64,000 bases of DNA from Parcubacteria group bacterium (GTDB lineage Bacteria > Patescibacteriota > Minisyncoccia > Moranbacterales > GCA-2747515), in contig JBAZXC010000004.1 in assembly GCA_041660065.1 (NCBI GenBank), positions 10,098 to 74,097 on the forward strand, in the 5' to 3' direction. Under the pieces are notes generated by a model that worked only from the letters and a program-made list of their open reading frames with translations, made no database searches and was not told where the DNA came from. The translations under genes and the position numbers were made by a program. This document shows, in pieces, positions 1 through 64,000 of this stretch (positions are counted from its first letter, which is position 1; each line of letters starts with the position of its first letter).

Positions 1-156
1 TAGTAATGATGCAATAGTGGTGACGGATAACAATGTTTTCCGTGATGTGCTAGCAGTAAAAATTACGCCGAGTATCTATGAGGGGACGATCTGTTTTGGT
101 ACGCAGGAAAATTTTGAACAGAAACGATATGAATCATAAAACAATCACAGAGGAGA

Positions 157-1128
157 ATGGCCATGTTTATACGATCGATCAAAGAAGTGGTAACTTATCT
201 GACATGGGAAGCAAAAAGGTACGGCAACGGATGTAAGAAGGTATATGTTTCTTTGTCCGGTGGCGTGGATTCTGCAGTTGTGGCGATGATATTGGTCAAA
301 GCTTTCGGCAAAGAAAATGTCGTAGCGGTGTATCGTGATATTCGTAGCAACCCAGAGCATGAGGCAGATGCCATAATACTTGCGAAGGCATTGGGTTTTC
401 AACTGATCTGTCTGGATCTCAATCCGATCTATGATGCATTTTTGGACAATGTCCAAAAACAATTTATAGAGAATGATCTGCCATGGCTAAAGGAAGGCGA
501 GCAGATCAATGGCGAGACGTGGGTGAATGTATATGCGTCGCTCAAGTCTCGGATGATGACGCCGTTTGCAGGATTTATTGCCAAGGCCGTTGATGGTGGC
601 AATGGCAGGATCTATGGCACAGGCAATCTCGAAGAGGATTTCCTTTTGCGGTATTATGATAAATTTGGTGATGGTGCAGTGGATAATAACATTCTCGTCG
701 GACTGACCAAAATGGAAGTGCGGCAAATCGCGTTGTGGTTTGGTGAAAAGTATAATGCACCAATTTGCAAAAAGATCGCGGAAAAAATTCCTTCTGCTGA
801 TCTGCAAGCAAATGGCAATATGCATAATGATGAGAATGAACTGACGATGATTGCACGGTCGTACGGGTTTGATATCCGCCTGTCTTATGGCACATGCACG
901 GAAGAGGGTAATATCGCATGGATCTGCAAGCAGGATCTGGATCTCGGTGTGGTGCGTGGTAGACGTGCACGATGGACCGATGCCCTTCAGTCAAAACTTG
1001 GCTATACAGGTGAACAGGTACAACTCACCATGTTCATGCGCAAAATGGAAAAAGCGACGCGGCACAAAGCACTGGGCATCCCCGGTGTGACACGTCCGCA
1101 ATTGCGCAAGGCTTGTTTGGTTGACTGA
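157..1128 (+). CDS. nadE: NH3-dependent NAD+ synthetase
   Basis: 323 aa ORF with the PP-loop ATP pyrophosphatase motif SLSGGVDS near the N-terminus; the antisense ORFs 145-462, 487-825 and 575-994 lie inside it and are treated as spurious. Confidence 0.8.
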   Translation: MAMFIRSIKEVVTYLTWEAKRYGNGCKKVYVSLSGGVDSAVVAMILVKAFGKENVVAVYRDIRSNPEHEADAIILAKALGFQLICLDLNPIYDAFLDNVQKQFIENDLPWLKEGEQINGETWVNVYASLKSRMMTPFAGFIAKAVDGGNGRIYGTGNLEEDFLLRYYDKFGDGAVDNNILVGLTKMEVRQIALWFGEKYNAPICKKIAEKIPSADLQANGNMHNDENELTMIARSYGFDIRLSYGTCTEEGNIAWICKQDLDLGVVRGRRARWTDALQSKLGYTGEQVQLTMFMRKMEKATRHKALGIPGVTRPQLRKACLVD

Positions 1129-1154
1129 TGATCAATACACTTTTTTAAAAAAAG

Positions 1155-1190
1155 AACTTCCACGCGACAGAATTGTTGCGTGGAAGTTTT
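1155..1190. terminator. bidirectional rho-independent terminator
   Basis: Hairpin AACTTCCACGCgacagaattgtTGCGTGGAAGTT with a T-run on the + side and an A-run on the - side, sitting between convergent genes. Confidence 0.6.
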
Positions 1191-1197
1191 CATTTTC

Positions 1198-1518
1198 TCA
1201 GCGGCTACTGAGACATTCATTTGCGGTGAGTGTTGGCTCTGCAGTGTGGCCAGTGACAGCGGTGAATGTTACACTTGCAAATTCTCCCGATATGAAGAGA
1301 GAGTTTTTTAATCGCTCCAAGAACCTGGTCACGTCGTCGTTTCCAATGAGACAAAACAACGTTGCCTCGCCCAGGCGTGATGTTGCGCGTACGCTGAAGT
1401 TTTCACTCAATGCCACGTTTTCGATCTTGGCGATCAGTTTATCAATTTTTTGTCCATTGCGGTTATTGCTTAGACCGTTGATGCCGGGATGCATTGCAAA
1501 AACAAGCGTTGTTGACAT
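1198..1518 (-). CDS. hypothetical protein
   Basis: 106 aa ORF with AGGAG 8 nt upstream of the ATG (read on the - strand) and a terminator immediately downstream; no recognisable motif. Confidence 0.5.
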   Translation of the reverse strand: MSTTLVFAMHPGINGLSNNRNGQKIDKLIAKIENVALSENFSVRATSRLGEATLFCLIGNDDVTRFLERLKNSLFISGEFASVTFTAVTGHTAEPTLTANECLSSR

Positions 1519-1629
1519 GAGCGTCTCCTTTTGGTGTGGGTGAGATATATATTATATATCGTTAATTTTCCTCTTTGTAGCATTTTTCAAAAAACGGTGA
1601 ACAAATGATCGTAGCATGAGAAATCGGCT

Positions 1630-2052
1630 GTGTCAATAAAAACGTCCTGTATTTTTTGGGTATCCATTTTTATATATGCTACTATGTGGATGTATGTAAT
1701 CTTTGGGGAAGATGATGAAATAATTGTAAAATACGATGCGTATATGATACACAATTTATGGATGGAATTTGATATCGACATCGGACTGCTTATTTTTGTG
1801 GCGTATTTTTTGATCGATGCGATGTATGCTGTATATACACTGTCTGTTGTAAAGAAAAAACCATTTACGTCGGCATCGATCGGCGCAGTGATGCATTTTT
1901 TACTTGCGTTTGGCGTGATCAATTATGTGCAAAACTATCTCTATATTGTCCCGCTTGCCATTGGATCATTTTGCGGGACATATGTTGTCGTTTTTTACGA
2001 ACGGAGGTTTTCAAAAAAAGTTTCTGAAATTATAAAAAAGACCGAGGAATAA
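1630..2052 (+). CDS. hypothetical integral membrane protein
   Basis: 140 aa with about 4 hydrophobic helices; no motif recognised. Confidence 0.5.
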   Translation: MSIKTSCIFWVSIFIYATMWMYVIFGEDDEIIVKYDAYMIHNLWMEFDIDIGLLIFVAYFLIDAMYAVYTLSVVKKKPFTSASIGAVMHFLLAFGVINYVQNYLYIVPLAIGSFCGTYVVVFYERRFSKKVSEIIKKTEE

Positions 2053-2070
2053 ACTGATTCCGTCGGTCTC
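2040..2070. terminator. hairpin terminator shared by convergent genes
   Basis: AGACCGAGGAATaaactgATTCCGTCGGTCT, with a T-run on the - strand reading. Confidence 0.4.
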
Positions 2071-2076
2071 CACACC

Positions 2077-2379
2077 TCAATGTGCAAATCGTTTTTTTAG
2101 TTCAGAAAAAATCATGTTAGCATCGATTTCGTTTGGAACTGAGATGTAATGGATTGTAAGAAGTTCTTTCTTACGTGAAATTCCAGGGATCGAGGATACT
2201 AGAACACAACCGAATTCTGACAAAAAATTTATGATTTGCAGGGTGTGAATATTTGTCTCAAATGTAATCGTGACGTAAGTCTCAATGTTTTTTTGAAAAT
2301 AGTAGAGACTCACTTCTCTTGTCTCTGATTGTACTGGGCCAATTGTGATTTCTGCATATCTCTGATCCATCGTCTTCAC
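2077..2379 (-). CDS. hypothetical protein
   Basis: 100 aa ORF with AGAGGAGTG upstream of the ATG (- strand). Confidence 0.5.
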   Translation of the reverse strand: MKTMDQRYAEITIGPVQSETREVSLYYFQKNIETYVTITFETNIHTLQIINFLSEFGCVLVSSIPGISRKKELLTIHYISVPNEIDANMIFSELKKRFAH

Positions 2380-2576
2380 TCCTCTAGTTGGTTATAAATG
2401 AACTGCTGTTTTGGAAGAATAATAATAGCATAAATATAAAATATTGTCAATATTTACTTTATTTACTATTATTGGCAAGATATAATGAAATAAGTGTTGC
2501 TATGAAAAATTCATTCTATTGTTATTTACCAATCAGGATAAACGTGTGATCAAAAATCCACGGGAAGGAGGCATGT

Positions 2577-3158
2577 ATGGAAAAGAACTTTTTATGGTCC
2601 AGGGAGGGTCATGTATGTAACAAATTGTCATCGGCAACGCCAGATCATACAGAGGAAAATCCTGTACCGGATGATTGGGCGCATAGAGTCAGGCATTTCC
2701 TTTATCAGGGAGGGGATTGCATGTATCAGAAGCCGCGACCAGTGGAGAAAAGTGCAGAACAGAATGTGTTGCCAATCGCGGACCTGCGTTTGCTGGAGAG
2801 TCTTCTTGCGAAAGTAAAAGAAAAAGTATCCGTAGATGGCTCAGGGCACATGTTTGGTAGCGATGATCCTTTTGCGATGTTTTTTCCGGATCTTGAACGA
2901 TTTCTCCGTGAGCGCAGATGTGCAGAATTGCGTGCAAACAAAAAAACCGGCGAAAAATTCACGCTTGATGATCTGGCATACATATTCAATGAATATGATA
3001 ATAAAACATTTGTCGGTGGCATCGCTCTCCTTATCGGGATGAGAGACGGCTTCCATCCGGATTTTATCCAATTGAGAGAAGATCTGTATCATCTGGGTAT
3101 TACATTTGATGATGTAGAAATGCAGGGTAAAACGCTTGCACAATATCTCACATCCTGA
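2577..3158 (+). CDS. hypothetical protein
   Basis: 193 aa ORF preceded by GGAAGGAGG, followed by a strong terminator. Confidence 0.55.
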   Translation: MEKNFLWSREGHVCNKLSSATPDHTEENPVPDDWAHRVRHFLYQGGDCMYQKPRPVEKSAEQNVLPIADLRLLESLLAKVKEKVSVDGSGHMFGSDDPFAMFFPDLERFLRERRCAELRANKKTGEKFTLDDLAYIFNEYDNKTFVGGIALLIGMRDGFHPDFIQLREDLYHLGITFDDVEMQGKTLAQYLTS

Positions 3159-3163
3159 AATAA

Positions 3164-3201
3164 ACCTTCCGCGGTTACATGGCGGAAGGTTTTTCTTTTT
3201 T
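3164..3201. terminator. rho-independent terminator
   Basis: ACCTTCCGCggttacatgGCGGAAGGT followed by TTTTTCTTTTTT; serves convergent genes. Confidence 0.8.
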
Positions 3202-3277
3202 AAAAAATTAGTGTAGTAAATAGTGAAAATGAAAGAGCCATCATACACATTGTGTGTACGATGGCTCTGCTGAGTTT

Positions 3278-4021
3278 TTAGAATTTGTACGTCAGATTTG
3301 TGCCAAGAACTTCTTCTGTGCCCTCACGATCGGCAGCGCCAAAGACCGGAGTGGTCGCCTTCAAAAAAATCGGTTTGAAAGTGAGTTTCTCACTCAATTT
3401 CCAGTCGAGTCCGGTTTCAATGAGCAAGATCATGCCACTGTCGGATGTACCATCACCGAGATCAAAGACGCCGGCACCTTTGCTCTTAAGAGTGAATGCG
3501 TCGCTGATCTTCCACTGATGCAGTGTGCCGAGAAACAGGGTATTCTTGTTTCTGCCATCGTCTGTGGTAAAGTCGAATTCACCGCGTGCAAATGGCGTGA
3601 AGCGGGTAGCTGTTTTGAGTTGTGCTTCCACAAAAAACTCAACAGTATCGGGGCTGGAAAAGAGAGTAGGACAATCAAAATATGCGAATCCGACATCCAG
3701 GTTGACACTTCGACCCCAGATCGTGTAATCACGATTTTTGGCGGCGATCAAGTCGATCTCGCCGCCATCGTTTTCGACAAATTCCCCGTTGAAATTTGTC
3801 GATAGCCACGCTTCGACGCGGAACCCTTTGTAGTAAAGGGATGCATCCGTTTGGGATACGCCTCTGTTGCTAAACATGAATCCGCCATTGCCCAGGTAGC
3901 CTGTGCGAAGATCTTCGGAAATACTCCCGGTGATACTGTCTTCTCCTGCCACAGCGGCGGAGATGGAACAGAACGAAAACAACATTGTCACAGCACAAAA
4001 TAAAACAGTAAATTTTCTCAT
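3278..4021 (-). CDS. secreted beta-barrel-like protein (outer-membrane-protein-like signature)
   Basis: 247 aa with an N-terminal signal peptide (MRKFTVLFCAVTMLFSFCSISAA), alternating hydrophobic beta-strand-like segments rich in G/T/D/N, and a C-terminal ...LTYKF ending in Phe as in OMP beta-barrels; GGAGGG upstream. The antisense ORF 3254-3805 is rejected. Confidence 0.5.
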   Translation of the reverse strand: MRKFTVLFCAVTMLFSFCSISAAVAGEDSITGSISEDLRTGYLGNGGFMFSNRGVSQTDASLYYKGFRVEAWLSTNFNGEFVENDGGEIDLIAAKNRDYTIWGRSVNLDVGFAYFDCPTLFSSPDTVEFFVEAQLKTATRFTPFARGEFDFTTDDGRNKNTLFLGTLHQWKISDAFTLKSKGAGVFDLGDGTSDSGMILLIETGLDWKLSEKLTFKPIFLKATTPVFGAADREGTEEVLGTNLTYKF

Positions 4022-4174
4022 ATTTCCCTCCAGTAATGAGATTTTCGGGTTTATGCCGTATCTACCACTACGGTTTTAAGGAACTGATACGGAAACCCCA
4101 CTCTAGCACAAAATAGCATCTCTGTCAAAGAAAATTTTTGTAGTATAATGAGGCTGTAACTTTAATATTTTTTT

Positions 4175-4978
4175 GTGAAAATTATTACATGGAATGTCAA
4201 CGGTTTGCGTGCTGTTGAGCGAAAAGGGGAATTGGAACATCTGATTGCTGTGCAACGACCGGACTTCTTGCTTTTACAAGAGATCAAAGGGAAGCGGGAG
4301 CAATTCAGTTCTTTTTTGACAGAGCATGAATCGTATGAGCAGTTTTATCACAGCGCAGAAAAACCCGGGTATGCGGGAACGGGTGTGTGGATGCATAAGA
4401 AATTTGCTGATGCATATACGACAAAGATCAATTTCAACACACATGTGCCAGATGCGCCAAATCATGACGAAGGGCGCATGTCTCATCTCACATTTACTCA
4501 TGGCAAAAAGATATATGATATTTTGTCGATCTATTTTCCCAATGGAGGAAAGAGTCCGCAGGCATGGAAGGAAAAATTGATCTTTTTTGATAAGGTGCTG
4601 GATTTTATGAATGATCTGCGTGCGCAGGGTCACAGGGTGATCGTGGGAGGAGATATGAATGTGGCGCATGAAGCGATCGATCTCGCGAGACCGAAAGAGA
4701 ATGATGGTCATATCGGCTTTCATCCGGATGAGCGTGCATGGATGGATCATGTGATAGCGGACAAGTGGGTGGATGTGTGGCGTGCAATCAATCCTAGTGT
4801 GACGGACGTCTATTCGTGGTGGGATTCATATACGCATGCACGGGACAGAAATGTGGGATGGCGGATCGATTATTTTTTCATCGATAAAAAGCAGTTAAAA
4901 AATGTACAAGAGATCGCATATCTCAACGAACAATACGGTTCGGATCATTGCCCGCTTCTGATGGACTTTAAAATGTAG
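4175..4978 (+). CDS. xth: exodeoxyribonuclease III (AP endonuclease)
   Basis: 267 aa starting MKIITWNVNGLRA, with an ExoIII/EEP-family fold signature across its length; TAGTATAAT -10 upstream. Confidence 0.85.
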   Translation: MKIITWNVNGLRAVERKGELEHLIAVQRPDFLLLQEIKGKREQFSSFLTEHESYEQFYHSAEKPGYAGTGVWMHKKFADAYTTKINFNTHVPDAPNHDEGRMSHLTFTHGKKIYDILSIYFPNGGKSPQAWKEKLIFFDKVLDFMNDLRAQGHRVIVGGDMNVAHEAIDLARPKENDGHIGFHPDERAWMDHVIADKWVDVWRAINPSVTDVYSWWDSYTHARDRNVGWRIDYFFIDKKQLKNVQEIAYLNEQYGSDHCPLLMDFKM

Positions 4979-4986
4979 CAATACAT

Positions 4987-5349
4987 GTCATCCTGAACTC
5001 GTTTCAGGATCTCATATCCTAAAAAATAAACATGAAACAATATTGTGTGTACATTTTAACAAATTCACGTAAGACAGTTTTATATATTGGTGTCACGAGT
5101 AATTTGCAAAAACGTGTACATGAGCATAAAAGTAAGCTTGTTGATGGTTTTACAAAAAAATATAATGTTGATAGATTGGTTTATTTTGAACAAACTGAAG
5201 ATGTTTTGAGTGCATTGAGAAGAGAAAAACAATTAAAAAATTGGCATAGGGGGTGGAAAAACAATTTGATATCGCAATTTAATCCAGATTGGAGTGATTT
5301 GACGAGTTCTATTATTTAGCTGAGATCCTGAAACGAGTTCAGGATGACA
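4987..5349. mobile_element. GIY-YIG nuclease cassette bounded by perfect 29-bp hairpin inverted repeats
   Basis: Left 4987-5015 TGTCATCCTGAACTCGTTTCAGGATCTCA; right 5321-5349 is its exact reverse complement; the cargo is the GIY-YIG ORF; a cargo-less copy of the repeat pair sits at 32850-32911. Confidence 0.55.
5032..5319 (+). CDS. GIY-YIG family nuclease (small, URI-domain only)
   Basis: 95 aa: YCVYILTNSRKTVLYIGVTSNLQKRVHEH ... KQLKNW matches the GIY-YIG motif set (GVY-YIG, R, E, N). Confidence 0.75.
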   Translation: MKQYCVYILTNSRKTVLYIGVTSNLQKRVHEHKSKLVDGFTKKYNVDRLVYFEQTEDVLSALRREKQLKNWHRGWKNNLISQFNPDWSDLTSSII

Positions 5350-5383
5350 ATAAGATTGCAATTATTTTTTTAGGTAGATATTT

Positions 5384-5989
5384 ATGGCAAAAAGACGGGT
5401 GCGACATCATGTGAATCCTCTGGCAGATATGACAGAACATAGTTTTGCCGGTTTTGATAATGATCGACCGATCATTATGGATATTGGTGCGGATCGTGGG
5501 GAATTCACGCAAAAACTCATAGAAAAATTCGGTGATACAAAGAATTTTATCGTCTGTGAAATTCGTAAACCGTTGGCGGAGAGATTGCGTAAAAAGTTTT
5601 CAGATCATGAAAATGTGGCAGTTTTTGACGGTGATATCGTGCGCAATTTTTTAAAGATCATCAAGCCATCTGTTGATAGAGGTGTAATAGTTGAGGAGGT
5701 CTATGTGAATTTTCCCGATCCGTGGTTCAAAGACCGGCACAAAAAACGTCGTGTGATCACGGAGAAATTCGTATTAAAAGTACAAGAATGGATGCCGGCA
5801 GGGACAAAGTGGATATTTCAAACGGATCAAAAGCAGTTATTTGAGGAAACGGTGGAGATGTTGCGTGGTATTGAAGGTGTCACTATTGAATTTTTCAATA
5901 ACACTCCGCATGATGTGACGACCAAGTGGGAAGAAGCAAAAATTGCGCAGAACAGTGTAATTTATCGCATGATGTTTTATATAAAATAA
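5384..5989 (+). CDS. trmB: tRNA (guanine46-N7)-methyltransferase
   Basis: 201 aa; SAM-binding IMDIGADRGEF and the TrmB hallmark FPDPWFKDRHKKRR. Confidence 0.8.
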   Translation: MAKRRVRHHVNPLADMTEHSFAGFDNDRPIIMDIGADRGEFTQKLIEKFGDTKNFIVCEIRKPLAERLRKKFSDHENVAVFDGDIVRNFLKIIKPSVDRGVIVEEVYVNFPDPWFKDRHKKRRVITEKFVLKVQEWMPAGTKWIFQTDQKQLFEETVEMLRGIEGVTIEFFNNTPHDVTTKWEEAKIAQNSVIYRMMFYIK

Positions 5990-6084
5990 TGTGATTTTGT
6001 CGCATATATTGTGCAAAAAAACTATTGACATCTCATGTTAGAAGAGTACCATACAAATAAATTTGTAATTGTAAGATAAAATTT

Positions 6085-7368
6085 ATGAGAAAAATGGAGT
6101 CATTGAAAGTCGCGGTAATTGGGCTGGGTTATGTGGGCTTACCGCTTGCAGTGAGATCCAAAGAACGAGGTTATGATGTGATCGGTGTAGATTTGGATAA
6201 GAAAAAAGTTGACATGATCAACAAAAAAAAATCTCCCATTGAGGATGATTTTTTGATCGAGAATTTACCGAAATACCCCTTCAGAGCAACTACAGAGGCA
6301 AAAGAGATCAAAAAGGCTGATATTGTCTTGATTTGTGTGCCAACGCCGGTAGATCATCTCTATCAACCTGACCTCGGTCCGGTAGAGGGAGCATGTAAAA
6401 TGGTGGCAGAAAATCTCAAAAATGGTGCATTGGTAGTTTTGGAATCAACGGTCAATCCCGGTGTTTCAGAAGAAGTCGTGAAGCCAATATTTGAATCATA
6501 TGGACATAAGGTTGGAAAAGATGTTCAAATTGCACATTGTCCGGAGAGAATCAATCCCGGTGATCCAAAATGGAATGTGACGAATATCCCGCGCGTTGTC
6601 GGATCTTTTACGCCAAGAGGATTGGCTAAGGCAAAAGCTTTTTATGAGTCGATCGTGGATGGTGAGATTAGAGCAATGAAACATATTCGCGAAGCGGAGG
6701 CGTGCAAAGTTGTAGAGAATTCTTTTCGTGATATCAATATTGCATTTGTCAATGAGCTGGCAAAATCTTTTGACGCTTTAGGAATTGATATTAAAGATGT
6801 AATCGAAGGAGCAAGTACAAAACCGTTTGCTTTTATGGCACATTACCCAGGGAGAGGGATCGGCGGACATTGCATTCCCGTTGATCCATATTACCTTATT
6901 GAAAGAGCAAAAAAGGCGGGATTTGATCATAAGTTTTTGCGCACATCGCGTGAGATCAATAATTCCATGCCGGATTATACTGTGGAGCTTTTGCAGGACA
7001 AACTCAATGAGGCGAAACTTCCTCTTAATGGTACCAATGTGGGTGTTTTGGGCATTGCATATAAGGCTAACGTGGATGATGATCGGGAGTCGCCATTTTA
7101 TGCGATCGTAAAAGCACTGACCAAACATAAAGCAAAAATTCATTCTTTTGATCCGCATGTATTATCCAAATCAACATGCAAGACATTGGAAGCGATCTTG
7201 AAAAAATCAGATGCGTTAATTCTTGTGACCAACCATAAAGAGTTTTCCGGCATCAATGGGAAGTTACTAAAAAAATATGGAATCAAAGTCATTGTTGACG
7301 GCATGAATTGTCTTGATAAAAATGAGATCAAAAAAAGTGGTATTATTTACAAGGGAATTGGAAGGTAA
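6085..7368 (+). CDS. nucleotide-sugar dehydrogenase (UDP-GlcNAc/ManNAc dehydrogenase WecC/WbpA-like)
   Basis: 427 aa; N-terminal Rossmann VAVIGLGYVGLPLAV and catalytic-Cys motif GIGGHCIPVDPYYL typical of the UDP-glucose/GDP-mannose dehydrogenase family. Confidence 0.8.
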   Translation: MRKMESLKVAVIGLGYVGLPLAVRSKERGYDVIGVDLDKKKVDMINKKKSPIEDDFLIENLPKYPFRATTEAKEIKKADIVLICVPTPVDHLYQPDLGPVEGACKMVAENLKNGALVVLESTVNPGVSEEVVKPIFESYGHKVGKDVQIAHCPERINPGDPKWNVTNIPRVVGSFTPRGLAKAKAFYESIVDGEIRAMKHIREAEACKVVENSFRDINIAFVNELAKSFDALGIDIKDVIEGASTKPFAFMAHYPGRGIGGHCIPVDPYYLIERAKKAGFDHKFLRTSREINNSMPDYTVELLQDKLNEAKLPLNGTNVGVLGIAYKANVDDDRESPFYAIVKALTKHKAKIHSFDPHVLSKSTCKTLEAILKKSDALILVTNHKEFSGINGKLLKKYGIKVIVDGMNCLDKNEIKKSGIIYKGIGR

Positions 7369-7377
7369 AAAAAATAA

Positions 7378-7412
7378 AAAAACACCTCCCGAAAGATTGG
7401 GAGGTGTTTTTT
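7378..7412. terminator. bidirectional rho-independent terminator
   Basis: AAACACCTCCCgaaagattGGGAGGTGTTTTTTT between convergent genes. Confidence 0.8.
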
Positions 7413-7414
7413 TA

Positions 7415-7786
7415 TCATGTCGTTTCAAGGACTTTCTGTACTTCTTCGGCAATTTGATTTGGCGTGTAGTCGGATTTTCGGAGAAATTTGTCGGCACCTG
7501 ATTTGAGGGCGCGTTCTTCTTCTTGCTGATTACTGAGATTGCTGACGACGATAGTCTTGCAGGAAATCGCGTGATTGTTTTTGAGGGCGTCAAGAACAGT
7601 AAATCCATCCATCTTTGGCATCATCAGATCAAGTAATATTACATCAGGTTTGAATTCTGCGGCTCTCATCGCTCCGCGCAGTCCATCCGGCTCGGAACAA
7701 ACGTCATAATCCTTTAATCGTAGGACAGCTTCATACATCTCTCGGATTTCCGCATGATCGTCGATGATCAATACCTTTTTCTTCAT
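7415..7786 (-). CDS. single-domain response regulator (CheY-like receiver)
   Basis: 123 aa; receiver motifs VLIIDDH ... ILLDLMMPKMDG ... VVSN; no output domain. Confidence 0.8.
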   Translation of the reverse strand: MKKKVLIIDDHAEIREMYEAVLRLKDYDVCSEPDGLRGAMRAAEFKPDVILLDLMMPKMDGFTVLDALKNNHAISCKTIVVSNLSNQQEEERALKSGADKFLRKSDYTPNQIAEEVQKVLETT

Positions 7787-7803
7787 AACATTATGGTTAA
7801 AAA

Positions 7804-9591
7804 TTATTTTTTAATATTCAATATGACGTAGAAATCACTTCCTTCTCCAAGTGTACTTGCTACGTAAATATCGCCACCGAGTTGCGTGATCAATTTTTTT
7901 GCAATTGGGAGACCCAAGCCGGAACCTCCGGATATACGCTTCATATGCCCCCCAACCTGTTTGAATTTTTTGAAAATATCATGTAAATCTTCTGTTGCAA
8001 TACCAATGCCGTTGTCTTTAACGTGTATTTCAATTCTATCAGAATCAAGTTTTTTCGTAAAAATTTCTATTTTGCCGATGTCAGGTTTTGTGAATTTGAT
8101 GGCATTATCGATCAAATTGATGATGATACGTCGCAATTGAGTTGGGTCTGTCATAATGCGCACATGAGGATTTGTCGCGTGGAATATAAGGGCTTTGTTT
8201 TCTGTGGCACAGCGCATACGAAAATCGCTGTAAGTTTTTTCGATCAAGTCACTGAGGTTCACATCCTCAATATCAAATTGCATTTTTCCAGACTCCAATT
8301 TTTCCAGATCAAGCATGTTTGACACCATTTCCAACAGTTTATCCGTGTTATTGATGATTTTTTCTGTGTAATTTTTTTGTGTCTCATTTACTTCACCAAA
8401 CATTCCGTTCAATAACATCGATGCAAAGCCCTTAATGATCGTAAGGGGCGTCCTGAGTTCATGTGAGGTGATCGAGATGATCTCATTCTTCATTTTATCA
8501 ACCTTCTTTAACTCCTTGTAGGATTTCTGCATGTTTTCACGGAGTTTTCTTTTCTCTGTGATATTTTCTACGGAGGCGTCAAAATATAAAGCATTTTTTC
8601 CTGGAATGATCTTCCCATATATTTTTATCCAGAGAGCGTTATTTTTGAATGTCAATATCTCGAGTTCCTCTCCTATAACCTCATGTTTTTTTAAAAGTAA
8701 GTTTTTGAATTTTTCTTTTTCATCCTTGTTCTTGAAAAAATCAATAAAGTCAAAATCTGGTTTTTGCAGATGTTTCTTATCGGGGATTTCCAAGAGTTCG
8801 AGAAGGGCATTATTCCATAGAAGCGGTGGGGCGGGCTTATCCATGCGGATGCGAAACATACCAATTGGCAGGTGTTGGATCAATGACACAAACTCAGATT
8901 TTAAAAGGTTTTTTTGCTCCTCAATTTTTGATCCAACTCTAAGGATGAAGGCGAGTAATCCGATCAAAAGGATTAAAATCAAAAGAATGATCCCAATGAT
9001 GCGCCACATGATCGTAACAATCTCTTTTTGAACATCATCGATATACATTCCTGTGCCAATCAGCCATCCCCATGGTTTAAATACGGTCACATGAGATAGC
9101 TTCGGCACTGCGATCGAAGTGTCACCGTGTTTTGGCATCCACATATATTTTACATAGCCCTCCTCGTCATTTCTTGCCATAGCAAGCATAACGGCGCCAA
9201 AGTTGTAGCCGTTTTCATCGGAGAGGTTTTCCAAGTTGGTGCCACGTACCGTGTCGTATGGATGGATAAAAATAATGCCGTCATTGACATTATTTACCCA
9301 AAAATAGTCATCGCCATTTTTGCCGTAACGATAATTGCTGATGATCTCTGTGGCGATTTTTTTTGCTTCTTCCTCATCTAACTCGCCGGAAATAACTCTG
9401 TCATTGAGATTATTCAGTGTTGCAATCAACAGACTTGACATTTCATGGAGCATGTACTGTTTTTCGCTCATGAGAGACTGATTGATGCGGGGAATGATAT
9501 AAAATGCAAACGCGGATGTGGTAAAAATCACAAAAAGCACTGTGATAAATGCGACTTTGCCGAATGTTGTGCTGAGCATTTTTTTGAACAT
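7804..9591 (-). CDS. sensor histidine kinase with extracytoplasmic Cache-like sensor
   Basis: 595 aa; an N-terminal TM, a periplasmic sensor of about 150 aa, a second TM, an H-box SHELRTPLT, and HATPase motifs DNGIGI / GGSGLGL. Confidence 0.8.
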   Translation of the reverse strand: MFKKMLSTTFGKVAFITVLFVIFTTSAFAFYIIPRINQSLMSEKQYMLHEMSSLLIATLNNLNDRVISGELDEEEAKKIATEIISNYRYGKNGDDYFWVNNVNDGIIFIHPYDTVRGTNLENLSDENGYNFGAVMLAMARNDEEGYVKYMWMPKHGDTSIAVPKLSHVTVFKPWGWLIGTGMYIDDVQKEIVTIMWRIIGIILLILILLIGLLAFILRVGSKIEEQKNLLKSEFVSLIQHLPIGMFRIRMDKPAPPLLWNNALLELLEIPDKKHLQKPDFDFIDFFKNKDEKEKFKNLLLKKHEVIGEELEILTFKNNALWIKIYGKIIPGKNALYFDASVENITEKRKLRENMQKSYKELKKVDKMKNEIISITSHELRTPLTIIKGFASMLLNGMFGEVNETQKNYTEKIINNTDKLLEMVSNMLDLEKLESGKMQFDIEDVNLSDLIEKTYSDFRMRCATENKALIFHATNPHVRIMTDPTQLRRIIINLIDNAIKFTKPDIGKIEIFTKKLDSDRIEIHVKDNGIGIATEDLHDIFKKFKQVGGHMKRISGGSGLGLPIAKKLITQLGGDIYVASTLGEGSDFYVILNIKK

Positions 9592-9706
9592 GGGATTGAT
9601 ATGATGCTTTTTAGCAACGGTATTGTGTCAAAAAGGAATGATGTATTCTGTCTCCATAATACCATGAGTTGTGGTATTATATAAGTAGGTTTTAAATTTA
9701 AAAGAT

Positions 9707-10081
9707 ATGGATAAAGCAGTGTATTGGGCATTTCTCATTGTGATCGCATTCGGACTGTTCTTTTGGTATATGGTGGCACACTCAATGTATGATCTTACAA
9801 AAGAAAAACAAAAAACATTTGCAACAGATGAATGTACGATGTTTGTGAATGGATCGTGGAAAGAATGTTGTATCGCACATGATCGTGATTACTGGCAGGG
9901 AGGCTCTATGGATGCGCGCCAAGCATCAGATAAAAGATTTGAAGAGTGTATTTATGTAAAAACACAAAACAAGCCGTTGTCACTTGGCGCGTATGTGATG
10001 ATCCGTATTGGTGGCGTGCCATATCTTGCTACGCCGTGGCGCTGGGGGTATGGGTGGTCTTTTGGAAAAGAATATCGGTAG
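9707..10081 (+). CDS. hypothetical membrane-anchored protein with a CCxxHD (phospholipase-A2-like) motif
   Basis: 124 aa; N-terminal TM, then ...WKECCIAHDRDYW..., which resembles the secretory PLA2 active-site CCxxHDxC(Y) motif; weak. Confidence 0.45.
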   Translation: MDKAVYWAFLIVIAFGLFFWYMVAHSMYDLTKEKQKTFATDECTMFVNGSWKECCIAHDRDYWQGGSMDARQASDKRFEECIYVKTQNKPLSLGAYVMIRIGGVPYLATPWRWGYGWSFGKEYR

Positions 10082-10087
10082 ATCTTT

Positions 10088-10366
10088 TTATTTAGTCTTT
10101 TTATATACCGTTGCGAGCCATCTTTTTTTGATCAAGCCTCCTGTGATCGTGGATAAGAGAAATCCAATCGTTGGGACAATCGCATTGATGAACGGTCGTG
10201 AAAGATTTGCAGAGAAGAAAAAAATCACAACGACAGTATATGTAAGGCAAACGATCATGCATTTGCGCGCCAAACTCGTTTCCCATGCTTTATCTGCTTC
10301 AACACGTTGATTGCGTTTTTTGATCTCTTCAATTTCGTGAGAAAGTTCTTCTGGTGTTAAGCTCAT
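10088..10366 (-). CDS. hypothetical small membrane protein
   Basis: 92 aa with a charged N-terminus and two hydrophobic helices. Confidence 0.4.
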   Translation of the reverse strand: MSLTPEELSHEIEEIKKRNQRVEADKAWETSLARKCMIVCLTYTVVVIFFFSANLSRPFINAIVPTIGFLLSTITGGLIKKRWLATVYKKTK

Positions 10367-10381
10367 ATTTTTTATGAATTA

Positions 10382-11140
10382 TTATGAAACATTTGCTGAT
10401 GTTTTGATGCCAATCCTTCCACTGCGATCGATTCGATTGAGTAGAATTGGACAATTTTTGAAATACTCATCTACAGCTTTCTGCGATCCTGCCCAATCCC
10501 CATAATCATCAATGATCAAAACGCCGTGAGAGGTTAATAGAGGGTAAAGGTGTATCAATTCATGTTTGGTGGATTTATACCAATCAGTATCAAGGTGAAG
10601 CAATGCAATGTAAAGAGGAATATTTTGGGGAATTGTATCTTCCACTATGCCCTTGATGTAGATGATCTGTGATTTTGAATACTGTGTTGCATCCATATTT
10701 TTCTGTACTTCATCCAACGAGGCATAACACCATTTGTTGTGATCACCCTTTTCTTTCTTGCGCCATTTTGTGATCGCGCGCTGAGATGGTTGCAATAATT
10801 TGAAATCATGTGCTTCCGGCTTTGTCATGCCCTCAAATGTGTCATAGAGATAGATTTTTCTGTCTTGGACACCGAGATCGAGTAATGTGCGCGCAATCAG
10901 CATAGCACTCCCGCCTTTCCATACGCCACATTCCACAAAATCTCCTAGAATATTATTATGAACGATATATTGTACGGCCTTGTATAGAGCATACATACGT
11001 TCTTTTGATGTCAATGTGTATGGCTTGCAAGCAGTATAGATGGATATGAATTTTCCATCACGGTCAATGATTGGATCATATTTTTTTACAATGTGGACGC
11101 CAAGCAATGATGTAATGCGATGAATGAGTTTTTTTATCAT
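10382..11140 (-). CDS. TylF/MycF-family SAM-dependent O-methyltransferase
   Basis: 252 aa; GDFVECGVWKGGS matches the macrocin O-methyltransferase (TylF) SAM-binding motif. Confidence 0.7.
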   Translation of the reverse strand: MIKKLIHRITSLLGVHIVKKYDPIIDRDGKFISIYTACKPYTLTSKERMYALYKAVQYIVHNNILGDFVECGVWKGGSAMLIARTLLDLGVQDRKIYLYDTFEGMTKPEAHDFKLLQPSQRAITKWRKKEKGDHNKWCYASLDEVQKNMDATQYSKSQIIYIKGIVEDTIPQNIPLYIALLHLDTDWYKSTKHELIHLYPLLTSHGVLIIDDYGDWAGSQKAVDEYFKNCPILLNRIDRSGRIGIKTSANVS

Positions 11141-11146
11141 TATTTT

Positions 11147-11710
11147 TTATTTATTTTTATTATATTCTGCGACAACGTTAGGGTGTTTCATTTTGTACTG
11201 CTCAGAAAAAGTGCATGTGTCCATACAATCGGGTGTCCATGTTCGCAACGGCGTACCAACCTCTCTCTCAAGCCAATCACTGTAAGTATCATTCCCAAAT
11301 ATGACATCGATTGTATACATATATCCCGTTGTATTTTGACCTTCCGTGTTCTTGACGATCGATATGGATAGAGGAGTCGTTGATTCAGATTCTAATGCGT
11401 AATCAATATAGGGATTGATGATCCGCGTGAGTAAGTCTTCCTTTTCTTGTTCTGTGAATGTAGCTGGCTTGAAAACGATAACCGGTTTTGACGCAGAGAT
11501 TTTTTCAATCGTTGTATTTTCTGCAGGAGCAACAGGATCTTTTTGCACATTTTTTTCCTGCGTAGGAAGAGCTTTTTTAGGCTCGGCAATTTGTTTTTGA
11601 GCGGAATCCGCACCTTTTGCACATCGTTCTTTTTGCCACAGGTATATACCGCTTCCAGTTAGAATAGCAGTGAGAAGGATGATGCTGATCATGCCAAATA
11701 TTTTTTTCAT
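11147..11710 (-). CDS. hypothetical secreted/membrane-anchored protein
   Basis: 187 aa with an N-terminal signal anchor; operonic with the flanking genes on the - strand. Confidence 0.5.
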   Translation of the reverse strand: MKKIFGMISIILLTAILTGSGIYLWQKERCAKGADSAQKQIAEPKKALPTQEKNVQKDPVAPAENTTIEKISASKPVIVFKPATFTEQEKEDLLTRIINPYIDYALESESTTPLSISIVKNTEGQNTTGYMYTIDVIFGNDTYSDWLEREVGTPLRTWTPDCMDTCTFSEQYKMKHPNVVAEYNKNK

Positions 11711-11728
11711 ATAGTTGATTATTATTTT

Positions 11729-12286
11729 TTATGTAAGGAGGATCATTGCTGCTTCATAGCGCGGACGGATCAATTCTTTGGATTTTTCAAAATGCAGTTG
11801 CATCCACTTTCTTTCTAATTTTTGTCGTACGGATTGTTGCGCAGAGCCTTGGTCCAGATTTTCATAGATAAATGCCGCTTTGAAAATACCGGAAATATTA
11901 TCAAAAGCGCTTAGTGTATCCGCTTCTGCGACAATTTGTTCTTCAATTGTGCGACGATCATTTTTTTGCGACCCTCTGTGGTTGAAGATACATTGTTTGA
12001 TGAGAGCGATCTTTTCATCTGGATAATGCAGTTCGCGCAGTTTTGTCTCGGCGATTGTTGCTCCGGTAACATGATGATCCGTGCGACCGTGCACGATCGA
12101 CCCAATGTCATGCAACCATGCCGCGAGAATGATTACTTCTTTATCGCCACCAATCTCGTCTGCCAGTTGTGTGGCATAGCGTACCATTGGAATGAAGTGA
12201 AAGAGAAATGGCTCATAGCCATAGTGACTACTTGGTTTTTTGCACTCCCCTTCGACAAAATTCTTCACCTCCTCGACGATATTCAT
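11729..12286 (-). CDS. HD-domain phosphohydrolase
   Basis: 185 aa; AAWLHDIG ... H ... D metal-binding HD motif. Confidence 0.7.
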   Translation of the reverse strand: MNIVEEVKNFVEGECKKPSSHYGYEPFLFHFIPMVRYATQLADEIGGDKEVIILAAWLHDIGSIVHGRTDHHVTGATIAETKLRELHYPDEKIALIKQCIFNHRGSQKNDRRTIEEQIVAEADTLSAFDNISGIFKAAFIYENLDQGSAQQSVRQKLERKWMQLHFEKSKELIRPRYEAAMILLT

Positions 12287-12538
12287 AGGATAAATTTCTT
12301 AGAAAAAACGGTAAATGACGCATGTCTCCAGTATAATGTCATGGCAGAAATATGCAATTGGCAAGAACGATCAATCCACACGATATTACTACGCTCTAGT
12401 GCGTGGTGATAAGTGGGGACTTTTTGGGCTCTTAGATTTTTGGCGATAATATTTGACATACGGCGGTCATTTATTGCCAAAAGAGAATAAACGTGATACT
12501 CTGCAGTTTACGTTACATAATATTTTGATCGTGAAAGA

Positions 12539-13126
12539 GTGATGGAGATCGCTGACGCACAATTTGTTAGAGGTGTGATAGGCTCGCATAATTTACTTGT
12601 GGATGAAAAGCCACAAGTGTCTTTTATCGGTCGATCCAATGTGGGAAAGTCTAGCGTGATCAATATGCTTGTGGGGCAAAAATCCCTTGTGCGATCCTCA
12701 TCAAGTCCGGGCAAAACGCAAGAGATCAACTTCTTTCTCATTAATGAGAATATGTATTTTGTGGATCTCCCAGGATATGGATATGCCAAGATGGGTGTCA
12801 AATATCGGGAGAAATTGCGGAAGTTGATCCTCTGGTACCTTATCAGCGGAGAGGCGCCTGTAGCGCTTGCTGTGCTCATTATTGATGCAAAGGCGGGCTT
12901 GCGGGAATTTGATCGCGAGATGATCGCTGTGCTAAGCGAATATAGGCATCCGTTTATGATCGTTGCCAACAAGATCGACAAACTCAATCAAAAAGATCTG
13001 TATCGATCGCTGACTGATATTTCTGCGGAAATCGGGGAAGGTGTGGTCGTTGTGCCGTTCAGTGCGCGAACAGGTAGAGGTAAAGATAAAGTCTTACATG
13101 CGATTGAGCAAGCGATCAAAAGGTAG
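12539..13126 (+). CDS. engB: ribosome biogenesis GTP-binding protein YihA/EngB
   Basis: 195 aa; G1 GRSNVGKSS, G3 DLPGYG and NKIDK motifs in the EngB arrangement. Confidence 0.8.
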   Translation: MMEIADAQFVRGVIGSHNLLVDEKPQVSFIGRSNVGKSSVINMLVGQKSLVRSSSSPGKTQEINFFLINENMYFVDLPGYGYAKMGVKYREKLRKLILWYLISGEAPVALAVLIIDAKAGLREFDREMIAVLSEYRHPFMIVANKIDKLNQKDLYRSLTDISAEIGEGVVVVPFSARTGRGKDKVLHAIEQAIKR

Positions 13127-13142
13127 TATTTGTTGAAATGAG

Positions 13143-14477
13143 TTAAAGCACATCTTGTGATGTGTTTTTTGTTTTGAAAAAGAGCCCGATGCATAACGCA
13201 CAGAAAAGGATACCAAAATGGGATGACCATGTCCAATGATCAAAGAGAGACGTAATGCATAGCACAACAAAGATCAGTGCGTATGTGACGCGAAGTGGTG
13301 ATTGCCAGAAATTTTTGTGATACAGCGTGGCAATACAATAGACCAATGTGCACACGAGCATAATACATCCGATCATGCCGATTTCCGCACAGGCGAGAAT
13401 ATACGCATTGTGTACCGGTTGGAAATACCAGATGGGGTGCGATGCGTGATATGTGTTGTAGGCAGCGTTTGTGTAGTTGCCAATACCTGTGCCGATGAGT
13501 GGATGCTCGGTGATAAGCGTGCGTGCGTGCGTTAAATATACCCCTCGGTCATTGAATGAATTGTGTGTTAAGAGTGTATCATGTGCGATGCGTGTAAAAA
13601 AAAGATATCCAAAAAAGATCGTGCAGATCGCGGCAGTGGCGGGTATTGTGATGAATGGCGCAATGAGAACAGAACGTTTTTTAGTATGTAGAAAAAAGAA
13701 TATGAAAAGAATGCAAAGACTAATAACAGCAGTGATCCACGCAGTGCGAGAAAAAGTCACAATGAGTCCCAGTGTTAAAATACCACACGCGAGCAGTGAA
13801 AGAATTCTAAATAGAGGCGTTTTATTTTTAGTTGTGACATAAAGTGTAATTGTAAGAAGAAGTGTAGCGATCAATAAGCCTCCGAGCATGTTTGGGTGGG
13901 GCATGCCTCCATAGGCGCGCAACCAACGTTCACCATTTGATGTAATCGTGGCTGTACCACCCCAGATAATATCGTGTACTTGCATGCCAAGATAGGTGTT
14001 GGCAAAAGTGTTTTGTGTGAAAAATTGGTAGGCGCCAAAAAGTGCTTGCATACATGCACTCAAGATCAATGCTATTGTCACATGTTGCAATGAAAAGGGC
14101 ACAATCCAGAGTAAGGTGGTTAGGTCAATCGCACAGGACACAAGCAGCGCATGATAAAATGCAAGCGTGGGATCATTTGCCCATAGAATTGATGCAAACA
14201 GCCAAAAATCGAGAAATAAGAGAGAAATGATCATTTTTCTGTGTTGTGTGATCCATTCCAATATGATATCTGTATGACAATACAGACTTGAACATAGCCA
14301 TGCAATCAAAAAAACATCAGAAAGATAGATGCCAATTGTGCCATATTGCCATTTGTCGCTACCAAAAAAAACTTCTCGCACGATCCAAATCGTCTGCCAT
14401 GGAAGTAGAAAGGCAAATATGTAAAGAAAGATGTTATGAAATTTTTGTAGAGTATTATGGTGCATGACTGCATACAT
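13143..14477 (-). CDS. polytopic membrane protein, O-antigen ligase/Wzy-like
   Basis: 444 aa, about 10-12 TM; a central loop FSRTAWI resembles the Wzy_C/O-antigen ligase motif; the function is inferred. Confidence 0.5.
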   Translation of the reverse strand: MYAVMHHNTLQKFHNIFLYIFAFLLPWQTIWIVREVFFGSDKWQYGTIGIYLSDVFLIAWLCSSLYCHTDIILEWITQHRKMIISLLFLDFWLFASILWANDPTLAFYHALLVSCAIDLTTLLWIVPFSLQHVTIALILSACMQALFGAYQFFTQNTFANTYLGMQVHDIIWGGTATITSNGERWLRAYGGMPHPNMLGGLLIATLLLTITLYVTTKNKTPLFRILSLLACGILTLGLIVTFSRTAWITAVISLCILFIFFFLHTKKRSVLIAPFITIPATAAICTIFFGYLFFTRIAHDTLLTHNSFNDRGVYLTHARTLITEHPLIGTGIGNYTNAAYNTYHASHPIWYFQPVHNAYILACAEIGMIGCIMLVCTLVYCIATLYHKNFWQSPLRVTYALIFVVLCITSLFDHWTWSSHFGILFCALCIGLFFKTKNTSQDVL

Positions 14478-14512
14478 TAGCTATTGTGCGGTCATTCTAA
14501 CACAAGATTATC

Positions 14513-15688
14513 TCAATAGACAATTACCGGCGTGCCGATATCTGCCCAATCATAGACTTTTTTTGCTGGCCCGACGCCTAAGCGCATGCAACCGTGTGAT
14601 ACGGGGATGCCGAGGTGATTTTGCCCCTCTTTGTAGCCACCTGGCCATTCAGGCAATTCATGAATGCCATATTTACCGTCACCGGTGATTGCCATCCAAA
14701 ACGGCATATAGAGACCATACTGTTTGGACCATGGGCGAGGATTTTTGTTGTAAACTCTGTGTGTCCCTTTTGGCGTGGGCATGCCCGCTTTGCCGGATGA
14801 GATCAAATATGAATCAATGATTCTTCCATTTTCAAAAGTGGTCATGATCTGTGTGGCGAGATTGACGTCGATATATTTTCCGGTTTTTATTTGTGCGACT
14901 GTGAATTTTTTGGCCTGCTCCACACGTTCTTGGAGATTTTCCGCCCATGTTTTTGGTTTTGGGGCAAGCGTTGTAAATGATGTAGTGTGAATTGTCGTGT
15001 AAGTATCATCAGGTGCGTTCAGTGCCTTTGACCGAATAGTGAGAGTATATCTTGTACCATCAGCGAGAGGTTTTTGGGGTAGGATGTCAAATTGTGTTTT
15101 CCGTTCATTATTTTGGTATTTGACATCAATGGGCGGATCAAGTTGAAAATCAATGTAAAAACCTTCCGTGGATTTATCAAATTGGATCGTAATCGGATCT
15201 TCGATGTCAAGACGCACATCTACGGCACCGGTTGCAGGGACAACGTCGATAACTTGTGGCCGTGCACTAATCGAAAAAACAAACTGCGCGCTGTCAATTG
15301 GCATGAAATTTGTCGCGCGTCCGGCAGGAAGATCTAACGTGTAGGCCTGTCCGATTGTCCATGTTGTTGTTGGTGTGAGGGTGATCTGAGTATGATCATT
15401 GTTGATCACGGCAGTCATCGGTGTACGTGGAGAAAGATCGAGATTGCTCTGATAGTATTTTATATCAATTGGTTTATCAAATTGGATCGTGAATGGATCT
15501 GATGGGAGAAGTACCTGTCCCGTTTTTGGCGCTAACGGTGTAATGACAAAAGATGGAGAGTAGGCGTAAATATAAACACCCGTCAATAGTGTCGGCAACA
15601 AAAAAAGGATAAAAAAGAAGGTTTGTTTTATTTTTTTCATAATTTTTTTTTGTATCAGTTTTGTAGTCAATTTCTTATTCTCTTGCAA
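14513..15688 (-). CDS. L,D-transpeptidase with N-terminal Ig-like repeats
   Basis: 391 aa; signal/TM, repeated beta-rich domains, and a C-terminal YkuD catalytic motif HG...SHGCMRL. Confidence 0.75.
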   Translation of the reverse strand: MQENKKLTTKLIQKKIMKKIKQTFFFILFLLPTLLTGVYIYAYSPSFVITPLAPKTGQVLLPSDPFTIQFDKPIDIKYYQSNLDLSPRTPMTAVINNDHTQITLTPTTTWTIGQAYTLDLPAGRATNFMPIDSAQFVFSISARPQVIDVVPATGAVDVRLDIEDPITIQFDKSTEGFYIDFQLDPPIDVKYQNNERKTQFDILPQKPLADGTRYTLTIRSKALNAPDDTYTTIHTTSFTTLAPKPKTWAENLQERVEQAKKFTVAQIKTGKYIDVNLATQIMTTFENGRIIDSYLISSGKAGMPTPKGTHRVYNKNPRPWSKQYGLYMPFWMAITGDGKYGIHELPEWPGGYKEGQNHLGIPVSHGCMRLGVGPAKKVYDWADIGTPVIVY

Positions 15689-16406
15689 TTACTATAGCAT
15701 AAATATTTCCAGCACCGGAATTTTTGAGAACTGTGGCACATGCGGTGATTGTTGCGCCAGTGGTCATGATGTCGTCAACGAGAAGGATATTTTTTCCGCG
15801 AATGAGTGATGGGTCATGTACGGCAAATGCATTATGAACATTATCTTCACGACTTTCTTTGTCACGCATGGTCACTTGGGGATGTGTGTAGCGTATACGT
15901 TTCAGTATATCAGTATTGAGAGGGATGTGTAAGTCCAAGGATCGTGCAATTTCTTCTGCCTGATTGAATCCTCGCCAGCGTAAACGTCGTGCATGAAGTG
16001 GAATGGGGATGATCAGATCAGGTGCGGGGAAGTGTGAATTGTGGAGAGCTTGCGCCATAAGAAGTGCAAGAGGGTGAGAAAGGTCTTTTACAAAACGATA
16101 TTTGAAATAGTGGATCATTTTACGCACCAAGGGATCTTTGAAATATGATGCGACAAAAACACCGTCGTAGGGCGGATTATGCTTCTCCATACATGCAAAA
16201 CATACATCACCATTGGCGGTGACGTTTTTTTTGCATAGAGGACAATGTTGCTCAACGATGATAGGCAGTGTGCTATGACACTGCGTGCAAATCCAGTGGT
16301 CAAAAGTTTTGCATCGCAAACATTGGATGGGGAAAAGTGAATCGAGAAATGCTTTCCAGGTGAGGAAAAGCATGGCATAAGTTTTATGACAAAGTGATCG
16401 TATCAT
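15675..16406 (-). CDS. comFC: ComF-family phosphoribosyltransferase (ComFC)
   Basis: 243 aa; an N-terminal CxxC...CxxC zinc finger and the PRTase motif ILLVDDIMTTGATI. Confidence 0.7.
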   Translation of the reverse strand: MIRSLCHKTYAMLFLTWKAFLDSLFPIQCLRCKTFDHWICTQCHSTLPIIVEQHCPLCKKNVTANGDVCFACMEKHNPPYDGVFVASYFKDPLVRKMIHYFKYRFVKDLSHPLALLMAQALHNSHFPAPDLIIPIPLHARRLRWRGFNQAEEIARSLDLHIPLNTDILKRIRYTHPQVTMRDKESREDNVHNAFAVHDPSLIRGKNILLVDDIMTTGATITACATVLKNSGAGNIYAIVIARE

Positions 16407-18813
16407 TGGTGTAATCGAGGATTATTTTTTTCACACGGGGGTGCGTGATCACATGGTGTGCGATCATGCTCTCGATCTCTTCTTGAATAATTTGACGTAT
16501 ACCGCGTGCGCCGTCATTTTTTGTGTATGCTTGCTCGGCAATATGTGCAATAACATGTGGCTTCACAGAAAGAGTGATGGAACGTTTTTTGAGACGATCT
16601 GCGAGATGTCCAAATGCAATACGTGTGATCTTTTGCAGTTCTTTTTGTGATAATTGATGAAATACGATGATATGATCCAATCGTGACAACAATTCCGGTG
16701 GGAGAATATCTTTTGTCGATTCTAGGATCTTTTGCGACAAAATAGCATGTGATGCGTGTGTCGATTTATCAAAACCAAGCTTTTTTTCACGAGTGAGAGA
16801 TGTACTACCGGCATTGGATGTAAGGATGATGATCGTATTTTTGAAATTGATCACACGTCCGCTTGCATCTGTCAGTGTACCATCTTCCAATATTTGCAAA
16901 AGGATATTGAACACATCGGGATGTGCTTTTTCAATCTCGTCAAAGAGAACGACACTATGTGGATTTCGACGCACTTTTTCTGTCAGTGTGCCACCTTCAC
17001 CATACCCAATATATCCGGCGGGAGCGCCGAGAAGCTTGGATGTGTGGTGGCGTTCCATGAGTTCGCTCATATCAACACGGATGAGGGATCGTGCGTCATA
17101 AAGTTCTGTGGCAAGCGTTTGTGCCGTAAAAGTTTTGCCGGTACCTGTGGATCCGAGAAAAAGAAATGACCCGTGGGGACGATTGGGATTGCTTAAACCG
17201 CTTGCAGATCGGATCAAAGTATCGGCAATTTTTTTGATTGCATGATCTTGTCCAATGATGGTCTGTGATAATTTTTTTTGCGCGGTAATAATGTGTGCGT
17301 CTGCATGTTGGAGGAGCTTGTTTTTTGGGATGCCTGTATTAACCGCGATCGTATGAGCGACATCGTCGATGGTCATGAGGGGCTGATCTTTGATCGCGCG
17401 ATCTTTGAGAAGTGCACGCGTGTCTTTGATCTCTTGTGTGAGAGCATCTTCCACCTCTCGCATCTTGGAAGCATCGTCATATTTTTCTGCATGGACAAAT
17501 GTGGATTTTTGTGCGGAAATTTCTTTCAGATCGTTTTCCAAAGAAATCACTTGTTTTTGGATGTCATTTTTTTTGCGTGATGTGCACAGACGTGCAGCAG
17601 TTTCATCGAGGAGATCGATCGCTTTATCCGGAAAGAATTGTTCCGGTAGGTAACGATCGCTGAATTGCACGATTGCGTCAATCGTTTCATCAGGCACTTG
17701 CACGCCGTGATGTTTCTCGTAGGTCTGTTTGATGCCGTGTAAAATCGTTTTTGCATCGCGCGCTGTCGGTTCGGTGAGGATCACTTTCTGAAAACGGCGT
17801 ACAAGGGCAGGATCTTTTTCAATATGCTTTTTGTATTCACCGAGAGTGGTGGCGCCAATGATGCGGATATTGCCACGTGAAAGTGCCGGCTTTAAAATAT
17901 TTGCCGCATCAAGACTGCCACCAGTGTTACCTGTGCCGATAATAGTGTGAATTTCATCGATGAACAAAATGATGTTCTCATTTTCTTGTGCTTCTGTGAT
18001 AATGCTTTTGAGACGTTGTTCAAATTCACCGCGAAAACTTGTGCCGGCAACGAGAAGTGTAAGGTCAAGAGTGATAATTTCTTTTCCATAAAGATAGTGT
18101 GGTGCATCAGGGCTTTTGGCGAGATGTGCGATGTGTTCAATTATTGCCGTTTTTCCAATGCCGGGCTCGCCGATGATGAGGGGATTGTTTTTAATGCGAC
18201 GTCCGAGAATTGTGACAATACGTTCAATATCAGATCGTCGACCGACAAATGGTTCCGGTTGTTGGTCGGCAATATTTGTACAGAAGTGTTCCAAGGCGGA
18301 CTCCGTGTTGGTATCGCGTTCTCCATTCATCAATGCGGCGAGATTTTCAATACCAAAAAGTCCGGCATTCTGATTGATCGTGTAGGGATTTTGGTTGGGA
18401 TTCTTTTTGGGCTTTGCTTTGTTGAGGATCGTTTGCACGGCAGGATATTTTGTATTCAGAAGTGCGTAGATCAAATGTTCCGTGCCAACATAGACATAGC
18501 CAAACTCTGCGGCAAGGGCATGCGCGTCCGTGATAATCTTTTTGAGAGCGTGGGATGAGCGCACTTTTGAGAGGATTTTTTTTGGCGTTAATTTTTGCGC
18601 AAAGATCTCCTTTTCAAAGATCTCTTTGTTCAAGCCGATGTTGGAGAGAATGGTCGCGCCGACACTGCCACGCTCAAGAAATACGCCATACAAAAGATGT
18701 TCAGGACGAACTTCCGTCGCATCATGCGCGCTTGCAATTTTTTCTGCATGAGAGATGCTTTTGCGTGCGTGCAGGGTAAGTTTATTTGTAATAGAGGAAT
18801 GTGCTTTTTTCAT
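16384..18813 (-). CDS. clpC: ATP-dependent Clp protease ATP-binding subunit (ClpC/ClpB class, two AAA+ modules)
   Basis: 809 aa; Clp_N repeats, Walker A GEPGIGKT and a second Walker A GSTGTGKT, and sensor motifs. Confidence 0.85.
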   Translation of the reverse strand: MKKAHSSITNKLTLHARKSISHAEKIASAHDATEVRPEHLLYGVFLERGSVGATILSNIGLNKEIFEKEIFAQKLTPKKILSKVRSSHALKKIITDAHALAAEFGYVYVGTEHLIYALLNTKYPAVQTILNKAKPKKNPNQNPYTINQNAGLFGIENLAALMNGERDTNTESALEHFCTNIADQQPEPFVGRRSDIERIVTILGRRIKNNPLIIGEPGIGKTAIIEHIAHLAKSPDAPHYLYGKEIITLDLTLLVAGTSFRGEFEQRLKSIITEAQENENIILFIDEIHTIIGTGNTGGSLDAANILKPALSRGNIRIIGATTLGEYKKHIEKDPALVRRFQKVILTEPTARDAKTILHGIKQTYEKHHGVQVPDETIDAIVQFSDRYLPEQFFPDKAIDLLDETAARLCTSRKKNDIQKQVISLENDLKEISAQKSTFVHAEKYDDASKMREVEDALTQEIKDTRALLKDRAIKDQPLMTIDDVAHTIAVNTGIPKNKLLQHADAHIITAQKKLSQTIIGQDHAIKKIADTLIRSASGLSNPNRPHGSFLFLGSTGTGKTFTAQTLATELYDARSLIRVDMSELMERHHTSKLLGAPAGYIGYGEGGTLTEKVRRNPHSVVLFDEIEKAHPDVFNILLQILEDGTLTDASGRVINFKNTIIILTSNAGSTSLTREKKLGFDKSTHASHAILSQKILESTKDILPPELLSRLDHIIVFHQLSQKELQKITRIAFGHLADRLKKRSITLSVKPHVIAHIAEQAYTKNDGARGIRQIIQEEIESMIAHHVITHPRVKKIILDYTNDTITLS

Positions 18814-18892
18814 GAAAATTATAACAAAATGTCTATATATAATATTCTATTATGTACGTATTTTGTATATTTTGTCAACACAATTGTCCGCG

Positions 18893-19014
18893 AGTCTAAA
18901 AACCTCTGTCATTCCCGTGAAAACGGGAATCTAATAGCATCCACTTGTCGCATATAGAATACTTCTGGATTCCCGTTCCCCGATTTCTCGAGGACAAGCT
19001 TCACGGGAATGACA
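18893..19014. repeat. composite hairpin repeat (family B: GTCTAAAAA..TGTCATTCCCGTGAA..)
   Basis: A mini-copy at 18893-18931 plus a full copy at about 18940-19016 whose reverse complement matches 33945-33990 exactly over 46 bp. Confidence 0.7.
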
Positions 19015-19117
19015 AATGATTGTAAGTAGGAAATATTGGAATAATTGATCTAAACACTTCATCTAATTTTCTAAAAAACAAAAACAACATCTGTGATAGA
19101 TGCTGTTTTTAAAATTT

Positions 19118-19681
19118 TTATTCTTGGGATTTGCCGACGTAGTCGCCGCGGTCTGTGTTGATGATGATGCGGTCGCCTGTTTCGATAAAGAGTGGCGTGG
19201 TAACTTGCGCGCCAGTTTCCACTGTCACAAGTTTATCTCCACCGGATTGTGTATCACCCTTGAGTCCGGGAGGTGCTTCCGTGACAGTGAGTGTGACTTT
19301 GACCGGAAGTTCGATATTGATCGGATTGCCGTTAAAATTGAGCATGGTGACTTCCAATCCTTCGGTGAGATAATATGGCGCGTCACCGATCACGCTTTTG
19401 TTGAGAGGAAATTGATCATACGTATCGTTGTCCATGAAATAATACTGGTCGCTATCAACATAGAGATACTGGGCTTTTGATTTGGTGATGTCAGCCTCTT
19501 TGACTTTGTCAGCACCTTGAAATGTCTTGTCCATGACAGCACCGTTCATGAGATTTTTGAGCTTTGTGCGAAGCACGGCGCCGGCACGTCCCATTTTGGA
19601 ATGTTCGCTTGTCACGACGACGTAGGGCGCATTGTCCAAAACGATTCTTTTGCCGACTTTGATATCGCTGATGTTTAACAT
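19118..19681 (-). CDS. efp: elongation factor P
   Basis: 187 aa; MLNISDIKVGKRIVLDNAPYVVV...SKMGRAGA, a typical EF-P. Confidence 0.85.
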   Translation of the reverse strand: MLNISDIKVGKRIVLDNAPYVVVTSEHSKMGRAGAVLRTKLKNLMNGAVMDKTFQGADKVKEADITKSKAQYLYVDSDQYYFMDNDTYDQFPLNKSVIGDAPYYLTEGLEVTMLNFNGNPINIELPVKVTLTVTEAPPGLKGDTQSGGDKLVTVETGAQVTTPLFIETGDRIIINTDRGDYVGKSQE

Positions 19682-19800
19682 AAGATTTAGTTTTTTAGTT
19701 TGTAAGTCTTGTCGCGCCGAAAGTGAACAAAAAGTTTATACCTGTCAGCAGTGCTTTTGCACACGCATGCAGGTATAAACTTTTATCTCTCGACTTTTTA

Positions 19801-20007
19801 CTAGTTGACCGTGAATGGGAGAAGTGCCATGTGCCGCGCACACTTTACAGCGCGTGCGATTTGGCGCTGGGAATATGCATCAACATTATATCTTTTTGGA
19901 GGATAGATCTTTGCTTGTGAATTGAGAAATCGACGGAGGAAAATACTGTCTTTGTAGTCGAGTGTGTCGTAGGTCTTATCACCGATACGAATTTTGCGTT
20001 TTGCCAT
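19801..20007 (-). CDS. rpsR: 30S ribosomal protein S18
   Basis: 68 aa; ...YKDSIFLRRFLNSQAKI...RQIARAVKCARHMALLPF, an S18 signature. Confidence 0.85.
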   Translation of the reverse strand: MAKRKIRIGDKTYDTLDYKDSIFLRRFLNSQAKIYPPKRYNVDAYSQRQIARAVKCARHMALLPFTVN

Positions 20008-20157
20008 ATAAAGTAGTTTTAAAGTTATAAAGTTTCAGCCAACGGCTGATCCGCCTTTGGCGGAATAAAGTTTTTAAAGTTAAAAGTTTTTAAAGTTATA
20101 AAGTCGTACAGTTATTTGCGCATGTTACTTTATAAACTTTTTACTCTCAACTTTCCA

Positions 20158-20669
20158 CTAAAATGGGACATCTTCGATTTTGATCTCGTCTTGTTCGTCA
20201 TCAAGGTTGATCGTGGGGATCTCGTCATCTTTTTTGGGTTTGGTTTTTGAGAAGAAACGGGAGCACGGTTTTGTGATCCGCCACTATAGCTACTTTGACT
20301 TCCGCTACCGGCCGGTTTTGCTCCGAACTCAAATTTTTCCAAGACGATCTCTGTCTTATACATTTTTTTGCCACTGTCTTTATCATCCCAGTTACGTGTC
20401 TCAAGGCGGCCTTCAACATAGATCTCTTGTCCTTTGGTAAAGTATTGTCCAATCACTTCAGCTTGCTTTCCCCATGCAACGACATTGTGAAATTCTGTCT
20501 TCTCTTGTTTTTGTCCGCCCTGATCTTTCCATTGTGTAGAGGTCGCAACAGAGAGATTTGCGACTGTTTGTCCGCTTTGTGTTGTGCGCATTTCCGGATC
20601 ACGGACGAGGCGTCCGACGATGATGGCTTTGTTGACGTTCATAATTTTGGTATTAATGATCATGACCAC
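20158..20669 (-). CDS. ssb: single-stranded DNA-binding protein, apparently frameshifted in an A6/T6 homopolymer (20230-20235)
   Basis: The OB-fold and Gly/Ser linker are in the frame of ORF 20130-20669; the acidic SSB tail ...DDEIPTINLDDEQDEIKIEDVPF is encoded in the +1 frame and ends at 20158; one extra A would restore a continuous gene. Confidence 0.7.
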
Positions 20670-20699
20670 ATGATGTCATGATGTGTAAAATTAGATTAT

Positions 20700-21134
20700 T
20701 TAGATATTGAGAGCCTCTTCAAGTTTCTCGTCGATCTTTTCACCTGTTTCTTTGAGTTGCTTTTTGTCTTCTCGTTGCGCTTTGTCAAATTGTTTTGCAA
20801 AGTCAGCGAGTGGTGGAAGTTCTTTTGCATTGACGATGAGATAACGCAAGATCTCCTGATTGAGATTGAGTTGGCGTGTGATCTCTGCGACTGCACCCTC
20901 TGTTGTTACACCGGTTTCTTCACATTCGTCTTTACCCGGCATTGTGAAGCGTTGGACAAAATATGTACCGCGCCAGTTGTGTTTGATCTCGTATGAGAGT
21001 TTGCGATCAAACTCGAGAGCGTTACCGGTCCATGTACCACCTGATTTTTCCACAATTGCGCGGATCTCACCTTTGATGCGGTCAAATTCCGGTTTCTTTG
21101 ACTCTGCGATGAGGAACATCAATTCATATTCCAT
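20700..21134 (-). CDS. rpsF: 30S ribosomal protein S6
   Basis: 144 aa; MEYELMFLI...RKLSYEIKHNWRGTYF, an S6 signature; classic rpsF-ssb-rpsR order. Confidence 0.85.
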   Translation of the reverse strand: MEYELMFLIAESKKPEFDRIKGEIRAIVEKSGGTWTGNALEFDRKLSYEIKHNWRGTYFVQRFTMPGKDECEETGVTTEGAVAEITRQLNLNQEILRYLIVNAKELPPLADFAKQFDKAQREDKKQLKETGEKIDEKLEEALNI

Positions 21135-21420
21135 GATATGTATTGTTAATAATAATTAATTGAACAATATCCGCCCAAGGCGGATTGATCTTTGATTTCA
21201 ACAATCAAAAAATCCATTCAACAACAAAAGCCAATTAAACGCTTTCCATGAATGGAAGTGGTTTGCATCCTATCCACGCACCTATTTCAACGATCGTTTA
21301 TCACATGCGTATCATTCGTGAGCGGAGCGACTTCGTCTCCAGTTGAACGATATTGCAATGATTTTCGCAAAAATAGGTGCGTGGCGGAATACAATGGACT
21401 TTTCTAGTTGTAAACGCAGT

Positions 21421-22569
21421 CTAGCACGAGTTAGTTGATTTGGCAACCACCTCTTTGTAGCTCCTTATTTTTAATATAGGATGAATGCCCAAGACAAAAA
21501 TGCCGATGGCAAAAGCAGACATCAAAATAAAAAAGGAACTTTTTGCGAGAATGATACCAAAGAGAAAGATCATAAAAGAGGAACCTAGTCTCACGAGGAG
21601 ACTCTTGAGAGACATGACGCTTGCTCGTACGGATTTTTGGATTGCATGATGGATTTTGATATCGAGTTGCGTATCAATGTAGCCACGGAGGGCTTGATTG
21701 ATAAAAATAGCGAGAATTGGCAAGGCAACAATGTTGGTCGACCCGATGAAAAAAATGGATATAGTCACGGCGATGAAAATAATCACAATATTTTTTTCGG
21801 GGAATTTTTTGAAGATCCATACGCCGCCAGCGATGAGTAATCCTGCTACGGCAATGATTACCCCCCAATAATTAAGAGGTATTTTTAACTCGAGAAAAAG
21901 CGGATTATAAAACCATTTTAAACTGATGAAAAAAGCTCCCAAAAGAGAGGATGCTTTAATGAGGGCAAGAAGCTCCTTGTTCGTGACAACATGCCTGAAT
22001 CCTTCAGCAGAAGTGGCAAAGATATTTCCGGCAATTCTCTCACTTCTATAGTTGGGAGCAAAAGATAATATAGCTCCTGCGACAAAAAAAGATAATGCGC
22101 TGGCGTAGAGAGGATAACGCAAATCCATAGCAGAGAGAAATCCTCCAATTGTGATTGCAGTAACTGACATGAGAAGAGAATAAAACTTTACGTGAGAAAG
22201 ATCCGCTTTGAAGTTGATAGACGCTGTGTGGAGAAGTGCTGTGTCACTGCCGGAAATGAGGGAAGATCCGAGAGCAGATAATATGAGAATAAATCCGTAA
22301 TAGTACACAGAGCCGGCAAATGAAATAAGAATCAATGACAACGTCAGTAGACCAAAGCCAAGTGATAGTGATATTTTATGCGAAAAGAAGTCCCCGATCA
22401 CGCCTGTAGGATATTCAAAAATGACGATCGCGATTGAATAGAGACCAAGTAAAAAATAGGCATATTCAGCATCAAATCCTCTCGTGTTGAGATATAACAC
22501 AAAGCTGGTGAGCCAAAACTGGCATGCGCCCAATATGAGGGCAATCTTGATCTTGTTTATATGAGACAT
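21421..22569 (-). CDS. MFS-type transporter
   Basis: 382 aa, about 12 TM, with a 6+6 organisation and a central loop. Confidence 0.65.
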   Translation of the reverse strand: MSHINKIKIALILGACQFWLTSFVLYLNTRGFDAEYAYFLLGLYSIAIVIFEYPTGVIGDFFSHKISLSLGFGLLTLSLILISFAGSVYYYGFILILSALGSSLISGSDTALLHTASINFKADLSHVKFYSLLMSVTAITIGGFLSAMDLRYPLYASALSFFVAGAILSFAPNYRSERIAGNIFATSAEGFRHVVTNKELLALIKASSLLGAFFISLKWFYNPLFLELKIPLNYWGVIIAVAGLLIAGGVWIFKKFPEKNIVIIFIAVTISIFFIGSTNIVALPILAIFINQALRGYIDTQLDIKIHHAIQKSVRASVMSLKSLLVRLGSSFMIFLFGIILAKSSFFILMSAFAIGIFVLGIHPILKIRSYKEVVAKSTNSC

Positions 22570-22631
22570 ATTTCAATTATAACGTATGTTTGTCATAAAG
22601 CGGAATGTGACATATATGTGAAAGAAATGCG

Positions 22632-23549
22632 ATGCGCATACGTATCATCAAGCACGGAGGTAATAATTTTTTTGAGAACGGGTTTATGACAAATCATAAA
22701 AAAAGTATAGTTGCGACAATCGCAGTTATTGGGGGAGTGTTCTTTTTATCAGGGTGTGCGTTGCCATTTCATCCTAAAGATCAAAATGGAGAAGTCTCAT
22801 ATGGCGATACTGCGCAACGGCGCGGTGATATGCAAAACAATATACGATCAATGGATCGTAGGGGTGTTATGGGGCAAGGAGAGCATATGATGAATATTGA
22901 CACGATCGCAAAGGGGGATCTCAATGATGATGAAAAGGCGGGAATTATCAAAATGCGTGAAGAGGAAAAGCTCGCGCGCGATGTTTACACGACACTTGGT
23001 GCCAAATGGGGACAAAAGATATTTCTCAATATCACATCCAGTGAGCAAACACACATGGATGAAGTCAAGCAATTGATCGATCGGTATGCATTGACTGATC
23101 CGATCACAGATGGTGCAACCGGTGTTTTTACATCACCGGAATTGCAAAAGCTATACAATGATCTCATTGCAAAAGGAAACGTATCGCTGGTAGATGCTTT
23201 GAATGTTGGCGCAACGGTTGAAGACTTGGATATCAAAGATCTCCAAGATCTGATTGCCGCAACGGATAATGCTGATATCAAATATGTATATGAAAATCTC
23301 AAGAATGGATCACAACGACATTTACAATCATTTGTAAAAAATCTTGAGAAAAATGGTACAACATATACACCGCAATATATTTCTCAGACTGATTATGATG
23401 CAATCATTTCCATGGAACGACAGACGGGCGGAAAGATGGATGGAGGTTGCATGAATAGCGATGGAAGCGGTTGTGGCATGCACGATGGATCTGGAAACGG
23501 ACAGGGGAATGGCATGGGAGACGGGAGCGGTATGCACAACATGCGGTAA
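22632..23549 (+). CDS. DUF2202 (ferritin-like) domain lipoprotein
   Basis: The likely true start is near 22686 (MTNHKK...FFLSGC lipobox); EEEKLARDVY...SEQTHMD..RY matches the ferritin-like DUF2202; the His/Gly/Met-rich C-terminal tail (GMHDGSGNGQGNGMGDGSGMH) suggests metal binding. Confidence 0.6.
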   Translation: MRIRIIKHGGNNFFENGFMTNHKKSIVATIAVIGGVFFLSGCALPFHPKDQNGEVSYGDTAQRRGDMQNNIRSMDRRGVMGQGEHMMNIDTIAKGDLNDDEKAGIIKMREEEKLARDVYTTLGAKWGQKIFLNITSSEQTHMDEVKQLIDRYALTDPITDGATGVFTSPELQKLYNDLIAKGNVSLVDALNVGATVEDLDIKDLQDLIAATDNADIKYVYENLKNGSQRHLQSFVKNLEKNGTTYTPQYISQTDYDAIISMERQTGGKMDGGCMNSDGSGCGMHDGSGNGQGNGMGDGSGMHNMR

Positions 23550-23725
23550 TTTTGGACACAATGTAAAACCACAAAAACATTCACACCACTTGTGAGTGTT
23601 TTTGTTTTTTGTATTATTGAATTTCATGCGTAAATATGCCACAATAAATCTATGAAGATTTGTGCATATTTTTGACTATTGATCCTATCTGAAAACGGAG
23701 AAAAAATATATGAATTTTTAATAAA

Positions 23726-24166
23726 ATGGCATACTATAATAAAATTGGGCTACTTGTATTAAATGCAGAACGAACGAGTTTTTTGGTCTGCGAGCCAGGT
23801 TTGTTGTATAAGGACAAATCTGTATCGCAATATTTGATGCCAGGTGGTCAGTTTGTGGAAGAAACTGTTGAAGAATGTCTCAAGGCAGAAATCAGAGAAG
23901 AGTTGGGCTGTGATATTGATATAGATAGTATTAAAATCATTGGGGAATACAGTGATGTTGCAGCATCTGGTTTAAATCGCGATGTGATGATCAGACTATA
24001 CGCGGGCAGGCTTATTGGTACGCCAATTGCATCAACAGAAATTGGCGCCTTGCATTGGGTTGGGGAGAGTGATATTGATAATGAAAAATTATCACCTATT
24101 ATTAGAAATAAAATAATCCCAGACTTGATCAGGAGAAGAATATTAAAAAAGACTGCAAAATATTGA
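23726..24166 (+). CDS. NUDIX hydrolase
   Basis: 146 aa; Nudix box PGGQFVEETVEECLKAEIREELG. Confidence 0.7.
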   Translation: MAYYNKIGLLVLNAERTSFLVCEPGLLYKDKSVSQYLMPGGQFVEETVEECLKAEIREELGCDIDIDSIKIIGEYSDVAASGLNRDVMIRLYAGRLIGTPIASTEIGALHWVGESDIDNEKLSPIIRNKIIPDLIRRRILKKTAKY

Positions 24167-26157
24167 AATTTTCATGCAATTATGCCACAATGGGGCATAT
24201 GCAAGAATTTATACTTCACAAACAATTTGAACCGACAGGTGATCAACCGACAGCGATTACTGCGTTGACGGATGGTATTGTGCGCGGCGACAAGGCACAG
24301 ACGCTGCTGGGCGTGACGGGATCCGGTAAGACATTTACTGTAGCCAATGTGATCGAAAAAGTGCAAAAACCGACATTGGTGATTGCGCACAATAAGACGC
24401 TTGCGGCGCAACTCGTGCAAGAATTTCGCACGTTTTTTCCGACCAATGCGGTAGAATATTTTGTATCGTATTACGATTATTATCAACCGGAAGCATATGT
24501 CCATGCGTCAGACACATATATCGATAAAGAGGTGGAGATCAATGAGGAAATTGATCGACTCCGTCATGCGGCAACCGCTGCACTCCTTACGCGTAGGGAT
24601 GTGATCATCGTGGCGAGCGTGTCATGCATTTATGGCTTGGGTTCGCCGGAATTTTATCGTGACAGCATGATCACAGTTAACGTGGGAGACACGATCGATC
24701 GGGAAGTATTGATGGCAAAATTGATTGATCAACACTATGAACGCAATGACATTTTGCAGAGGTCGCGGTTTCGAGCAACCGGTCCGACGATCGATATCGT
24801 GCCGGCAGGGCGCGAAGCGATTATTCGCATCGTGCTTCGCGGATCGCGTGTTGCGGCGATCATGGAATTGGACATTGTGAGTGGTGAACGGCGGACAGAT
24901 ATGGACCAGGTGATCATCTATCCGGCAAAACACTTTGTTGTGCCGGAGCCGGTACTCAAAGAATCATTGGAGCAGATCGAAAGCGATCTCGCAAAACAAT
25001 TGGCAATTTTTCAAAAAGAAAATAAATTCCTCGAAGCACAGCGTTTGGAAATGCGCACGCGGCAAGATTTGGAGATGATGCGTGAGCTTGGGTATTGCAA
25101 CGGAATCGAAAATTATTCATTGTATCTGACACAGCGCAAAGTAGGAGAAGCGCCGTATACGCTTGTTGATTATTTCCCCAAGGATTATCTCCTCGTGATC
25201 GATGAATCCCATGTGACAGTGCCGCAGATCAGTGGGATGTCCACAGGTGACCGTGCGCGCAAACAAAACCTCGTGAATTTCGGATTTCGTTTGCCGAGCG
25301 CGTTGGATAATCGCCCACTTAATTTTGATGAATTTCAATCGCGCATGGGACAGACGATCTTTGTCTCAGCGACACCGGCGCAATATGAAAAGGAGAAAAG
25401 CACGCAGATTGTGGAGCAGATCATCCGCCCGACAGGTCTCATTGATCCGGAACTTGTGATCCGACCAACTAGCGGGCAAGTAAAGAACGTGATCGGAGAG
25501 ATTGCAAAAGTGATTGCAAAGAAAGAGCGAGTGCTTATCACAACACTTACCAAAAAACAGGCGGAGGATCTCTCAGAATATTTGGAAGAAAATGAGATCA
25601 AGGCGAAGTATCTTCACTCTGACGTGGACACATTGGATCGCATCACGATTCTCGAAGAATTGCGTCGTGGTGTTTTTGATGTGTTGGTGGGTGTCAATCT
25701 CTTGCGCGAAGGATTGGATTTGCCGGAGGTATCCCTTGTGGCGATCCTCGATGCGGACAAAGAGGGATTTCTCCGCTCGGAAGTATCGCTGATCCAGACG
25801 ATCGGGCGTGCGGCACGCAATGTGGGCGGACGTGTGATCCTCTATGCGGATAAAATTACCGGATCACTAAAGCGCGCGATTGATGAGACGGAGCGTCGCC
25901 GTGTGATCCAGTTGGCGTATAACAAAGAGCACAATATCACACCGCAAACAATTCAAAAGACCATTGCATCAATCATAAAGCATGATGAGACGCAGATCAA
26001 AGAAGCCAAAGAATTCATCACGCTTGCACGCATCGAAAATATCGAAGGCTATCTCAAACAACGTGAAGCGGACATGCGCAAAGCGGCTACAGGGTTGAAT
26101 TTTGAAGAAGCGGCAATGATCCGCGATGAGATCAAAGAATTGCGGAAGTTACGATAA
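24163..26157 (+). CDS. uvrB: excinuclease ABC subunit B
   Basis: 664 aa (the true start is probably the internal Met near 24199); helicase motifs GVTGSGKT, DESH and QTIGRAAR, and a C-terminal UVR domain. Confidence 0.9.
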   Translation: MKFSCNYATMGHMQEFILHKQFEPTGDQPTAITALTDGIVRGDKAQTLLGVTGSGKTFTVANVIEKVQKPTLVIAHNKTLAAQLVQEFRTFFPTNAVEYFVSYYDYYQPEAYVHASDTYIDKEVEINEEIDRLRHAATAALLTRRDVIIVASVSCIYGLGSPEFYRDSMITVNVGDTIDREVLMAKLIDQHYERNDILQRSRFRATGPTIDIVPAGREAIIRIVLRGSRVAAIMELDIVSGERRTDMDQVIIYPAKHFVVPEPVLKESLEQIESDLAKQLAIFQKENKFLEAQRLEMRTRQDLEMMRELGYCNGIENYSLYLTQRKVGEAPYTLVDYFPKDYLLVIDESHVTVPQISGMSTGDRARKQNLVNFGFRLPSALDNRPLNFDEFQSRMGQTIFVSATPAQYEKEKSTQIVEQIIRPTGLIDPELVIRPTSGQVKNVIGEIAKVIAKKERVLITTLTKKQAEDLSEYLEENEIKAKYLHSDVDTLDRITILEELRRGVFDVLVGVNLLREGLDLPEVSLVAILDADKEGFLRSEVSLIQTIGRAARNVGGRVILYADKITGSLKRAIDETERRRVIQLAYNKEHNITPQTIQKTIASIIKHDETQIKEAKEFITLARIENIEGYLKQREADMRKAATGLNFEEAAMIRDEIKELRKLR

Positions 26158-26186
26158 TAAACTTCTCATTAAATTCTCGCGTAAAT

Positions 26187-26233
26187 AAAACGTTACATAA
26201 TCTTACGGCCGTAAGATTATGTAACGTTTTTTT
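26187..26233. terminator. rho-independent terminator (21-bp perfect stem)
   Basis: AAAACGTTACATAATCTTACGG/CCGTAAGATTATGTAACGTTTT followed by a T-run; a second palindrome, CACATATTACCACGC-tctagt-GCGTGGTAATATGTG, lies at 26247-26282. Confidence 0.85.
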
Positions 26234-26348
26234 GCAATGCTGTGATCACATATTACCACGCTCTAGTGCGTGGTAATATGTGTTGTAGATGAATTGTTGG
26301 GGTTGTGATGGGTTGTTTTGTGGATTTTTTTGGTTTTGATCTTTTTAC

Positions 26349-26377
26349 TTGACAGCAAAACACATCTTTAATAAAAT
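26349..26377 (+). promoter_or_regulatory. sigma70-like promoter
   Basis: TTGACA, a 17-nt spacer, then TAAAAT. Confidence 0.5.
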
Positions 26378-26465
26378 GGAAATATGTTTTGTCGCTGATC
26401 ACGTTCTGGATGTTCCAGAAAAAGTGAAGGCAAAATCACATACATCCTTAACAAGGAGGTAACAC

Positions 26466-26621
26466 ATGGAGCGGTTTTATGGTTGTTCGCCCAATTTTTT
26501 TCAAGCCAATCAGTTGAAGGGTTCAGCGGTAACGGCTCAGACAGATACGATCGAGACCACCACTACCGTCGGTACGAAAAAAGCGCAGGTCACTACCATT
26601 GCCTCGGAGATCACCACATGA
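26466..26621 (+). CDS. small Thr-rich peptide (51 aa), hypothetical
   Basis: AAGGAGGT 7 nt before the ATG; MERFYGCSPNFFQANQLKGSAVTAQTDTIETTTTVGTKKAQVTTIASEITT; a hairpin terminator downstream at about 26745-26790. The overlapping TTG-start ORF 26483-26674 is rejected. Confidence 0.35.
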   Translation: MERFYGCSPNFFQANQLKGSAVTAQTDTIETTTTVGTKKAQVTTIASEITT

Positions 26622-27196
26622 CATCGCTGACATCTTTACCGGAAGTATGTATTGATATCCAACCGGGAGGTTAAGCTAATTGGAGCGGCTTAACTCGTCC
26701 CAACACAATGCTCCATAATCAGAGCAAAGAAGTTTTCACATGAGGTGCATCGACTATAATAGTTGATGCACCTCCAACTTTTTTTGATTAGTTTTTTGAG
26801 GAAGTAATTCAGATATGTGTAACTACTCATCTTTTTTTGAGATATAAAGTATAGTGAACTTTTTAGTTCGTCTTTGCGAGGAGCGGAACGAAGTGTAGCG
26901 ACGAAGCAATCTCGATCACTGCACGAAAAACAACATGTCTAAGTGAGATTGCCTGCCTACCGGCAGGCAGGCCTCGTCATTCCGTTGACACTGCATTCCT
27001 TCCGCCAAAGGGCGGACGCGCACAAAGATATGTGTTTTGTTAGATAATTTTAGAGTAGTTGAAAAAAAGTGAATAGTTACAGATACGTCTATTGTATTTC
27101 GTCGATTTTTGTGCTATAATTAAGAGCAAGAGAATATAAGATTGATCGGAAGCGGGTGGTGCTCGCTTTTTTCTTTTTCTCCACAACCAAAAAAAT

Positions 27197-27814
27197 ATGA
27201 CACAAAAAGCCAAAAAAATCAATAAAATAAAGGAAAAATGGCAAAAACATATCGCATGGAACTATGTGATCGTTGCCCTGTCGTTTTTTATGTATGGGTG
27301 TGTTTTTGGTGTCATTGTGACGATTCATGCGATCAATAACAGATTGGATCAGATCAACAGACAACAAATCATTTTTAATCAGCCAAATCCGTATATTTTG
27401 CAAAAAACTACCAACATGATGCGTGGCTATCCGATGGAGGCAATGGCGCCATACATTGCACAAGAAGATCCGCAAGTGGCGGCATTTCTTGTTGCGATCG
27501 CAAAAAAGGAAAGCGCGTGGGGCAAACGTGCGCCGAAATTGCATGGACAGGATTGTTATAACTATTGGGGTTTTCGTCAAAAGAGAATGCGTATGGGTAG
27601 TGGTGGTCACACGTGTTTTGACTCACCGCGTGAGGCTGTGATGGTCGTGTCTGCTCGAATCAAAGATTTGATCGCCAAAAAATATAATACGCCACAAAAG
27701 ATGATCGTGTGGAAGTGTGGGTTCAGTTGTCAGAATCACAGCAGTATGAGCACTGCCAAGTGGGTGCAAGATGTAGATTACTATTACGATATGATGTATC
27801 AGGAAAGTCTCTAG
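27197..27814 (+). CDS. membrane-anchored peptidoglycan hydrolase (GH73 N-acetylglucosaminidase-like)
   Basis: 205 aa; N-terminal TM; AIAKKESAWGKRAP...NYWGF resembles the GH73/FlgJ catalytic region (E-S-x-W-G ... N-x-F-G). Confidence 0.5.
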   Translation: MTQKAKKINKIKEKWQKHIAWNYVIVALSFFMYGCVFGVIVTIHAINNRLDQINRQQIIFNQPNPYILQKTTNMMRGYPMEAMAPYIAQEDPQVAAFLVAIAKKESAWGKRAPKLHGQDCYNYWGFRQKRMRMGSGGHTCFDSPREAVMVVSARIKDLIAKKYNTPQKMIVWKCGFSCQNHSSMSTAKWVQDVDYYYDMMYQESL

Positions 27815-29064
27815 AATGTAAAACACTCAGGGGCATGTTTTGAAAGAATGTTTCCCTCGTATACATTATTTTTTTCTGTTATCATATTCTGAAAAAATGG
27901 TCTGGGTCTCGGTGGTTTTTTGAGATGTATTGCGCAACGCATCCCGTATGCTTGGTTGTTGGTTATTTGAGAGTTTGTTATGGTAATGTCCCCGATGCCA
28001 GACGATGTAATGAAGGCAACCCCGCTTTTAAAATTATCCTTGAATACGCTATTGTCAATCGTGATGATATTATCATAAATCTCTGTTTCGATACCCCCCT
28101 CAAGGTTAGATGAGGATTCGGTATTTATGATTGTCACCTTCATATGGGGATGGAGGTCAATGCCTTCCTCGCCGTTTTCGGTGATGCGTGAATTTTCAAT
28201 AAGAACCCGACCATCAAAGAGATAGAGTCCCTGCTTATCACTTTTTTTGATGGTGCAATTTTTGATTTTGAGAAGGGGTATTTGTGATATTTCTTCTTCT
28301 GATAAATTTAGAATCTCATATACGACGGGTTGTTTTGCTAATTCTGCGTTTGTCGGGCGATCTTTTTGACCCATCACGACACCAAAATCTTCCGCATCGG
28401 ATATCGTGACGTTTAGAAGTGTGGTGTATGTGTTATAGGGGACGCTTACACCGTTCATTCCTCCAGAAATTGTCATATTGATCAATGTTGCATGGTCATT
28501 GGTGTGAATGATGTTTTTTTCAAAGAGGCGATCATAGGTAACTATCACATCGTTTTGCCCGTAGAGGGTGGTGTTCTCAGGAATGACAATGCTTTCTGTA
28601 TATGTACCAGGAGCGACGATCACTGTACGGATGTTATTTTCTCGTGCATTCGTGAGAGCGTCTGTGATCGTTGTGAAAGGGAATGTAATCGTGCCAGTGT
28701 GTTTATCAGAAAAATCAGCAAGGTGGGCAAGGGATAATAATTTGTGTGTGAGCGCATCATAGCGGTCGAAATATGCTGTTGCAGGGTGGGTGCCGGTTGC
28801 GATGCTTTGGTCGACAAAAATTGCCCCGGAGGGGGGTGCTTTGAGCGTGTTGAGCATTTCGCGCGCGCTGTAAAACTGCCCGCCATACCACATGCCAGCA
28901 CAGATGATGATATAGATAAAGATGCGTACACTGATCCAATACATAATGTGTAGTATAAATGGTTTTGTATGATTTGTAAAAAAAGAAGGGCGCATGTGTT
29001 GACATGGGCCCTTTTGGACGGATTTCTCTTTAGGCAAGGTGTGATGCAACTGCTGTAATAGCAT
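27811..29064 (-). CDS. right-handed parallel beta-helix repeat protein, membrane-anchored
   Basis: 417 aa; N-terminal TM (the likely start is an internal Met); repeated NxT/GxxI beta-helix turns (pectate-lyase-like). Confidence 0.55.
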   Translation of the reverse strand: MLLQQLHHTLPKEKSVQKGPCQHMRPSFFTNHTKPFILHIMYWISVRIFIYIIICAGMWYGGQFYSAREMLNTLKAPPSGAIFVDQSIATGTHPATAYFDRYDALTHKLLSLAHLADFSDKHTGTITFPFTTITDALTNARENNIRTVIVAPGTYTESIVIPENTTLYGQNDVIVTYDRLFEKNIIHTNDHATLINMTISGGMNGVSVPYNTYTTLLNVTISDAEDFGVVMGQKDRPTNAELAKQPVVYEILNLSEEEISQIPLLKIKNCTIKKSDKQGLYLFDGRVLIENSRITENGEEGIDLHPHMKVTIINTESSSNLEGGIETEIYDNIITIDNSVFKDNFKSGVAFITSSGIGDITITNSQITNNQAYGMRCAIHLKKPPRPRPFFQNMITEKNNVYEGNILSKHAPECFTF

Positions 29065-29605
29065 CGTTTAAGCTCGATGCCTGATCGCGGATCATCGGGC
29101 TTGTGTCCTTTGTAAAGGTAATCCTGATGTCATATCGCTTCGTTTGACGATTTTGTCCGATGGAAATTTTTCTGGGATTTTTTTTGGAGCGCATGACGAT
29201 CTTTTGCAATTGCATGACAGTTTTGCTATATAGCATGGACTCCTCACGCACGACAATCCGACATGTGAGACGTGACTGTGGCTTTAGTTGATCGTTATAG
29301 ATCTTAAATGCGGCGCCTCTTTTGAGAGGCATTACGTAGCAATCCTCCAACAAAAATCGTGAAGTCACTTCTTCCGGAAAAGAGAAATATAAAACATTAT
29401 CCACGATCGATGCCCTAGTAAGGACACTCTCAATGACTTTTGACGATTTTTTCAGATCGCCCAAATAAATGTTCCCATCGAGAAAGCAATGGAGATATGC
29501 TGCCAGTTCATTGATGGCAAATTTTTTTTCATTACCTTCTGCATTTTCAAGGGGTTTACCAAGTAAAAATGGGATTGTGCCAGCGACGAGTATCTTTTTT
29601 TCCAC
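29030..29605 (-). CDS. hypothetical protein
   Basis: 191 aa ORF overlapping the downstream gene by 35 nt; no motif. Confidence 0.45.
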   Translation of the reverse strand: MEKKILVAGTIPFLLGKPLENAEGNEKKFAINELAAYLHCFLDGNIYLGDLKKSSKVIESVLTRASIVDNVLYFSFPEEVTSRFLLEDCYVMPLKRGAAFKIYNDQLKPQSRLTCRIVVREESMLYSKTVMQLQKIVMRSKKNPRKISIGQNRQTKRYDIRITFTKDTSPMIRDQASSLNDAITAVASHLA

Positions 29606-29781
29606 TATGGAGATCTCCTAAAAAAAATTTTAAAAAATATGTTAAATAACCAACATGATTTATATACCATTTTTGACATTTTGTCAATGCTTTCGCCGTA
29701 AAAGGAAAGAAAAAATAGTTGACGTCGTATCATAATTCAGGGACAATGAAATGGTAATGATATTTTCTAAAAATTATTTCT

Positions 29782-31056
29782 ATGAAGTACAAAAAACACG
29801 TATTGAAAAACGGATTGCGCGTAATTCTCGTTCCGATCAAAGAAATGACCACGGCGACGGCTCTAATCTGCGTGGGGACAGGATCGCGCTTTGAGGATGC
29901 GCATGAAAATGGGCTTGCGCATTTCCTTGAACACATGTTTTTCAAAGGGACAAAGAAGCGTCCAAAAGCGATGATGATCCTCAAAGAACTGGACACGCTC
30001 GGTTCACAACATAACGCCTATACAGGGAAAGATCGCACGGCATATTATACGAAGGTGCCATCCGCAAAGATCTTGCAAGCGATGGATATTTTGCATGATC
30101 TTTTTTTGCACTCAACATTTGAGGTAAAAGAGATCAAAAAAGAATCCGGGACGATCATACAAGAGATCAATATGTATCAAGATATGCCGGCGCAAAAAGT
30201 GTATGACGTGTTCGAAACACTGCTCTATGGCAAAGATCATCCACTTGGCCGTGAGATTCTCGGCACAAAACAAAATGTCACATCATTTGTGCGAAAGGAT
30301 TTTCTGGCGTATATTGCTCGCTGTTATGCGGCACATAATACTGTCGTGTGTGTAACGGGAAACTTCTCAGAAAAAAAAGTTCTCGCAAAGATCAAAGCGG
30401 ATTTTGGCACAATGTATGGCGGGGATCGTCCACAGCACGAGTTGTTTATTGGTGCGCAGGAAAAGCCGGTCTGCATGATCGAAGAAAAAAAGACAGATCA
30501 AACACATTTTGTACTGGGCGTTCACACGGGAGGTTTTGATCACAAGGATCGTTACGTGTATTCTATTTTGGCAAATATCCTCGGTGGGGGGATGAGTAGT
30601 CGTCTGTGGGAAGAAGTGCGAGAAAAGCGCGGTCTTGCCTATAGCGTCCATGCGTTTGTGGATTTTTATCCGGAAGTGGGATATTTTGCAGTGAAAGCCG
30701 GTGTGGAGCATGATAAACTCATTGATGCAATCGAACTTATCTTAAAAGAATTAAGGAAAGTGGCACAACGCGGTGTAACGGAAGAGGAATTTGAGCGTGC
30801 GCGCAGTGGGTTTGAGGGGCGTATTGCCTATAGCATGGAAACATCAGATGCGATTGCAAGCAATTTTGCGGAGCAAGAAGCGACGCGCGATGAGATCATT
30901 GTGCCGGAAGAATCATTGCGTCGCATCAAAAGAGTTACACGAGCGGATATTCAGCGCGTGGCAAGGGAGATCTTTGTGAATAAAAGCTTGAATTGTGCGA
31001 TCATCGGTCCACAGAAAAAACGTGAGAAAGAGATCAAAAAAATACTTCAATTCTGA
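29782..31056 (+). CDS. M16-family zinc peptidase (pitrilysin-like)
   Basis: 424 aa; inverted zinc motif HFLEHMFFKGT (HxxEH) plus a downstream E. Confidence 0.8.
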   Translation: MKYKKHVLKNGLRVILVPIKEMTTATALICVGTGSRFEDAHENGLAHFLEHMFFKGTKKRPKAMMILKELDTLGSQHNAYTGKDRTAYYTKVPSAKILQAMDILHDLFLHSTFEVKEIKKESGTIIQEINMYQDMPAQKVYDVFETLLYGKDHPLGREILGTKQNVTSFVRKDFLAYIARCYAAHNTVVCVTGNFSEKKVLAKIKADFGTMYGGDRPQHELFIGAQEKPVCMIEEKKTDQTHFVLGVHTGGFDHKDRYVYSILANILGGGMSSRLWEEVREKRGLAYSVHAFVDFYPEVGYFAVKAGVEHDKLIDAIELILKELRKVAQRGVTEEEFERARSGFEGRIAYSMETSDAIASNFAEQEATRDEIIVPEESLRRIKRVTRADIQRVAREIFVNKSLNCAIIGPQKKREKEIKKILQF

Positions 31057-31184
31057 TCCTTTGCGTAGCGTAATCGATGGAGGGATTGGTATATTTTTAT
31101 CCTCCATAAAAAGGTAATGTCTTACAGTTGTTTTTGTTCTGATATTGTGCTAGGCTGATACATAATCCTAAAGATATAAAAAAC

Positions 31185-32174
31185 ATGAGTCAAGTCATTG
31201 ATGTGTCATCAAATATCATTTTTCGCGTGCTGGGAATTGTTCTCGGACTGTGGTTTTTGTATGTGATCCGTGATGTGATCTGGCTTTTTTTGATCGCGAT
31301 TATCATTACGGCTGCGCTCAATCCGATGATCAAAAGTGCGCAGGTACTTTTACGTTCACCGCGCGCTGTGGCTGTCGGCACAGTATATATCATCTTCTTT
31401 TTACTTTTGGGTATTCTCATTTCATTTATTGTGCCAACGATCTCGCAACAATTCGAGCAGATCGGGACAGAATTGCCCAAACTTCTCGCGCAATTTTTAC
31501 CACAGCATCTTTCACCGGCCGAAGATCCGACGCTTAGCAATATCAGTCAACAATTCATCGGTCTTTTGGGTAATCCTTTCTCCACTACGGTGGGGTTGCT
31601 GTCGGGACTGATCTCAATCTTTGCCGTGGTCTCCATGTCTTTTTATATGTCACTGCAAGAGGACGGGTTGAAAAACGCGCTTTTGCTCATTGTACCGGCA
31701 CAACACCAAAAATATATTGCGACACTTATTGATCGGATCCAAGAAAATTTCGGACGATGGATGGCGGGGCAACTGATCACAATGATTTTTGTCGGTCTAT
31801 TATATTATATTGCGCTACTCTCACTTGGTGTGCCATATGCGTCTGTGTTGGCGATCATAGGAGGGCTTTTGGAGATTGTGCCATACTTTGGTCCGATCAT
31901 GGCTGGTGCGCCGGCTGTTGTGTTTGGGTTTATGCAAGATCCGACAGTGGGATTTCTCGTATTTTTGGCGTATTGGGCGATCAACTTGATCGAAAACTAT
32001 TTTTTGGTACCAAAGATCATGAACAAGGCGATCGGTCTGCACCCGGTGTTGGTTATTCTTGCATTACTTATCGGCGGGCAAATTGCCGGTATTGTAGGCA
32101 TTTTTCTTGCAGTGCCACTTGCCGGTGCGATCGGACTTTTCCTCAAGGATGTGATGGAAAAAAAGATCGCCTAA
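31185..32174 (+). CDS. AI-2E family (UPF0118/PerM-like) transporter
   Basis: 329 aa, about 8 TM with the characteristic long central loop. Confidence 0.7.
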   Translation: MSQVIDVSSNIIFRVLGIVLGLWFLYVIRDVIWLFLIAIIITAALNPMIKSAQVLLRSPRAVAVGTVYIIFFLLLGILISFIVPTISQQFEQIGTELPKLLAQFLPQHLSPAEDPTLSNISQQFIGLLGNPFSTTVGLLSGLISIFAVVSMSFYMSLQEDGLKNALLLIVPAQHQKYIATLIDRIQENFGRWMAGQLITMIFVGLLYYIALLSLGVPYASVLAIIGGLLEIVPYFGPIMAGAPAVVFGFMQDPTVGFLVFLAYWAINLIENYFLVPKIMNKAIGLHPVLVILALLIGGQIAGIVGIFLAVPLAGAIGLFLKDVMEKKIA

Positions 32175-32184
32175 ATTTTACACA

Positions 32185-32222
32185 GAAAACACTACTACAC
32201 TACGTAGTATAGTAGTGTTTTC
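32185..32222. terminator. bidirectional hairpin terminator
   Basis: GAAAACACTACTACACTACGTAGTATAGTAGTGTTTTC, a near-perfect palindrome. Confidence 0.7.
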
Positions 32223-32259
32223 TATAAAGTTCTGCACATTTTTTTAACGTTTTTTGAAA

Positions 32260-32769
32260 TTACCTTCTTGTGTCATGTGGTGGATCTGTGATCGTGATAT
32301 CACTGCCAAACATCCATAGGGGCGTGTCGGCGAGTACGGCGTGTGCTTCATTTTCCAAAAATCCTCCGGTGATCTCCGGCGGTGTGGAGAAGTACGGAGT
32401 GAGTCCGCTCATTGTGCTGTCTTGCAGGATCGGCCATCGGGTATAACCGCCGACATAAGGAGAGGGGAGAGAAAAAACGACACGACTCACTTTGAATTCG
32501 CGGATCATAAAGGAACACATAGGGCACGGCTCAACATTGGTATATAGCGTACAACCACTCAGGTCGGATGAACCGAACAATGCATGTGCGCGATTAAGGG
32601 CAACGATTTCGGCGTGTTCGGAAACTTTGGTTTTGTAATCATTTTGTGCTTCGATGATGATGTGTCCATCTTTGGCGATCACCGTACCAAATGGTGCATC
32701 GCCCGCATCAATTGATTCTTGTGATAGTGCAATGCACCGGCGCATGCATATGTGATCAAAGTCATTCAT
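32260..32769 (-). CDS. CMP/dCMP-type zinc deaminase (TadA-like nucleoside/tRNA adenosine deaminase) with C-terminal extension
   Basis: 169 aa; HAEIVAL ... PCPMCSFMI, the (H/C)AE + PCxxC zinc motif. Confidence 0.7.
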   Translation of the reverse strand: MNDFDHICMRRCIALSQESIDAGDAPFGTVIAKDGHIIIEAQNDYKTKVSEHAEIVALNRAHALFGSSDLSGCTLYTNVEPCPMCSFMIREFKVSRVVFSLPSPYVGGYTRWPILQDSTMSGLTPYFSTPPEITGGFLENEAHAVLADTPLWMFGSDITITDPPHDTRR

Positions 32770-32849
32770 AAGTTTTTTGTATTGTTATAACTGATTTAAT
32801 ATAAATATCATTTTTTCTTTTATATAACAATTATTTAAAAGAAAACTTC

Positions 32850-32911
32850 TGTCATCCTGAACTTGTTTCAGGATCTCACATCTCAGATGCTGAAACAAGT
32901 TCAGCATGACA
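32850..32911. repeat. solo (cargo-less) pair of family-A hairpin inverted repeats
   Basis: TGTCATCCTGAACTTGTTTCAGGATCTCA + CA + TCTCAGATGCTGAAACAAGTTCAGCATGACA; compare the TIRs flanking the GIY-YIG gene at 4987/5321. Confidence 0.7.
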
Positions 32912-32981
32912 TGGATATTAAATGAGATCTTGTGAGGGTATTATAGCCTTTTTGTGACATGTTTGATAGTATAAAAACATT

Positions 32982-33914
32982 ATGACACATCAGAGCATCA
33001 AAAAACCGGAAGGCGGACTATTGCAATCAGAGGAATGGATGGCTGTTTTGCATGCGGAAAAAAAGGAAACATACCGTATAGTGAGTGCGTATGCGATACA
33101 TCACATGATCCAAAATCGCGTACCGCTATTTGGCGCGTATATGTATGTACCGCGCGTTTTTGATCTGGACCATACAGCATGTGCCAAGATCATCGCTGTA
33201 GCGCGAGAGCATGGTGCCGGATGGGTGCGGATCGATGTTGGCACGGAAGCGATGATGCGCGTTCTTGATGAATGCGGGCAACATGTTTTGCACGCACCGC
33301 ACGACATGCAACCGCGACACAATCTGATCATCGATATTGCCAAAGACGAAGAAGAACTATTAAAAAATATGAAAAGCAAAACGCGGTATAATGTGCGTCT
33401 CGCGCAGAAAAAAGGTGTGACAGTTTTTGCATCAAAAGAACAAAAGTATGTAGATGCGTTTTGTGCGCTTGTCGGGCAAACGGCTGTGAGGAAAGAAGTT
33501 TCTTTCCATGACAAGTCACACTATGAAAAGATCATCAATACATTATCCGATGATCATGTGCAACTGTATATTGCTGAATACAATGGCAACGTGATCGCCG
33601 CAAACCTCGTATCGTTTTATGGCGGCGTGGCAACATACTTGCACGGTGCAACCGCCGATCGCGATCGTGACGTGATGGCGCCATTCCTCTTGCAATGGCA
33701 GGCAATTCTCGATGCAAAGGTACGCGGATGTGAATGGTATGACCTGGGGGGTGTATTCCCGCATACAGAGGATAAAGGCAAGCAGGGAATCACCCGATTC
33801 AAACAAGGATTTGCACCGCAAGAAACGTTTTTTGCCACACGAGGATCATATGATATTGTCCTATCACCACTGCGATACTATGGCTATCGTCTTGCACAGA
33901 AGTTCAAATCATAG
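32982..33914 (+). CDS. FemAB-family aminoacyl-tRNA-dependent peptidyltransferase
   Basis: 310 aa; MKSKTRYNVRLAQKKG matches the FemXAB signature; GNAT-like fold. Confidence 0.75.
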   Translation: MTHQSIKKPEGGLLQSEEWMAVLHAEKKETYRIVSAYAIHHMIQNRVPLFGAYMYVPRVFDLDHTACAKIIAVAREHGAGWVRIDVGTEAMMRVLDECGQHVLHAPHDMQPRHNLIIDIAKDEEELLKNMKSKTRYNVRLAQKKGVTVFASKEQKYVDAFCALVGQTAVRKEVSFHDKSHYEKIINTLSDDHVQLYIAEYNGNVIAANLVSFYGGVATYLHGATADRDRDVMAPFLLQWQAILDAKVRGCEWYDLGGVFPHTEDKGKQGITRFKQGFAPQETFFATRGSYDIVLSPLRYYGYRLAQKFKS

Positions 33915-33934
33915 GGTAGAGACGCCCTTTGTAA

Positions 33935-34015
33935 GTCTAAAAATTCTTGTCATTCCCGTGAAGCTTGTCCTCGAGAAATCGGGGAACGGGAATTCATGAT
34001 TATTCTATATGCAAA
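33935..34015. repeat. family-B hairpin repeat copy
   Basis: GTCTAAAAATTCTTGTCATTCCCGTGAAGCTTGTCCTCGAGAAATCGGGGAACGGGAAT...TATTCTATATGC; the reverse complement of 18940-19016. Confidence 0.7.
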
Positions 34016-34043
34016 ATATACTTATATCAGATTTGCGTTACTC

Positions 34044-34072
34044 TTGACAAAATGACGATTTAGGTGTATAAT
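34044..34072 (+). promoter_or_regulatory. consensus sigma70 promoter
   Basis: TTGACA, a 17-nt spacer, then TATAAT, both exact consensus. Confidence 0.6.
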
Positions 34073-34223
34073 ACAGAGTCGTAGTAATTTGACAATTTTT
34101 CATTCACCACAGCCAAAAGAGTCGTATTTAAGGCAATTTTTGGTTGTGGTGAGAGACCATATCGGTCAAATCTAACAGCGAAAATATAAAAATGGCACAT
34201 GTGCCAGAAAAAAGGAGGAAGAT

Positions 34224-34658
34224 ATGTCTTCTGATAACATGAAAACAATAGCACATTTCATCGATTGCGATGCCGATCCGTCCATCCCTAAAGGATGGAA
34301 AGTTGAGAGACATAACAAATGCGGACAATTGGAGTGGAACGCAAAAAAAGTTTCACTACACTTGTCAAAAGTACAGGAAAGTGGCAAGCAAATAAAGGGT
34401 AATCAGCTTTGCAAAGAAATTGAAAAAATGCCTGTGCTGAATGCCAATGTGCTGGATTACCTTTTGGCACATCCTGAACTTATCCCGGAAGAGTGGAAGA
34501 ATAAAGTAGTTTTATTCTGGGGCACTATTTATTGCCTCTCCGATGGTCGCTTGGCTGTTCGTTGTCTCAGTTGGGACGGTGAGCAGTGGTACTGGCACGG
34601 CAGCGGGCTCGACGGTGATTTCCGTTCTGTCCATTCTGCGGTGTTGTGCGCAAATTAG
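34224..34658 (+). CDS. hypothetical protein
   Basis: 144 aa ORF with AAAGGAGG upstream of the ATG; terminator hairpins downstream (34725-34760 and 34832-34862). Confidence 0.5.
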   Translation: MSSDNMKTIAHFIDCDADPSIPKGWKVERHNKCGQLEWNAKKVSLHLSKVQESGKQIKGNQLCKEIEKMPVLNANVLDYLLAHPELIPEEWKNKVVLFWGTIYCLSDGRLAVRCLSWDGEQWYWHGSGLDGDFRSVHSAVLCAN

Positions 34659-35008
34659 TTCTTGGGACTTTGTTTCTTGAATCTTCTCTGGATTCTTTGA
34701 AACCTAGTCCTGTGATCCTAAAAAAAACGAGCACTGTGTTGTATTTCACACAGTGCTCTTTAATTTTGTGCTACAATAAAAAAGGTAGTAGGAAAATATG
34801 CAAGCGATTATGGTTTCTTGCTTTCGAATCTTGCAGGAGCAGGTTTGTAACCTGCTCCTTTTGTTTTTATTACACTTCACAAATATATTGTACATAATAT
34901 AAATGGTGTTTCTATAGTGAATATTTTTTTCAAATTTTTGATAGTTGCTAAAATTGTGATATTGCAAAACTGTTAAAATCAGTAATTTTACAGTCATATG
35001 AAAAAATC

Positions 35009-36388
35009 TTGACTATCTGGTTTTCTCGCGCGTTATCTTGTATCATAAGATATATGATACTTACAATGATCAAAAAGATGATCCCGCGAAAGATCTTTCG
35101 CATGGCGCAACCGATCTATCACTATGTGATGGGTTTTTTGGCGGTGCTTGTGTGCGGTTTTCCCGGCAGAAAGATGATCGTTGTCGGTGTAACGGGGACG
35201 ACGGGTAAGACGACAGTGGTGTATTTGACAGCGCAGGCATTGCGTCATGCAGGACTCCGCGTAGGATATACGTCGACAGCAATGTTTAGCGATGGAAAGA
35301 ACGATTGGCTCAATGATAAAAAGATGACGATGGTGGGGCGGTTTTTCACACAAAATATACTCAGGCGCATGGTGCGAAACGGATGCGATGTGGCAATCGT
35401 AGAAACAACATCCGAGGGAGCGGTACAATTTCGCCATCGCTTTATCAATTATGATGTGATGGTTTTTACCGGGCTCTATCCGGAGCATATTGATTCTCAT
35501 GGCAGTTTTGACAATTACAAAAACGCAAAAAAAGAGATCTTTGCACATCTTGCGCAGTGTAAACACAAAACGATCAAGGGAAAACACATTGCAAAAACGA
35601 TCGTAGCCAATATGGACGATCTGCATGCACAGGATTTCATGCAGTTTGATGTAGAAAAAAAGATTGGTTTTACACAGGGCGACATGCAGGATGCATCTAT
35701 GCAAATCGTGCAGTATACCGCAGGCATATCAAACAAAACGGGTGTGCGGTTTGCATGTGATGGTGTGGATGTGCAGATGCACATTCTGGGTGATTTCAAT
35801 GCGACAAATGCTGTCGCTGCGATCTCTGTTGCGCAAGCACTGGGCGTGGAAAAAAATCGTGCTATTGAAGGGCTGATGCAGGTCATGAGTTTGCCGGGAC
35901 GATTGGAGCGGATCGACGAAGGGCAAGACTTTACCGTAATCGTGGATTATGCATTCGAGCCGGTTGCTGTAACCAAATTATATGAAACAATTCGTGTCCT
36001 TGAACCAAAAAATATCATCCATGTCCTCGGGTCAACCGGAGGCGGACGTGATATTTCACGTCGCGCAAAACTCGGACGCATTGCGGGAGAATTGGCGCGC
36101 TCTGTGATCGTGACGAACGAGGATCCTTATGATGATGATCCGTTGGAAATTATTTCGGCAGTTGCAGATGGCGCGAGAGAGACAGGTAAGGTGGAAGGAC
36201 GAAATCTCTTTTTGATCACAGATCGCGACAGGGCAATTGAGAAAGCTGTTTCTATCGCACACACAGGTGATGTGGTATTGATCACCGGCAAGGGATCGGA
36301 GCAGGCGATCGCTGGGAAAGACGGCATATTGTTTCCATGGGATGATCGACGGTGCGTGCGAGAGGCTTTGCGCAAATTACGAAAATAA
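35009..36388 (+). CDS. Mur ligase family protein (MurE/MurF-like) with N-terminal TM segment
   Basis: 459 aa; P-loop VGVTGTTGKTT, the Mur middle domain, and a C-terminal GDVVLITGKGSE; the true start is probably an internal Met. Confidence 0.7.
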   Translation: MTIWFSRALSCIIRYMILTMIKKMIPRKIFRMAQPIYHYVMGFLAVLVCGFPGRKMIVVGVTGTTGKTTVVYLTAQALRHAGLRVGYTSTAMFSDGKNDWLNDKKMTMVGRFFTQNILRRMVRNGCDVAIVETTSEGAVQFRHRFINYDVMVFTGLYPEHIDSHGSFDNYKNAKKEIFAHLAQCKHKTIKGKHIAKTIVANMDDLHAQDFMQFDVEKKIGFTQGDMQDASMQIVQYTAGISNKTGVRFACDGVDVQMHILGDFNATNAVAAISVAQALGVEKNRAIEGLMQVMSLPGRLERIDEGQDFTVIVDYAFEPVAVTKLYETIRVLEPKNIIHVLGSTGGGRDISRRAKLGRIAGELARSVIVTNEDPYDDDPLEIISAVADGARETGKVEGRNLFLITDRDRAIEKAVSIAHTGDVVLITGKGSEQAIAGKDGILFPWDDRRCVREALRKLRK

Positions 36389-36454
36389 TAAATGGTGTAT
36401 AATGCATAGCAGAGAAAATTGTTGTTTAACATTTAGGATAATTCAACGAAAGAG

Positions 36455-36934
36455 GTGATCGATGTGGATGGCCAAACGGTTGTAACAAACGTGCAGGACG
36501 GCATCATGCGGTTTCGTTGTGTGATGTGTCGTCACGAGGCGGATGTTGCTGTAAAGAGTGGCGTACGAAAATTAAGAGTGCGATGTAAGTGTGGTTTTGT
36601 CATTGTATGCGAGATCGACCGGCGGACAAGTCGACGGGGTCCGTACAAATTTGGCACTGCACAATATGTGTCAAAAAGTGGCACAAAACATATCATTCAA
36701 CCATTTGATATTTCATTTGGTGGCATGGGTTTTTGTTTTTTGCAGGGTGCAAAGCGCCAGCTTTTAGTTGGGCAAAACATCATTATTCAGTATGAAGTGA
36801 GTAGAGGATGTGACACAGTAGATGATTTTGTCGTGCGGAGAGTGTGGGATGATTGGATCGGTGTGCAATATGCTGATGGAATGAATCACCCACCACGACA
36901 TCGGCTGATCATACCATTACAGCAACATAAATAA
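36455..36934 (+). CDS. Zn-ribbon + PilZ domain protein (paralog 1)
   Basis: 159 aa; CVMCRH-x17-CKCG zinc ribbon, then PilZ motifs RRTSRRG (RxxxR) and DISFGGMGF (DxSxxG). Confidence 0.6.
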   Translation: MIDVDGQTVVTNVQDGIMRFRCVMCRHEADVAVKSGVRKLRVRCKCGFVIVCEIDRRTSRRGPYKFGTAQYVSKSGTKHIIQPFDISFGGMGFCFLQGAKRQLLVGQNIIIQYEVSRGCDTVDDFVVRRVWDDWIGVQYADGMNHPPRHRLIIPLQQHK

Positions 36935-36951
36935 AAGGCGGTGGAGCAATT

Positions 36952-37392
36952 ATGTATGTGCAAAAAAACAAAAGGATAATTTGTCGAGTACAGGAGGGAC
37001 ATGCGCAATTTATTTGTCCGCATTGCAAAAAAAGATATATGGTACCTCTGCGTCCCAATGAAAAACGTCGCAAAATTACTTGTCATGCGTGTAAGCAAAA
37101 ATGTGAATGCACATTCAATCGGCGTTATACGATTCGTGAAATGCAGAGTGGTAAAGCGCGACTGGACATGGGAGAATTGGGGTATATGGCCGTTCTTTTG
37201 CATGATATTTCTTGCGCAGGTGTAGGCTTTAGTATTTCTCATGGACAAGCGCGCAAACTGCGCGTGGGTCAACAGGTGCAACGGATCGTATGTGATTGGA
37301 ATCCGCGGTTTCCGCAACACAAGTTGATCATCCGTAATATTTCGGGCGAAAAGGTGGGGGCATGTTTTACCAAGCGCAGACAATTTTTTTAA
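36952..37392 (+). CDS. Zn-ribbon + PilZ domain protein (paralog 2)
   Basis: 146 aa; CPHCKK-x17-CHACKQKCEC, then NRRYTIRE / DISCAGVGF. Confidence 0.6.
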   Translation: MYVQKNKRIICRVQEGHAQFICPHCKKRYMVPLRPNEKRRKITCHACKQKCECTFNRRYTIREMQSGKARLDMGELGYMAVLLHDISCAGVGFSISHGQARKLRVGQQVQRIVCDWNPRFPQHKLIIRNISGEKVGACFTKRRQFF

Positions 37393-37666
37393 AAAAAGAT
37401 CGATGAAAACAATCTCTTGGAGAGCTCTCCGAGAGATTTTTTTATAGTCATATACGTGCAATTATTTGGACAAAGCATATTTATTGATTTTTGGTATTGT
37501 AAAAAGTACTGTATTTTAAAATAGAAAAACCAATGAGACATGACCTCTTTTTCTAAATGATGTATTTTTTTGACAGAAAAGGTGTTTTTACATACAATGA
37601 ATAATCACAATGTTATGGGTGTTTGTTATTTGACAATAAAAATTTTCCAATTATATATGGGGTGCG

Positions 37667-38119
37667 ATGATGGAAGAATTAGAAGCGGGAGTAAAAGGGG
37701 GGCAGACATGGATCGTTTGTCCGCATTGTAAGAGGGGGTCTGGTATAAATGTACCGGAGCACTATGTCAAAAAAACACTTGGATGTAAATGTGGAGGAAA
37801 ATTTCTTGTGACATTTATTCGTCGCAAATGCGATCGAAAAAAGATCAGTGTTACAGGAAAAATAACAATTAATAATGAGGAGCATCCGATCATATTGGTA
37901 GATTTATCGTTGCAGGGTGTGAGTTTCACGGTTTATTCTGCAAAAGTAGGCATAAAAAGAACATATGACATTTCTTTTTCATCTCATGGAAGCACAGTTA
38001 AGACCCCGATAAAAATTGTCGGTGTTTCAGACAAATATGTAAAAGCAGAATTCGTCTTTATTGATGAGTATTGCGGTGCAAAATTGTCGGTGAGACGCAT
38101 ATGGGACAGGTTGTTATGA
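37667..38119 (+). CDS. Zn-ribbon + PilZ domain protein (paralog 3)
   Basis: 150 aa; CPHCKR-x16-CKCGG, then RRKCDRKK / DLSLQGVSF. Confidence 0.6.
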   Translation: MMEELEAGVKGGQTWIVCPHCKRGSGINVPEHYVKKTLGCKCGGKFLVTFIRRKCDRKKISVTGKITINNEEHPIILVDLSLQGVSFTVYSAKVGIKRTYDISFSSHGSTVKTPIKIVGVSDKYVKAEFVFIDEYCGAKLSVRRIWDRLL

Positions 38120-38178
38120 AAGAAAATCCAAAAACGCCAATGGAAATATTCCAGTGGCGTTTTCTTTTTTTGAGGATG

Positions 38179-38649
38179 CTAGAGAAGTGTGACGATATAG
38201 ATGAAAAATGCCGTAACGACAAATCCGACAGCGATACCGCCGGCAACCTCATTGGCATAATGGCCGACGTGTTCTTTGAGGCGAGGGAAATCTTTATGGT
38301 TGATTCCTTTGGTTTCTTCTACAAGTTTGTTGAGTGTGCGTCCTTGCATGCCGATCTGCATACGTATGCGCATTGCGTCATAGATCGTAATGAAAGCAAA
38401 ACACGATGCGACGGCAAACACGCCGGACGTGACATTTTCATAATAGCCGATCACAACAACAAGTGAGGTGACGAACGCACTGTGTGCGCTGGGAAAATGC
38501 CCCGGGTCGAGGATATTGTCCCATTTGATGCCGTGTCTGATCGAGAGTCGTACAAATTTTATCGACTGCGCAAAGATGATTATGGCAATAGGAATGAGAA
38601 AAAGTTGAAATTGTATCAATGTGTCGATCATATGCATATAGTATAGCAC
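38179..38649 (-). CDS. divergent PAP2-family membrane phosphatase (DUF212-like)
   Basis: 156 aa; PSAHSA ... YDAMRIR ... HYANEV matches the divergent PAP2 motifs; 4 TM. Confidence 0.6.
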   Translation of the reverse strand: MLYYMHMIDTLIQFQLFLIPIAIIIFAQSIKFVRLSIRHGIKWDNILDPGHFPSAHSAFVTSLVVVIGYYENVTSGVFAVASCFAFITIYDAMRIRMQIGMQGRTLNKLVEETKGINHKDFPRLKEHVGHYANEVAGGIAVGFVVTAFFIYIVTLL

Positions 38650-38672
38650 CCTCTGTATTTTTTTGGTAGAGT

Positions 38673-39284
38673 GTGTTAGGATTGCAGTGTAATTTTAATA
38701 AGAAAAATATGATTGGAATTATTTTATTGGTCGCGATCGTTGTGATCGTTGTGTGGGTCATCGGGATCTATAACGCGCTTGTAAAGATGCGCGTACGCGT
38801 GGACGAAGGATGGAGTGACATCGATGTACAACTCAAGAGGCGTTATGATTTGATCCCAAATCTCGTAGAAACGGTAAAGGGCTATGCAAAACATGAGAGT
38901 CAAACATTGGAGGCGGTAATGGAGGCACGATCCAAAGCAACAGCGATCACGGTGGATGCAAGTCATGCAACAGCCGGAGATATGGCGGCGCTTGCCGGTG
39001 CGCAACAGGGTCTTTCTGGGGCGTTGGGTAAACTTTTTGCTGTGGCGGAAAACTATCCTGATCTCAAAGCAAATCAAAACTTTTTGCAATTGCAAAATGA
39101 TCTCACGGATACAGAGGATAAGATCCAAGCGGCGCGTCGTTTCTACAATGGTACTGTGCGTGATTACAATACCAAAGTAGAGACTGTACCAAGTAATATT
39201 GTGGCAAGCCTCTTTGCTTTTACAAAGAGAGAATTCTTTGAGATCGAGGACACACAGAGAGAGAACGTCAAAGTACAATTTTAA
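38673..39284 (+). CDS. lemA: LemA family protein
   Basis: 203 aa; N-terminal TM plus LemA signature (NALVKMRVRVDEGWSDIDVQLKRRYDLIPNLVETVK...RRFYNGTVRDYN). Confidence 0.8.
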   Translation: MLGLQCNFNKKNMIGIILLVAIVVIVVWVIGIYNALVKMRVRVDEGWSDIDVQLKRRYDLIPNLVETVKGYAKHESQTLEAVMEARSKATAITVDASHATAGDMAALAGAQQGLSGALGKLFAVAENYPDLKANQNFLQLQNDLTDTEDKIQAARRFYNGTVRDYNTKVETVPSNIVASLFAFTKREFFEIEDTQRENVKVQF

Positions 39285-39382
39285 ACATAGTTGTAAAGTT
39301 TATAAAGCCTGTAAAGTCCATAAAGTTAAAAAGTCTTATCACTTTATAAACTTTATGGACTTTATAAACATTGTTTTGATAT

Positions 39383-40276
39383 ATGTCTACCATTTATACA
39401 CAAGTGGATAAAAATATTCGTTTGACCTTTGTCTATATCACAGGATTTTTGATTTTTGTGATGGGCGTCGGTTATGTCTTTGCCAACGCGATGAACAATC
39501 AGATCATCCTCTATATTGCCGTAGCATTTTCTATCATCATGAGTTTTGTCTCATATTGGTGGAGTGACAAGATCGTCTTGAGTATGAGTGGCGCAAAAGA
39601 GGTGACGCATGACAATGCGCGGGAAATCTATCATATCGTGGAAAATTTGTGCATCACAGCAGGTCTTCCTGTGCCAAAGATCTATGTGATCGAAGATAGT
39701 GCGCCAAATGCTTTTGCTACAGGACGCGATCCGGAACATGGTGTGATCTGTTTGACAACGGGGATCATTCAAAAATTGGAGAAGACAGAATTGGAGGGGG
39801 TGGTTGCGCATGAGTTGTCGCATATTGGCAATCGAGATATTCTGCTTTCCACGGTCATCGTCGTTTTGGTCGGTTTCGTGACACTTTTGGCGGATTGGTT
39901 TCGCCGGTGGGCGTTTTTTGGTGGACGCGGACGTGACCGAGATGGCGGACAATTGCAACTCATTTTAATGATCGTCGCAATCATGTTATCCATTCTTGCT
40001 CCGATTGCGGCGGTATTGATGCAAATGGCAATTTCTCGCAAGCGTGAATTTTTGGCAGATGCTTCCGCGGTTTTGCTTACGCGATATCCGGAAGGTCTCG
40101 CTAGAGCATTGGAAAAAATTTCCGGTGACAGTGAAAAGCTTGAAGCGGCAAATCGTGCGACGGCGCATCTCTATATTGTAAATCCGTTTAAAGGAAAAAA
40201 AATCTCCGGTCTATTTGCAACACATCCGCCAGTTGAGGAACGCGTGGCGGCACTGAGAGGGTCGGAGATAAAATGA
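39383..40276 (+). CDS. htpX: M48-family zinc protease HtpX
   Basis: 297 aa; 4 TM; HELSHIGNRD (HExxH) and a downstream E; the C-terminal FATHPPVEER is typical of HtpX. Confidence 0.8.
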   Translation: MSTIYTQVDKNIRLTFVYITGFLIFVMGVGYVFANAMNNQIILYIAVAFSIIMSFVSYWWSDKIVLSMSGAKEVTHDNAREIYHIVENLCITAGLPVPKIYVIEDSAPNAFATGRDPEHGVICLTTGIIQKLEKTELEGVVAHELSHIGNRDILLSTVIVVLVGFVTLLADWFRRWAFFGGRGRDRDGGQLQLILMIVAIMLSILAPIAAVLMQMAISRKREFLADASAVLLTRYPEGLARALEKISGDSEKLEAANRATAHLYIVNPFKGKKISGLFATHPPVEERVAALRGSEIK

Positions 40277-40295
40277 TTTTATTCTCTTAAACATT

Positions 40296-40730
40296 ATGAT
40301 CATCAAATCTCCGAAAAATTCGGAAAAATATTATTGGACGGAACACGCCAAGGCAAAGATGCGTCAATATGGTTTGAGCGCGCAACGTGTTACGCGTGTC
40401 ATTCGTAGTCCACAACGCAAAGAAGAAAGTATTGTCGGTAATGGAACGATCGCTGTCATGCAGCCACAGTCAACGCGTCGCGATGCGAGCGGTAAAAAAA
40501 CATGGAACAGTGAAATTTGGGTCATGTACAAATACGCCAAGAAAAAAGTTTCTCCCACAGATGCACAAAAAGTTTCTGCAGAGGATAATCCAATGATGCG
40601 GTTTCTCAATAACGTTGCGCAAAACCAAAAGCAAATTCACATTATCAGTGCGTGGCGGTATCCCGGCAAGACAGAGCCGGGAGAAAGCTTGCCGGACGAG
40701 ATCACTGATGAGATTGCAGAAATCGCATAG
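40296..40730 (+). CDS. hypothetical protein
   Basis: 144 aa, basic and soluble; no motif. Confidence 0.45.
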   Translation: MIIKSPKNSEKYYWTEHAKAKMRQYGLSAQRVTRVIRSPQRKEESIVGNGTIAVMQPQSTRRDASGKKTWNSEIWVMYKYAKKKVSPTDAQKVSAEDNPMMRFLNNVAQNQKQIHIISAWRYPGKTEPGESLPDEITDEIAEIA

Positions 40731-40747
40731 TCTGATATAATACGAGT

Positions 40748-41182
40748 GTGAAATTAATCATAAATAATAGAAAGGTGGGTGACATTATGGAAGAACAAAA
40801 TAACACACAACAAGCACAACAACCACAGCCACAAGCACAACCGGTAGTAGCTCCCGTGCGACAAGCTGATCCTGCAGATGTGGAAAAGAATAAAACAATG
40901 GCAATTTTGGCATATTTTATTTTCTTTTTGCCACTTATTACGGACTCAAAAGACAGTCCATACGCAAAGTTTCATGCTAATCAATCGCTAGTTCTATTGA
41001 TGTTTACGGTTGGCGGATACATCATTTCAAGTATTTTGACAGTGATTTTGATCGGATTTTTGATCTACTTTGTCGTAATGATCGGAAGTATCGTACTTTG
41101 GATCATGGGCATCATCAACGCATCCAATGGTAAAATGACAGAACTTCCTCTTATCGGAGGAATTCATCTTTTGGATAAATAA
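40748..41182 (+). CDS. small membrane protein (DUF4870-like), Gln/Pro-rich N-terminus
   Basis: 144 aa; MAILAYFIFFLP...AKFHANQSL resembles the DUF4870 family; the true start may be the MEEQNN Met near 40787. Confidence 0.45.
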   Translation: MKLIINNRKVGDIMEEQNNTQQAQQPQPQAQPVVAPVRQADPADVEKNKTMAILAYFIFFLPLITDSKDSPYAKFHANQSLVLLMFTVGGYIISSILTVILIGFLIYFVVMIGSIVLWIMGIINASNGKMTELPLIGGIHLLDK

Positions 41183-41185
41183 ATT

Positions 41186-41338
41186 TAGACAAGTAGACTA
41201 ATTAGACACGTAGACTTGTAGACAAAACAAAAACAGGTGAAAACCTGTTTTTGTTTTTTTATAATGTCGAAAGTTCATCCATCTAATTATCGTCTACCTG
41301 TCTACGTGTCTACCAATCTACTTTTCTACTGATCTACC
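41186..41338. repeat. iteron-like array of TAGAC / GTCTAC pentamer repeats in inverted orientation around a terminator
   Basis: tTAGACaagTAGACtaatTAGACacgTAGACttgTAGACaaaac, then a terminator, then ...cGTCTAcctGTCTAcgtGTCTAccaaTCTActtttCTActgaTCTAcc. Confidence 0.6.
41229..41260 (+). terminator. rho-independent terminator
   Basis: AAAACAGGTgaaaACCTGTTTTTGTTTTTTT. Confidence 0.8.
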
Positions 41339-41477
41339 AGTCCCCGCCTGCATTGCGTGTGCAAAAGCACTGCGGGCAGGTACTTGTCTAAATATCTACA
41401 AGTCTCTGCCTGCTTACCTACTGGCAGGCAGGTATGGTATAGTAGAGGGAGTAAATACACATTGTAAAATAAAAAAT

Positions 41478-42929
41478 ATGGAAAAAAATATTTTGATCAA
41501 AAAAACAAAAGTTGTGGCAACACTTGGTCCGGTATCGGAAACCGTGGAGGTGTTGGAACAGATGATTCGTGCCGGACTCAATGTTGCACGGTTCAATTTT
41601 TCTCACGGGGCATATGAATGGCATGAAAAGGTGATGCAAAATGTACGCACCGCGGCAAAAAATGTGGGCGTGCCAATTGCGATCCTCGCAGATTTGCAGG
41701 GTCCGCGTGTACGCACGCATGTTTCTGCAGAAGTGGTGATCACATCCGGTGAAACGATCAAATTGTTTGACGTGTCGCAAACTGATGAAGTGATCGCAAA
41801 AAGTGCGGCAAATGCAAAATATATCGCACTGGACTGTCCACATATCGTTGATGCGATCACTGTAGGCAATGACATCCTCATCGAAGACGGACTCATGAAG
41901 TTGCGCGCAGTGGATAAGACGGCGGAGTATGTTGTCTGTGATGTGGTGGATGGCGGCACAGTCAAAAATCACAAGGGCGTGAATATTCCTGATGCGAGCA
42001 TCCCATTGCCGACGATGACAAAAAAAGATTATGATGATCTCGCATTTGCATTGGCGCATGATGTGGATTACGTGGCATTGTCGTTTGTGCGCAACGGGCA
42101 GGATATCGTCGATGTGCGGCAAAATATGCAAAAGATCATCGGCGAAGAAACATACTTGCCAAAGATCATATCAAAGATCGAATGCAAAGAAGCATTGGGG
42201 AATATGGATCGTATTCTCGCGGCGACGGATGCCGTGATGATCGCGCGTGGGGATCTCGGTATCGAAATGGATCCGACGACGATCGCAATCCTCGAAAAAG
42301 ATATTTTGGAAAAATCCATTCATCATTTGCGTCCGGTCATCGTCGCAACGCAAATGCTTGCGAGCATGGAACATAACGCACGACCGACTCGCGCGGAGGT
42401 AGCGGATGTGACCAACGCTGTTGCAGACCATACGGATGCCGTGATGCTTTCCGGTGAATCCAGTATGGGTGCATATCCGGTAGAGGCCGTGGACACAATG
42501 GCACAGATCGCGGCACATACAGAAGTGTCTCCCTATGATGATATGTTGGTGGCGATGCCGATCACGTTTTCATCCGAAGAAGTGCGTATTGCTCATGCAA
42601 CATACGATTTTGCAAAAGAAATGCATGCACAAGCGATTGTGATCTATTCGGAAAGTGGGTACACTGCGCGGATGCTGTCACATTATCGACCGGAACAGCA
42701 GATCATTGTCGTTACAAATCGTCAAAAAGCATACAACCAGCTCGCGCTCGTATGGGGCGTAAACTCGTTTCTTGCCGCGGGCGAAGAAAGCCGCGAGCAG
42801 TGCATCAACCATGCGATCGATGCGGCAAAGGGAAAAGGGATCTTGCACACAGGTGATCTCGTGATCACAATTCTTGGCACCACAAAATTGGGAAAGAAAT
42901 TAACACTTACAGGTACGCGTTTGATATAA
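41478..42929 (+). CDS. pyk: pyruvate kinase
   Basis: 483 aa; TKVVATLGP, NFSHG, MIARGDLGIE and ATQML motifs. Confidence 0.85.
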   Translation: MEKNILIKKTKVVATLGPVSETVEVLEQMIRAGLNVARFNFSHGAYEWHEKVMQNVRTAAKNVGVPIAILADLQGPRVRTHVSAEVVITSGETIKLFDVSQTDEVIAKSAANAKYIALDCPHIVDAITVGNDILIEDGLMKLRAVDKTAEYVVCDVVDGGTVKNHKGVNIPDASIPLPTMTKKDYDDLAFALAHDVDYVALSFVRNGQDIVDVRQNMQKIIGEETYLPKIISKIECKEALGNMDRILAATDAVMIARGDLGIEMDPTTIAILEKDILEKSIHHLRPVIVATQMLASMEHNARPTRAEVADVTNAVADHTDAVMLSGESSMGAYPVEAVDTMAQIAAHTEVSPYDDMLVAMPITFSSEEVRIAHATYDFAKEMHAQAIVIYSESGYTARMLSHYRPEQQIIVVTNRQKAYNQLALVWGVNSFLAAGEESREQCINHAIDAAKGKGILHTGDLVITILGTTKLGKKLTLTGTRLI

Positions 42930-43105
42930 AATTCTTCAGTGGCAGATATTACACTTCTTTGGAACCATGTAATCTCTCACATGCGTTGTTTTGTCCATAA
43001 AAAAATTTGTCATTGATATGTGGAGTAGGTATATTTTTTGCTCTTGATAAAATGACACTGGAGATGCTATGATGATACATCCGCTACAGTAGGTAAAAAT
43101 TTTCA

Positions 43106-43837
43106 TTGAAAAAATACAAAGGAGGTATTTCAATGACGGATAAAGTCATTACACAAATTGGTTCTTTGCCACATATGAATGTGAGTGAAGCGGTTAGTTA
43201 CAGCTTGCTTCACGAAATCCCATTTTTCCCTGAGCTCCCAATCCTTGGTGATTCGATGTTGAATTACGCAAAAAATCCCGGGAAAATGAGTTGTCTGGAA
43301 GAGTTCAAAAAACATCGATTTTCGCGTGTAAAGATCCAATGCATCGGTCCGGCAATACTGATCACAACAGGGTGTGGTGAGAATGAGGCATTAGAGGTCA
43401 TTTGCAATCACATTACCACGATCATGGATGGTCTTTACGCAGACGAAGTCATTCTTTTTTTGGATGAGCCGGCATTGGGGCAGGCGGGGTTTGATTATGA
43501 GAGCATATGGGATGCGATTTTCTCAAATTTTCATGTTGTCCGTGGTGTGCATTGCTGTGGTCCGATGGATTGGGATATTCTTTTGCGATCATCTGTTGTT
43601 GATATGATCAGCTTTGATGCTTCTCAGTTCAATATTGCTCTTTATCCATACTATCGCAACGGCAAAAAGATTGCGTGGGGCGTTGAGAGAAAAGAGCACG
43701 TAGCTGATTTTCGTGCAGGCGATCTGATCACACCGCCATGCGGTATGAGTCCGATGAGATATAATGTCAAAGACTGTACTGATCAACTGATCAACCTCAA
43801 ACAGATCAAAGATCATGCCATAAAAATGATGGTGTAA
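43106..43837 (+). CDS. cobalamin-independent methionine synthase (MetE C-terminal/UroD-like) family protein, short form
   Basis: 243 aa; LFLDEPALGQ (compare MetE IQIDEPA), zinc-ligand motifs VHCCGP and PPCGMS; the probable start is the MTDKV Met near 43133; a TTGATA-18-TATGAT promoter lies upstream. Confidence 0.55.
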   Translation: MKKYKGGISMTDKVITQIGSLPHMNVSEAVSYSLLHEIPFFPELPILGDSMLNYAKNPGKMSCLEEFKKHRFSRVKIQCIGPAILITTGCGENEALEVICNHITTIMDGLYADEVILFLDEPALGQAGFDYESIWDAIFSNFHVVRGVHCCGPMDWDILLRSSVVDMISFDASQFNIALYPYYRNGKKIAWGVERKEHVADFRAGDLITPPCGMSPMRYNVKDCTDQLINLKQIKDHAIKMMV

Positions 43838-43903
43838 AAAATGATCTTACCAGTATCAAAGAGACTTCTGATAGTAATTATCACGGGTCTCTTTTCATTT
43901 TGA

Positions 43904-44617
43904 GTGCATGCTTGTATCATGATAGATATGAAAAAATATCTTGTCATTTCAGTGATCGTGATCATTGTAGGCGTGATATTTTTTATCTGGTCAAAAAATT
44001 ATTTTGTACAACCATTTAATAATGTCCAAGATATTCCAATCCAAGATGAGAAGCAGATGCTTCCCAACGATATAATATCTCCGGAAGTGCCCAATATATC
44101 TGATGCGAAATCACGTGATTTTCAGTCTCCGCTGGAAAGAGCAAACGAGCGTGTGATCAAAAAATATTTTGGCATATTCATTACGCAGCAAAATTCTCCC
44201 ATTCAACCAGAAAGATTTTATGGTTATCATACGGGTACTGATTTTGAGATTTTTCCTGAAGAACGTGATGCACCAGTTGTGGTAAAGGCGATCTGCACAG
44301 GTCAAGTGCTTGTAAAGAGATCTGCTACAGGTTATGGCGGTGTGGTAGTACAATCATGTGATGTGAATGGTCAGCCTGTGACAGTGATCTATGGTCACAT
44401 GAAGCTGGCGAGCATTTCTCAAAAAATAGGCGACCATGTGGATATGGGTGAGGAAATTGGGGTTTTGGGATCGGATAAGAGCATAGAAACCGGCGGAGAA
44501 CGGAAGCATCTCCATCTCGGCATCCACAAAGGAACAGGTATCAACATCATGGGCTATGTCCAGAAAAAAAATGAACTCGATGCATGGCTTGATCCGTGCG
44601 TGTATGTTTGCGACTAG
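43904..44617 (+). CDS. M23 family metallopeptidase (LytM-like)
   Basis: 237 aa; N-terminal TM; M23 motifs GYHTGTDFE ... HLHLGIH. Confidence 0.75.
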   Translation: MHACIMIDMKKYLVISVIVIIVGVIFFIWSKNYFVQPFNNVQDIPIQDEKQMLPNDIISPEVPNISDAKSRDFQSPLERANERVIKKYFGIFITQQNSPIQPERFYGYHTGTDFEIFPEERDAPVVVKAICTGQVLVKRSATGYGGVVVQSCDVNGQPVTVIYGHMKLASISQKIGDHVDMGEEIGVLGSDKSIETGGERKHLHLGIHKGTGINIMGYVQKKNELDAWLDPCVYVCD

Positions 44618-44672
44618 GTCGTATGCAACGTGAATATAAAAGAGCGAAGAATTTTCTTCGCTCTTTGGTTTT

Positions 44673-45281
44673 TTATGTGAGGTGATCAATGGATCGTCTT
44701 AGATTAGATTTTGCTTGCTTTTCATATTTTTCTCTAAAATATTCTGTTAGAAATATGAAAGGACGGTGCAAAAAACGTCTGAGTATCTTGGCGCGTTCTC
44801 TTGCAAAAATATCTGCGGGAATATGAGAATACTCTTTACGAATATTTTTCTCATAGGTGTCAAAGATCTCAGTTGATTGTCCAAAGATCGTCAAGTCAAT
44901 ATCAATGATGACTTTGGCATCATTGTCTGCAGGACACGTGTTATGTGTTGTTGACAAAATGAGATTGGCCACTTTTTCTCCAAATGTGTCTGGCATGCCC
45001 ATTTCTCGACATAACGCAGTGGCGAATGTGGCACTTCGTTTCTCATCTCCGCTCTGAGGAAAGGCATCGTGCATAAAGATTGCCATAGCAACAGTCTCTC
45101 TGTCATTGATCAAGCGTGTAGGGACATCTTTTAGCTCTGCGATGCAAAAAGCGATATGTCCGTAAAACGTGTGATAAAATCTCGCTGGTGTGCGATATGT
45201 CGCAACGAGTTTTGTATAGGTGTCTGAGCATCTTTTCTCGGTGCCGAACTTTTTGCAAATGTGCATGAAATATTTTTCCAT
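44673..45281 (-). CDS. hypothetical protein, possible HD-superfamily hydrolase
   Basis: 202 aa; H...H ... FMHDA pattern (YHTFYGHI ... AIFMHDAF); assignment is weak. Confidence 0.4.
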   Translation of the reverse strand: MEKYFMHICKKFGTEKRCSDTYTKLVATYRTPARFYHTFYGHIAFCIAELKDVPTRLINDRETVAMAIFMHDAFPQSGDEKRSATFATALCREMGMPDTFGEKVANLILSTTHNTCPADNDAKVIIDIDLTIFGQSTEIFDTYEKNIRKEYSHIPADIFARERAKILRRFLHRPFIFLTEYFREKYEKQAKSNLRRSIDHLT

Positions 45282-45283
45282 TT

Positions 45284-46339
45284 TCAGATCTCCTTTGAAG
45301 TGGAAATTTTTTGCAGAAAATTTATAGCGCGTTTTCGCAGTGTGCAGATATTTCCATCTGAGTTAATGACATGTAGCTCCAAGCGGTTTTTATGAGCGAT
45401 ATCGATCGATTGGGCGAGGTCGGGGATTTCTGTGATAAAACGCATATGCCTGTCAGTGCCACGCTCTGTGATTCGTCGACGATTTTCCATTTCATCTTCG
45501 CAGACCACATAAAGAACTTTGTGTCCGATGTAGCGGTATAATTCTTTGCCAGGTTTCAACCCATAGGAAATTTCCAAAAAAACGTTGGTGCCTTTTGGCA
45601 CTTTTTGCAGTGCTTTTTTCAAAAATTGAAACCACTGCGGTGCAACAAATGCGGTCAATTCGGCATCGTGTGTAATTGCCAGATCGACGAGGTCGGTCTT
45701 GTCTCCGAACTTTGCAATGATCAATGGTTTGATCAGCGCGGAAAAAAGATCTGTGTTGATGTGGATATTGATTGGGTCGATCCCAGTAAGCATTGTGAGA
45801 AATGTGGATTTGCCTGAGCCAGGTCTTCCGACAACCATGAACAGATTTTTAATCCCCAGCGATTTTTCCAGTAATAGCGTGACAATGGCAGGAGAGACAC
45901 ATGATGCGAGATCGTAAAAATCGCATTCTGTCGTAGATTTTCTCGCTCGTGAAGCGGAAATACCGGCAAATTCTTTTTCGGCCAAGATATAGAAGATCTT
46001 ATCGATGCCAAATTGTTCTTTGTTGAGTTTCATCACACGCTTTTCATTTTCCATATCGTTTTCGTCGCGTATGCCACGGATCATGATGATGCGCGAGAGG
46101 TCGACATACTCTTGGGAATATTCTGCGAATGTTTTTATCAAAACATTTTTTGGAAGAGGATAGTGTTGCCACATCGTTTTGCATTCCTCCTCAGAAAACC
46201 AGCGTGTGCCATTTTTTGCTTCATTGGTTGAGCAGATGATCGTCACTTCGGGGAATATTTCTGCGGATCTTTTTGCAATTTGGAAATGACCATGTGTCGG
46301 CGGGGTAAAGCATCCAGGATATACAGCAGTTGTTTTCAT
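45284..46339 (-). CDS. fusion protein: cytidylyltransferase-like nucleotidyltransferase (CoaD/NMNAT-like) + P-loop kinase domain (NadR-like or dephospho-CoA-kinase-like)
   Basis: 351 aa; N-terminal YPGCFTPPTHGHFQI (HxGH) and ISASRAR (the ISST-R motif); C-terminal Walker A VVGRPGSGKST. Confidence 0.6.
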   Translation of the reverse strand: MKTTAVYPGCFTPPTHGHFQIAKRSAEIFPEVTIICSTNEAKNGTRWFSEEECKTMWQHYPLPKNVLIKTFAEYSQEYVDLSRIIMIRGIRDENDMENEKRVMKLNKEQFGIDKIFYILAEKEFAGISASRARKSTTECDFYDLASCVSPAIVTLLLEKSLGIKNLFMVVGRPGSGKSTFLTMLTGIDPINIHINTDLFSALIKPLIIAKFGDKTDLVDLAITHDAELTAFVAPQWFQFLKKALQKVPKGTNVFLEISYGLKPGKELYRYIGHKVLYVVCEDEMENRRRITERGTDRHMRFITEIPDLAQSIDIAHKNRLELHVINSDGNICTLRKRAINFLQKISTSKEI

Positions 46340-46429
46340 AGTTGCCTCCGTATGATGTGATTGTTAAGGAACGTGTGACCACATGATAGAAAAATAACGA
46401 TCTTTTGTTCGGAAAGATCACAAAAAATA

Positions 46430-46499
46430 TTGACAGGGGGTGAATTATCCTTTAAAATAGGGGGTATTAAGCATTGATAGTGACGAAAATTTTCGTCAC
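46430..46499 (+). promoter_or_regulatory. sigma70-like promoter plus perfect 20-bp palindromic operator
   Basis: TTGACA-17-TAAAAT (46430-46458), followed by GTGACGAAAATTTTCGTCAC (46480-46499) just upstream of the TrmB-family regulator gene. Confidence 0.55.
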
Positions 46500-46511
46500 C
46501 ACATTATTTTT

Positions 46512-47270
46512 ATGAGCGAATATAAAGCAATCACTAGACAACTGAGAGAATTAGGTTTCAATCGCAATGAAGCAAAGACGTATGTCGCTCTGACACAATT
46601 GGGAGAATCCAATGCTACAAATATTGCAAAAAAAGCCGGTCTCCCGCGAACGACTGTGATCAGCATCTTACAAAAACTGGAAGGCGAAAAGTACATTTCC
46701 ATCCACAGATATCGCGGAAGAAGTTATTTTTGGATCGAGTCGCCACACATGCTCAAGCAGGCATTTATGAATCGTGTGAAGCAAGCAGATGAATTGGGCA
46801 TGCTTTTGGCCGATCTTTATCGCTCAGAGTCTGATTTTCCTTTTGCAAAGATTTATGACAGCAAAGCGAGCATCAAATCATTTATTGAAAAAATGATACT
46901 TGGGATGAAGAAAAAAAGTGAGATTTACACGATAGAAAATCCGCATGCGGGAAATTATCATAAAATTTTATCGGAGGAATTTTTCTACGCAATGCTGGAC
47001 TTGAAGAAAGAAAAAAATATTATCACAAAATCTCTGGTAACCGCAGGATCGATCAAAGACATCCGTCCACAAAAAATAGAAAGACAGACGATCATCCTCC
47101 GCGAAATGCCAAAGGACATCGCATTTAAGGCATCGTTCTGGATTGTTGGTGATACTCTGGTTCTGTTTTCCGGAAAATATCCCTTTATTGTAGCGATCGA
47201 TCATCGCATCATAACGGACAGCATGAAAAGTATCTTCAACTATTTTTGGAACATTTCTACACAGAAATGA
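46512..47270 (+). CDS. TrmB-family transcriptional regulator (HTH + sugar-sensing-like C-terminal domain)
   Basis: 252 aa; the N-terminal wHTH YVALTQLGESNATNIAKKAGLPRTTVISILQKLEGEKYI matches the TrmB HTH. Confidence 0.65.
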   Translation: MSEYKAITRQLRELGFNRNEAKTYVALTQLGESNATNIAKKAGLPRTTVISILQKLEGEKYISIHRYRGRSYFWIESPHMLKQAFMNRVKQADELGMLLADLYRSESDFPFAKIYDSKASIKSFIEKMILGMKKKSEIYTIENPHAGNYHKILSEEFFYAMLDLKKEKNIITKSLVTAGSIKDIRPQKIERQTIILREMPKDIAFKASFWIVGDTLVLFSGKYPFIVAIDHRIITDSMKSIFNYFWNISTQK

Positions 47271-47459
47271 TATGATCGGTGCATGTTTGATGGTAAAGTT
47301 TAAAATATTTTTCAATCAGTCTCCCGAACATTCTCACATGTTATTTTTACAGAGGTACAAAAGGATGTTACTATGGTGGCATAGATTGACAGGCAAATTC
47401 TTTTACACAACATCGGATCACATTTTTTATTTTGCGATGTAAGAATTAACAATACGCTT

Positions 47460-47939
47460 ATGATGGAACTTGAAGATAAGATCAAAGGGGTAATTGCCGG
47501 GCTTTTTGGATCGATCATTGCCAGTTTTGGCGTTGCTTTGGGCGCATCTCTTTTGACAACGAATTATTGGACGGTGATACTCTCCGGCTTGATCGTCGGT
47601 TTGGCCAGTAGTTTTGCCAATGCTTTTGGGCCGTTGGTTTCCAGTACGCGTATGCATAATTCTCAAATGTGTTCCAGTGATGATCTGGGACAGGCCTTTG
47701 GATCATGTTTTCTTACATTTATCTTTGTCGGGATGCCTCTTATTTCTTATGTGTTGATCAATGATCTTTCACTTGCAAGGATCATCTCGATCATCACGGG
47801 ACTGGTGCTTCTCTTTATTCTCGGTGTACATGAGGCGCAACTGGAGCATCGATCCCCGTTGGTCTTTGGTTTCACCATGATGATGGTTGGCGTTGTTTGC
47901 GCATATGTTTTTTACCTTTTGGCCAATCTGCTGAAATAA
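47460..47939 (+). CDS. small polytopic membrane protein (VIT1/CCC1-like?)
   Basis: 159 aa, 4 TM; only weak family resemblance. Confidence 0.45.
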   Translation: MMELEDKIKGVIAGLFGSIIASFGVALGASLLTTNYWTVILSGLIVGLASSFANAFGPLVSSTRMHNSQMCSSDDLGQAFGSCFLTFIFVGMPLISYVLINDLSLARIISIITGLVLLFILGVHEAQLEHRSPLVFGFTMMMVGVVCAYVFYLLANLLK

Positions 47940-48066
47940 AAGCATTATATCGGTACTTGACTTTTATGGGTCTGACTCTCTATTATGGCAGAAAGAGATT
48001 TCGCATAGGTTCTGGTAGGCTGCTTTTGGGATATTTTACCTAACAAATTTTTAGGGAGGAATGATC

Positions 48067-48222
48067 ATGAAGGAGTGTACGTGCGATAACAGACATTGTT
48101 GCTGTTGTTCTCATACCAAAAAAGAAACGATCTATAGCCAAAATGAGTTTGGGCATAAGTTTTCTTTTGAAAGAATAACGTGTGCTGACTGCGGGAAATG
48201 GATCACGGATAAACGGTGTTGA
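48067..48222 (+). CDS. small Cys-rich protein (51 aa, 9 Cys)
   Basis: MKECTCDNRHCCCCSHTKKETIYSQNEFGHKFSFERITCADCGKWITDKRC; preceded by AGGGAGG and a TTGACT-18-TATTAT promoter at 47957-47986; absent from the ORF track because it is under 60 aa. Confidence 0.4.
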   Translation: MKECTCDNRHCCCCSHTKKETIYSQNEFGHKFSFERITCADCGKWITDKRC

Positions 48223-48385
48223 CGTATTTCTTCTGTTCTTTTGTCCAAAATAATGCTACCGATGCTGTACTTGCAGAGGTAGCATTTTATTTTCTATAGA
48301 GGATCAACTTATAAATGTTGACACGTGACTTATTATCTGATTTACTTGAGTATCAGTTGTTTACCAATCACATAATAATACGGAG

Positions 48386-49262
48386 GTGATTATGTCTGAA
48401 AAGCACTATACATTGAACGGTTCGGCAATGGGCATTATTTTGAAAGAGCTCGTGAGAAGGGCGATCGTTGTGGCTCGCAGGCAGATCAAAAATTTTGAGG
48501 TGACAAAAAAAGAGGGGTATAGCGGAAATATGGATGACGTTTTTACATCAGCGGATCGAATGGCACAAGAGATCTATGTAAAACTGCTCCAGGAGTGTTT
48601 TCCGCAAATTGGTATTATCGGAGGAAGATTCTTTGGTGATTTCCACTGCCGACGGGATTGATGCGTACTTCACTATTGATCCTATCGATGGGACCAAGGC
48701 GTATATCAGACGCCAATCGCATGGCATTGGTTCAATGGTGGCATTTGTATCCAATGGAGTAGTTGAATCAGCATATATCGGAGACATCAACAGCCAGGAA
48801 ATTTTTGGGTTTCGTCCCGATTCTTCCAGCGTCTGGAGAATTACGGATTTGGAGGTGTTTGAAAGACTTGAGGCAAGTCCGCCTTCGGTGGGTATTGGTG
48901 ATATGTATCTACTCCTTAGGGAAAGAGAGCGTATATACAGTCCAGTTTCTCGTCAAATTATTGATAAATTCAAGTCGATCTTGATCGATGGTGGGAGTAT
49001 CGGCATCTGGGCAGCTCGTTTATGGAAAGGAGAAGTGGGCGGACTTCTTTTAAATCCTTCGTGGGAAACGCCATGGGATTCAAGCCCGGTTATCGGGATC
49101 TCAAAAAAATTAGGGTACGTTTTTTTGAGACCATCAAGGGAGGGTTGGGGAGTGTACGAACCCGTTGTGTCCAAAGAGAAGTATGAACGCAAGCATGACA
49201 CACTCATCATTCATAAAAATCATCTGACGCAACTTGGAAAACACGTCTCAGTTTTTAAATGA
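48386..49262 (+). pseudogene. inositol monophosphatase/CysQ-family phosphatase with apparent +1 frameshift near 48620-48624
   Basis: ORF 48386-48661 (...IGIIGG) and ORF 48609-49262 (EEDSLVIS...DPIDGTKAY...) together form one IMPase-family protein (IGIIGEEDS and DPIDGT motifs); removing one G from atcGGAGGaag makes them contiguous. Confidence 0.6.
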
Positions 49263-49443
49263 TAAAAAAAGAATGGCTTAGCGGCAAGTGTGAAAAAACT
49301 TGCCGCTTTTTACTTTTTAATCGTCTGTTGTTCTGTTTACTCGCAGGGACGGTATGTTGTTACCTTTTGTTTTTTTGTGTACTATGATATAGTACTTCGG
49401 ATCGTGAAAATGGAAGTAAGATCAATAGAATGCAATAAATAAT

Positions 49444-49528
49444 GGTGAGGTGGCCGAGTGGTTGAAGGCGCACGCTTGGAAAGCGTGTTAGGGGCAACTC
49501 TACGCAGGTTCGAATCCTGTCCTCACCG
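49444..49528 (+). tRNA. tRNA-Ser (anticodon GGA)
   Basis: Cloverleaf: acceptor GGTGAGG/CCTCACC, anticodon loop cTTGGAAa, long variable arm, T-loop GGTTCGAATCC; no encoded CCA. Confidence 0.8.
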
Positions 49529-49530
49529 CC

Positions 49531-49640
49531 CTGTACCGTACGGTACAGGGCTCCGCCAGAAATAAAAAACGGAGTCAAATATCGTACGAAAAAACAGTCC
49601 TACGCCATACGATACAGGACTGTTTTTGTATGGGGAAGAA
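49531..49640. repeat. cassette-boundary repeat, partial (central hairpin CCCTGTACCGTACGGTACAGGG + right arm)
   Basis: Lies immediately 3' of tRNA-Ser(GGA); shares the hairpin and a CTGTTTTTGTATGGGGAAGAATAGACGTTGAAATTTTTTTG arm with the repeats at 55931, 56861, 58450 and 62503. Confidence 0.6.
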
Positions 49641-49725
49641 TAGACGTTGAAATTTTTTTGCTGTGAATTATGATAGACAATTCACTTAAATATGCTACGA
49701 TGAGCTTACAAATTAATGGTTTTTC

Positions 49726-50715
49726 ATGTCTATGAAACCGATCATGCAGGTGAAAAATTTGACTAAGGAATTTGTCTTTCCGGTGAAACAACAGTCGGCA
49801 GGATGGTTCAAAAACTTCGTTGCACCACAAAAACGTACGGTTGTCGCTGTGGACGATGTGTCTTTTAGTGTTGGTGCGGGAGAGCGGATCGCTTTTATCG
49901 GTCCAAATGGCGCAGGGAAGTCCACGACGATCAAAATGCTTACCGGTATTTTGCATCCGACCAGCGGATCGATCGATGTGTTGGGTTTTGATCCGGCACG
50001 CGACCGCAAAAAATTGGCGTATCAGATCGGTACCGTCTTTGGACAGCGATCGCAACTTTTGCCCAATTTACCGCTTACGGACTCGTTGGAATTTTTTGGT
50101 GTGATGTATGATCTGACGGACAAACAGATTGCAGAGCGCATCGCAGAACTTGTGGAACTTTTTGGTCTTCAAAAATTTATGGACCAGCCTGTGCGCAAAT
50201 TGTCTCTCGGTCAGCGTATGCGCGGGGAAGTTGCGGCATCACTGATGCATCGACCGCGGATCATTCTCTTGGATGAGCCGACGATCGGATTGGATGTGGT
50301 TGCAAAGAAGCGATTGCGAGAATTATTGTTGCGCATCAATGCGGAGCAAGGCACGACGATCTTTTTGACATCGCATGATGTGGGAGATATCGAGCTCTTG
50401 TGTGATCGCACGATCGTGATCCATCATGGCGCGATCATCAAAGATTTGCCGACGAAGGAATTGGCGCATACATTCGTTTTTGAAAAATACATCGATCTCA
50501 TCCCGCAGGAAACCTTTCGCCATTTTCCCGCGTTGCCACAGGGCGTGCGATATCTCGTGGAGGACAAAGATAAAATTTCTATTGTTGTAGATATCAGTGT
50601 GATCAGTGTGACGCATGCGCTGACAAAAGTTCTGGCACTTTTTGATGTGCAGGATGTTGATGTTTATGATGCAGATCTGGAAACTGTGATCCGACATATT
50701 TATGAAAAAGCTTAG
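49726..50715 (+). CDS. ABC transporter ATP-binding protein
   Basis: 329 aa; Walker [10 protein letters not shown], signature LSLGQRMR, Walker [12 protein letters not shown]. Confidence 0.8.
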
Positions 50716-51502
50716 ACTCGCGCACAAGATCATCACAACGCTCATCAAAGATCAATGGTATTATCGCGGTCGTGTGATTGCGGATATGATGTTGATGTTT
50801 GTCCGATGCGGGGTGTTGCTTGTGTTGTATGCATATGTATTCCGTCTCAAAAACGGTGTGATCAACGACACGACGTTTGGAGTTGTGGCGTGGAGTATTT
50901 TTTTCTATTTTGCTTTTATCACATTGCGTTTGCGCGAGATCACACGCATGATCATGCAAGATGTGCGCAGTGGTACTGTGGAAACACTCTTTGCCAAACC
51001 AGTGTCATATATCTTTTACCGTGTGATGTGGCAATTGGGCAGCGGGATCAGTTCGTTTGTGATTGTGAGCGTGTGTGGTAGCGCACTACTGATCTGGTGG
51101 GTCGGCATACCGGAAACGATGACGATCGGTATTTTCCTCCCGACACTTTTTGCAGTTTTTTGTGGCGCGATCATATTGACGCTGACACTGTATGCGATCG
51201 TCGGATTTATGGCGTTTTGGATCGAAGATGTGAATCCGATCTTCTGGCTCGTGGATAAAATTGTCATGGTGTTGGGTGGCTCCTATTTGCCGGTCGCACT
51301 TTTCCCGCCTCTCCTGTACAAGGTTGCCGTGTGGAGTCCTTTTGGCGCAGCGAGTTTTATCACACACACAGTGAATGTCTCATGGCAAGAAAAATGGCCG
51401 ATGCTTGTCGGGATCCAAATAATGTGGATTGGCATTGGTCTCGTGGTGTTATATGTGATCAATCATTACGCGCACAAGAGAGTATCGATCAATGGCGGAT
51501 AA
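50702..51502 (+). CDS. ABC-2 family transporter permease
   Basis: 266 aa, 6 TM; overlaps the upstream ATPase gene by 14 nt. Confidence 0.65.
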
Positions 51503-51507
51503 AATAT

Positions 51508-52302
51508 ATGATGAATGACTTGCGATTTGCATTGTATGCGATCAAAAAAAATATTGCGAATAGTACGGAGTTGCGCACAAGTTTTGCGCTCACCGTTTTG
51601 GGTATGGCGATCAATAACGTGTCATTTCTCGTAATTTGGATTTTCTTCATACAGTCTGTGGGAGAGATCAACGGATGGCGTGCAATTGATATCCTCGCTC
51701 TGGATGGCTTTGTGGCACTGTCATATGGGATCACATTTTCGATCTTTGTCGGCATCAAATTATTACCACAATATGTCGCAGACGGTGTCTTTGACCGCTT
51801 CTTGCTCTCGCCAAAAAATGTACTTCTGCGTGTGGCAACATCGGCATTTCACGCCTCAGCCGTGGGTGATTTTGTATTTGGCGTGGCGTGCTTTGGTATC
51901 TATGCATGGGTTGTGGATATACATATCACACAATTGATGATCCTATTTCTCTTGACGATCAATGCGACGGTGATGTTTTTTGTCGTGAGTGTTTTGATCT
52001 ATTCTGCGAGTTTTTATTTTACTGATGCGTATTCTGTGACATATAGTCTCTTTGACCTCTTCATGACGCCGACACTTTTTCATGGAGGGTTATTTCATGG
52101 GACGATGCGTTTTATCTTTACATTCCTTATCCCGTCACTCGTGATCGGAGCATTGCCGACAGAAATTCTCGCATCCGTGTCAGTCGTACACATGCTTGTA
52201 TTGATGGGTATTACGGCTGTATGGTTTGCGGGAGCGATGTGGTTTTTTCGCCACTCGATCAAACGGTATGAAAGTGCCAATTTCATGACATTTGGGAGGT
52301 AA
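51508..52302 (+). CDS. ABC-2 family transporter permease (second subunit)
   Basis: In-frame ATGATG at 51508 just after the upstream stop, so the 51331 start in the ORF track is probably too long; 6 TM. Confidence 0.6.
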   Translation: MMNDLRFALYAIKKNIANSTELRTSFALTVLGMAINNVSFLVIWIFFIQSVGEINGWRAIDILALDGFVALSYGITFSIFVGIKLLPQYVADGVFDRFLLSPKNVLLRVATSAFHASAVGDFVFGVACFGIYAWVVDIHITQLMILFLLTINATVMFFVVSVLIYSASFYFTDAYSVTYSLFDLFMTPTLFHGGLFHGTMRFIFTFLIPSLVIGALPTEILASVSVVHMLVLMGITAVWFAGAMWFFRHSIKRYESANFMTFGR

Positions 52303-52602
52303 AAAGACAATTTTTCATTATTGTGCTACTATAGTCGGTATTATGAATATGCAAGATGACAAAGAAAAAAAGGAACAGGACCATCCTGATCATGATGAAT
52401 TTGGTGAGAGCATAAATGATTTGCGACCAGAAGAGGAAAAGCCCACGTATGCCGAGGGTGATGCAAAATCCAAAGAGCTCGTCAAAAAGATCACACGCAC
52501 AAGTTAGAAAAATAAGTGAATATTGGCCAGCCCAAGGCTGGTCCCTGCCTACCGGCAGGCGCCTCGGGAGGAAGCGGTTAACATGAACAAATAATTAAAT
52601 AT

Positions 52603-52694
52603 TGGAGAGGTGCCAGAGTGGTCGAATGGGACTGACTCGAAATCAGTTGTCTCGTTTTAACGGGACCCAGGGTTCGAATCCCTGCCTCTCCGCC
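52603..52694 (+). tRNA. tRNA-Ser (anticodon CGA)
   Basis: Acceptor GGAGAGG/CCTCTCC, anticodon loop aCTCGAAa, long variable arm, T-loop GGTTCGAATCC, encoded CCA. Confidence 0.75.
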
Positions 52695-52702
52695 AACAAG
52701 AA

Positions 52703-52750
52703 ATCTTATTATCATGCAAATGATAGTGGGATTTTTTGATTGGAGAAGGG
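52703..52750. repeat. about 46-bp direct repeat, copy 1 (AATCTTATTATCATGCAAATGATAGTGGGATTTTTTGATTGGAGAAGG)
   Basis: Near-identical to 63252-63297 (AATCCTATTATCATGTAAATGACAATGGGATTTTTTGATTGGAGATG); the two copies bracket about 10.5 kb of accessory genes next to tRNA-Ser(CGA). Confidence 0.6.
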
Positions 52751-52868
52751 AGGGATTCGAACATGGAAAGGGGTCGGGAAAACGATAGTTTCCCCGTGGT
52801 GGAAGTATTGAAACCGCAAGGTGTCAAAGAGCGAAGCGACGTGAGATTCCCTGCCTCTCCGCAAATAA
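52743..52868. other. tRNA-like fragment / att-type duplication of tRNA-Ser 3' end
   Basis: GGAGAAGGGAGGGATTCGAAC resembles the reverse complement of a tRNA T-arm and acceptor stem, and GAGATTCCCTGCCTCTCCGCA repeats the 3' end of tRNA-Ser(CGA); it does not fold as a complete canonical tRNA by eye. Confidence 0.4.
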
Positions 52869-53055
52869 TCTCTTATTTTTTATAATGCGAAATTTTCTGA
52901 GTGGAGTAGAGTGATTCGATCTGACGATGCTATAAGTGAAGTTTGTAAAATTGTAACTCGAAAAAATTGAAATAAAAATAAAAAACTCCCGAGATTCTCG
53001 GGAGGTTTATTTGTTTAATCTCCAGTCACTGTTTGATGACAATAATTATTGATTA

Positions 53056-54132
53056 TTATTCCAATGGAAGCATTTTTAGTGTCTGCAAAGATTTGCTTTT
53101 GGAAACGATACCAAGTTTTTTGAGAAACAGCATCAAGATTGAGCTTGTTAGAAAAATAAGAACAACTGGCGTTCGAACTGCTGCAAGCAAATCCCAAATG
53201 GCACTAAGAGTTCCTGATTTGCCATAGAAAGGCCAGCCGATGATGATGCACATTGCCATGAACATCCCTGCGATTTTACTGTTTTTCTCACTAAATCCGA
53301 TTTTTTCGGATATAAAATTAAGTCCAGAAACACCCGAATCAATTGAACTTACGGCAAGTGAAATCATTAGAATAAGAAACATGATTCCAAGATAGAGATT
53401 ATCGTTGAAATAAAATGCGACAATCATAACAAAAAACATGTAAATTGCAAACCATGCACATGCCCACATTCCAGTAGGAATCATTCTTTCTTCTTTGATT
53501 GCTGAGAGTTTTTGATGGTGGTGAGCGTGGGTGAGTGAGCCAATGATGATGCCTGAGAAATTGAATAGCGCAATCATCTTCCAGTCAACGCCTTTTGATA
53601 GGACGATATTATTCATAGTGCCGTCATTTGTTACAAATGCAGTTATTGCCATTGCAATGATAGCTGTTATCTGACCTATATAGGCTCCAATATCAGTTAT
53701 CATTAGAAATCGAAGTCCTCCAAATTTTACATAGAAAATTGTAATAGATGCAAATGCTACAATCAGCCATGTTGCTGTTTCTTTACTCACAAAGACATAT
53801 GTGGCAAATTTTTCATGACCTCCGGTAAGTGCTACCATCAATCCTTTCATATTTATGTTGATGGTGAGAAATGCTAGGAATGTAAAAAGTAGTAGCATCG
53901 GAATATAGTTCCCCCAGTTTTTACTGGAAGGAACATGTCGTCGAATAAATGCGGTGAGTGGGATAGCCAGACAATTGCCCACAATCCATGCAATTGCAGG
54001 AAGAAATCCTTCTGCATACATTTTGGACATTCCAACCACAATGGAAAAGCCCCAAGACCAATCAGCTGCCAGAGACATTCCTACACGCCAATTAGGAAAA
54101 TTTTCGATGTCATCAATATTCACGTTTCTCAT
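53056..54132 (-). CDS. polytopic membrane transporter (about 12 TM), family uncertain
   Basis: 358 aa, the only minus-strand gene in the accessory array; hydrophobic throughout; HAHHHQ loop. Confidence 0.55.
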   Translation of the reverse strand: MRNVNIDDIENFPNWRVGMSLAADWSWGFSIVVGMSKMYAEGFLPAIAWIVGNCLAIPLTAFIRRHVPSSKNWGNYIPMLLLFTFLAFLTININMKGLMVALTGGHEKFATYVFVSKETATWLIVAFASITIFYVKFGGLRFLMITDIGAYIGQITAIIAMAITAFVTNDGTMNNIVLSKGVDWKMIALFNFSGIIIGSLTHAHHHQKLSAIKEERMIPTGMWACAWFAIYMFFVMIVAFYFNDNLYLGIMFLILMISLAVSSIDSGVSGLNFISEKIGFSEKNSKIAGMFMAMCIIIGWPFYGKSGTLSAIWDLLAAVRTPVVLIFLTSSILMLFLKKLGIVSKSKSLQTLKMLPLE

Positions 54133-54389
54133 GATTCACTCCTTATCTTCTGAGGTTGGTTCAAATTTTAAAAGTACACTAAAATAAAATTAATGATCTC
54201 TATGCAAAGATCAGTTCAATATTGCATATTTTTGATAAATTGTCAAGAGAATAAGTTGTTGTGGATGTTGACAAAGTTTATTTATTATGATATTAATTAA
54301 CATTCGAGTTCCTTAACAAAAAGAGCTTGAGTTTTGATGGGGGAGGCACATTTCTATTCAGTGGATTTAAAAACTATTGAGCGCATAAA

Positions 54390-55748
54390 GTGAAGGAGGT
54401 TGATTTCATGAAAACATGTTTAGATTTTAAGAGAGCGTTGGTGGAGAGTGGCCTGATGGATTTTGCAGAGGAAACATCCTTGGCAGTTTGGTTGGGTGAC
54501 GGCATGAAGATGCTTCGAATTTTGGAGAGAAAGATTATAGAGCTTTTTGAACTGCAGGGTTATGAAGAGGGACGTTTCCCGCTCTTAGCTCACAGAAGTC
54601 ATTTCAACAAGCTTTGTATGGAAATTTGCAATTTTGATGGAGGTGTTTTTTGCATTGAAGGAAAAAGTGACTTACTTCTGCGACCCTCTGGTGAAATTGT
54701 GTTTTATCCTCTTTTTGCAAAGTGGTCAAAAAAAAGAGGTCTTCCTCTAAGGTTTTTTTCCATTGGACAAATGTTTCGTCAAGGATCTGCTCAAAAGATA
54801 TTTCGTCAGTGTGAGAATGATATGTTTGTAGAAGGACATGCCTCATTTAAAAATGCAGGAGAGGCGCATATTGAAGTAGATCGTCTTAATGATATTTTGA
54901 GGAGTTGGTTTTCCATTCTTTCACTTCCAGTCTTGATCGTGGACCGTCCAGGTGAAACAAATAAGCCTGTGGCAGAAAGGCACATTGGTTTTGATGGCAT
55001 TTTGCCAACGGGGGAGACCATTCTTCTTGGCGCCTCGTATTATCAAGGACAAATTTTTTCTCGTGTCTTTAATATTAAAAATCGAGACACTGCAGATTTT
55101 GCATATCAGGCGGAAGCAGGATTTTCATCCAGAGCGATCCTAGCATCTCTATGGGTGCATGCGGACAAAAAAGGATTGGTATTGCCGAGTAGTTTTGCTC
55201 CTATTCAAGTGGCAATCATTCCTAGCAGTAAAGATGCTGGCATGCTTTTGCAGGCAGAGAAAATAAAAAAAGATCTCAATGTGGCTGGAATTCGAGTAAG
55301 GATTCAAATCCCAGAACGAAATAAAAGAGTCTTTTATCAGAATTTGGAGATATCCGGCTATCCGGTAGTAATTCGATTGAATGAAACAGACACTTGTCAA
55401 GTTTACTATCGTTTTGATGATCGATGTGATAGTGATCCAAAAAATCTTTTATTGGAAGTGAGTGAATACTTGAAAAATTTGGACGGCAGAATTCTGAGAA
55501 AAGCAGTGGATGCTCATATTTCCAAGATGATTTTTGTTTGCGAAGATGCAAGAATAATCATTGATGTCCTTAATAGTCAAAAAGTAGCTCAGATATTCCT
55601 CTGTAGTGAATCTACCTGTTTGCATGGAGTTAAAACCAGCGTTGGTCGAGGTGAGATGATTGGTTGGGATTATTCTAGTCAAGAGCGGGGTGCGTGTATT
55701 CAATGCGGAAAGGAAGGTAGACGTGCATATTATGCTAGAAGAATCTAG
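54390..55748 (+). CDS. archaeal/eukaryote-type prolyl-tRNA synthetase homolog with substituted motif 2
   Basis: 452 aa colinear with class IIa ProRS: LLLRPSGE, motif-2 region GQMFRQGSAQKIFRQCENDMFVEGH (the canonical FRxE is altered to FRQG), motif-3-like GFSSR, anticodon-binding domain APIQVAIIPS, and a C-terminal Zn motif CIQCGKEGRRAYYARRI. Confidence 0.65.
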   Translation: MKEVDFMKTCLDFKRALVESGLMDFAEETSLAVWLGDGMKMLRILERKIIELFELQGYEEGRFPLLAHRSHFNKLCMEICNFDGGVFCIEGKSDLLLRPSGEIVFYPLFAKWSKKRGLPLRFFSIGQMFRQGSAQKIFRQCENDMFVEGHASFKNAGEAHIEVDRLNDILRSWFSILSLPVLIVDRPGETNKPVAERHIGFDGILPTGETILLGASYYQGQIFSRVFNIKNRDTADFAYQAEAGFSSRAILASLWVHADKKGLVLPSSFAPIQVAIIPSSKDAGMLLQAEKIKKDLNVAGIRVRIQIPERNKRVFYQNLEISGYPVVIRLNETDTCQVYYRFDDRCDSDPKNLLLEVSEYLKNLDGRILRKAVDAHISKMIFVCEDARIIIDVLNSQKVAQIFLCSESTCLHGVKTSVGRGEMIGWDYSSQERGACIQCGKEGRRAYYARRI

Positions 55749-55930
55749 ATAATAGAAATTGTTTAAATCAAAAAGCCGAGGATGAATTTCATCTGAGGCT
55801 TTTAAATTTTTTATGATGTTCTTTCGATATCCATTTTTGTTAGATATTAAGATGTTTTTTATGAAAGTCCTTCATAGTGAAAAATATTGTAGGAAAATTT
55901 CATCGTTGTTTTTGCAGGTTTTATTAATTA

Positions 55931-56037
55931 TTCATCAAAAACGTTCCAATATTGTCCCACACTCCCCGCCCTGTACCGTACGGTACAGGGCTGTTTTTGT
56001 ATAGTGGGGTATGGACGTGGAACTTTTTGTGATATTC
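55931..56037. repeat. cassette-boundary composite repeat (full copy)
   Basis: Left arm TTCATCAAAAACGTTCCAATATTGTCCCACACTCCCCG, hairpin CCCTGTACCGTACGGTACAGGG, right arm CTGTTTTTGTATAGTGGGGTATGGACGTGGAACTTTTTGTGATAT; the arms are imperfect inverted repeats of each other. Confidence 0.7.
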
Positions 56038-56059
56038 TTATTATGAAATTTAAAAATAT

Positions 56060-56854
56060 ATGATTATTGATACGCACGTACATATCTCACTTTTTGAGAA
56101 TAATGCAAAAAATTTAAAAGAAGCATTTGAAATTCTTTTAAATGATATGCAAAAATACAATATTGAACGAGCGATCATTGTTCCAGATAATATTGAAAAC
56201 AGTGATCAAATAGCAGATTTGGAAAAAGCGATTGAATTGATTGGAGACAAAAAGAATTTCTATTTTCTTGGCAGTCCGCAGATTATTCAACGTGGATCAA
56301 GTGAGTTAGAAAAATATCAAAAATTGATAAAAGAGAAAAAAATCGTTGGTCTCAAATTTTTTCCAGGTCATGATCCATATTATCCGACAGATGAAAGATG
56401 TGTGCCGTATTACAAATTATGCCAAGATCTTGAGGTGCCTGTGCTGTTTCACACTGGCGAAAATACAGGAAACAGTGAATGCGCACAGTGGAATGATCCA
56501 AAATATATTGTGGAGATCACAAAGGAATTTCCACGATTGAAAGTCATTATCACGCATTATTTTTGGCCACGAATGGACTATTGTTATGAATTGACCAAAA
56601 ACGTTCCAAATATCTATTTTGAAACTGCGGCTATGGCTGATGAGGAAGTTGTGGAAAAAAGTGGTGGCATTGGAAAAGTGAGAGAAATATTACATAAAAC
56701 TATCGTGGATAGACCTGCTAAGGTTATTTTTGGCACAGATTGGCCAATGTGCAAGATTGAAGAACATATCAATTTGATAAGATCACTGGGTCTTGAAAAG
56801 GAAATTGAGGAGAAGATATTTAGCAGTAATGCAGTCAAGATTTACAATATTTGA
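56060..56854 (+). CDS. amidohydrolase-2 family metal-dependent hydrolase (TIM barrel)
   Basis: 264 aa; IIDTHVHI at the N-terminus, and internal His and Asp ligands (FGTDWP). Confidence 0.7.
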   Translation: MIIDTHVHISLFENNAKNLKEAFEILLNDMQKYNIERAIIVPDNIENSDQIADLEKAIELIGDKKNFYFLGSPQIIQRGSSELEKYQKLIKEKKIVGLKFFPGHDPYYPTDERCVPYYKLCQDLEVPVLFHTGENTGNSECAQWNDPKYIVEITKEFPRLKVIITHYFWPRMDYCYELTKNVPNIYFETAAMADEEVVEKSGGIGKVREILHKTIVDRPAKVIFGTDWPMCKIEEHINLIRSLGLEKEIEEKIFSSNAVKIYNI

Positions 56855-56860
56855 TAATTT

Positions 56861-56966
56861 CTCATCAAAAACGTTCCAACATCGTCCCACACTCCCCGCC
56901 CTGTACCGTACGGTACAGGGCTGTTTTTGAATAAGGAGGTAGGGATGTGGAACTTTTTGTGATATG
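56861..56966. repeat. cassette-boundary composite repeat (full copy)
   Basis: CTCATCAAAAACGTTCCAACATCGTCCCACACTCCCCG + CCCTGTACCGTACGGTACAGGG + CTGTTTTTGAATAAGGAGGTAGGGATGTGGAACTTTTTGTGATATG. Confidence 0.7.
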
Positions 56967-57082
56967 ATAATCGTATAAATTGAAATCATTTATCTAGGAC
57001 CGTCCTAGTTATATATTTCGAGGTTTTTATTCCCTGTAGAGCGTGTATTGACACAAATACGCTCTACAGGTAAGATAGCAAT

Positions 57083-58054
57083 ATGAAAGCAACATTATCT
57101 AATTCCGATTATTTACGTAATTTTGACCGCTTTATCAGCAGTTTAGATTTTTCTGATCCTGATAATCTTCGTATTTATTCTCATCCAAAGTGGATCAATG
57201 TGCATCCTGCTGTTTTAGCTTTAATTGTAGAAATGGCGATGCGGGCAGGTAAGCAGAATGTTACGTTTGAAAATATTACAGCAACTTCCGGTTCGTATCT
57301 TGATCGTATGGGGCTTTTTGAATTCACACATCAAAAGTCACCATATACTATTAACAAGAAAGAAGAATCGGGAAGATTTATACCCGTCACGATTATCAAA
57401 AATTCTACCGAGCAGTCAAAATTTATTACTGACATGATTCCTCTTTTGCATTTACCTGCTGATAAAACGGATGCTATTAAATATACGATTGGGGAACTGC
57501 TTCGTAATGTATTGGAACACTCAGGAAGTACGCATGGAGCGATTGTTGCGGCTCAATACTATAAAAAATCAAACACAATTCGTATTGGTATTTGTGATGG
57601 CGGTATTGGTATTAAAAAGAGTCTGCAACACTATTGGGCTTCTCGGTCAAAGACAGATATAGCTGCAATCAAATGGGCAATGGTACCCGGTATTTCGGGG
57701 ACAACACGAAAAGAAGGCGGAACAGAAGATAATGCTGGTGCCGGATTATTTTTCATTAAATCTATCGCGCAAGTAGCACGTAACTATTTCATGATTTACA
57801 GTGGATCCGGTATTTATAAACTACTACTTCACGATAAGAGAATAGAGAAACCACGGCTCCATTCCGATCCGGATGACGATCGTCATTCTGAACGCGACGA
57901 CGCCCCTTATTTTCAAGGGACATTGGTGGCAATAGATTTATCCCTTGAAAATAAATCTGAATTTACCCAGCTTCTCTCTGCGATACGAGAAGTTTATGGC
58001 AAGGCGGTTAGGGATCGTAAGCGAAAGAAATATAAAGAACCAAAATTTATATGA
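57083..58054 (+). CDS. GHKL-type ATPase (HATPase_c-like) with N-terminal uncharacterised domain
   Basis: 323 aa; N-box ELLRNVLEHS and G1 box ICDGGIGI; the stop overlaps the next start (ATGA). Confidence 0.6.
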   Translation: MKATLSNSDYLRNFDRFISSLDFSDPDNLRIYSHPKWINVHPAVLALIVEMAMRAGKQNVTFENITATSGSYLDRMGLFEFTHQKSPYTINKKEESGRFIPVTIIKNSTEQSKFITDMIPLLHLPADKTDAIKYTIGELLRNVLEHSGSTHGAIVAAQYYKKSNTIRIGICDGGIGIKKSLQHYWASRSKTDIAAIKWAMVPGISGTTRKEGGTEDNAGAGLFFIKSIAQVARNYFMIYSGSGIYKLLLHDKRIEKPRLHSDPDDDRHSERDDAPYFQGTLVAIDLSLENKSEFTQLLSAIREVYGKAVRDRKRKKYKEPKFI

Positions 58055-58365
58055 GTAAAATAATTAAGATTAAGGATCTTGTCGGTGATTTTGCAGAAAA
58101 TAAAGACGTGGCAAAAGATTTACGTGTCACCGATATTATGCCGACCTTGGCAGATGGTCAGGAGGTCATATTGGATTTTTCTGGAGTTAGCGGTACAACT
58201 CAATCATTTATTCACGCCTTGATCTCTGAACCAATTCGGCGGTTTCGTGATGTAGCTTTGGAAAAGATACACTACAAAAATTGTTCTGATGTTGTAAAAG
58301 AAGTTATTAAAACGGTGTCTGAATATATGCAGGAAAGTCTTGATTCGGAAAATTATGAAAAATAA
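58051..58365 (+). CDS. STAS-like small protein (DUF4325-like partner of the GHKL ATPase)
   Basis: 104 aa; translationally coupled to the ATPase; ...EVILDFSGVSGTTQSFIHALI... resembles the STAS-like DUF4325. Confidence 0.45.
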   Translation: MSKIIKIKDLVGDFAENKDVAKDLRVTDIMPTLADGQEVILDFSGVSGTTQSFIHALISEPIRRFRDVALEKIHYKNCSDVVKEVIKTVSEYMQESLDSENYEK

Positions 58366-58449
58366 TAACGATAGATGCAATTTAGTTGTAGAAAATCCGC
58401 AAAGCACTGTGGATGCTGAATAATTGGGGTCAGGCACCTTTTATCCAGG

Positions 58450-58498
58450 GGCTGTTTTTGTATAGAGAGGTAGGGACGTGTGGAACTTTTTATGATAT
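58450..58498. repeat. cassette-boundary repeat, right arm only
   Basis: GGCTGTTTTTGTATAGAGAGGTAGGGACGTGTGGAACTTTTTATGATAT. Confidence 0.6.
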
Positions 58499-58524
58499 GC
58501 TGAAAGCATATTTTATATAAATTT

Positions 58525-59196
58525 ATGTCAGCAAATATCATAAAACACTTTATTGAAACAAGAGATTTTAATTACGGATCAGTGAAAGAAAAGCTCAATG
58601 AAATCATGGATGAGCATACAAAAAAGGCGTGTGTAATGTTAAATATCAACCTTGTTAATATCATTATATGGCCAAATAGTGATGCAGTGATACCGGAAAC
58701 AGGCGAAGGTGGCCAAGTATGGTCAAAAGAACTTGTTATGATTTATATTGATCCAAGTCGTTCTGTCGCAGAACTTCAAAAGATCATTGAAACACAAATT
58801 CCAGCAACAATCTATCACGAATTAAATCATATTGCTAGGGGAAATTTTTTAAGCAAAGAAGAACTTGGTTTCCATCATAATTTATCAAAAGCAGTAATCT
58901 CAGAGGGTATCGCGTCCTATTTTGCACATGAAAAATGGTCGCAAGCTCAAATGCCATGGACAAAATACTCGGAAACAGAAATACAAGATCTTTTGAGCAT
59001 TTATTTAAGCAGAGATATTTCTGATGATGACCAATATGACCATGAAAAATGGTTTTATGGCACGGGTGATCTCCCACGATGGATCGGCTATAAATTGGGA
59101 TATTATTTCGTTGAACGTTATAAGAAACAAAATCCAAATGTTTCATGGAGCGATATTATAAAACTAAAAGATCATGAGTTCATGAAAACTGTGTAA
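58525..59196 (+). CDS. putative Zn-dependent protease (HExxH; DUF2268-like)
   Basis: 223 aa; the HELNHIARG zinc-binding motif is in a soluble protein. Confidence 0.5.
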   Translation: MSANIIKHFIETRDFNYGSVKEKLNEIMDEHTKKACVMLNINLVNIIIWPNSDAVIPETGEGGQVWSKELVMIYIDPSRSVAELQKIIETQIPATIYHELNHIARGNFLSKEELGFHHNLSKAVISEGIASYFAHEKWSQAQMPWTKYSETEIQDLLSIYLSRDISDDDQYDHEKWFYGTGDLPRWIGYKLGYYFVERYKKQNPNVSWSDIIKLKDHEFMKTV

Positions 59197-59207
59197 ATCA
59201 TATTTTT

Positions 59208-59278
59208 TCATCAAAAAAGTTCCAACGTCGTCCCACTCCTTGTAAAGGAAATCACGCAATTTACTGCGTGGTTTTTTT
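59208..59278. repeat. cassette-boundary repeat, left arm + terminator hairpin
   Basis: TTCATCAAAAAAGTTCCAACGTCGTCCCACTCC, then CACGCAatttacTGCGTGGTTTTTTT. Confidence 0.6.
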
Positions 59279-59515
59279 AATTTAATTCTAATCTTGATTG
59301 CAGGTGACAATTCGCAAAAAGCCAAGTATGGTAGAAAATGGGATTTTCTGCCTAAAGTTGCGAAAACTTACTGAACGGGAGTATACTGTAAATAATTCGT
59401 AAACTTTATAATATGTCGAATATAAAAATAAATCATGGAAGAAAATTATCTAAATTGAAAGATGAAAATATGTGGAGTATAAAATTTTGAATTTATCATA
59501 ATTAATGAATCGCAT

Positions 59516-59926
59516 ATGAAACAGTATAGTATTTTTATAAGTCATTCATGGGCTTATGGCGAAAACTATAATAGGCTCATCAAAATGCTTAATAATGATC
59601 CCTATTTTCATTTTAAAGATTATTCTGTTCCAAAGCATGATCCCATTCATAATGCTCCAAATCAACTTCTTTTAAAGCAAGCGATTGCAAATCAAATAAG
59701 ATTTTGTGATGTCGTAATAATATTAGCGGGTGTTTATTCAACATATAGCAAGTGGATCAATATTGAAATTGACATTGCTAAGAATGGCTTTCAATATCCA
59801 AAATCTATTCTTGCAATTGAGCCTTGGGCTAGTGAAAAAACATCACAAATTGTCAAGAAAAATGCCGATAAAATAGTTAGGTGGCAAACATGTTCAATTG
59901 TTGATGCAATAAAAGGATTAGCCTAA
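59516..59926 (+). CDS. TIR-like domain protein (DUF1863/ThsB-like)
   Basis: 136 aa; YSIFISHSWAYGENY...CDVVIILAGVYSTYSKWINIEIDIA fits the bacterial TIR-like pattern (FIShS ... S.W...E); AT-rich (about 30% GC); 12 nt upstream of the next gene. Confidence 0.5.
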   Translation: MKQYSIFISHSWAYGENYNRLIKMLNNDPYFHFKDYSVPKHDPIHNAPNQLLLKQAIANQIRFCDVVIILAGVYSTYSKWINIEIDIAKNGFQYPKSILAIEPWASEKTSQIVKKNADKIVRWQTCSIVDAIKGLA

Positions 59927-59938
59927 ATCATAATCTTT

Positions 59939-60466
59939 ATGGATATTAAAAAATTGGAAGAAAAACTATTTGTTTCGAAGAATGAAAATTATGGAGATAA
60001 ATATATAGAACACTTATTGGAACAATATAAGGTTTATATTGACTCTGCAGAAAAAATAAGTGATCGTAGACAAAAATCAAATGAATTTTTTCTTGCTTTA
60101 AATAGTAGCTTGGTTGCATTATTGGGATATATACTTGCGAAAAATAGTGATTCAGAAATAGTAAGCTTGTTCATTCTATCTTCTATTTCAGGGATCGTAT
60201 TATGTTATTTTTGGTATAGAATTATTTATTCTTATAAATGTTTAAATAGTGGAAAATTCAAAGTTATTCACATGATTGAAAGACGATTACCACTAGCGCT
60301 TTATGACACAGAATGGGAAATATTGGAAAGAGGAAAAAACAAGAAAGTTTACTGGCCGTTCTCGCATATTGAGCTCATGGTCCCTTGGATATTTATTATT
60401 ATTTATATAACCATTTTATTTCTCAACCTATGTCCAAAAATAGGAGCGTTGATATGTGCAATGTAA
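59939..60466 (+). CDS. small 3-TM protein, SLATT-like candidate effector (paralog 1)
   Basis: 175 aa; an N-terminal amphipathic helix, two closely spaced TM helices (FFLALNSSLVALLGYIL / IVSLFILSSISGIVLCYFWY), a soluble loop and a C-terminal TM; overlaps the next gene by 11 nt. Confidence 0.5.
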   Translation: MDIKKLEEKLFVSKNENYGDKYIEHLLEQYKVYIDSAEKISDRRQKSNEFFLALNSSLVALLGYILAKNSDSEIVSLFILSSISGIVLCYFWYRIIYSYKCLNSGKFKVIHMIERRLPLALYDTEWEILERGKNKKVYWPFSHIELMVPWIFIIIYITILFLNLCPKIGALICAM

Positions 60467-61001
60467 ATGGAGGATAAATATGAAAAAAGAAAAAAACATA
60501 GAATTAATTTATTCTGAGGTAAAAGAGAGATTAAATAGGCAGATAGATTCCATAGATCAGGTGGCAGTTAAATTTAATTTTTTACTTGCGCTTAATAGTA
60601 TAATATTGGCTTCACTCTTACAATCTAACCTTTTAGGATCTCGAAAGGAATGTATTTCATGGATGATGTTTTTTGCAGTAGTGTGCTTTTTTTTATCAAT
60701 CCTATTTGACTTGAGAGGGCTAGTTATGCAAAAGTATAGACGAGATCCTGATCCACAAAAACTTTATGAAGGATATTTCAACAAATCAAAGCAATATACT
60801 CAAGAAGTCTTAATCATTAATTACGTGCATGCTTTCAATGAAAATGTGAAAAAATTACATCATGTTAACAAATTTTTTGCTTATTCAATATTTTCTTCCT
60901 CTATTGCTTTAATATTTGTTTTTATAAATTTAATTAATCCTAATTTAATTTTCATATGGAAAATGATAATAAAGATGATGTGTCAGATATGCCAAAGTTA
61001 G
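60456..61001 (+). CDS. small 3-TM protein, SLATT-like candidate effector (paralog 2)
   Basis: 181 aa; same architecture as the upstream gene; shared LALNS(I/S)(I/L)LAxLL motif. Confidence 0.5.
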   Translation: MQCKWRINMKKEKNIELIYSEVKERLNRQIDSIDQVAVKFNFLLALNSIILASLLQSNLLGSRKECISWMMFFAVVCFFLSILFDLRGLVMQKYRRDPDPQKLYEGYFNKSKQYTQEVLIINYVHAFNENVKKLHHVNKFFAYSIFSSSIALIFVFINLINPNLIFIWKMIIKMMCQICQS

Positions 61002-61127
61002 AAACTGAAGATGAAACGCCAAAATTTGATCCGAAACTAGTTAGCTATGAGGAAAAGGGTTATGATCCACATAGTAAAAATGTAAAGAATTTTTCGAAAA
61101 AGGACGACAGTGAATAGTTGTATATAA

Positions 61128-61598
61128 ATGACAATCCTAAAAAAATCATATTTGAAGAACAAGGATGAAGATCTGATTCATCTTCGAGCAATAAAATTTG
61201 GGATGAATTTTCCTAATGGTTTTATGTATGAACATTTTAAGAAGCGATACGAAACACATAGAGTGAATGATTGGAAAATTGTTGATGAATTTTTGCAAGA
61301 AGCATATAATAATAAAAATGGAACTTCTAACCGAATCACTCCATTTGTTTTGCTTGAGAGAGGGCCAAATGGGAACGCAGATACTTCAAAATATATATTG
61401 AGTTATGAGGCATATTTTAATTATTTGGCATATCGAAATGCAAAGAGGACTATTTGGATTGGTGTCGGAGCAATAATAGTTAGCGTAGTATTGTCTTTAT
61501 TAACTTTTATTGATAATACATATGAAGACAACAATAATAAAAAAGATGAAAGATATCACTATCAAAATATTTTCAGAGGCTCGCAAAATTGCAAATGA
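61128..61598 (+). CDS. hypothetical protein with C-terminal TM
   Basis: 156 aa; AT-rich; no motif. Confidence 0.45.
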   Translation: MTILKKSYLKNKDEDLIHLRAIKFGMNFPNGFMYEHFKKRYETHRVNDWKIVDEFLQEAYNNKNGTSNRITPFVLLERGPNGNADTSKYILSYEAYFNYLAYRNAKRTIWIGVGAIIVSVVLSLLTFIDNTYEDNNNKKDERYHYQNIFRGSQNCK

Positions 61599-61655
61599 AA
61601 AAATGAATCAAATATAGTGTTATTAATTAGAAATTTGACAGAAAATATCGTTTGT

Positions 61656-61745
61656 TATCAAAAAAGTTCCAACATCGTCCCACACTCCCCGCACAGATTT
61701 TAAGTCCAAGATAATGGGACTTTTTGATGGGGAAGTTTGTCATTT
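61656..61745. repeat. cassette-boundary composite repeat (variant)
   Basis: TATCAAAAAAGTTCCAACATCGTCCCACACTCCCCG, hairpin AAGTCCaagataatgGGACTT, then TTTTGATGGGGAAGTTTGTCAT. Confidence 0.65.
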
Positions 61746-61766
61746 TTAAACAAGGTCATATAATGA

Positions 61767-62465
61767 ATGCATAAACATAATAAGGCATGCATCATGGATA
61801 AGGCAATAGAGAAAAAACCAACTGCACTAGATGTTAAACTAAAGAAAAAACTTGACTTACTTCGACGTTATTGGTTTGCATACAAGCGAGCGCATCATGC
61901 CCTTTTAGGGGAAATTGAAGAAAACCAAATACTCTTACAGTTTCATGAGTGTAGAAAATTTAATACTTGGCAATTAAATGAGGCATTATATAGATACGCT
62001 GAATCTTCGATAAGTGCTCTATTTTGGTTGTTTCCAGATATGAAATACAAGGATTATCCTTTTGTACACAAATTCTTGAGGAAGTGGCGTAATGGAAATC
62101 AGCATGATGAACGAACGGATTTTTTTCTAAATGATGGAGGTTTTCAATATAATAATAAGAGGCATGATTTACCCTTAGGGTATAATGTGCTTCCCGTTTT
62201 CAATCTAAATAAAGAACTAAAAAAAGTTGTGAAATCACAGTTTGGTTCGGATAAAATTGCAACGGATGCAACAGTGGTGGAATTGGTTAAAAATCATCAT
62301 ATATTTATGGTTAAAAAATTTAATGAATATGAAGCAAATCTAAATAAAGAATTGCCAAAGAAATATTTGCAATCAATTGTGCAGGAACACATGACGATGT
62401 ATGGGGGAGTGCATGATGAGTTTGTTTCGGAAGATGATTTTTGGAAAGGAGAAATTAATAAATAA
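61767..62465 (+). CDS. hypothetical protein
   Basis: 232 aa, soluble and basic; no motif. Confidence 0.45.
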   Translation: MHKHNKACIMDKAIEKKPTALDVKLKKKLDLLRRYWFAYKRAHHALLGEIEENQILLQFHECRKFNTWQLNEALYRYAESSISALFWLFPDMKYKDYPFVHKFLRKWRNGNQHDERTDFFLNDGGFQYNNKRHDLPLGYNVLPVFNLNKELKKVVKSQFGSDKIATDATVVELVKNHHIFMVKKFNEYEANLNKELPKKYLQSIVQEHMTMYGGVHDEFVSEDDFWKGEINK

Positions 62466-62502
62466 TAATCATTTTACTTTTGATAAAATGATACTGTTTT
62501 AT

Positions 62503-62628
62503 TCATCAAAAAAGTTATAACATCATCCCACACTCTCCACCAGTTGCTTGCGAAGAAGATTTAGAACAGCTCGTTTTTACGGGCTGTTTTTGTATGGGGA
62601 GATAGAGATGTTGATTTTTTTGTGATAC
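62503..62628. repeat. cassette-boundary composite repeat (full copy, divergent hairpin)
   Basis: TTCATCAAAAAAGTTATAACATCATCCCACACTCTCC, variable hairpin region ...CAGCTCGTTTTTACGGGCTG, then TTTTTGTATGGGGAGATAGAGATGTTGATTTTTTTGTGATAC. Confidence 0.65.
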
Positions 62629-62665
62629 AGTTAAAATAATAGTTAATTTTATTAACGTAAACCAT

Positions 62666-63175
62666 ATGAAAAAAATAATATACTTTTTTATTGCTGGATT
62701 TATAATTGGACTGCTAATTTCTCCTGTAGCTGGAATGGCAAATAGCGTTACGAGGAACTTGATTTTGGGGATGGCTTCTGATGTAACTATTTTGGCAATG
62801 GCGGATAAAGTTAACGATAACAAAAATTCAGATGAGCAACTTAATACAAAGATATCGGATCTTCAATCTATTGTTGATAATCAGAAAACAGAACTTGCAA
62901 ATTGTCAGCAGCAAATAGATTTACAGAGTGCAAAAATAGAGGAATCAGATTTGAAAAACGAAGGAACGCAAATTAAAATAAATAATGAAGTCGAATGTAG
63001 AAAATTGTATTCAGATAATCAAGAATGTAACACGCCGTCTTTTAGGAGTGAATTAGATTTTAATAGAATGATTGAGTCATACAAAGAGGGAATGCCAGAT
63101 AAATGGAAATCTTATAGGGATGAAAAGCTTATTGTATTTAAAAAGTGTCAAGAAATTATTAAAGAATGCGGATAA
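62666..63175 (+). CDS. secreted/membrane-anchored coiled-coil protein, hypothetical
   Basis: 169 aa; signal anchor, Gln/Asn-rich coiled-coil, 4 Cys at the C-terminus. Confidence 0.45.
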   Translation: MKKIIYFFIAGFIIGLLISPVAGMANSVTRNLILGMASDVTILAMADKVNDNKNSDEQLNTKISDLQSIVDNQKTELANCQQQIDLQSAKIEESDLKNEGTQIKINNEVECRKLYSDNQECNTPSFRSELDFNRMIESYKEGMPDKWKSYRDEKLIVFKKCQEIIKECG

Positions 63176-63180
63176 TAAAC

Positions 63181-63297
63181 CAAAAAATCTCCACCATCGT
63201 CATGTATCATGCGATGCATGACGCAGTCTCACACTCCCCGCTAACAGAAAATCCTATTATCATGTAAATGACAATGGGATTTTTTGATTGGAGATGA
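63181..63297. repeat. cassette-boundary composite repeat (variant) overlapping copy 2 of the 46-bp direct repeat
   Basis: ...CCACCATCGTCatgtatcatgcgatgcatGACgcagtCTCACACTCCCCG ... AATCCTATTATCATGTAAATGACAATGGGATTTTTTGATTGGAGATG. Confidence 0.6.
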
Positions 63298-63521
63298 ATA
63301 TAATGGCTTTTTGTACTATACTTAGTCTAAGTAATATGTATAAAATATTGATTATGGAAAAGATCAGGGTGGAACAACATGGATTCACTGCTTTTTCGTG
63401 GTTTGCCGGATGGCTTTTTACTATTGGATTTCTCCAGCTGACATTTTGGAAGGGCGTGTTGGCAATTTTGTTATGGCCATACTATATCGGCGTGGCGATC
63501 AGTCATGTGCTCGTTCAGTAA
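63288..63521 (+). CDS. small 2-TM membrane protein, hypothetical
   Basis: 77 aa with two hydrophobic helices. Confidence 0.35.
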   Translation: MEMNIMAFCTILSLSNMYKILIMEKIRVEQHGFTAFSWFAGWLFTIGFLQLTFWKGVLAILLWPYYIGVAISHVLVQ

Positions 63522-64000
63522 ATTTGTGCAAGATTATATACATTGCACATACATACTAAATTACAGAAAAAGCATCGTTCGCATGTAATAAAAAACTGCA
63601 CAACCTTGATAGGTGGTGCAGTTGGGAAGAGTGTCCTGGCAAAAGTCAGGTCATGCTATGACCGGATCATTGTCCGTTCGAGACGTGGGATGGATGACCT
63701 TTTTGGTCTGGGGGATTCATTATTAGGTTTTTCATGTACAAACAGTTGATGCCCAGACCTCTTTTAACTGCAATCTCTTTGATTTCACAGTTTTTGCCAT
63801 CCGGGCAGGTTTCACATTTGTGGAGCGATTCTTTTTCAGTGGTTGTCATGTCGTCCTACTCCTCTTGTGGATTATTTTTAAAAAACATCAATACTGATGT
63901 ATGCATTTTGACGCTTTATGCTAACATAATTATTATTGGTCGTCAAAATTGTTGAAAACAGCACGTGCGAAATCATTTTATGGTATGCTGGTCATGGAGT

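Follow-up and report, generated by a model that had tools for sequence, protein, structure and literature searches.

The repeats that separate small gene modules in the window, the whole 64-kb stretch of DNA analyzed here, are probably the docking sites of a family of mobile elements that insert, in Patescibacteria, at the extreme end of tRNA-Ser genes by means of a serine recombinase, and at least seven modules seem to have been stacked behind one such tRNA. On comparative sequence evidence, the left arm of the repeat (L) is likely to be the element-side arm plus the common core of an attachment (att) site for a large serine recombinase (LSR), with sister variants that would use tRNA-Gln and tRNA-Asp. 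The preliminary description of the window had read the arms as tRNA-derived scars left by serial integration; its mechanism was largely right in outline, with the repeat better described as an att site than as a decayed tRNA copy.

Repeats and modules of the window

ARAGORN and Rfam located two tRNA genes in the 64-kb window, both tRNA-Ser. The first, tRNA-Ser(GGA) (49444–49528, plus strand; Rfam 61.5 bits; also called by ARAGORN), ends in ~25 nt that represent a candidate attB left half-site, and a terminator hairpin, T1 (49529–49550, plus strand), begins directly 3′ of its discriminator base. A diverged terminator, T2 (49594–49628), and a right-arm-like, inverted L-type arm (49629–49666; nhmmer right-arm model, E 2e-5) follow on the same strand (49594–49666), the arm overlapping a promoter-like TTGAAA-16-TATGAT (10/12 in the promoter scan) that precedes an ABC transporter operon. 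The second gene, tRNA-Ser(CGA) (52604–52695, plus strand; ARAGORN and Rfam), is the anchor of the module array, and the terminator behind it (52697–52738, plus strand) has an 87% copy at the far end of the island. GC content is 0.40–0.47 outside the island and 0.28–0.39 within it (52.9–63.3 kb). On either side of this low-GC island stands a copy of a 61-nt direct repeat (87% identity; 52686–52746 and 63234–63294), which consists of the 3′ end of tRNA-Ser(CGA) and its terminator. By sequence the window appears Moraniibacteriota-like, its ABC operon and tRNA-Ser(CGA) being syntenic with those of a Moraniibacteriota MAG (locus L015), where the same operon, at 67–79% amino acid identity, is followed by tRNA-Ser(CGA) and then by modules that differ from those of the window.

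The repeat consists of three parts: L, a variable intrinsic terminator and, in some copies, a right arm (R). L has the sequence AAAAAaGTTCCAACATCGTCCCACACTCCCCGC, a 33-nt site made up of AAAAAGTTCCAACATCGTCCCAC plus a tail, and R is an imperfect inverted copy of L ending in TTTTTGTGATA. Copies of L start at 55937, 56867, 59213, 61660, and 62508, with an interrupted copy at 63182, and copies of R start at 55999, 56929, 58461, and 62593. The repeat originally flagged at 55931–56037 is real, and its arms could be mapped on the plus strand (55937–56034; MFE −44 kcal/mol): L at 55937–55969, the T1 hairpin at 55969–55990, and R at 55999–56034.

Each module would run from a terminator, sometimes with a promoter, through its genes to an L, and at least seven such putative modules (52.87–63.24 kb, all taken on the plus strand), with no recombinase on board, lie behind tRNA-Ser(CGA). 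Module 1 (52867–55969; GC 0.37) contains a membrane protein ORF on the minus strand (53056–54132), a class II aaRS-like ORF (54390–55748), and the L at 55937–55969. Module 2 (55970–56899) comprises T1, R, an Amidohydro_2 ORF (56060–56854), and L (56867–56899). Module 3 (56900–58425) has T1, R (56929–56964), an HATPase_c_2 ORF (57083–58054), and a DUF4325 ORF (58051–58365), its L being degenerate or deleted (~58383–58402). A terminator (58426–58460), R (58461–58497), a DUF2268 ORF (58525–59196), and an L with a degenerate tail (59213–59239) make up module 4 (58426–59239). The longer module 5 (59240–61692) carries a terminator (59253–59278), ThsB-like TIR, 8xMP, and PycTM-like ORFs, two more ORFs, and L (61660–61692). 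Module 6 (61693–62540) has a terminator (61702–61726), a partial R (61727–61747), a promoter-like TTGTCA-16-TATAAT at 61737–61764 (11/12 in the promoter scan), an ORF (61767–62465), and L (62508–62540). Module 7 (62541–63241) has a terminator (62566–62592), R (62593–62627), an ORF (62666–63175), and an L (63182–63241) that is interrupted by a 26-nt palindromic insert. At the distal boundary (63234–63306, plus strand), the att core is followed by a terminator 87% identical to that behind tRNA-Ser(CGA) and by a truncated arm resembling the R0 arm described below; in the junction as a whole (63182–63306), L would be joined to a terminator resembling that now behind tRNA-Ser(CGA). The cargo of the modules is partly defence-like, and several cargo ORFs of the island have no match. 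Promoter-like sites are not enriched overall in the window scan (54 found versus 53 expected), and individual sites are suggestive only.

No recombinase was detected among the window ORFs tested, those between 52.7 and 63.5 kb having other Pfam domains or none, and tblastn searches of the window with LSR, Rep, and ORF264 queries from related elements found no remnants of these genes. An IntI integrase with attI and Pc was not found at the head of the array, which is occupied by tRNA-Ser(CGA).

As the preliminary description had noted, the hairpin that follows tRNA-Ser(GGA) recurs behind left arms. The 22-nt sequence CCCTGTACCGTACGGTACAGGG is present exactly three times in the window, at 49529, 55969, and 56899, and in none of 100 shuffles. 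With its flanks the match reaches 31 nt with one mismatch (CTCaCCG.. versus CTCcCCG..) and extends 7 nt into the tail of the tRNA or L. The junctions at 55969 and 56899 have, behind L, the hairpin that is native to the downstream side of tRNA-Ser(GGA), and they are most simply read as attR sites formed at, or exchanged with, the tRNA-Ser(GGA) site. An alternative that also fits is that modules beginning with T1 entered both tRNA-Ser sites.

A second fragment said to repeat the 3′ end of tRNA-Ser(CGA) is likewise present. Positions 52845–52868 are an 88% direct copy of 52676–52699 (24 nt), and 52747–52762 is an inverted copy, 94% complementary, of 52672–52687. Together these form a unit on the plus strand (52742–52863), R0-85 nt-L2, with the inverted copy of the tRNA-Ser(CGA) 3′ arm at 52742–52762 and the direct copy at 52845–52863. 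We considered whether 52743–52868 could be an intron-containing tRNA; neither ARAGORN nor Rfam calls any tRNA beyond the two tRNA-Ser genes, and an Rfam scan of 52690–52960 at E ≤ 10 returned nothing relevant beyond spurious hairpin matches, so this reading was rejected. The unit matches no known RNA family in Rfam, and the analogous region of locus L181 also gave only spurious hairpin matches. The ends of the unit pair like an acceptor/T-stem minihelix, and tandem analogues occur in L181.

The left arm and its tRNA counterpart

Searches of public data with the 23-nt pattern AAAAMGTTCCAAYRTYGTCCCAC recovered 17 genome loci and 39 metagenome loci, and a subsequent search with an L profile gave ~85 distinct copies in 46 nonredundant loci. 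Within a locus all copies of L have the same orientation and never occupy both strands; 20 of the 46 loci contain two to six copies, spaced 0.3–2.9 kb apart in the arrays. For the 19 loci with an upstream same-strand tRNA, the nearest is tRNA-Ser in 10, tRNA-Gln in five, tRNA-Asp in three, and tRNA-Ala in one, so that Ser, Gln, or Asp anchors account for 18/19, compared with 1/13 for the other tRNAs in the same loci (Fisher 7e-7). The tRNA is intact in the arrays, and the elements lie directly downstream in the orientation of the tRNA. A logo of 82 copies has information only in aAAAAaGTTCCAACATCGTCCCAC.CtccCcGCa and is confined to ~33 nt, with no conservation to the right of L, after ..CCGC, in these copies.

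The last 8–9 nt of L follow the type of tRNA: ACGGyCCGC with tRNA-Asp, ACwGCCAGCA with tRNA-Gln, and nCTCyCCGC with tRNA-Ser. None of 20000 permutations of the tRNA partners matched the 8-nt tails as well as the true pairing did, and a core of 8–15 nt (..TCCCACnCTCyCCGC) is common to the borders formed by L and the tRNA end; it reads CCCTCTCCGC(CA) in L015, L178, and L180 and CACTCCCCGC in the window. Homology blocks between related arrays begin with the nucleotide immediately following ..CCGC and extend as far as the next ..CCGC. A reverse-transcriptase module, 93–100% identical between loci, is found with three different neighbours (L008/L165, L003/L140, and L139), and L008 and L153 have L, terminator, and the next module in common and differ upstream. 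Exchange therefore takes place at L, as these breakpoints at ..CCGC indicate. The crossover itself would fall somewhere within the shared core ..CTCyCCGC.

Genomes of the Microgenomates type and of the Parcubacteria type have the same L. An apparent spread across phyla is not upheld: GC content is 0.30–0.38 in the loci that bear the labels Gammaproteobacteria (L007/L008) and Micavibrio (L005/L010), and the DnaB and RodA proteins of those checked are 74–87% identical to proteins of Parcubacteria, Patescibacteria, or Moraniibacteriota, so both labels are probably binning errors and the L family is treated here as Patescibacterial, with two of the three labels checked, the third being Bdellovibrionales (L013). 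The specific 23-nt pattern had no match in viral contigs. A further pattern, GTTCCAAYRTYGTCCCAS, matched 120+ viral contigs, all of which represented an unrelated GC-rich coding gene, and it was discarded. A literature search for the motif string found no paper.

The loose alignment of left arm with tRNA-Ser on which the preliminary description relied does not withstand a shuffling control. Aligned with the last 30 nt of either tRNA-Ser of the window and compared with shuffled arms, the arms gave z values from −0.9 to 2.6. A relation between arm and tRNA, which fails this pairwise test within the window, emerges from comparison over the 46 loci, through the anchoring, the tail match, and an offset of 5 nt. 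In seven right-anchored tRNA/L pairs, including both tRNAs of the window, 10–14 of the inner 15 nt are identical. The T-loop-like block GTTCCAAC in L lies 5 bp further out than its counterpart in the tRNA, and the GGGTTCGAA block of the tRNA matches the AAGTTCCAA block of L only at a shift of about +5 in all seven pairs. At +5 the outer 9 nt agree at 5–7 positions, whereas offset 0 gives 0/9 in six pairs and 1/9 in one; L180 is an exception, with its best outer match (5/9) at +4.

Serine integrases recognize the zinc-ribbon-domain motif at positions 16–24 in attP and at positions 11–19 in attB (Rutherford et al. 2013, PMC3783163). The tRNA/L pairs display the same relationship, with the distal motif 5 bp further out in L and the inner positions shared, and L therefore behaves as an attP-type arm and the tRNA end as an attB-type arm. 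Judged from the sequences, the two would be arms for one recombinase, which would explain the weak ungapped similarity, the strict conservation of L, and its tail flavours: L would mimic the last 25 nt of the tRNA because the same protein must bind both.

The recombinase-bearing element and a proposed route of array formation

A cognate integrase, which the preliminary description had expected elsewhere in the genome, is absent from the window, but relatives have a large serine recombinase gene abutting tRNA-Ser. In L008, the gene for an LSR of 500–550 aa (Resolvase, Recombinase, and zinc-ribbon domains) is convergent with tRNA-Ser(GGA) and reads into it, and the opposite end of the element, 7.3 kb away, bears L. 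A recombinase with these three domains adjoins the site in L008, L178, L180, L182, L185, L186, and L187 but not in the window. There are 3335 LSR homologues at E ≤ 1e-20, which their sources name Patescibacteria, Magasanikbacteria, Falkowbacteria, Pacebacteria, and Moranbacteria, and eight further LSR contexts were retrieved. Directly next to the LSR gene lies a convergent tRNA-Ser in L008, L178, L180, L182, and L186 or a tRNA-Gln in L185, and the 3′ end of the gene overlaps the tRNA-Ser in L178, L180, L182, and L186. A Rep protein gene (PF23343) adjoins the LSR gene in L178, L180, L181, L182, L185, and L187, and the Rep and LSR pair was detected by tblastn in L005 and L008.

L is found at the far end of the element, at 5.4–7.3 kb, in L008, L178, L180, and L187 (5.4–6.3 kb in the last three), and weak L-like sites are present in L181 and L182. 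In the genome scan L005 has the same layout, the tRNA side lying outside the sequence examined. No canonical L was found near the LSR relatives in L184, L185, and L186 (~6–9 kb upstream of the gene in L185 and L186). The elements of L178, L180, and L187 carry Rep, the LSR, and a few ORFs, with no phage structural domains recognized among precomputed Pfam matches. Neither LSR nor Rep was detected in most arrays. The attL junction is nearly identical in L008, L178, L180, and L182 (tRNA..TCCGC/ACTGATrAAAAATCGC) and encodes the recombinase C terminus on the other strand, and attR junctions read L..CCGC/CA.. or L..CCGC/terminator, that is, L followed by sequence formerly downstream of the tRNA. As reconstructed, attP would be L plus ACTGAT.., namely AAAAAGTTCCAACATCGTCCCACCCTCTCCGC|ACTGATAAAAAATCGC.., with the core ..CTCTCCGC, and by our own reading it has no clear dyad symmetry.

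These features suggest how the arrays may form. An autonomous element of 5–7 kb, equipped with an LSR, a rolling-circle Rep (PF23343), and some cargo, would insert at the extreme 3′ end of tRNA-Ser, with the LSR as the presumptive acting enzyme. At attL the tRNA would remain intact up to ..CCGC and then run into the element, whose LSR gene would be convergent with the tRNA and read into it; at attR, the L at the far end would be joined at ..CCGC to the former post-tRNA sequence, normally a terminator. Modules would become stacked and reshuffled through repeated integration at the tRNA, excision with an attR lying further out, and renewed integration.

A canonical LSR needs two half-sites, and modules without an integrase are therefore not evidently LSR substrates by themselves. 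Two inverted half-sites around a central dinucleotide, as in an LSR att site, were not found, the inverted arms of the window being 75–80 nt away. A search of the arrays for P′-like sequence after L was also negative, the 36 nt following L giving a median z of 0.2 against the P′ side of LSR elements. With no P′-like sequence and no conserved right half-site, the integrase-less modules cannot be simple attP × attB products. Of the serial tRNA-targeted integration proposed in the preliminary description, the targeting of the tRNA 3′ end and the shared core are thus borne out, and plain serial insertion is not for these modules. One option is that they are excised together with a distal attR, with neighbours carried along and then left behind (accretion plus mobilization); the other is homologous exchange between repeat units.

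The LSR model leaves the right arm unexplained, and R is restricted to the lineage of the window. R arms are present in the window, L015, L181, and L010, where they overlap −35-like boxes, and the right-arm model matches only the window, L015, and L010. All four combinations of arms occur in this lineage. Most of the family lacks R (median z of L/R complementarity 0.5 over 81 copies), and R is more distant from L than a canonical LSR site would allow. A further proposal, which we regard as unlikely, concerns Patescibacteria of the Moraniibacteriota type: there, L-terminator-R units may be complete, symmetric att sites of nonautonomous cassettes that a chromosomal or episomal LSR captures and shuffles in trans, possibly through hairpins in single-stranded DNA circles made by the associated rolling-circle Rep, with the tRNA-terminator-inverted-arm arrangement as the docking site. 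If true, the arrays would amount to cassette systems of an integron-like kind, with a serine recombinase and a tRNA gene as their basis, and would be the source of variable defence islands in these reduced genomes.

A rival, integron-like reading equates the L-terminator-R unit with an attC-like imperfect hairpin recombined as single-stranded DNA, and the tRNA-terminator-inverted-arm arrangement with an attI-like site. The units of the window do form extended, imperfect hairpins (−44 to −55 kcal/mol) with L/R complementarity at z 2.9–4.3; in our own reading GTTCCAAC and GTTGGAAC resemble R″/R′ boxes; the modules are small, co-oriented, and free of integrase; and the Rep of the element family is of the rolling-circle type, which would make single-stranded circles. 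Besides the rarity of the inverted arm in the family, breakpoints fall at the end of L and not in the right-hand box, no IntI-type recombinase was seen, and the modules apparently have promoter-like and terminator sequences of their own, whereas integron cassettes typically lack a promoter. We therefore consider integron-type recombination improbable.

Homologous recombination by itself, with L-terminator-R units serving as portable insulator modules whose 100–145 nt of shared sequence let RecA swap modules after DNA uptake, also has a low probability. Two repeat units of the window, A and B, share 83% identity across 145 nt, each unit has a terminator, and −35/−10-like boxes occur at 49647–49674 and 62611–62640; the lack of a recombinase in the window and of conservation on the P′ side would fit as well. 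Most arrays, however, share only the 33-nt L, which is short for RecA, and neither the sharp breakpoints at ..CCGC nor the covariation of tail and tRNA nor the LSR-tRNA-L architecture is predicted by such swapping.

Very improbable is the literal form of the scar hypothesis, in which the left arms are displaced, decaying copies of the host tRNA 3′ end, produced by an integration that duplicates an identity block as tyrosine integrases do. The window does contain a true direct copy of the tRNA-Ser(CGA) 3′ end at 52845–52868, its island is bracketed by the 61-nt repeat of tRNA end and terminator, and trains of partial tRNAs are documented for tycheposons. Against this, ~80 copies of L from very different Patescibacteria share the same non-tRNA-like sequence, conserved and borne by the element, with a 5-nt insertion relative to the T-arm and no 5′ T-stem strand, so that it cannot fold as a T-arm; such convergence is unexpected from random decay, and the hypothesis is therefore largely refuted. 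The enzyme found at the tRNA is moreover a serine recombinase, and no tyrosine recombinase (Phage_integrase) is among the top recurrent Pfam families of 251 ORFs from the loci. Finally, a genome-wide MITE- or REP-type palindrome lying near tRNAs by chance would suit intergenic units of ~107 nt with terminal inverted repeats (TCATCAAAAA/TTTTTGTGATA), but all strong copies in the window lie on a single strand in one 7.4-kb stretch behind the tRNA, as in the other loci, and this origin can be dismissed as extremely improbable.

Relation to known integrative systems

The closest parallel in target site is phiRSM, a filamentous phage of Ralstonia with a serine recombinase and an attP core, TGGCGGAGAGGGT, that equals the 3′ end (last 13 nt) of tRNA-Ser(UCG) (Askora et al., reviewed in PMC3816273). 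The tail of L in L015, L178, and L180 is the reverse complement of this core, ACCCTCTCCGCCA. Both systems involve a small element that encodes a rolling-circle Rep as well as a serine recombinase and sits at the 3′ end of tRNA-Ser(UCG) (anticodon CGA), with the recombinase beside a core drawn from that tRNA end. The phiRSM enzyme is a small resolvase-like protein, whereas the LSR described here is a protein of ~500 aa that contains Recombinase and zinc-ribbon domains; the present elements showed no phage structural genes, their hosts are Patescibacteria, and no arrays of integrase-less modules have been described for phiRSM.

The A118/LI integrase model (PMC3783163) resembles the present sites in the distal motif 5 bp further out in the attP arm, in the sharing of the inner ~10–15 bp, and in the position of the recombinase gene next to the att site. 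It differs in that here only the left half-site is recognizable, with no evident dyad, the 3′ end of a tRNA, not a protein-coding gene, is targeted, and the recombinase ORF reads across the junction.

Tycheposons are islands at tRNA genes in which, as here, cargo modules are interspersed with repeated att motifs and with remnants that lack an integrase. In tycheposons and other tandem arrays of integrative elements at tRNA genes, newcomers push older elements distally (bioRxiv 10.1101/2020.12.28.424599; PMC7192596). Tycheposons use tyrosine recombinases and true partial tRNAs, in contrast to the serine recombinase and the conserved pseudo-tRNA arm with a +5 spacer found here, and the present modules are as small as 0.3–1 kb. 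The array of the window may also be likened to the accretion of cis-mobilizable elements (CIMEs).

Clusters of attC sites without an integrase (CALINs) and integrons share with the window small co-oriented modules, imperfect palindromes of ~100 nt, an integrase-free array, and cargo that is partly of defence type. Here the palindrome is not family-wide, breakpoints fall at the left arm, the anchor is a tRNA gene and not attI, and there is no IntI. In integron attC sites the fold is conserved and crossover occurs in the right box, whereas in L it is the sequence, not a fold, that is conserved.

Patescibacteria have tiny genomes, few recognized mobile elements, and no genetic tools. The analysis defines in them a widespread family of Rep- and LSR-encoding elements, with thousands of homologues, a 33-nt attP arm, and tRNA-Ser, -Gln, and -Asp as targets, which would explain the source of at least some of their variable, defence-rich islands and offers a candidate integrase/att pair for engineering these bacteria. 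It also provides a natural illustration, on a tRNA target, of the 5-bp attP/attB rule derived from phages. The trains of integrase-less modules raise the question of whether they reflect accretion or a true cassette system; compared with what is known, the arrays are a variant of tRNA-anchored integrative arrays, with small modules that possibly behave in an integron-like manner.

Recombinase genes and adjoining tRNAs in comparison loci

In elements of relatives, the open reading frame (ORF) of the large serine recombinase runs over the att junction into the tRNA antisense, as seen in the public comparison loci L008 (6004-7674), L178 (10001-11503), L180, L182, and L186. The recombinase C-terminus reads ..SVRRDRDSNPRKV, and because the ORF extends past the junction, excision of the element must alter the C-terminus. 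At another comparison locus, L185, two tRNA-Gln copies are found in tandem (about 7858-8031), and the copy adjoining the recombinase element carries two insertions of about 30 and 20 nt and received no ARAGORN call. The contigs bearing loci L007 and L008 (CAYMGT010000009.1) and L005 and L010 (DYDB01000002/3) were deposited under the labels Gammaproteobacteria and Micavibrio. Judging from their GC content of 0.30-0.38 and the 74-87% identity of their DnaB and RodA to Patescibacteria proteins, these contigs are probably mis-binned or mislabelled.

tRNA-arm units, atypical left arms, and terminators

A unit consisting of an inverted tRNA-Ser 3' arm, a spacer, and a direct tRNA-Ser 3' arm is present at 52742-52863 of the window and at two comparison loci, L181 (about 5000-5290, minus strand), where it forms tandem repeats, and L005 (about 6750-6820). 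The spacer is 85 nt in the window and 145 nt and about 25 nt at the other loci, and the direct arm ends in the bases GCA. Pairing between the ends of the unit resembles an acceptor plus T-stem minihelix; the unit has neither an Rfam match nor a tRNA call.

One copy of the left arm (L), the 33-nt conserved site, is interrupted at 63182-63241 by a palindromic 26-nt insert, CATGTATCATGCGATGCATGACGCAG. An additional, weak L-like copy (GATCCAATCATCCCACACTCTCCGC; 36835-36859, minus strand) is located 27 nt beyond the point where ORF 37461-36886(-) ends. The GC content is reduced there (0.38), and no tRNA is close to this copy. Behind tRNA-Ser(GGA), the related terminators T1 and T2 (49529-49628) are about 65% alike and 43 nt apart, pointing to either duplication in place or the collapse of a mini-module.

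Cargo of the low-GC island

Within the low-GC island, the ORF at 54390-55748 resembles a class II aminoacyl-tRNA synthetase, with weak matches to tRNA-synt_2b (1e-6) and HGTP_anticodon (1e-3). It adjoins a 358-aa membrane ORF (53056-54132, minus strand) that has no Pfam match. Consecutive genes for a ThsB-like TIR protein and two membrane proteins, one an octameric 8xMP protein and the other PycTM-like (59516-61001), all lie within one module and constitute a candidate anti-phage operon. At 57083-58365, a HATPase_c_2 gene is followed by, and overlaps by 4 nt, a gene encoding a DUF4325 (STAS-like) protein; the HATPase_c_2 protein has a PADLOC match (8.5e-12) to the N-terminal part of DrmA.

What the first reader, a model, noticed from the sequence alone, without database searches (positions are those of the whole stretch)
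57083..58365. Translationally coupled GHKL-ATPase and STAS-like small protein pair as a separate cassette
A 323-aa protein carries a Bergerat-fold ATPase core (ELLRNVLEH, ICDGGIGI) behind an unknown N-terminal domain. Its stop overlaps the start of a 104-aa STAS-like (DUF4325-type) protein (ATGA). The pairing resembles a partner-switching kinase/antagonist module (RsbW/RsbV-like logic) but with non-canonical size and gene order. It occupies its own repeat-bounded cassette next to the TIR module.
Basis: inference. Interest (0 to 1): 0.5.

Follow-up and report, generated by a model that had tools for sequence, protein, structure and literature searches.

The report
Orphan kinase–STAS switch from restriction operon
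This two-gene unit encodes a serine-kinase-like ATPase and its small STAS-type partner, related to the recently described DNA-damage-sensing CapK/CapS and VapK/VapS immune switches; here it has lost the restriction-enzyme gene it once headed, which points to an undescribed link between such switches and type I restriction.

Summary
ORFs 57083-58054 (323 aa) and 58051-58365 (104 aa) overlap by ATGA. The first has a SpoIIAB/RsbW-like GHKL fold, and the second is DUF4325 (STAS-like). The pair is adjacent in 84 of 85 homologous loci, is fused into one protein in sister families, and is under strong purifying selection.

The closest known systems are VapK/VapS(/VapC) and CapK/CapS (EMBO J 2026). 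There, an ssDNA-activated STAS-GHKL kinase phosphorylates a conserved STAS serine, which releases a toxin or a repressor. The window's kinase shares a full-length family with a VapK-like kinase, and its partner matches the solved VapS structure. Invariant T50-Q51-S52 lies at the VapS phospho-site. No PIN toxin or wHTH domain is present.

New findings:
- The conserved mobile unit is 57013-58423.
- It carries a covarying 12-bp palindrome over a sigma-70-type promoter 6 nt from the ATG.
- It ends with a short hsdR 5' remnant.
- In relatives the pair lies between hsdS and hsdR of type I restriction operons.

Here it is an orphan inside a 10.5-kb tRNA-Ser island of a CPR bacterium. Kinase activity, the ssDNA trigger and the partner's target are all inferred. 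I rate it a new variant of a known kind, of moderate interest.

The parts
57033..57070 (+). Palindromic operator: 12-bp perfect inverted repeat CCTGTAGAGCGT (57033-57044) / ACGCTCTACAGG (57059-57070) separated by 14 nt that contain the -35 box
   Evidence: Sequence. Both arms are exact and unique in the window. The element is conserved upstream of every homolog. Arms are 92.8% complementary across 29 lineages against 81.1% in shuffles (0/500) and at most 49% when slid. Eight of 12 positions show compensatory double changes.
57048..57076 (+). Sigma-70-type promoter: TTGACA (57048-57053), 17-nt spacer, TAAGAT (57071-57076). The -10 box ends 6 nt before the ATG, which predicts a leaderless or near-leaderless mRNA
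   Evidence: Best promoter match in the region, 10 of 12. The -10-to-start distance is 6 nt in most lineages, range 5-9. The transcription start is predicted, not measured.
57083..58054 (+). K gene: 323-aa STAS-GHKL kinase-like protein (VapK/CapK-like). Layout: N-terminal STAS domain ~1-120, Bergerat-fold ATP-binding domain ~125-290, long C-terminal helix 294-318 with basic tail
   Evidence: phrog_3364 matches at E 1.3e-27 over residues 12-292, the same family as a Deinococcus VapK-like kinase. HHalign to that kinase gives 97.6%, E 3.4e-12. dN/dS is 0.04-0.09.
58051..58365 (+). S gene: 104-aa DUF4325 STAS-like partner (VapS-like). It has the invariant motif D42-F43...G48-x-T50-Q51-S52-F53-x-H55-A56-L57 and an acidic C-terminal tail, and is translationally coupled to K by the ATGA overlap
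   Evidence: Pfam DUF4325 at E 5.8e-12. Invariant residues come from 53 unique partners. The family profile hits PDB 9z7o 'Escherichia VapS' at E 0.0013, with VapS S48 aligned to Q51. HHalign to the Deinococcus VapS-like protein gives 76.6%, E 2e-5. dN/dS is 0.08-0.23.
58340..58423 (+). 5' remnant of a type I restriction subunit gene (hsdR), reading ...CNLVVENPQSTVDAE*. It overlaps the 3' end of S, as the intact hsdR does in relatives, and is truncated by TAA at 58421-58423
   Evidence: tblastn with the L007 HsdR N-terminus matches 33 residues from -25 to +55 nt relative to the S stop, at E 0.007, which is weak on its own. It is supported by DNA homology to loci where the same stretch continues into intact or longer hsdR.
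57013..58423 (+). Limits of the horizontally shared unit: operator-promoter + K + S + hsdR stub
   Evidence: blastn homology to 20+ loci from other phyla starts at 57013-57033 and ends at 58343-58422. Nothing outside this span is shared.
56858..56983 (.). Upstream flanking repeat: a full ~125-nt imperfect palindrome with a terminator-like centre (GCCCTGTACCGTACGGTACAGGGC followed by a T-run)
   Evidence: Repeat families D1-D3. Folds as a long hairpin, z -4.5. The centre scores as an intrinsic terminator.
58449..58514 (.). Downstream flanking repeat: right half only of the same element
   Evidence: family D1. No hairpin forms, z -1.7.

Best explanation
The locus is an orphaned 'K-S' signalling pair of the VapK/VapS and CapK/CapS kind.

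K (323 aa) is a STAS-GHKL serine/threonine kinase. S (104 aa, DUF4325) is its STAS-type substrate.

Proposed mechanism, by analogy with the characterised relatives:
1. K is switched on by single-stranded DNA produced during DNA damage or phage attack.
2. K phosphorylates an invariant Ser/Thr at the start of helix alpha-2 of S (S52 or T50).
3. Phospho-S lets go of whatever it was holding.

The unit is expressed from its own sigma-70-type promoter as a probably leaderless, translationally coupled K-S transcript. A palindromic operator brackets the -35 box. The operator co-evolves with the module, so it is most likely bound by a module-encoded protein, giving autoregulation.

In the ancestral arrangement, hsdM-hsdS-[operator/promoter-K-S-hsdR], the restriction subunit gene starts -25 to +18 nt from the S stop. 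HsdR is therefore made from the same promoter and is probably translationally coupled to S. The module most likely made restriction conditional on a damage or ssDNA signal. It could do this by de-repressing the K-S-hsdR transcript, or by S holding HsdR inactive as VapS holds VapC.

In this window hsdR has been lost, leaving a short stub. The intact K-S pair persists inside a tRNA-Ser genomic island of a CPR bacterium.

Shown here: domain identities, co-conservation, fusions, invariant catalytic and acceptor residues, operator conservation and covariation, the hsdR context and remnant, and purifying selection.

Inferred: kinase activity, the acceptor residue, ssDNA activation, who binds the operator, and what S controls.
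For: Kinase identity:
- GHKL fold nearest SpoIIAB, RsbW and SiaB.
- Intact N, G1 and G2 boxes.
- K matches phrog_3364 over its full length, as does a Deinococcus VapK-like kinase from an ATP-binding/STAS-like/PIN operon.
- HHalign between K and that kinase gives 97.6%, E 3.4e-12.

Partner identity:
- S is DUF4325.
- Its profile hits solved VapS, with S48 falling within one residue of the invariant T50/Q51/S52.

Functional linkage of K and S:
- S follows K in 84 of 85 loci.
- K-S fusions exist in a Planctomycetota family of 147 hits, whose AF2 model has pLDDT 89.7 and pTM 0.89.
- Both window proteins match different parts of phrog_5816.

Regulation and origin:
- Operator-promoter conserved and covarying and unique in the window.
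- hsdR is intact directly after S in L007, L018 and L021, and truncated in L003/4/5/15, L008, L011, L012, L019, L020 and the window.
- HsdS lies upstream in 5 of 33 dereplicated loci.

The orphan copy is functional: dN/dS is 0.04-0.23 with dS up to 1.2.

The mechanism of the relatives comes from PMC13373217.
Against: - Neither K nor S has a recognisable DNA-binding domain. CapS uses a wHTH that S lacks, so the operator's binder is unidentified.
- There is no effector in the window: no hsdR, hsdM, hsdS or PIN gene. The output of the orphan pair is therefore unknown.
- Only about a quarter to a third of dereplicated loci still have R-M genes next to the pair. Many sit among housekeeping genes.
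- The S-to-VapS match is modest (E 0.0013; HHalign 76.6%).
- The VapS phospho-serine aligns to Q51, not to a Ser/Thr, so the acceptor assignment depends on a one-residue shift.
- No model coordinates or complex prediction were available, so the geometry of S at the ATP site is untested.
- The window's hsdR remnant alone is weak (E 0.007).
Confidence: 0.7

Rival explanations
1. The pair is a self-contained toxin-antitoxin or abortive-infection module. K is the effector, for example by phosphorylating essential host proteins or sequestering a host factor. S is its antagonist, and the palindrome provides TA-style autoregulation that makes the pair addictive. This would explain why it outlives the decaying restriction operon.
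For: - A two-gene, overlapping, apparently autoregulated unit.
- It persists intact under purifying selection after loss of hsdR in many genomes.
- It is spread by horizontal transfer across CPR phyla, Nanoarchaeota and Proteobacteria at up to 96% identity.
- DUF4325 proteins act as antitoxins in VapKSC and pair with VapC-like PIN.4.
- It lies in a genomic island among other small defence-type genes.
Against: - In the characterised relatives K is the sensor, not the toxin, and S is its substrate (PMC13373217).
- Natural K-S fusions are hard to reconcile with a toxin neutralised by a labile antitoxin.
- No toxicity data exist.
- No matches were found on sequenced plasmids, where addiction modules are usually common.
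Confidence: 0.15
2. The pair is a classical partner-switching regulator of transcription. K is an anti-sigma factor that sequesters a sigma factor or other transcription factor, and S is the anti-anti-sigma, as in RsbW/RsbV or SpoIIAB/SpoIIAA.
For: - The closest solved folds are SpoIIAB and RsbW.
- The partner is of STAS type.
- Source annotations call homologs 'anti-sigma regulatory factor'.
Against: - No sigma-factor or PP2C phosphatase gene lies in the conserved unit or recurs in its neighbourhood.
- Gene order is the reverse of rsbV-rsbW.
- K carries an extra STAS domain and a C-terminal helix that anti-sigma kinases lack.
- The module moves between phyla with unrelated sigma repertoires.
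- Its promoter is a housekeeping TTGACA/TAAAAT type.
- The nearest sequence relatives are VapK-like, not RsbW.
Confidence: 0.07
3. The pair is a non-functional relic of a decayed restriction-modification locus, carried along in a variable island.
For: hsdR is reduced to a stub, there are no R-M genes in the window, and the surrounding region is a patchwork of partial repeats.
Against: - Both ORFs are intact with all catalytic and motif residues.
- dN/dS is 0.04-0.23 against relatives that are also mostly orphans.
- The operator and promoter are perfectly preserved, with both arms exact.
Confidence: 0.04

Closest known systems
VapK/VapS/VapC (vapKSC) anti-phage toxin-antitoxin system (Chambers et al., EMBO J 2026, PMC13373217; VapS-VapC structure PDB 9z7o)
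   Same: - K has the same STAS + GHKL architecture without an HTH. It matches the same full-length family (phrog_3364) as a VapK-like kinase from a Deinococcus ATP-binding/STAS-like/PIN operon, with HHalign 97.6%.
- S is a DUF4325 STAS domain with a short C-terminal tail, like VapS.
- Gene order is K then S.
- An invariant Ser/Thr lies at the VapS S48 region.
   Different: - No VapC/PIN gene follows S, either in the window or in any of 85 related loci.
- The gene that ancestrally follows is hsdR of a type I restriction enzyme.
- K has an extra C-terminal basic helix.
- A strongly conserved 12-bp-arm palindrome overlaps the promoter upstream of K. No such element is described for vapKSC in the sections I read.
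- The family is centred on CPR/Patescibacteria.
CapK/CapS, 'controller of adjacent pathways' (same paper)
   Same: - A GHKL kinase with a STAS domain is immediately followed by its STAS substrate.
- Palindromic operators overlap promoters and give autoregulation.
- The pair sits beside immune genes, and 88 of 443 capKS lie directly downstream of an R-M system.
- The proposed logic is a damage or ssDNA signal leading to phosphorylation and then release.
   Different: - CapK has an N-terminal HTH, and CapS has a C-terminal wHTH that binds TTAA half-sites. The window's K and S have neither.
- The operator here is upstream of K, not between K and S or after S, and has a different sequence.
- The S profile does not detect CapS in the PDB at E <= 1.
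SpoIIAB/SpoIIAA and RsbW/RsbV partner-switching modules
   Same: - The partner is of STAS type, with a Ser/Thr at the N-cap of helix alpha-2.
   Different: - No sigma factor or phosphatase is present.
- Gene order is reversed.
- K is more than twice the size, with an added STAS domain and C-terminal helix.
- The module is mobile and associated with defence genes.
Genes embedded in type I R-M operons (e.g. the anticodon nuclease PrrC between hsdS and hsdR) and C-protein control of type II R-M (from my own knowledge)
   Same: - The pair sits between hsdS and hsdR, like prrC.
- The palindromic operator over the promoter, tandem second operator copies and a leaderless transcript heading the restriction gene resemble C-protein/C-box control of R genes.
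   Different: There is no sequence or fold relationship to PrrC or to HTH C-proteins. The resemblance is positional and regulatory only, and is an inference.

Membership tests
VapK/VapS(/VapC) | Kinase with STAS + GHKL domains and no HTH | tested here: met
   [not shown]
VapK/VapS(/VapC) | Small STAS (DUF4325) partner with a short C-terminal region, encoded directly after the kinase | tested here: met
   Pfam DUF4325 at E 5.8e-12. The profile hits VapS 9z7o at E 0.0013. The Deinococcus VapS-like protein is DUF4325 at E 1.5e-14. The genes are adjacent in 84 of 85 loci.
VapK/VapS(/VapC) | Absolutely conserved Ser/Thr in the partner's STAS domain (VapS S48) | tested here: inconclusive
   T50, Q51 and S52 are invariant in 53 sequences. 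However, both alignments put the VapS serine opposite Q51, one residue from either candidate.
VapK/VapS(/VapC) | VapC-like PIN toxin as third gene | tested here: not met
   tblastn with a VapC-like query finds nothing in the window or in 85 loci. Pfam scans of downstream neighbours show no PIN.
VapK/VapS(/VapC) | Kinase activated by ssDNA through an aromatic residue in the STAS domain (VapK F54, CapK W68) | not testable with these tools
   W37 is invariant in the N-domain and is a candidate. Its equivalence could not be checked because no coordinates or complex models were available.
CapK/CapS | CapK N-terminal HTH and CapS C-terminal wHTH DNA-binding domain | tested here: not met
   No HTH or wHTH appears in Pfam or NCBIfam scans. 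S is 104 aa, all of it STAS plus a tail. The K model starts directly with the alpha/beta domain.
CapK/CapS | Palindromic operator(s) overlapping promoter(s) of the module | tested here: inconclusive
   A conserved, covarying palindrome overlaps the promoter. Its position and sequence differ from the CapS sites, and its binder is unknown.
RsbW/RsbV-type partner switching | SpoIIAB/RsbW-like GHKL serine kinase fold | tested here: met
   [not shown]
RsbW/RsbV-type partner switching | Cognate sigma factor and/or PP2C phosphatase in the operon; antagonist gene precedes kinase gene | tested here: not met
   The conserved unit holds only K and S. No sigma or PP2C family appears among recurrent neighbours. 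Gene order is K then S.
Integron gene cassette | Cassette ends in an attC site (R''/R' cores RYYYAAC / GTTRRRY) in an array next to an integron integrase | tested here: not met
   The flanking repeats are imperfect palindromes, but by my reading they lack the canonical cores, and the copy downstream of the pair is a half copy. No integrase-like ORF was seen in the island. No attC covariance model was available, so this is not a formal exclusion.
Type I R-M operon component | Located between hsdS and hsdR and co-transcribed with hsdR | tested here: inconclusive
   This holds for relatives L007, L018 and L021, where hsdR starts -25 to +14 nt from the S stop, and as remnants in about nine further loci and the window. 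Most other dereplicated loci have no R-M genes adjacent, and none lie in the window.

The most novel reading that the evidence does not exclude
The K-S pair defines a third, undescribed deployment of the CapK/VapK-type ssDNA-sensing switch: a built-in gate on type I restriction.

In the ancestral hsdM-hsdS-[K-S-hsdR] operon, the STAS-only protein S either holds HsdR inactive, as VapS holds VapC, or represses the K-S-hsdR promoter together with K and without any HTH. Restriction would then be licensed only after a DNA-damage or ssDNA signal.

The module has since become an autonomous, horizontally mobile unit that outlives its restriction enzyme and is especially common in CPR bacteria.
Probability: 0.3. 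Interest if true: 0.65.

Novelty: new variant of a known kind. Interest (0 to 1): 0.5.

Why it matters
CapK/CapS and VapK/VapS were described only in 2026. They act as damage-sensing switches that control abortive-infection operons or a PIN toxin.

This family would extend that logic to the most widespread front-line defence, type I restriction. It also extends it to CPR/Patescibacteria, whose small genomes rely heavily on R-M systems.

If S or K gates HsdR, that would be a new answer to an old question: how type I systems avoid self-restriction and establish themselves after horizontal transfer.

The covarying palindrome with no HTH protein in the unit is also a concrete lead to a new mode of DNA recognition by a STAS or GHKL protein. 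If that fails, it points to a structured DNA element.

For annotation, it gives a name and a testable role to thousands of 'ATP-binding protein / DUF4325' gene pairs.

Tried and rejected
- **Linked-chain co-fold.** I modelled a natural fusion instead, but coordinates are not exposed. The distance from T50/S52 to the ATP site could not be measured.
- **Whole-fusion fold search.** Foldseek of the fusion against the PDB found only the SpoIIAB-like core and no whole-architecture match.
- **Plasmids and phages.** tblastn of K found nothing at E <= 1e-5.
- **Exact-sequence look-up.** The window's K is not on record.
- **Misassigned HsdR query.** I first took the ~1030-aa protein downstream in the large Saccharibacteria cluster (L022) to be HsdR. 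Its sequence is a secreted or surface protein, so that cluster was excluded from the hsdR counts.
- **MADS.** PADLOC mad2/mad5 hits among neighbours are HsdM/HsdS-like cross-hits. K and S themselves hit no mad model.
- **attC/integron reading of the repeats.** No canonical core sites by my reading, a half copy downstream, no integrase, and no Rfam family.
- **N-domain versus DUF4325.** The profile comparison is not significant. STAS identity of the N-domain rests instead.
- **Wider regulon.** The operator occurs only once in the window.
- **Literature.** Searches for STAS + GHKL + R-M, partner-switching + anti-phage, and HATPase_c_2 + defence returned nothing useful. The key paper was reached only through the PDB hit to VapS.
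Full report

**The pair is a conserved unit.** The 323-aa protein has 2238 relatives at E <= 1e-3 in the 5.8-billion-protein set, and the best 120 are nearly all 320-324 aa. An exhaustive profile search finds 4089 clusters at 50% identity with E <= 1e-3, of which 103 reach E <= 1e-30; full-length members are almost all 315-330 aa. In 85 fetched loci the DUF4325 gene lies immediately downstream in 84. The exception is a contig that ends 191 nt after K. Most loci show the same 4-nt overlap. Longer relatives are natural K-S fusions (P0237, P0250, P0270). That fused subfamily (147 hits, mainly Planctomycetota) carries precomputed Pfam STAS_2 + HATPase + DUF4325. Its model is confident (pLDDT 89.7, pTM 0.89). 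It is homologous to the split proteins domain by domain: GHKL 99.9%, partner 99.7% and N-domain 88.9% HHalign probability. Both window proteins also hit different parts of a single 441-position phage family, phrog_5816. Gene fusion and strict adjacency together make a physical and functional partnership very likely.

**Closest known system.** A profile of the small partner detects one solved structure, 9z7o 'Escherichia VapS' (E 0.0013, nearly full length). This led to Chambers et al., EMBO J 2026 (PMC13373217). That paper describes two systems. CapK (HTH-STAS-GHKL) is a kinase activated by single-stranded DNA. It phosphorylates S54 of CapS (STAS-wHTH), which breaks the CapS dimer and releases it from palindromic operators, de-repressing adjacent immune operons. 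VapK (STAS-GHKL) is proposed to phosphorylate S48 of VapS (STAS plus a short C-terminal helix), the antitoxin of the PIN nuclease VapC; this step was modelled and mutationally supported rather than shown directly, because VapK was insoluble. Using the VapS fragment I found a vapKSC-type operon on Deinococcus gobiensis plasmid P5, encoding an ATP-binding protein (300 aa), a STAS-like protein (121 aa) and a PIN protein (179 aa). Its kinase and the window's K hit the same family, phrog_3364, over their whole lengths (E 1.4e-41 and 1.3e-27), and align at 97.6% HHalign probability (E 3.4e-12). The Deinococcus kinase's N-domain passes Pfam's STAS threshold, and its small partner is DUF4325. The partner carries an invariant D42-F43...G48-x-T50-Q51-S52-F53-x-H55-A56-L57 motif in 53 unique sequences. 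Both alignments place the VapS phospho-serine opposite Q51, one residue from T50 or S52. A phospho-acceptor is therefore plausible, but the exact residue is unsettled.

**Differences from the known systems.** There is no VapC/PIN gene in the window or in any of the 85 loci. There is no HTH on K and no wHTH on S. The pair is therefore neither a canonical vapKSC nor a canonical capKS.

**Limits of the shared unit, and its promoter.** DNA homology between the window and loci from other phyla begins at 57013-57033 and ends at 58343-58422. The shared unit is thus an upstream control region, K, S and a little downstream sequence. The upstream part holds a perfect 12-bp inverted repeat (57033-57044 and 57059-57070) that brackets a TTGACA -35 box. 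It is followed directly by a TAAGAT -10 box that ends 6 nt before the ATG. This arrangement is present upstream of every homolog examined. Across 29 lineages the arms are 92.8% complementary, against 81.1% in shuffles (0 of 500 reach the observed value) and at most 49% in register-shifted controls. Eight of 12 positions show compensatory double changes. The -10-to-start distance is 6 nt in most lineages (range 5-9), which predicts a leaderless transcript. Several loci have a second tandem copy upstream, and the L064 group has a copy between S and the next gene, sucC. The palindrome occurs nowhere else in the window. The arm sequence changes with the module as it moves between phyla, so the most economical reading is an operator bound by a module-encoded dimer. 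That is an inference, because neither protein has a known DNA-binding domain. A structured DNA element is not excluded.

**Origin in a type I restriction operon.** In L007, L018 and L021 an intact hsdR starts -25 to +14 nt from the S stop. In L003/4/5/15, L008, L011, L012, L019 and L020 truncated hsdR remnants of 41-292 residues follow at the same place. The window keeps 33 residues (58340-58423...CNLVVENPQSTVDAE*). That match is weak alone (E 0.007) but lies within the DNA homology block. HsdS lies upstream in 5 of about 33 dereplicated loci, and HsdR-type domains lie downstream in 4-5. Other neighbours include a PLD-SNF2 helicase with an Eco57I-like methylase (L006), a second type I system (L008), a reverse transcriptase (L016), GmrSD, Mrr and AbiEii. 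Many loci, however, are flanked by housekeeping genes. The ancestral arrangement for the window's lineage is therefore hsdM-hsdS-[operator/promoter-K-S-hsdR], with hsdR co-transcribed and probably translationally coupled to S.

**The orphan copy is functional.** The window has no hsdR, hsdM or hsdS. Even so, K and S are under strong purifying selection against relatives that are mostly orphans too: dN/dS is 0.04-0.09 for K and 0.08-0.23 for S, with dS of 0.2-1.2. The module therefore does something without an adjacent restriction gene.

**Setting in the window.** The host is a CPR/Patescibacteria bacterium; its ClpC is closest to Moraniibacteriota and Parcubacteria sequences. K homologs at 94-96% identity occur in WOR-1, Saccharibacteria, Jacksonbacteria, Sungiibacteriota, Falkowbacteria and Magasanikbacteria, which indicates recent horizontal transfer. 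The pair lies in a low-GC stretch (0.30-0.37 against about 0.42). That stretch is bounded by a 61-nt direct repeat whose first copy overlaps the 3' end of tRNA-Ser (52686-52746 and 63234-63294). This marks a ~10.5-kb tRNA-linked island. Inside it, same-strand genes are separated by ~125-nt imperfect palindromes with terminator-like centres. Full copies lie at 55928-56053, 56858-56983 and 62499-62646. Only a right half lies at 58449-58514, and only left halves at 59204 and 61651. I could not show these to be attC sites, and no integrase is visible. Neighbouring genes are an amidohydrolase, a DUF2268 Zn-protease, and a ThsB-type TIR protein with an 8xMP membrane protein.

**Mechanism and verdict.** Best supported is an orphan VapK/VapS-type sensor pair. 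K, probably ssDNA-activated, phosphorylates S at T50 or S52 and so changes what S binds. The unit is autoregulated through its palindromic operator. Its ancestral job was most likely to make hsdR expression or HsdR activity conditional on a damage signal. The domain, conservation, fusion, operator, context and selection results are shown here. Kinase activity, the trigger, the operator's binder and the target of S are inferred from the 2026 work on relatives.

Rivals are a TA/Abi module with K as effector (0.15), a classical anti-sigma switch (0.07) and a dead relic (0.04, largely refuted by selection).

I rate the finding a new variant of a known kind, with interest 0.5. The kinase-STAS switch itself is now published. 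Its coupling to type I restriction, the STAS-only partner without an effector or HTH, the covarying operator and the CPR-centred spread are not described in the literature I could search.

Noticed in passing
window 52686-52746 and 63234-63294 (tRNA-Ser at 52604-52695): A 61-nt direct repeat (87% identical). Its first copy overlaps the last ~10 nt of tRNA-Ser(CGA), and the two copies bracket a ~10.5-kb low-GC region (0.30-0.37 against ~0.42). It looks like a tRNA-integrated genomic island with att-like ends. No integrase gene is visible inside.
   Followed up: partly
window 59516-61598: A ThsB-type TIR protein (136 aa, Pfam ThsB_TIR E 9e-17) is directly followed by an 8xMP 'octameric membrane protein' (175 aa, E 2e-42). 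Two further small ORFs without Pfam hits follow (181 and 156 aa). This is a possible TIR + membrane-effector defence module.
   Followed up: partly
window 55928-56053, 56858-56983, 62499-62646 (full); 58449-58514 (right half); 59204-59245 and 61651-61692 (left halves): A family of ~125-nt imperfect palindromic intergenic repeats with a terminator-like GC hairpin and T-run at the centre. They separate same-strand genes in the island. Half copies suggest insertions or deletions within the elements. No Rfam match, and canonical attC cores were not recognised.
   Followed up: partly
window 54390-55748: A 452-aa class II aminoacyl-tRNA-synthetase-like protein at the start of the repeat array. It has borderline Pfam scores (tRNA-synt_2b 29.4 bits against 29.3; HGTP_anticodon below threshold). 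It may be a divergent aaRS paralog carried by the island.
   Followed up: no
L064 (and the related L065-L077 group) about 9262-9313, between the S stop and sucC: A second copy of the module's palindrome (CCCGTAGAACGT...ACGCTCTACGGG) sits directly upstream of the succinyl-CoA synthetase gene sucC in a Saccharibacteria lineage. The operator may have been co-opted to control a housekeeping gene.
   Followed up: no
window 57083-58051 (residues 71-245) against PADLOC model PDLC02567: K matches the N-terminal 76-245 of a 1750-position DISARM DrmA model (E 8.5e-12). S weakly matches internal or C-terminal parts of two type III methyltransferase models (E 0.004-0.006). K- and S-like domains therefore appear to be fused to other R-M-type enzymes.
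   Followed up: no
P0270 family (alignment A5) and phrog_5816: Single-chain STAS-GHKL-DUF4325 fusions form a sizeable family in Planctomycetota (147 hits, ~425 aa). There is also a 441-position phage protein family of the same kind. I found no literature on either.
   Followed up: partly
L086 3527-3988 (Deinococcus gobiensis plasmid P5): The vapKSC-type operon there is preceded by a same-strand 153-aa HTH (Xre/MarR-like) regulator gene. Some VapKSC loci may therefore have a separate transcription factor.
   Followed up: no

Follow-up and report, generated by a model that had tools for sequence, protein, structure and literature searches.

A ThsB-type TIR gene paired with an 8xMP-family membrane protein gene and followed by a two-gene PycTM-like cassette

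The plus strand of the window (the whole 64,000-nt stretch of DNA that was analysed, from a Parcubacteria group bacterium) encodes a ThsB-type TIR (g1), a three-transmembrane (TM) protein of the 8xMP family (g2), a remote PycTM-like three-TM protein (g3) and a small acidic protein (g4). The explanation we favour, and hold to be probably correct, is that these genes represent two units transcribed together: a Thoeris-type abortive-infection pair made of g1 and g2, and an autonomous membrane cassette made of g3 and g4. The three coupled plus-strand open reading frames described by an earlier note on this DNA (g1 to g3) were real, and 12 nt separate g1 from g2. The reported 11-nt overlap between g2 and g3 depends on a start codon at GTG 60456; ATG 60480 is the likely start because it lies behind a GGAGGA sequence, corresponds to the deposited 173-aa gene call and agrees with the N-termini of homologs, and with this start the two genes are separated by a 13-nt gap. 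A consensus scan detected a terminator-like hairpin upstream of g1 that likely marks the 5' boundary of the transcription unit, and no further terminator-like site between positions 59278 and 61900. The sigma-70-like matches upstream of g1 are suggestive only, because the number of sites was no greater than in shuffled sequence.

Table 1 Features of the locus, numbered along the window
Feature	Coordinates	Strand	Remarks
Terminator-like hairpin	59245..59278	+	14-pair stem then T-run (consensus scan); closes the upstream DUF2268 gene
Two weak sigma-70-like promoter matches	59304..59387	+	Upstream of g1; 9/12 positions each
g1, ThsB-type TIR, 136 aa	59516..59926	+	Pfam PF08937 and PADLOC ThsB
g2, 8xMP-family three-TM protein, 175 aa	59939..60466	+	Pfam PF24838
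Shine-Dalgarno GGAGGA	60469..60474	+	5 nt upstream of g3 ATG 60480; read from sequence
g3, remote PycTM-like three-TM protein, 173 aa	60480..61001	+	First gene of the two-gene cassette
g4, small acidic protein, 53 aa	60956..61117	+	Overlaps the 3' end of g3 by 46 nt; absent from the earlier note

Pfam searches assigned g1 to the ThsB_TIR family PF08937 with 61.8 bits (cutoff 21.2 bits) and PADLOC ThsB models also recognised it (best 7.6e-11), in agreement with the TIR-like identity first given to this gene. Among the proteins of the locus, g1 was the only one matched in PHROGs. NCBIfam returned no match for g1, g2 or g3, and a PDB sequence search with g1 gave no informative relative, the TIR-like MTH538 being weakly matched (E 0.06). 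The protein consists of the TIR domain alone, and no sensor module is obvious in it. Residue E84, within the motif W80-x3-E84, was invariant in 43/43 aligned TIRs, including validated ThsBs of types I, IV, VII and VIII, and is the candidate catalytic glutamate of g1; it is presumably equivalent to the catalytic glutamate of BcThsB. This residue had been sought in the BB-loop; its expected place is instead the W-x3-E motif, where the helix after the central strand begins. Sequence comparisons indicated that g1 is 54% identical to the type IV ThsB of E. coli 328 and 42% identical to one validated type VII TIR, from Pseudohongiella, that falls into its TIR cluster. Of the TIRs listed with '3TM' effectors in the preprint of Yirmiya et al. 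(December 2025, bioRxiv 10.64898/2025.12.03.692087), the closest are 55-61% identical to g1.

The g2 protein matched PF24838 (8xMP, named by Pfam as an octameric membrane protein family) with 144.4 bits (cutoff 30 bits), covering model positions 1-134 of 136, and has more than 670 homologs at 60-78% identity. Hydropathy and an AF2 model (pLDDT 81.6) predicted a cytosolic N-terminal helix that continues into TM1, a tight hairpin formed by TM1 and TM2, and a third TM helix (TM3) at the C-terminus; the same topology was predicted for g3 (pLDDT 95.2), and the arrangement previously proposed for both proteins was thus recovered. The predicted cytosolic segments of 8xMP proteins contain invariant basic and aromatic residues, R43, R44, R94, K106, H111 and H143 being invariant and K46, K100, R116, R131 and K135 near-invariant. 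SLATT Pfam models (SLATT_1-6 and SLATT_fungal) gave no match to g2 at E up to 1, and none of the validated Thoeris effector families searched in Pfam, which included ThsA SIR2-SLOG, Macro-TM, SLOG, caspase, DUF2270, DUF6650, SLATT, CMP hydrolase, TIR-SLOG, ion channel and HIT, was matched; PF24838 was the only hit. On this basis the locus qualifies as no more than a predicted Thoeris type. PDB sequence searches with g2 and with the 8xMP profile returned no informative relative, and a literature search for '8xMP' or 'octameric membrane protein' found nothing relevant. We propose from the sequence data that g2 may be a signal-gated membrane effector. If 8xMP is gated by a TIR signal, it would add to Thoeris a compact and highly conserved effector family, dominant in CPR/Patescibacteria, which are poorly represented in surveys of defence systems, and its strictly conserved cytosolic face would make it suited to structural study of ligand gating.

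Comparison of genomic neighbourhoods showed that a ThsB TIR adjoins 8xMP in 32 of 34 distinct loci; in 30 loci the TIR gene immediately precedes 8xMP in the same orientation, in two the genes converge, and several loci contained tandem TIRs. The hosts were mostly Patescibacteria; taken together, the loci cover CPR phyla, Bacteroidota and Gammaproteobacteria, as well as a single viral contig, and the neighbouring genes included RM systems, Mrr/nSTAND, DpnI, dCTP deaminase and LexA-MTase genes. The distribution of 8xMP was patchy, with 27 matches among 185,579 species genomes, in unrelated phyla. This patchy distribution in defence islands supported the proposal of a mobile TIR module with a small multi-TM partner and no SIR2/SLOG/Macro ThsA; TIR-8xMP appears to be a mobile, Thoeris-type module and not a core-genome housekeeping unit. 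A role of g2 and g3 as phage lysis genes was also considered and rejected, since viral contigs hold one 8xMP locus and no g3.

Closely related TIRs were found next to different effectors. TIRs 70-86% identical to a '3TM' entry of the preprint were followed by Peptidase_C14 in loci L036, L037 and L055 and by 8xMP in loci L038 and L053, and near-identical TIR pairs had a caspase gene (type IV Thoeris) behind them in some cases and 8xMP in others. Since closely related TIRs pair with one or the other, 8xMP is likely to be an interchangeable Thoeris effector. Published type IV ThsBs include members of each of the two TIR subfamilies found with 8xMP, the second subfamily reaching up to 48% identity to the type IV ThsB of Pseudomonas sp. 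1-7. The 8xMP sequences are not split by TIR subfamily, which suggests one shared signal. This natural swap leads to the hypothesis that N7-cADPR is the common signal, triggering proteolysis with one effector and membrane killing with the other.

The preprint validated TIR+SLATT as type VII Thoeris and predicted, in Table S1 and Fig. 1C, a 'TIR + 3TM' configuration (bioRxiv 10.64898/2025.12.03.692087). The TIRs of this configuration belong to the same cluster (2734565194) as g1, and its effector is described only by three TM helices, like 8xMP. Relatives of one listed '3TM' TIR, at 81-86% identity, adjoin PF24838 8xMP. A database search with a '3TM' TIR of Table S1 gave clusters of at most 95% identity and no exact match, and neither the sequences of the '3TM' effectors nor their Pfam family are given in the preprint; the equation of '3TM' with 8xMP therefore comes from relatives and is not exact. 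The TIR-8xMP pairing, first thought to be undescribed, has very probably already been listed there as the '3TM' class, and the g3-g4 cassette is not mentioned.

Among known systems, type IV Thoeris (ThsB TIR with a caspase-like effector) is close to the locus in its TIR, and type IV TIRs make N7-cADPR (bioRxiv 10.64898/2025.12.03.692087). The type IV effector is a Peptidase_C14 protease, whereas the partner found here is a 175-aa three-TM protein, so killing would be by membrane damage and not by proteolysis. Type VII Thoeris (TIR with the SLATT protein ThsH, canonical cADPR) likewise has a small membrane effector, ThsH being a predicted oligomer with basic inter-protomer pockets, but neither g2 nor g3 matches a SLATT Pfam model and 8xMP is a separate curated family. 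Signal-gated membrane effectors are also found in type V (TIR with ThsF/DUF2270, 3'cADPR), where ThsF has three TM helices and is a predicted ring-shaped homo-oligomer, and in type II (TIR with Macro-TM, His-ADPR); unlike these, g2 has no DUF2270 or Macro match, and both types involve other TIR clades and other signals. Membrane effectors with basic pockets were reported for types II, V, VII and X (bioRxiv 10.64898/2025.12.03.692087), and the core idea of a TIR combined with a membrane effector is no longer surprising.

The earlier note treated g2 and g3 as duplicated paralogs with a common LALNSxxLAxLL motif. A direct BLASTP comparison gave a best E-value of 1.9 and hhalign gave probabilities of 2.1% and 0.6%; paralogy was rejected by all three results, the two proteins falling into the 8xMP and PycTM-like families with no detectable homology, and 'LALNS' is not conserved in the wider g3 family. 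The SLATT matches that had been expected were not obtained either: g2 matched PF24838, and Pfam gave no family for g3 and no SLATT at E up to 10. SLATT membership was therefore rejected for both proteins, the likeness being one of architecture alone. Analysis of the g3 family with PADLOC showed that 69 of 79 members match the PycTM model PDLC02364 (best 1.1e-11) and only two of the 79 touch RTasSLATT (1.6e-3); CBASS 2TM effector models were matched as well. The match of g3 itself to PADLOC PycTM was weak (2.3e-5), and TM proteins easily attract matches that reflect composition. The database record of g3 lists PF18967, which our Pfam scans did not reproduce, and a PDB sequence search with g3 found no informative relative. 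These comparisons suggest that g3 is a remote PycTM-like protein, similar in size and topology to the PycTM of Pycsar. It differs from Pycsar in that no PycC cyclase was found in the flanking ORFs of the window or in the scanned neighbours of g3 homologs, and in that g3 has a small partner and follows RM genes. The loop motif YRRDPDP is invariant in the close g3 subfamily, which was used as the query in a metagenome scan for g3 relatives.

A small ORF homologous to g4 was present in 11/11 loci that extend past g3, and a motif, DPxLVSYxEKG[FY]xP, was located outside the overlap with g3. In the g4 frame, 48 of the differing codons were synonymous and 17 non-synonymous, against ratios of 7:61 and 14:52 in the other two frames. 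This clear coding signature indicated that g4 is a coding gene and a conserved partner of g3; it has no significant Pfam or PHROG family. Close g3 homologs mostly follow RM genes (type IIG, ISP, III-like and II RM), often with a 4-8 nt overlap. The triad was found in the window and in locus L050, where the TIR is 75% and the 8xMP protein 63% identical to those of the window and g3 is homologous, and a distant PycTM-like cassette lies after TIR-8xMP in locus L009. Whether the triad is kept in other genomes, a question left by the earlier note, thus has a divided answer, the TIR-8xMP pair being conserved and g3 being absent from about 30 other TIR-8xMP loci. The g3-g4 pair is a separate unit, usually found after RM operons and occasionally after TIR-8xMP, and represents a previously undescribed add-on cassette. 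Coupling to the TIR system is nevertheless possible, because the triad recurs with gaps of only 5-13 nt and no terminator. The 174-aa protein encoded beside the second TIR in locus L006 was rejected as a g3 homolog by sequence comparison, as were the genes 3' of 8xMP in loci L001, L039 and L040, which encode DUF4365 or zinc-finger/HTH proteins.

In the mechanism we propose, the g1 TIR would sense phage infection and, via E84, convert NAD+ into an ADP-ribose-derived second messenger. The relatedness of the TIRs and the effector swap, which are the two sequence-based lines bearing on the identity of this signal, point to N7-cADPR as the most likely messenger, with canonical cADPR as the second candidate; canonical cADPR is made by TIRs of this cluster as well (types VII and VIII), which counts against the N7-cADPR assignment. 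The messenger would bind the conserved basic cytosolic face of an oligomeric 8xMP, and the activated 8xMP would breach or depolarise the inner membrane, so that phage replication stops. The g3 protein would most likely be an independent second-line membrane toxin that g4 restrains or regulates, and probably does not serve as a further receptor of the TIR signal.

The possibility that one TIR feeds two effectors, g2 and g3 both binding the signal and forming parallel or hetero-oligomeric pores, was weighed against this explanation. The tight spacing of g1, g2 and g3 with no terminator-like site between them, the recurrence of the triad in L050 with a distant cassette in the corresponding slot of L009, and the three TM helices and N-terminal helix common to g2 and g3 are all consistent with such an arrangement. 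We nonetheless consider it unlikely: TIR-8xMP loci mostly lack g3, the close relatives of g3 follow RM enzymes, which have no known nucleotide-signal product, g3 has its own obligate partner in g4 and no detectable homology to g2, and a published chimeric TIR+PycTM construct gave no protection (PMC13069673). [quoted passage not shown]

The logic could also be reversed, with 8xMP as the sensor, responding to stress on the envelope or to the entry of phage DNA, and the TIR as an NAD+-depleting effector. NADase effectors with TIR domains do occur in the CBASS, Pycsar, pAgo and Avs settings, and the lack of an obvious sensor module in g1 would suit this role. The same TIR clade, however, swaps to a caspase-like effector in systems where the TIR is the reported signal producer, tandem multi-TIR loci fit several sensors converging on one effector, and ThsB-type TIRs of the g1 cluster make signals only on infection (bioRxiv 10.64898/2025.12.03.692087), which makes the reversed order quite improbable. 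It is very unlikely indeed that g2 and g3 have ordinary membrane or housekeeping functions in this CPR bacterium and adjoin a TIR-like gene by chance; their lack of functional annotation and of NCBIfam matches would fit this, but the patchy spread of 8xMP over unrelated phyla, the anomalous GC content, the RM and other defence genes nearby and the strict adjacency to the TIR argue against it.

Within the two-unit explanation, g3-g4 may travel with restriction systems as a portable second line, a possibility of interest for understanding how layers of defence are built up. A more specific idea is that g3-g4 is an autonomous abortive-infection module at the 3' end of unrelated RM or Thoeris-like operons that fires when a phage inhibits the upstream system; we regard this as doubtful, and the guard function as speculation. 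If this is true, the cassette would be a transferable unit that guards or backs up other immune systems. PrrC-EcoprrI is an abortive-infection effector embedded in a restriction operon, PrrC being an anticodon nuclease. By analogy, g3-g4 could likewise be a latent killing module attached to an RM operon; the proteins are unrelated and g3 has three TM helices.

The base composition of the locus agreed with the low-GC region beside tRNA-Ser reported earlier. The GC content of the module is about 29%, compared with 42% across the first 52 kb of the window, and the low-GC stretch starts immediately behind the tRNA-Ser(CGA) gene (52604-52695), which lies 6.8 kb before the module. The only repeat found was a 15-nt copy of the 3' end of this tRNA-Ser.

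An ORF scan of the window, which comes from a CPR (Parcubacteria-group) MAG contig, recovered the three same-strand ORFs described in the earlier note, as well as the 12-nt gap between the TIR gene (g1) and the 8xMP gene (g2). The 11-nt overlap proposed between g2 and the third gene, g3, requires a GTG start. An ATG at 60480, with GGAGGA upstream of it at 60469-60474, agrees both with the deposited call of 173 aa and with where homologs begin, so g2 and g3 are separated by a 13-nt gap. The deposited proteins WC819_04960 and WC819_04965 correspond to g2 and g3, respectively (100% identity). Downstream of the hairpin that precedes g1, a terminator scan found no terminator-like site up to at least 61900, including between g4, a small acidic ORF overlapping g3, and the 156-aa ORF that follows. 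The module has a GC content of 29%, compared with 42% in the first 52 kb of the window.

Coordinates of features in the window
Feature	Position	Strand	Basis or remark
tRNA-Ser(CGA)	52604-52695		low-GC region begins directly past it
15-nt direct repeat of the tRNA-Ser(CGA) 3' end	52848-52862		roughly 150 nt past the tRNA
ORF resembling a divergent class II aminoacyl-tRNA synthetase	54390-55748		in low-GC region
323-aa HATPase_c-like protein, then 104-aa DUF4325 STAS-like protein	57083-58365		translationally coupled
DUF2268 predicted Zn-dependent protease gene	58525-59196		Pfam 2.4e-27; between HATPase/DUF4325 pair and TIR operon
Terminator-like hairpin	59245-59278	+	closes upstream DUF2268 gene
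g1	59516-59926	+	ORF scan
g2	59939-60466	+	ORF scan
g3	60480-61001 (GTG alternative start 60456)	+	ORF scan
g4	60956-61117	+	conserved small ORF, 46-nt overlap with g3 3' end
ORFs of 156 aa (C-terminal TM), 232 aa and 169 aa (N-terminal TM and coiled coil)	61128-63175	+	same strand as g1-g4

Profile searches agreed with the TIR-like reading of the first protein and identify g1 as a ThsB-type TIR (PF08937, 61.8 bits for a cutoff of 21.2; PADLOC ThsB, 7.6e-11). It is 54% identical to the type IV ThsB of E. coli 328, and Glu84, in a W80-x3-E84 motif, is invariant in 43/43 aligned TIRs, including validated ThsBs. The two TM proteins had been described as SLATT-like paralogs arising from a gene duplication. 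No SLATT match was found for g2, which clearly belongs to PF24838 (8xMP, octameric membrane protein family) with a score of 144 bits, and g3 had no Pfam match. BLASTP and two hhalign runs detected no homology between g2 and g3, indicating that they are not paralogs. The AF2 models of g2 and g3 each contain three TM helices (pLDDT 81.6 and 95.2, respectively), with a different helix connectivity past TM2; charge distribution indicates an N-in orientation for both.

More than 670 close homologs of 8xMP were found, with a mean column identity of 64% in a sampled alignment. Many invariant basic and aromatic residues lie in predicted cytosolic segments, including the strings SDRRQK before TM1 and WYR...SYK.LN.GK..VIH.IE.RLPL.LYDTEW...YWPF.HIE after TM2. 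These segments would fit a nucleotide-binding, oligomerising cytosolic face. We found no solved structural relative of g2, and literature searches on the family returned nothing relevant.

We compared 34 distinct loci, of which 27 came from a scan of species genomes and the others from contig look-ups, a single metagenome contig and a single viral contig; the conserved unit is TIR plus 8xMP. A ThsB-type TIR gene adjoins 8xMP in 32 of the loci. It lies immediately upstream in the same orientation in 30, and the two loci from Aeromonas (L038, L053) have a convergent 8xMP after a TIR-TIR pair. The scan loci were mostly from Saccharibacteria, Parcubacteria and other CPR, and also from Flavobacteriaceae, Chitinophagaceae, Gammaproteobacteria and Magnetococcales. 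The two loci without an adjacent TIR (L033, L034; Magnetococcales) encode the most divergent 8xMPs (42-44% identity). Two TIR subfamilies (A and B) partner 8xMP, which does not segregate accordingly (62% identity among A-partnered sequences, 60% among B-partnered ones and 60% across the two groups). Elsewhere, TIR-8xMP neighbours BsaWI, DpnI, PstI-type and Eco57I-type RM genes, Mrr-nSTAND and LexA-methylase fusions.

Several loci show a tandem TIR-TIR-8xMP order: L014, L016, L019, L020, L023, L052 (second TIR about 400 nt upstream), and also the Aeromonas loci. L034 carries a dCTP-deaminase defence gene (PADLOC 4e-149) and an unannotated 202-aa gene directly upstream. In L001 (2732-4582), L039 (1141-2993) and L040 (1673-3525), a LexA-like repressor (LexA_DNA_bind and Peptidase_S24) and an 80-aa DUF2188 protein precede TIR and 8xMP. 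DUF2188 is among the putative Thoeris effectors of Yirmiya et al. (bioRxiv 10.64898/2025.12.03.692087), so these loci may hold two candidate effectors or a regulator. Beside TIR-8xMP in L006, a Bacteroidetes MAG, a second, divergently oriented ThsB_TIR gene (162 aa) followed by an unannotated 174-aa protein (2391-3439, minus strand) may form another TIR-effector pair; the 174-aa protein was considered as a g3 relative and rejected as unrelated. The TIR is truncated in L029 (1074-1301), a sign of decay or assembly error.

The same preprint, of December 2025, annotates 29 putative Thoeris types and validates types V-XI; type VII combines a TIR with a SLATT effector and signals through canonical cADPR. 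Its Table S1, as far as covered here, lists a '3TM' effector class with at least 100 occurrences and no experimental validation there, whose TIRs fall in cluster 2734565194; the closest of those seen are 55-61% identical to g1. A sequence search with one '3TM' TIR entry returned relatives (70-86% identity) lying beside either a Peptidase_C14 caspase, the type IV Thoeris effector (L036, L037, L055), or a PF24838 8xMP (the Aeromonas loci). '3TM' is therefore very likely 8xMP, and the neighbours show that 8xMP is exchanged with the caspase behind the same TIRs. The Aeromonas TIR pair itself precedes the caspase in the related contigs L036 and L037. The pairing, previously thought undescribed, is thus very likely catalogued already as '3TM'. 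Judged from sequence, TIR-8xMP is a Thoeris variant, its effector family having no published name or validation within the searchable literature. Both TIR subfamilies also occur among published type IV ThsBs, which make N7-cADPR (bioRxiv 10.64898/2025.12.03.692087), making N7-cADPR the best guess for the signal and cADPR the second.

The g3 family behaved differently. A profile from five close relatives recovered 668 clusters in an exhaustive search; 69/79 sampled members matched the PADLOC PycTM model (best 1.1e-11; g3 itself 2.3e-5), and some matched CBASS 2TM effector models. g3 is missing from about 30 TIR-8xMP loci. Only two have it behind TIR-8xMP: the window and L050, an independent contig from a metagenome (TIR 75% and 8xMP 63% identical to the window copies). 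In L009 (Flavobacteriaceae), the corresponding position is taken by a distant relative with 22% identity. Close relatives come after defence genes of other kinds, which they often overlap by 4-8 nt: type IIG RM enzymes (L008, L044, L047), a type ISP enzyme (L041), a methylase with a ResIII helicase (L048) or an unknown protein (L043), an NgoFVII-like endonuclease (L045), a MutH/Sau3AI-like endonuclease (L046) and DUF2130 (L007). These are mostly RM genes (IIG, ISP, III-like, II). A small ORF (about 39-60 aa) sits at the 3' end of the g3 homolog, overlapping it or directly adjacent, in 11/11 loci extending past it (the window, L007-L009, L041, L043-L048), the overlap being typically 37 nt. The small ORFs are mutually homologous, with invariant K34 and G35 and a DPxLVSYxEKG[FY]xP motif outside the overlap; past the overlap, differing codons were 48 synonymous to 17 non-synonymous in the g4 frame (7:61 and 14:52 in the other frames). 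Homology and this synonymous excess indicate that g4 is a real gene, with no significant Pfam or PHROG family. Given its frequent absence from TIR-8xMP loci, its other defence partners and the constant presence of g4, g3-g4 is, on comparative grounds, an autonomous two-gene cassette attaching to the tails of defence operons. No cyclase was found among the ORFs flanking g3 in the window or the scanned neighbours of its homologs, hence g3-g4 is not a Pycsar system. The cassette and its link to restriction operons appear undescribed and the most novel element here. g4 is split over two frames in L048 (4571-4750) and the L050 g3 copy has a possible frameshift (764-1038); each may reflect decay or assembly error.

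We hypothesize that, upon infection, the TIR would produce an ADPR-derived signal via E84, which would gate an 8xMP oligomer, leading to membrane damage and abortion of the infection. g3 would act as an independent membrane toxin under g4 control, a second defence line co-transcribed with whichever defence operon precedes the cassette. A model in which the TIR feeds both g2 and g3 is less well supported: a TIR plus PycTM chimera gave no protection in a published operon that joins Pycsar to type IV Thoeris (PMC13069673), evidence against the TIR simply cross-activating g3. Less well supported, too, are a reversed logic, with 8xMP as sensor and TIR as effector, and a non-defence reading of the genes. 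The module first proposed is real as a Thoeris-type TIR with a TM partner, and was misread in its duplicated 2TM gene. A TIR with a membrane effector is now an expected pairing; the locus offers sharply testable ideas in the caspase/8xMP swap on a common signal and in the portable back-up cassette.

The drop in GC from 42% towards 29-37% begins around the 15-nt tRNA-Ser(CGA) repeat, a possible att remnant left by an integrated island. None of the three ORFs downstream of g4 had a significant family match, and the synthetase-like ORF gave weak Pfam matches near the cutoffs (tRNA-synt_2b 1e-6, HGTP_anticodon 1e-3). Just upstream of the operon, in the same low-GC island, the HATPase_c-like protein matched the N-terminal region of PADLOC DrmA (8.5e-12); with its DUF4325 partner it may form a further defence-type module.
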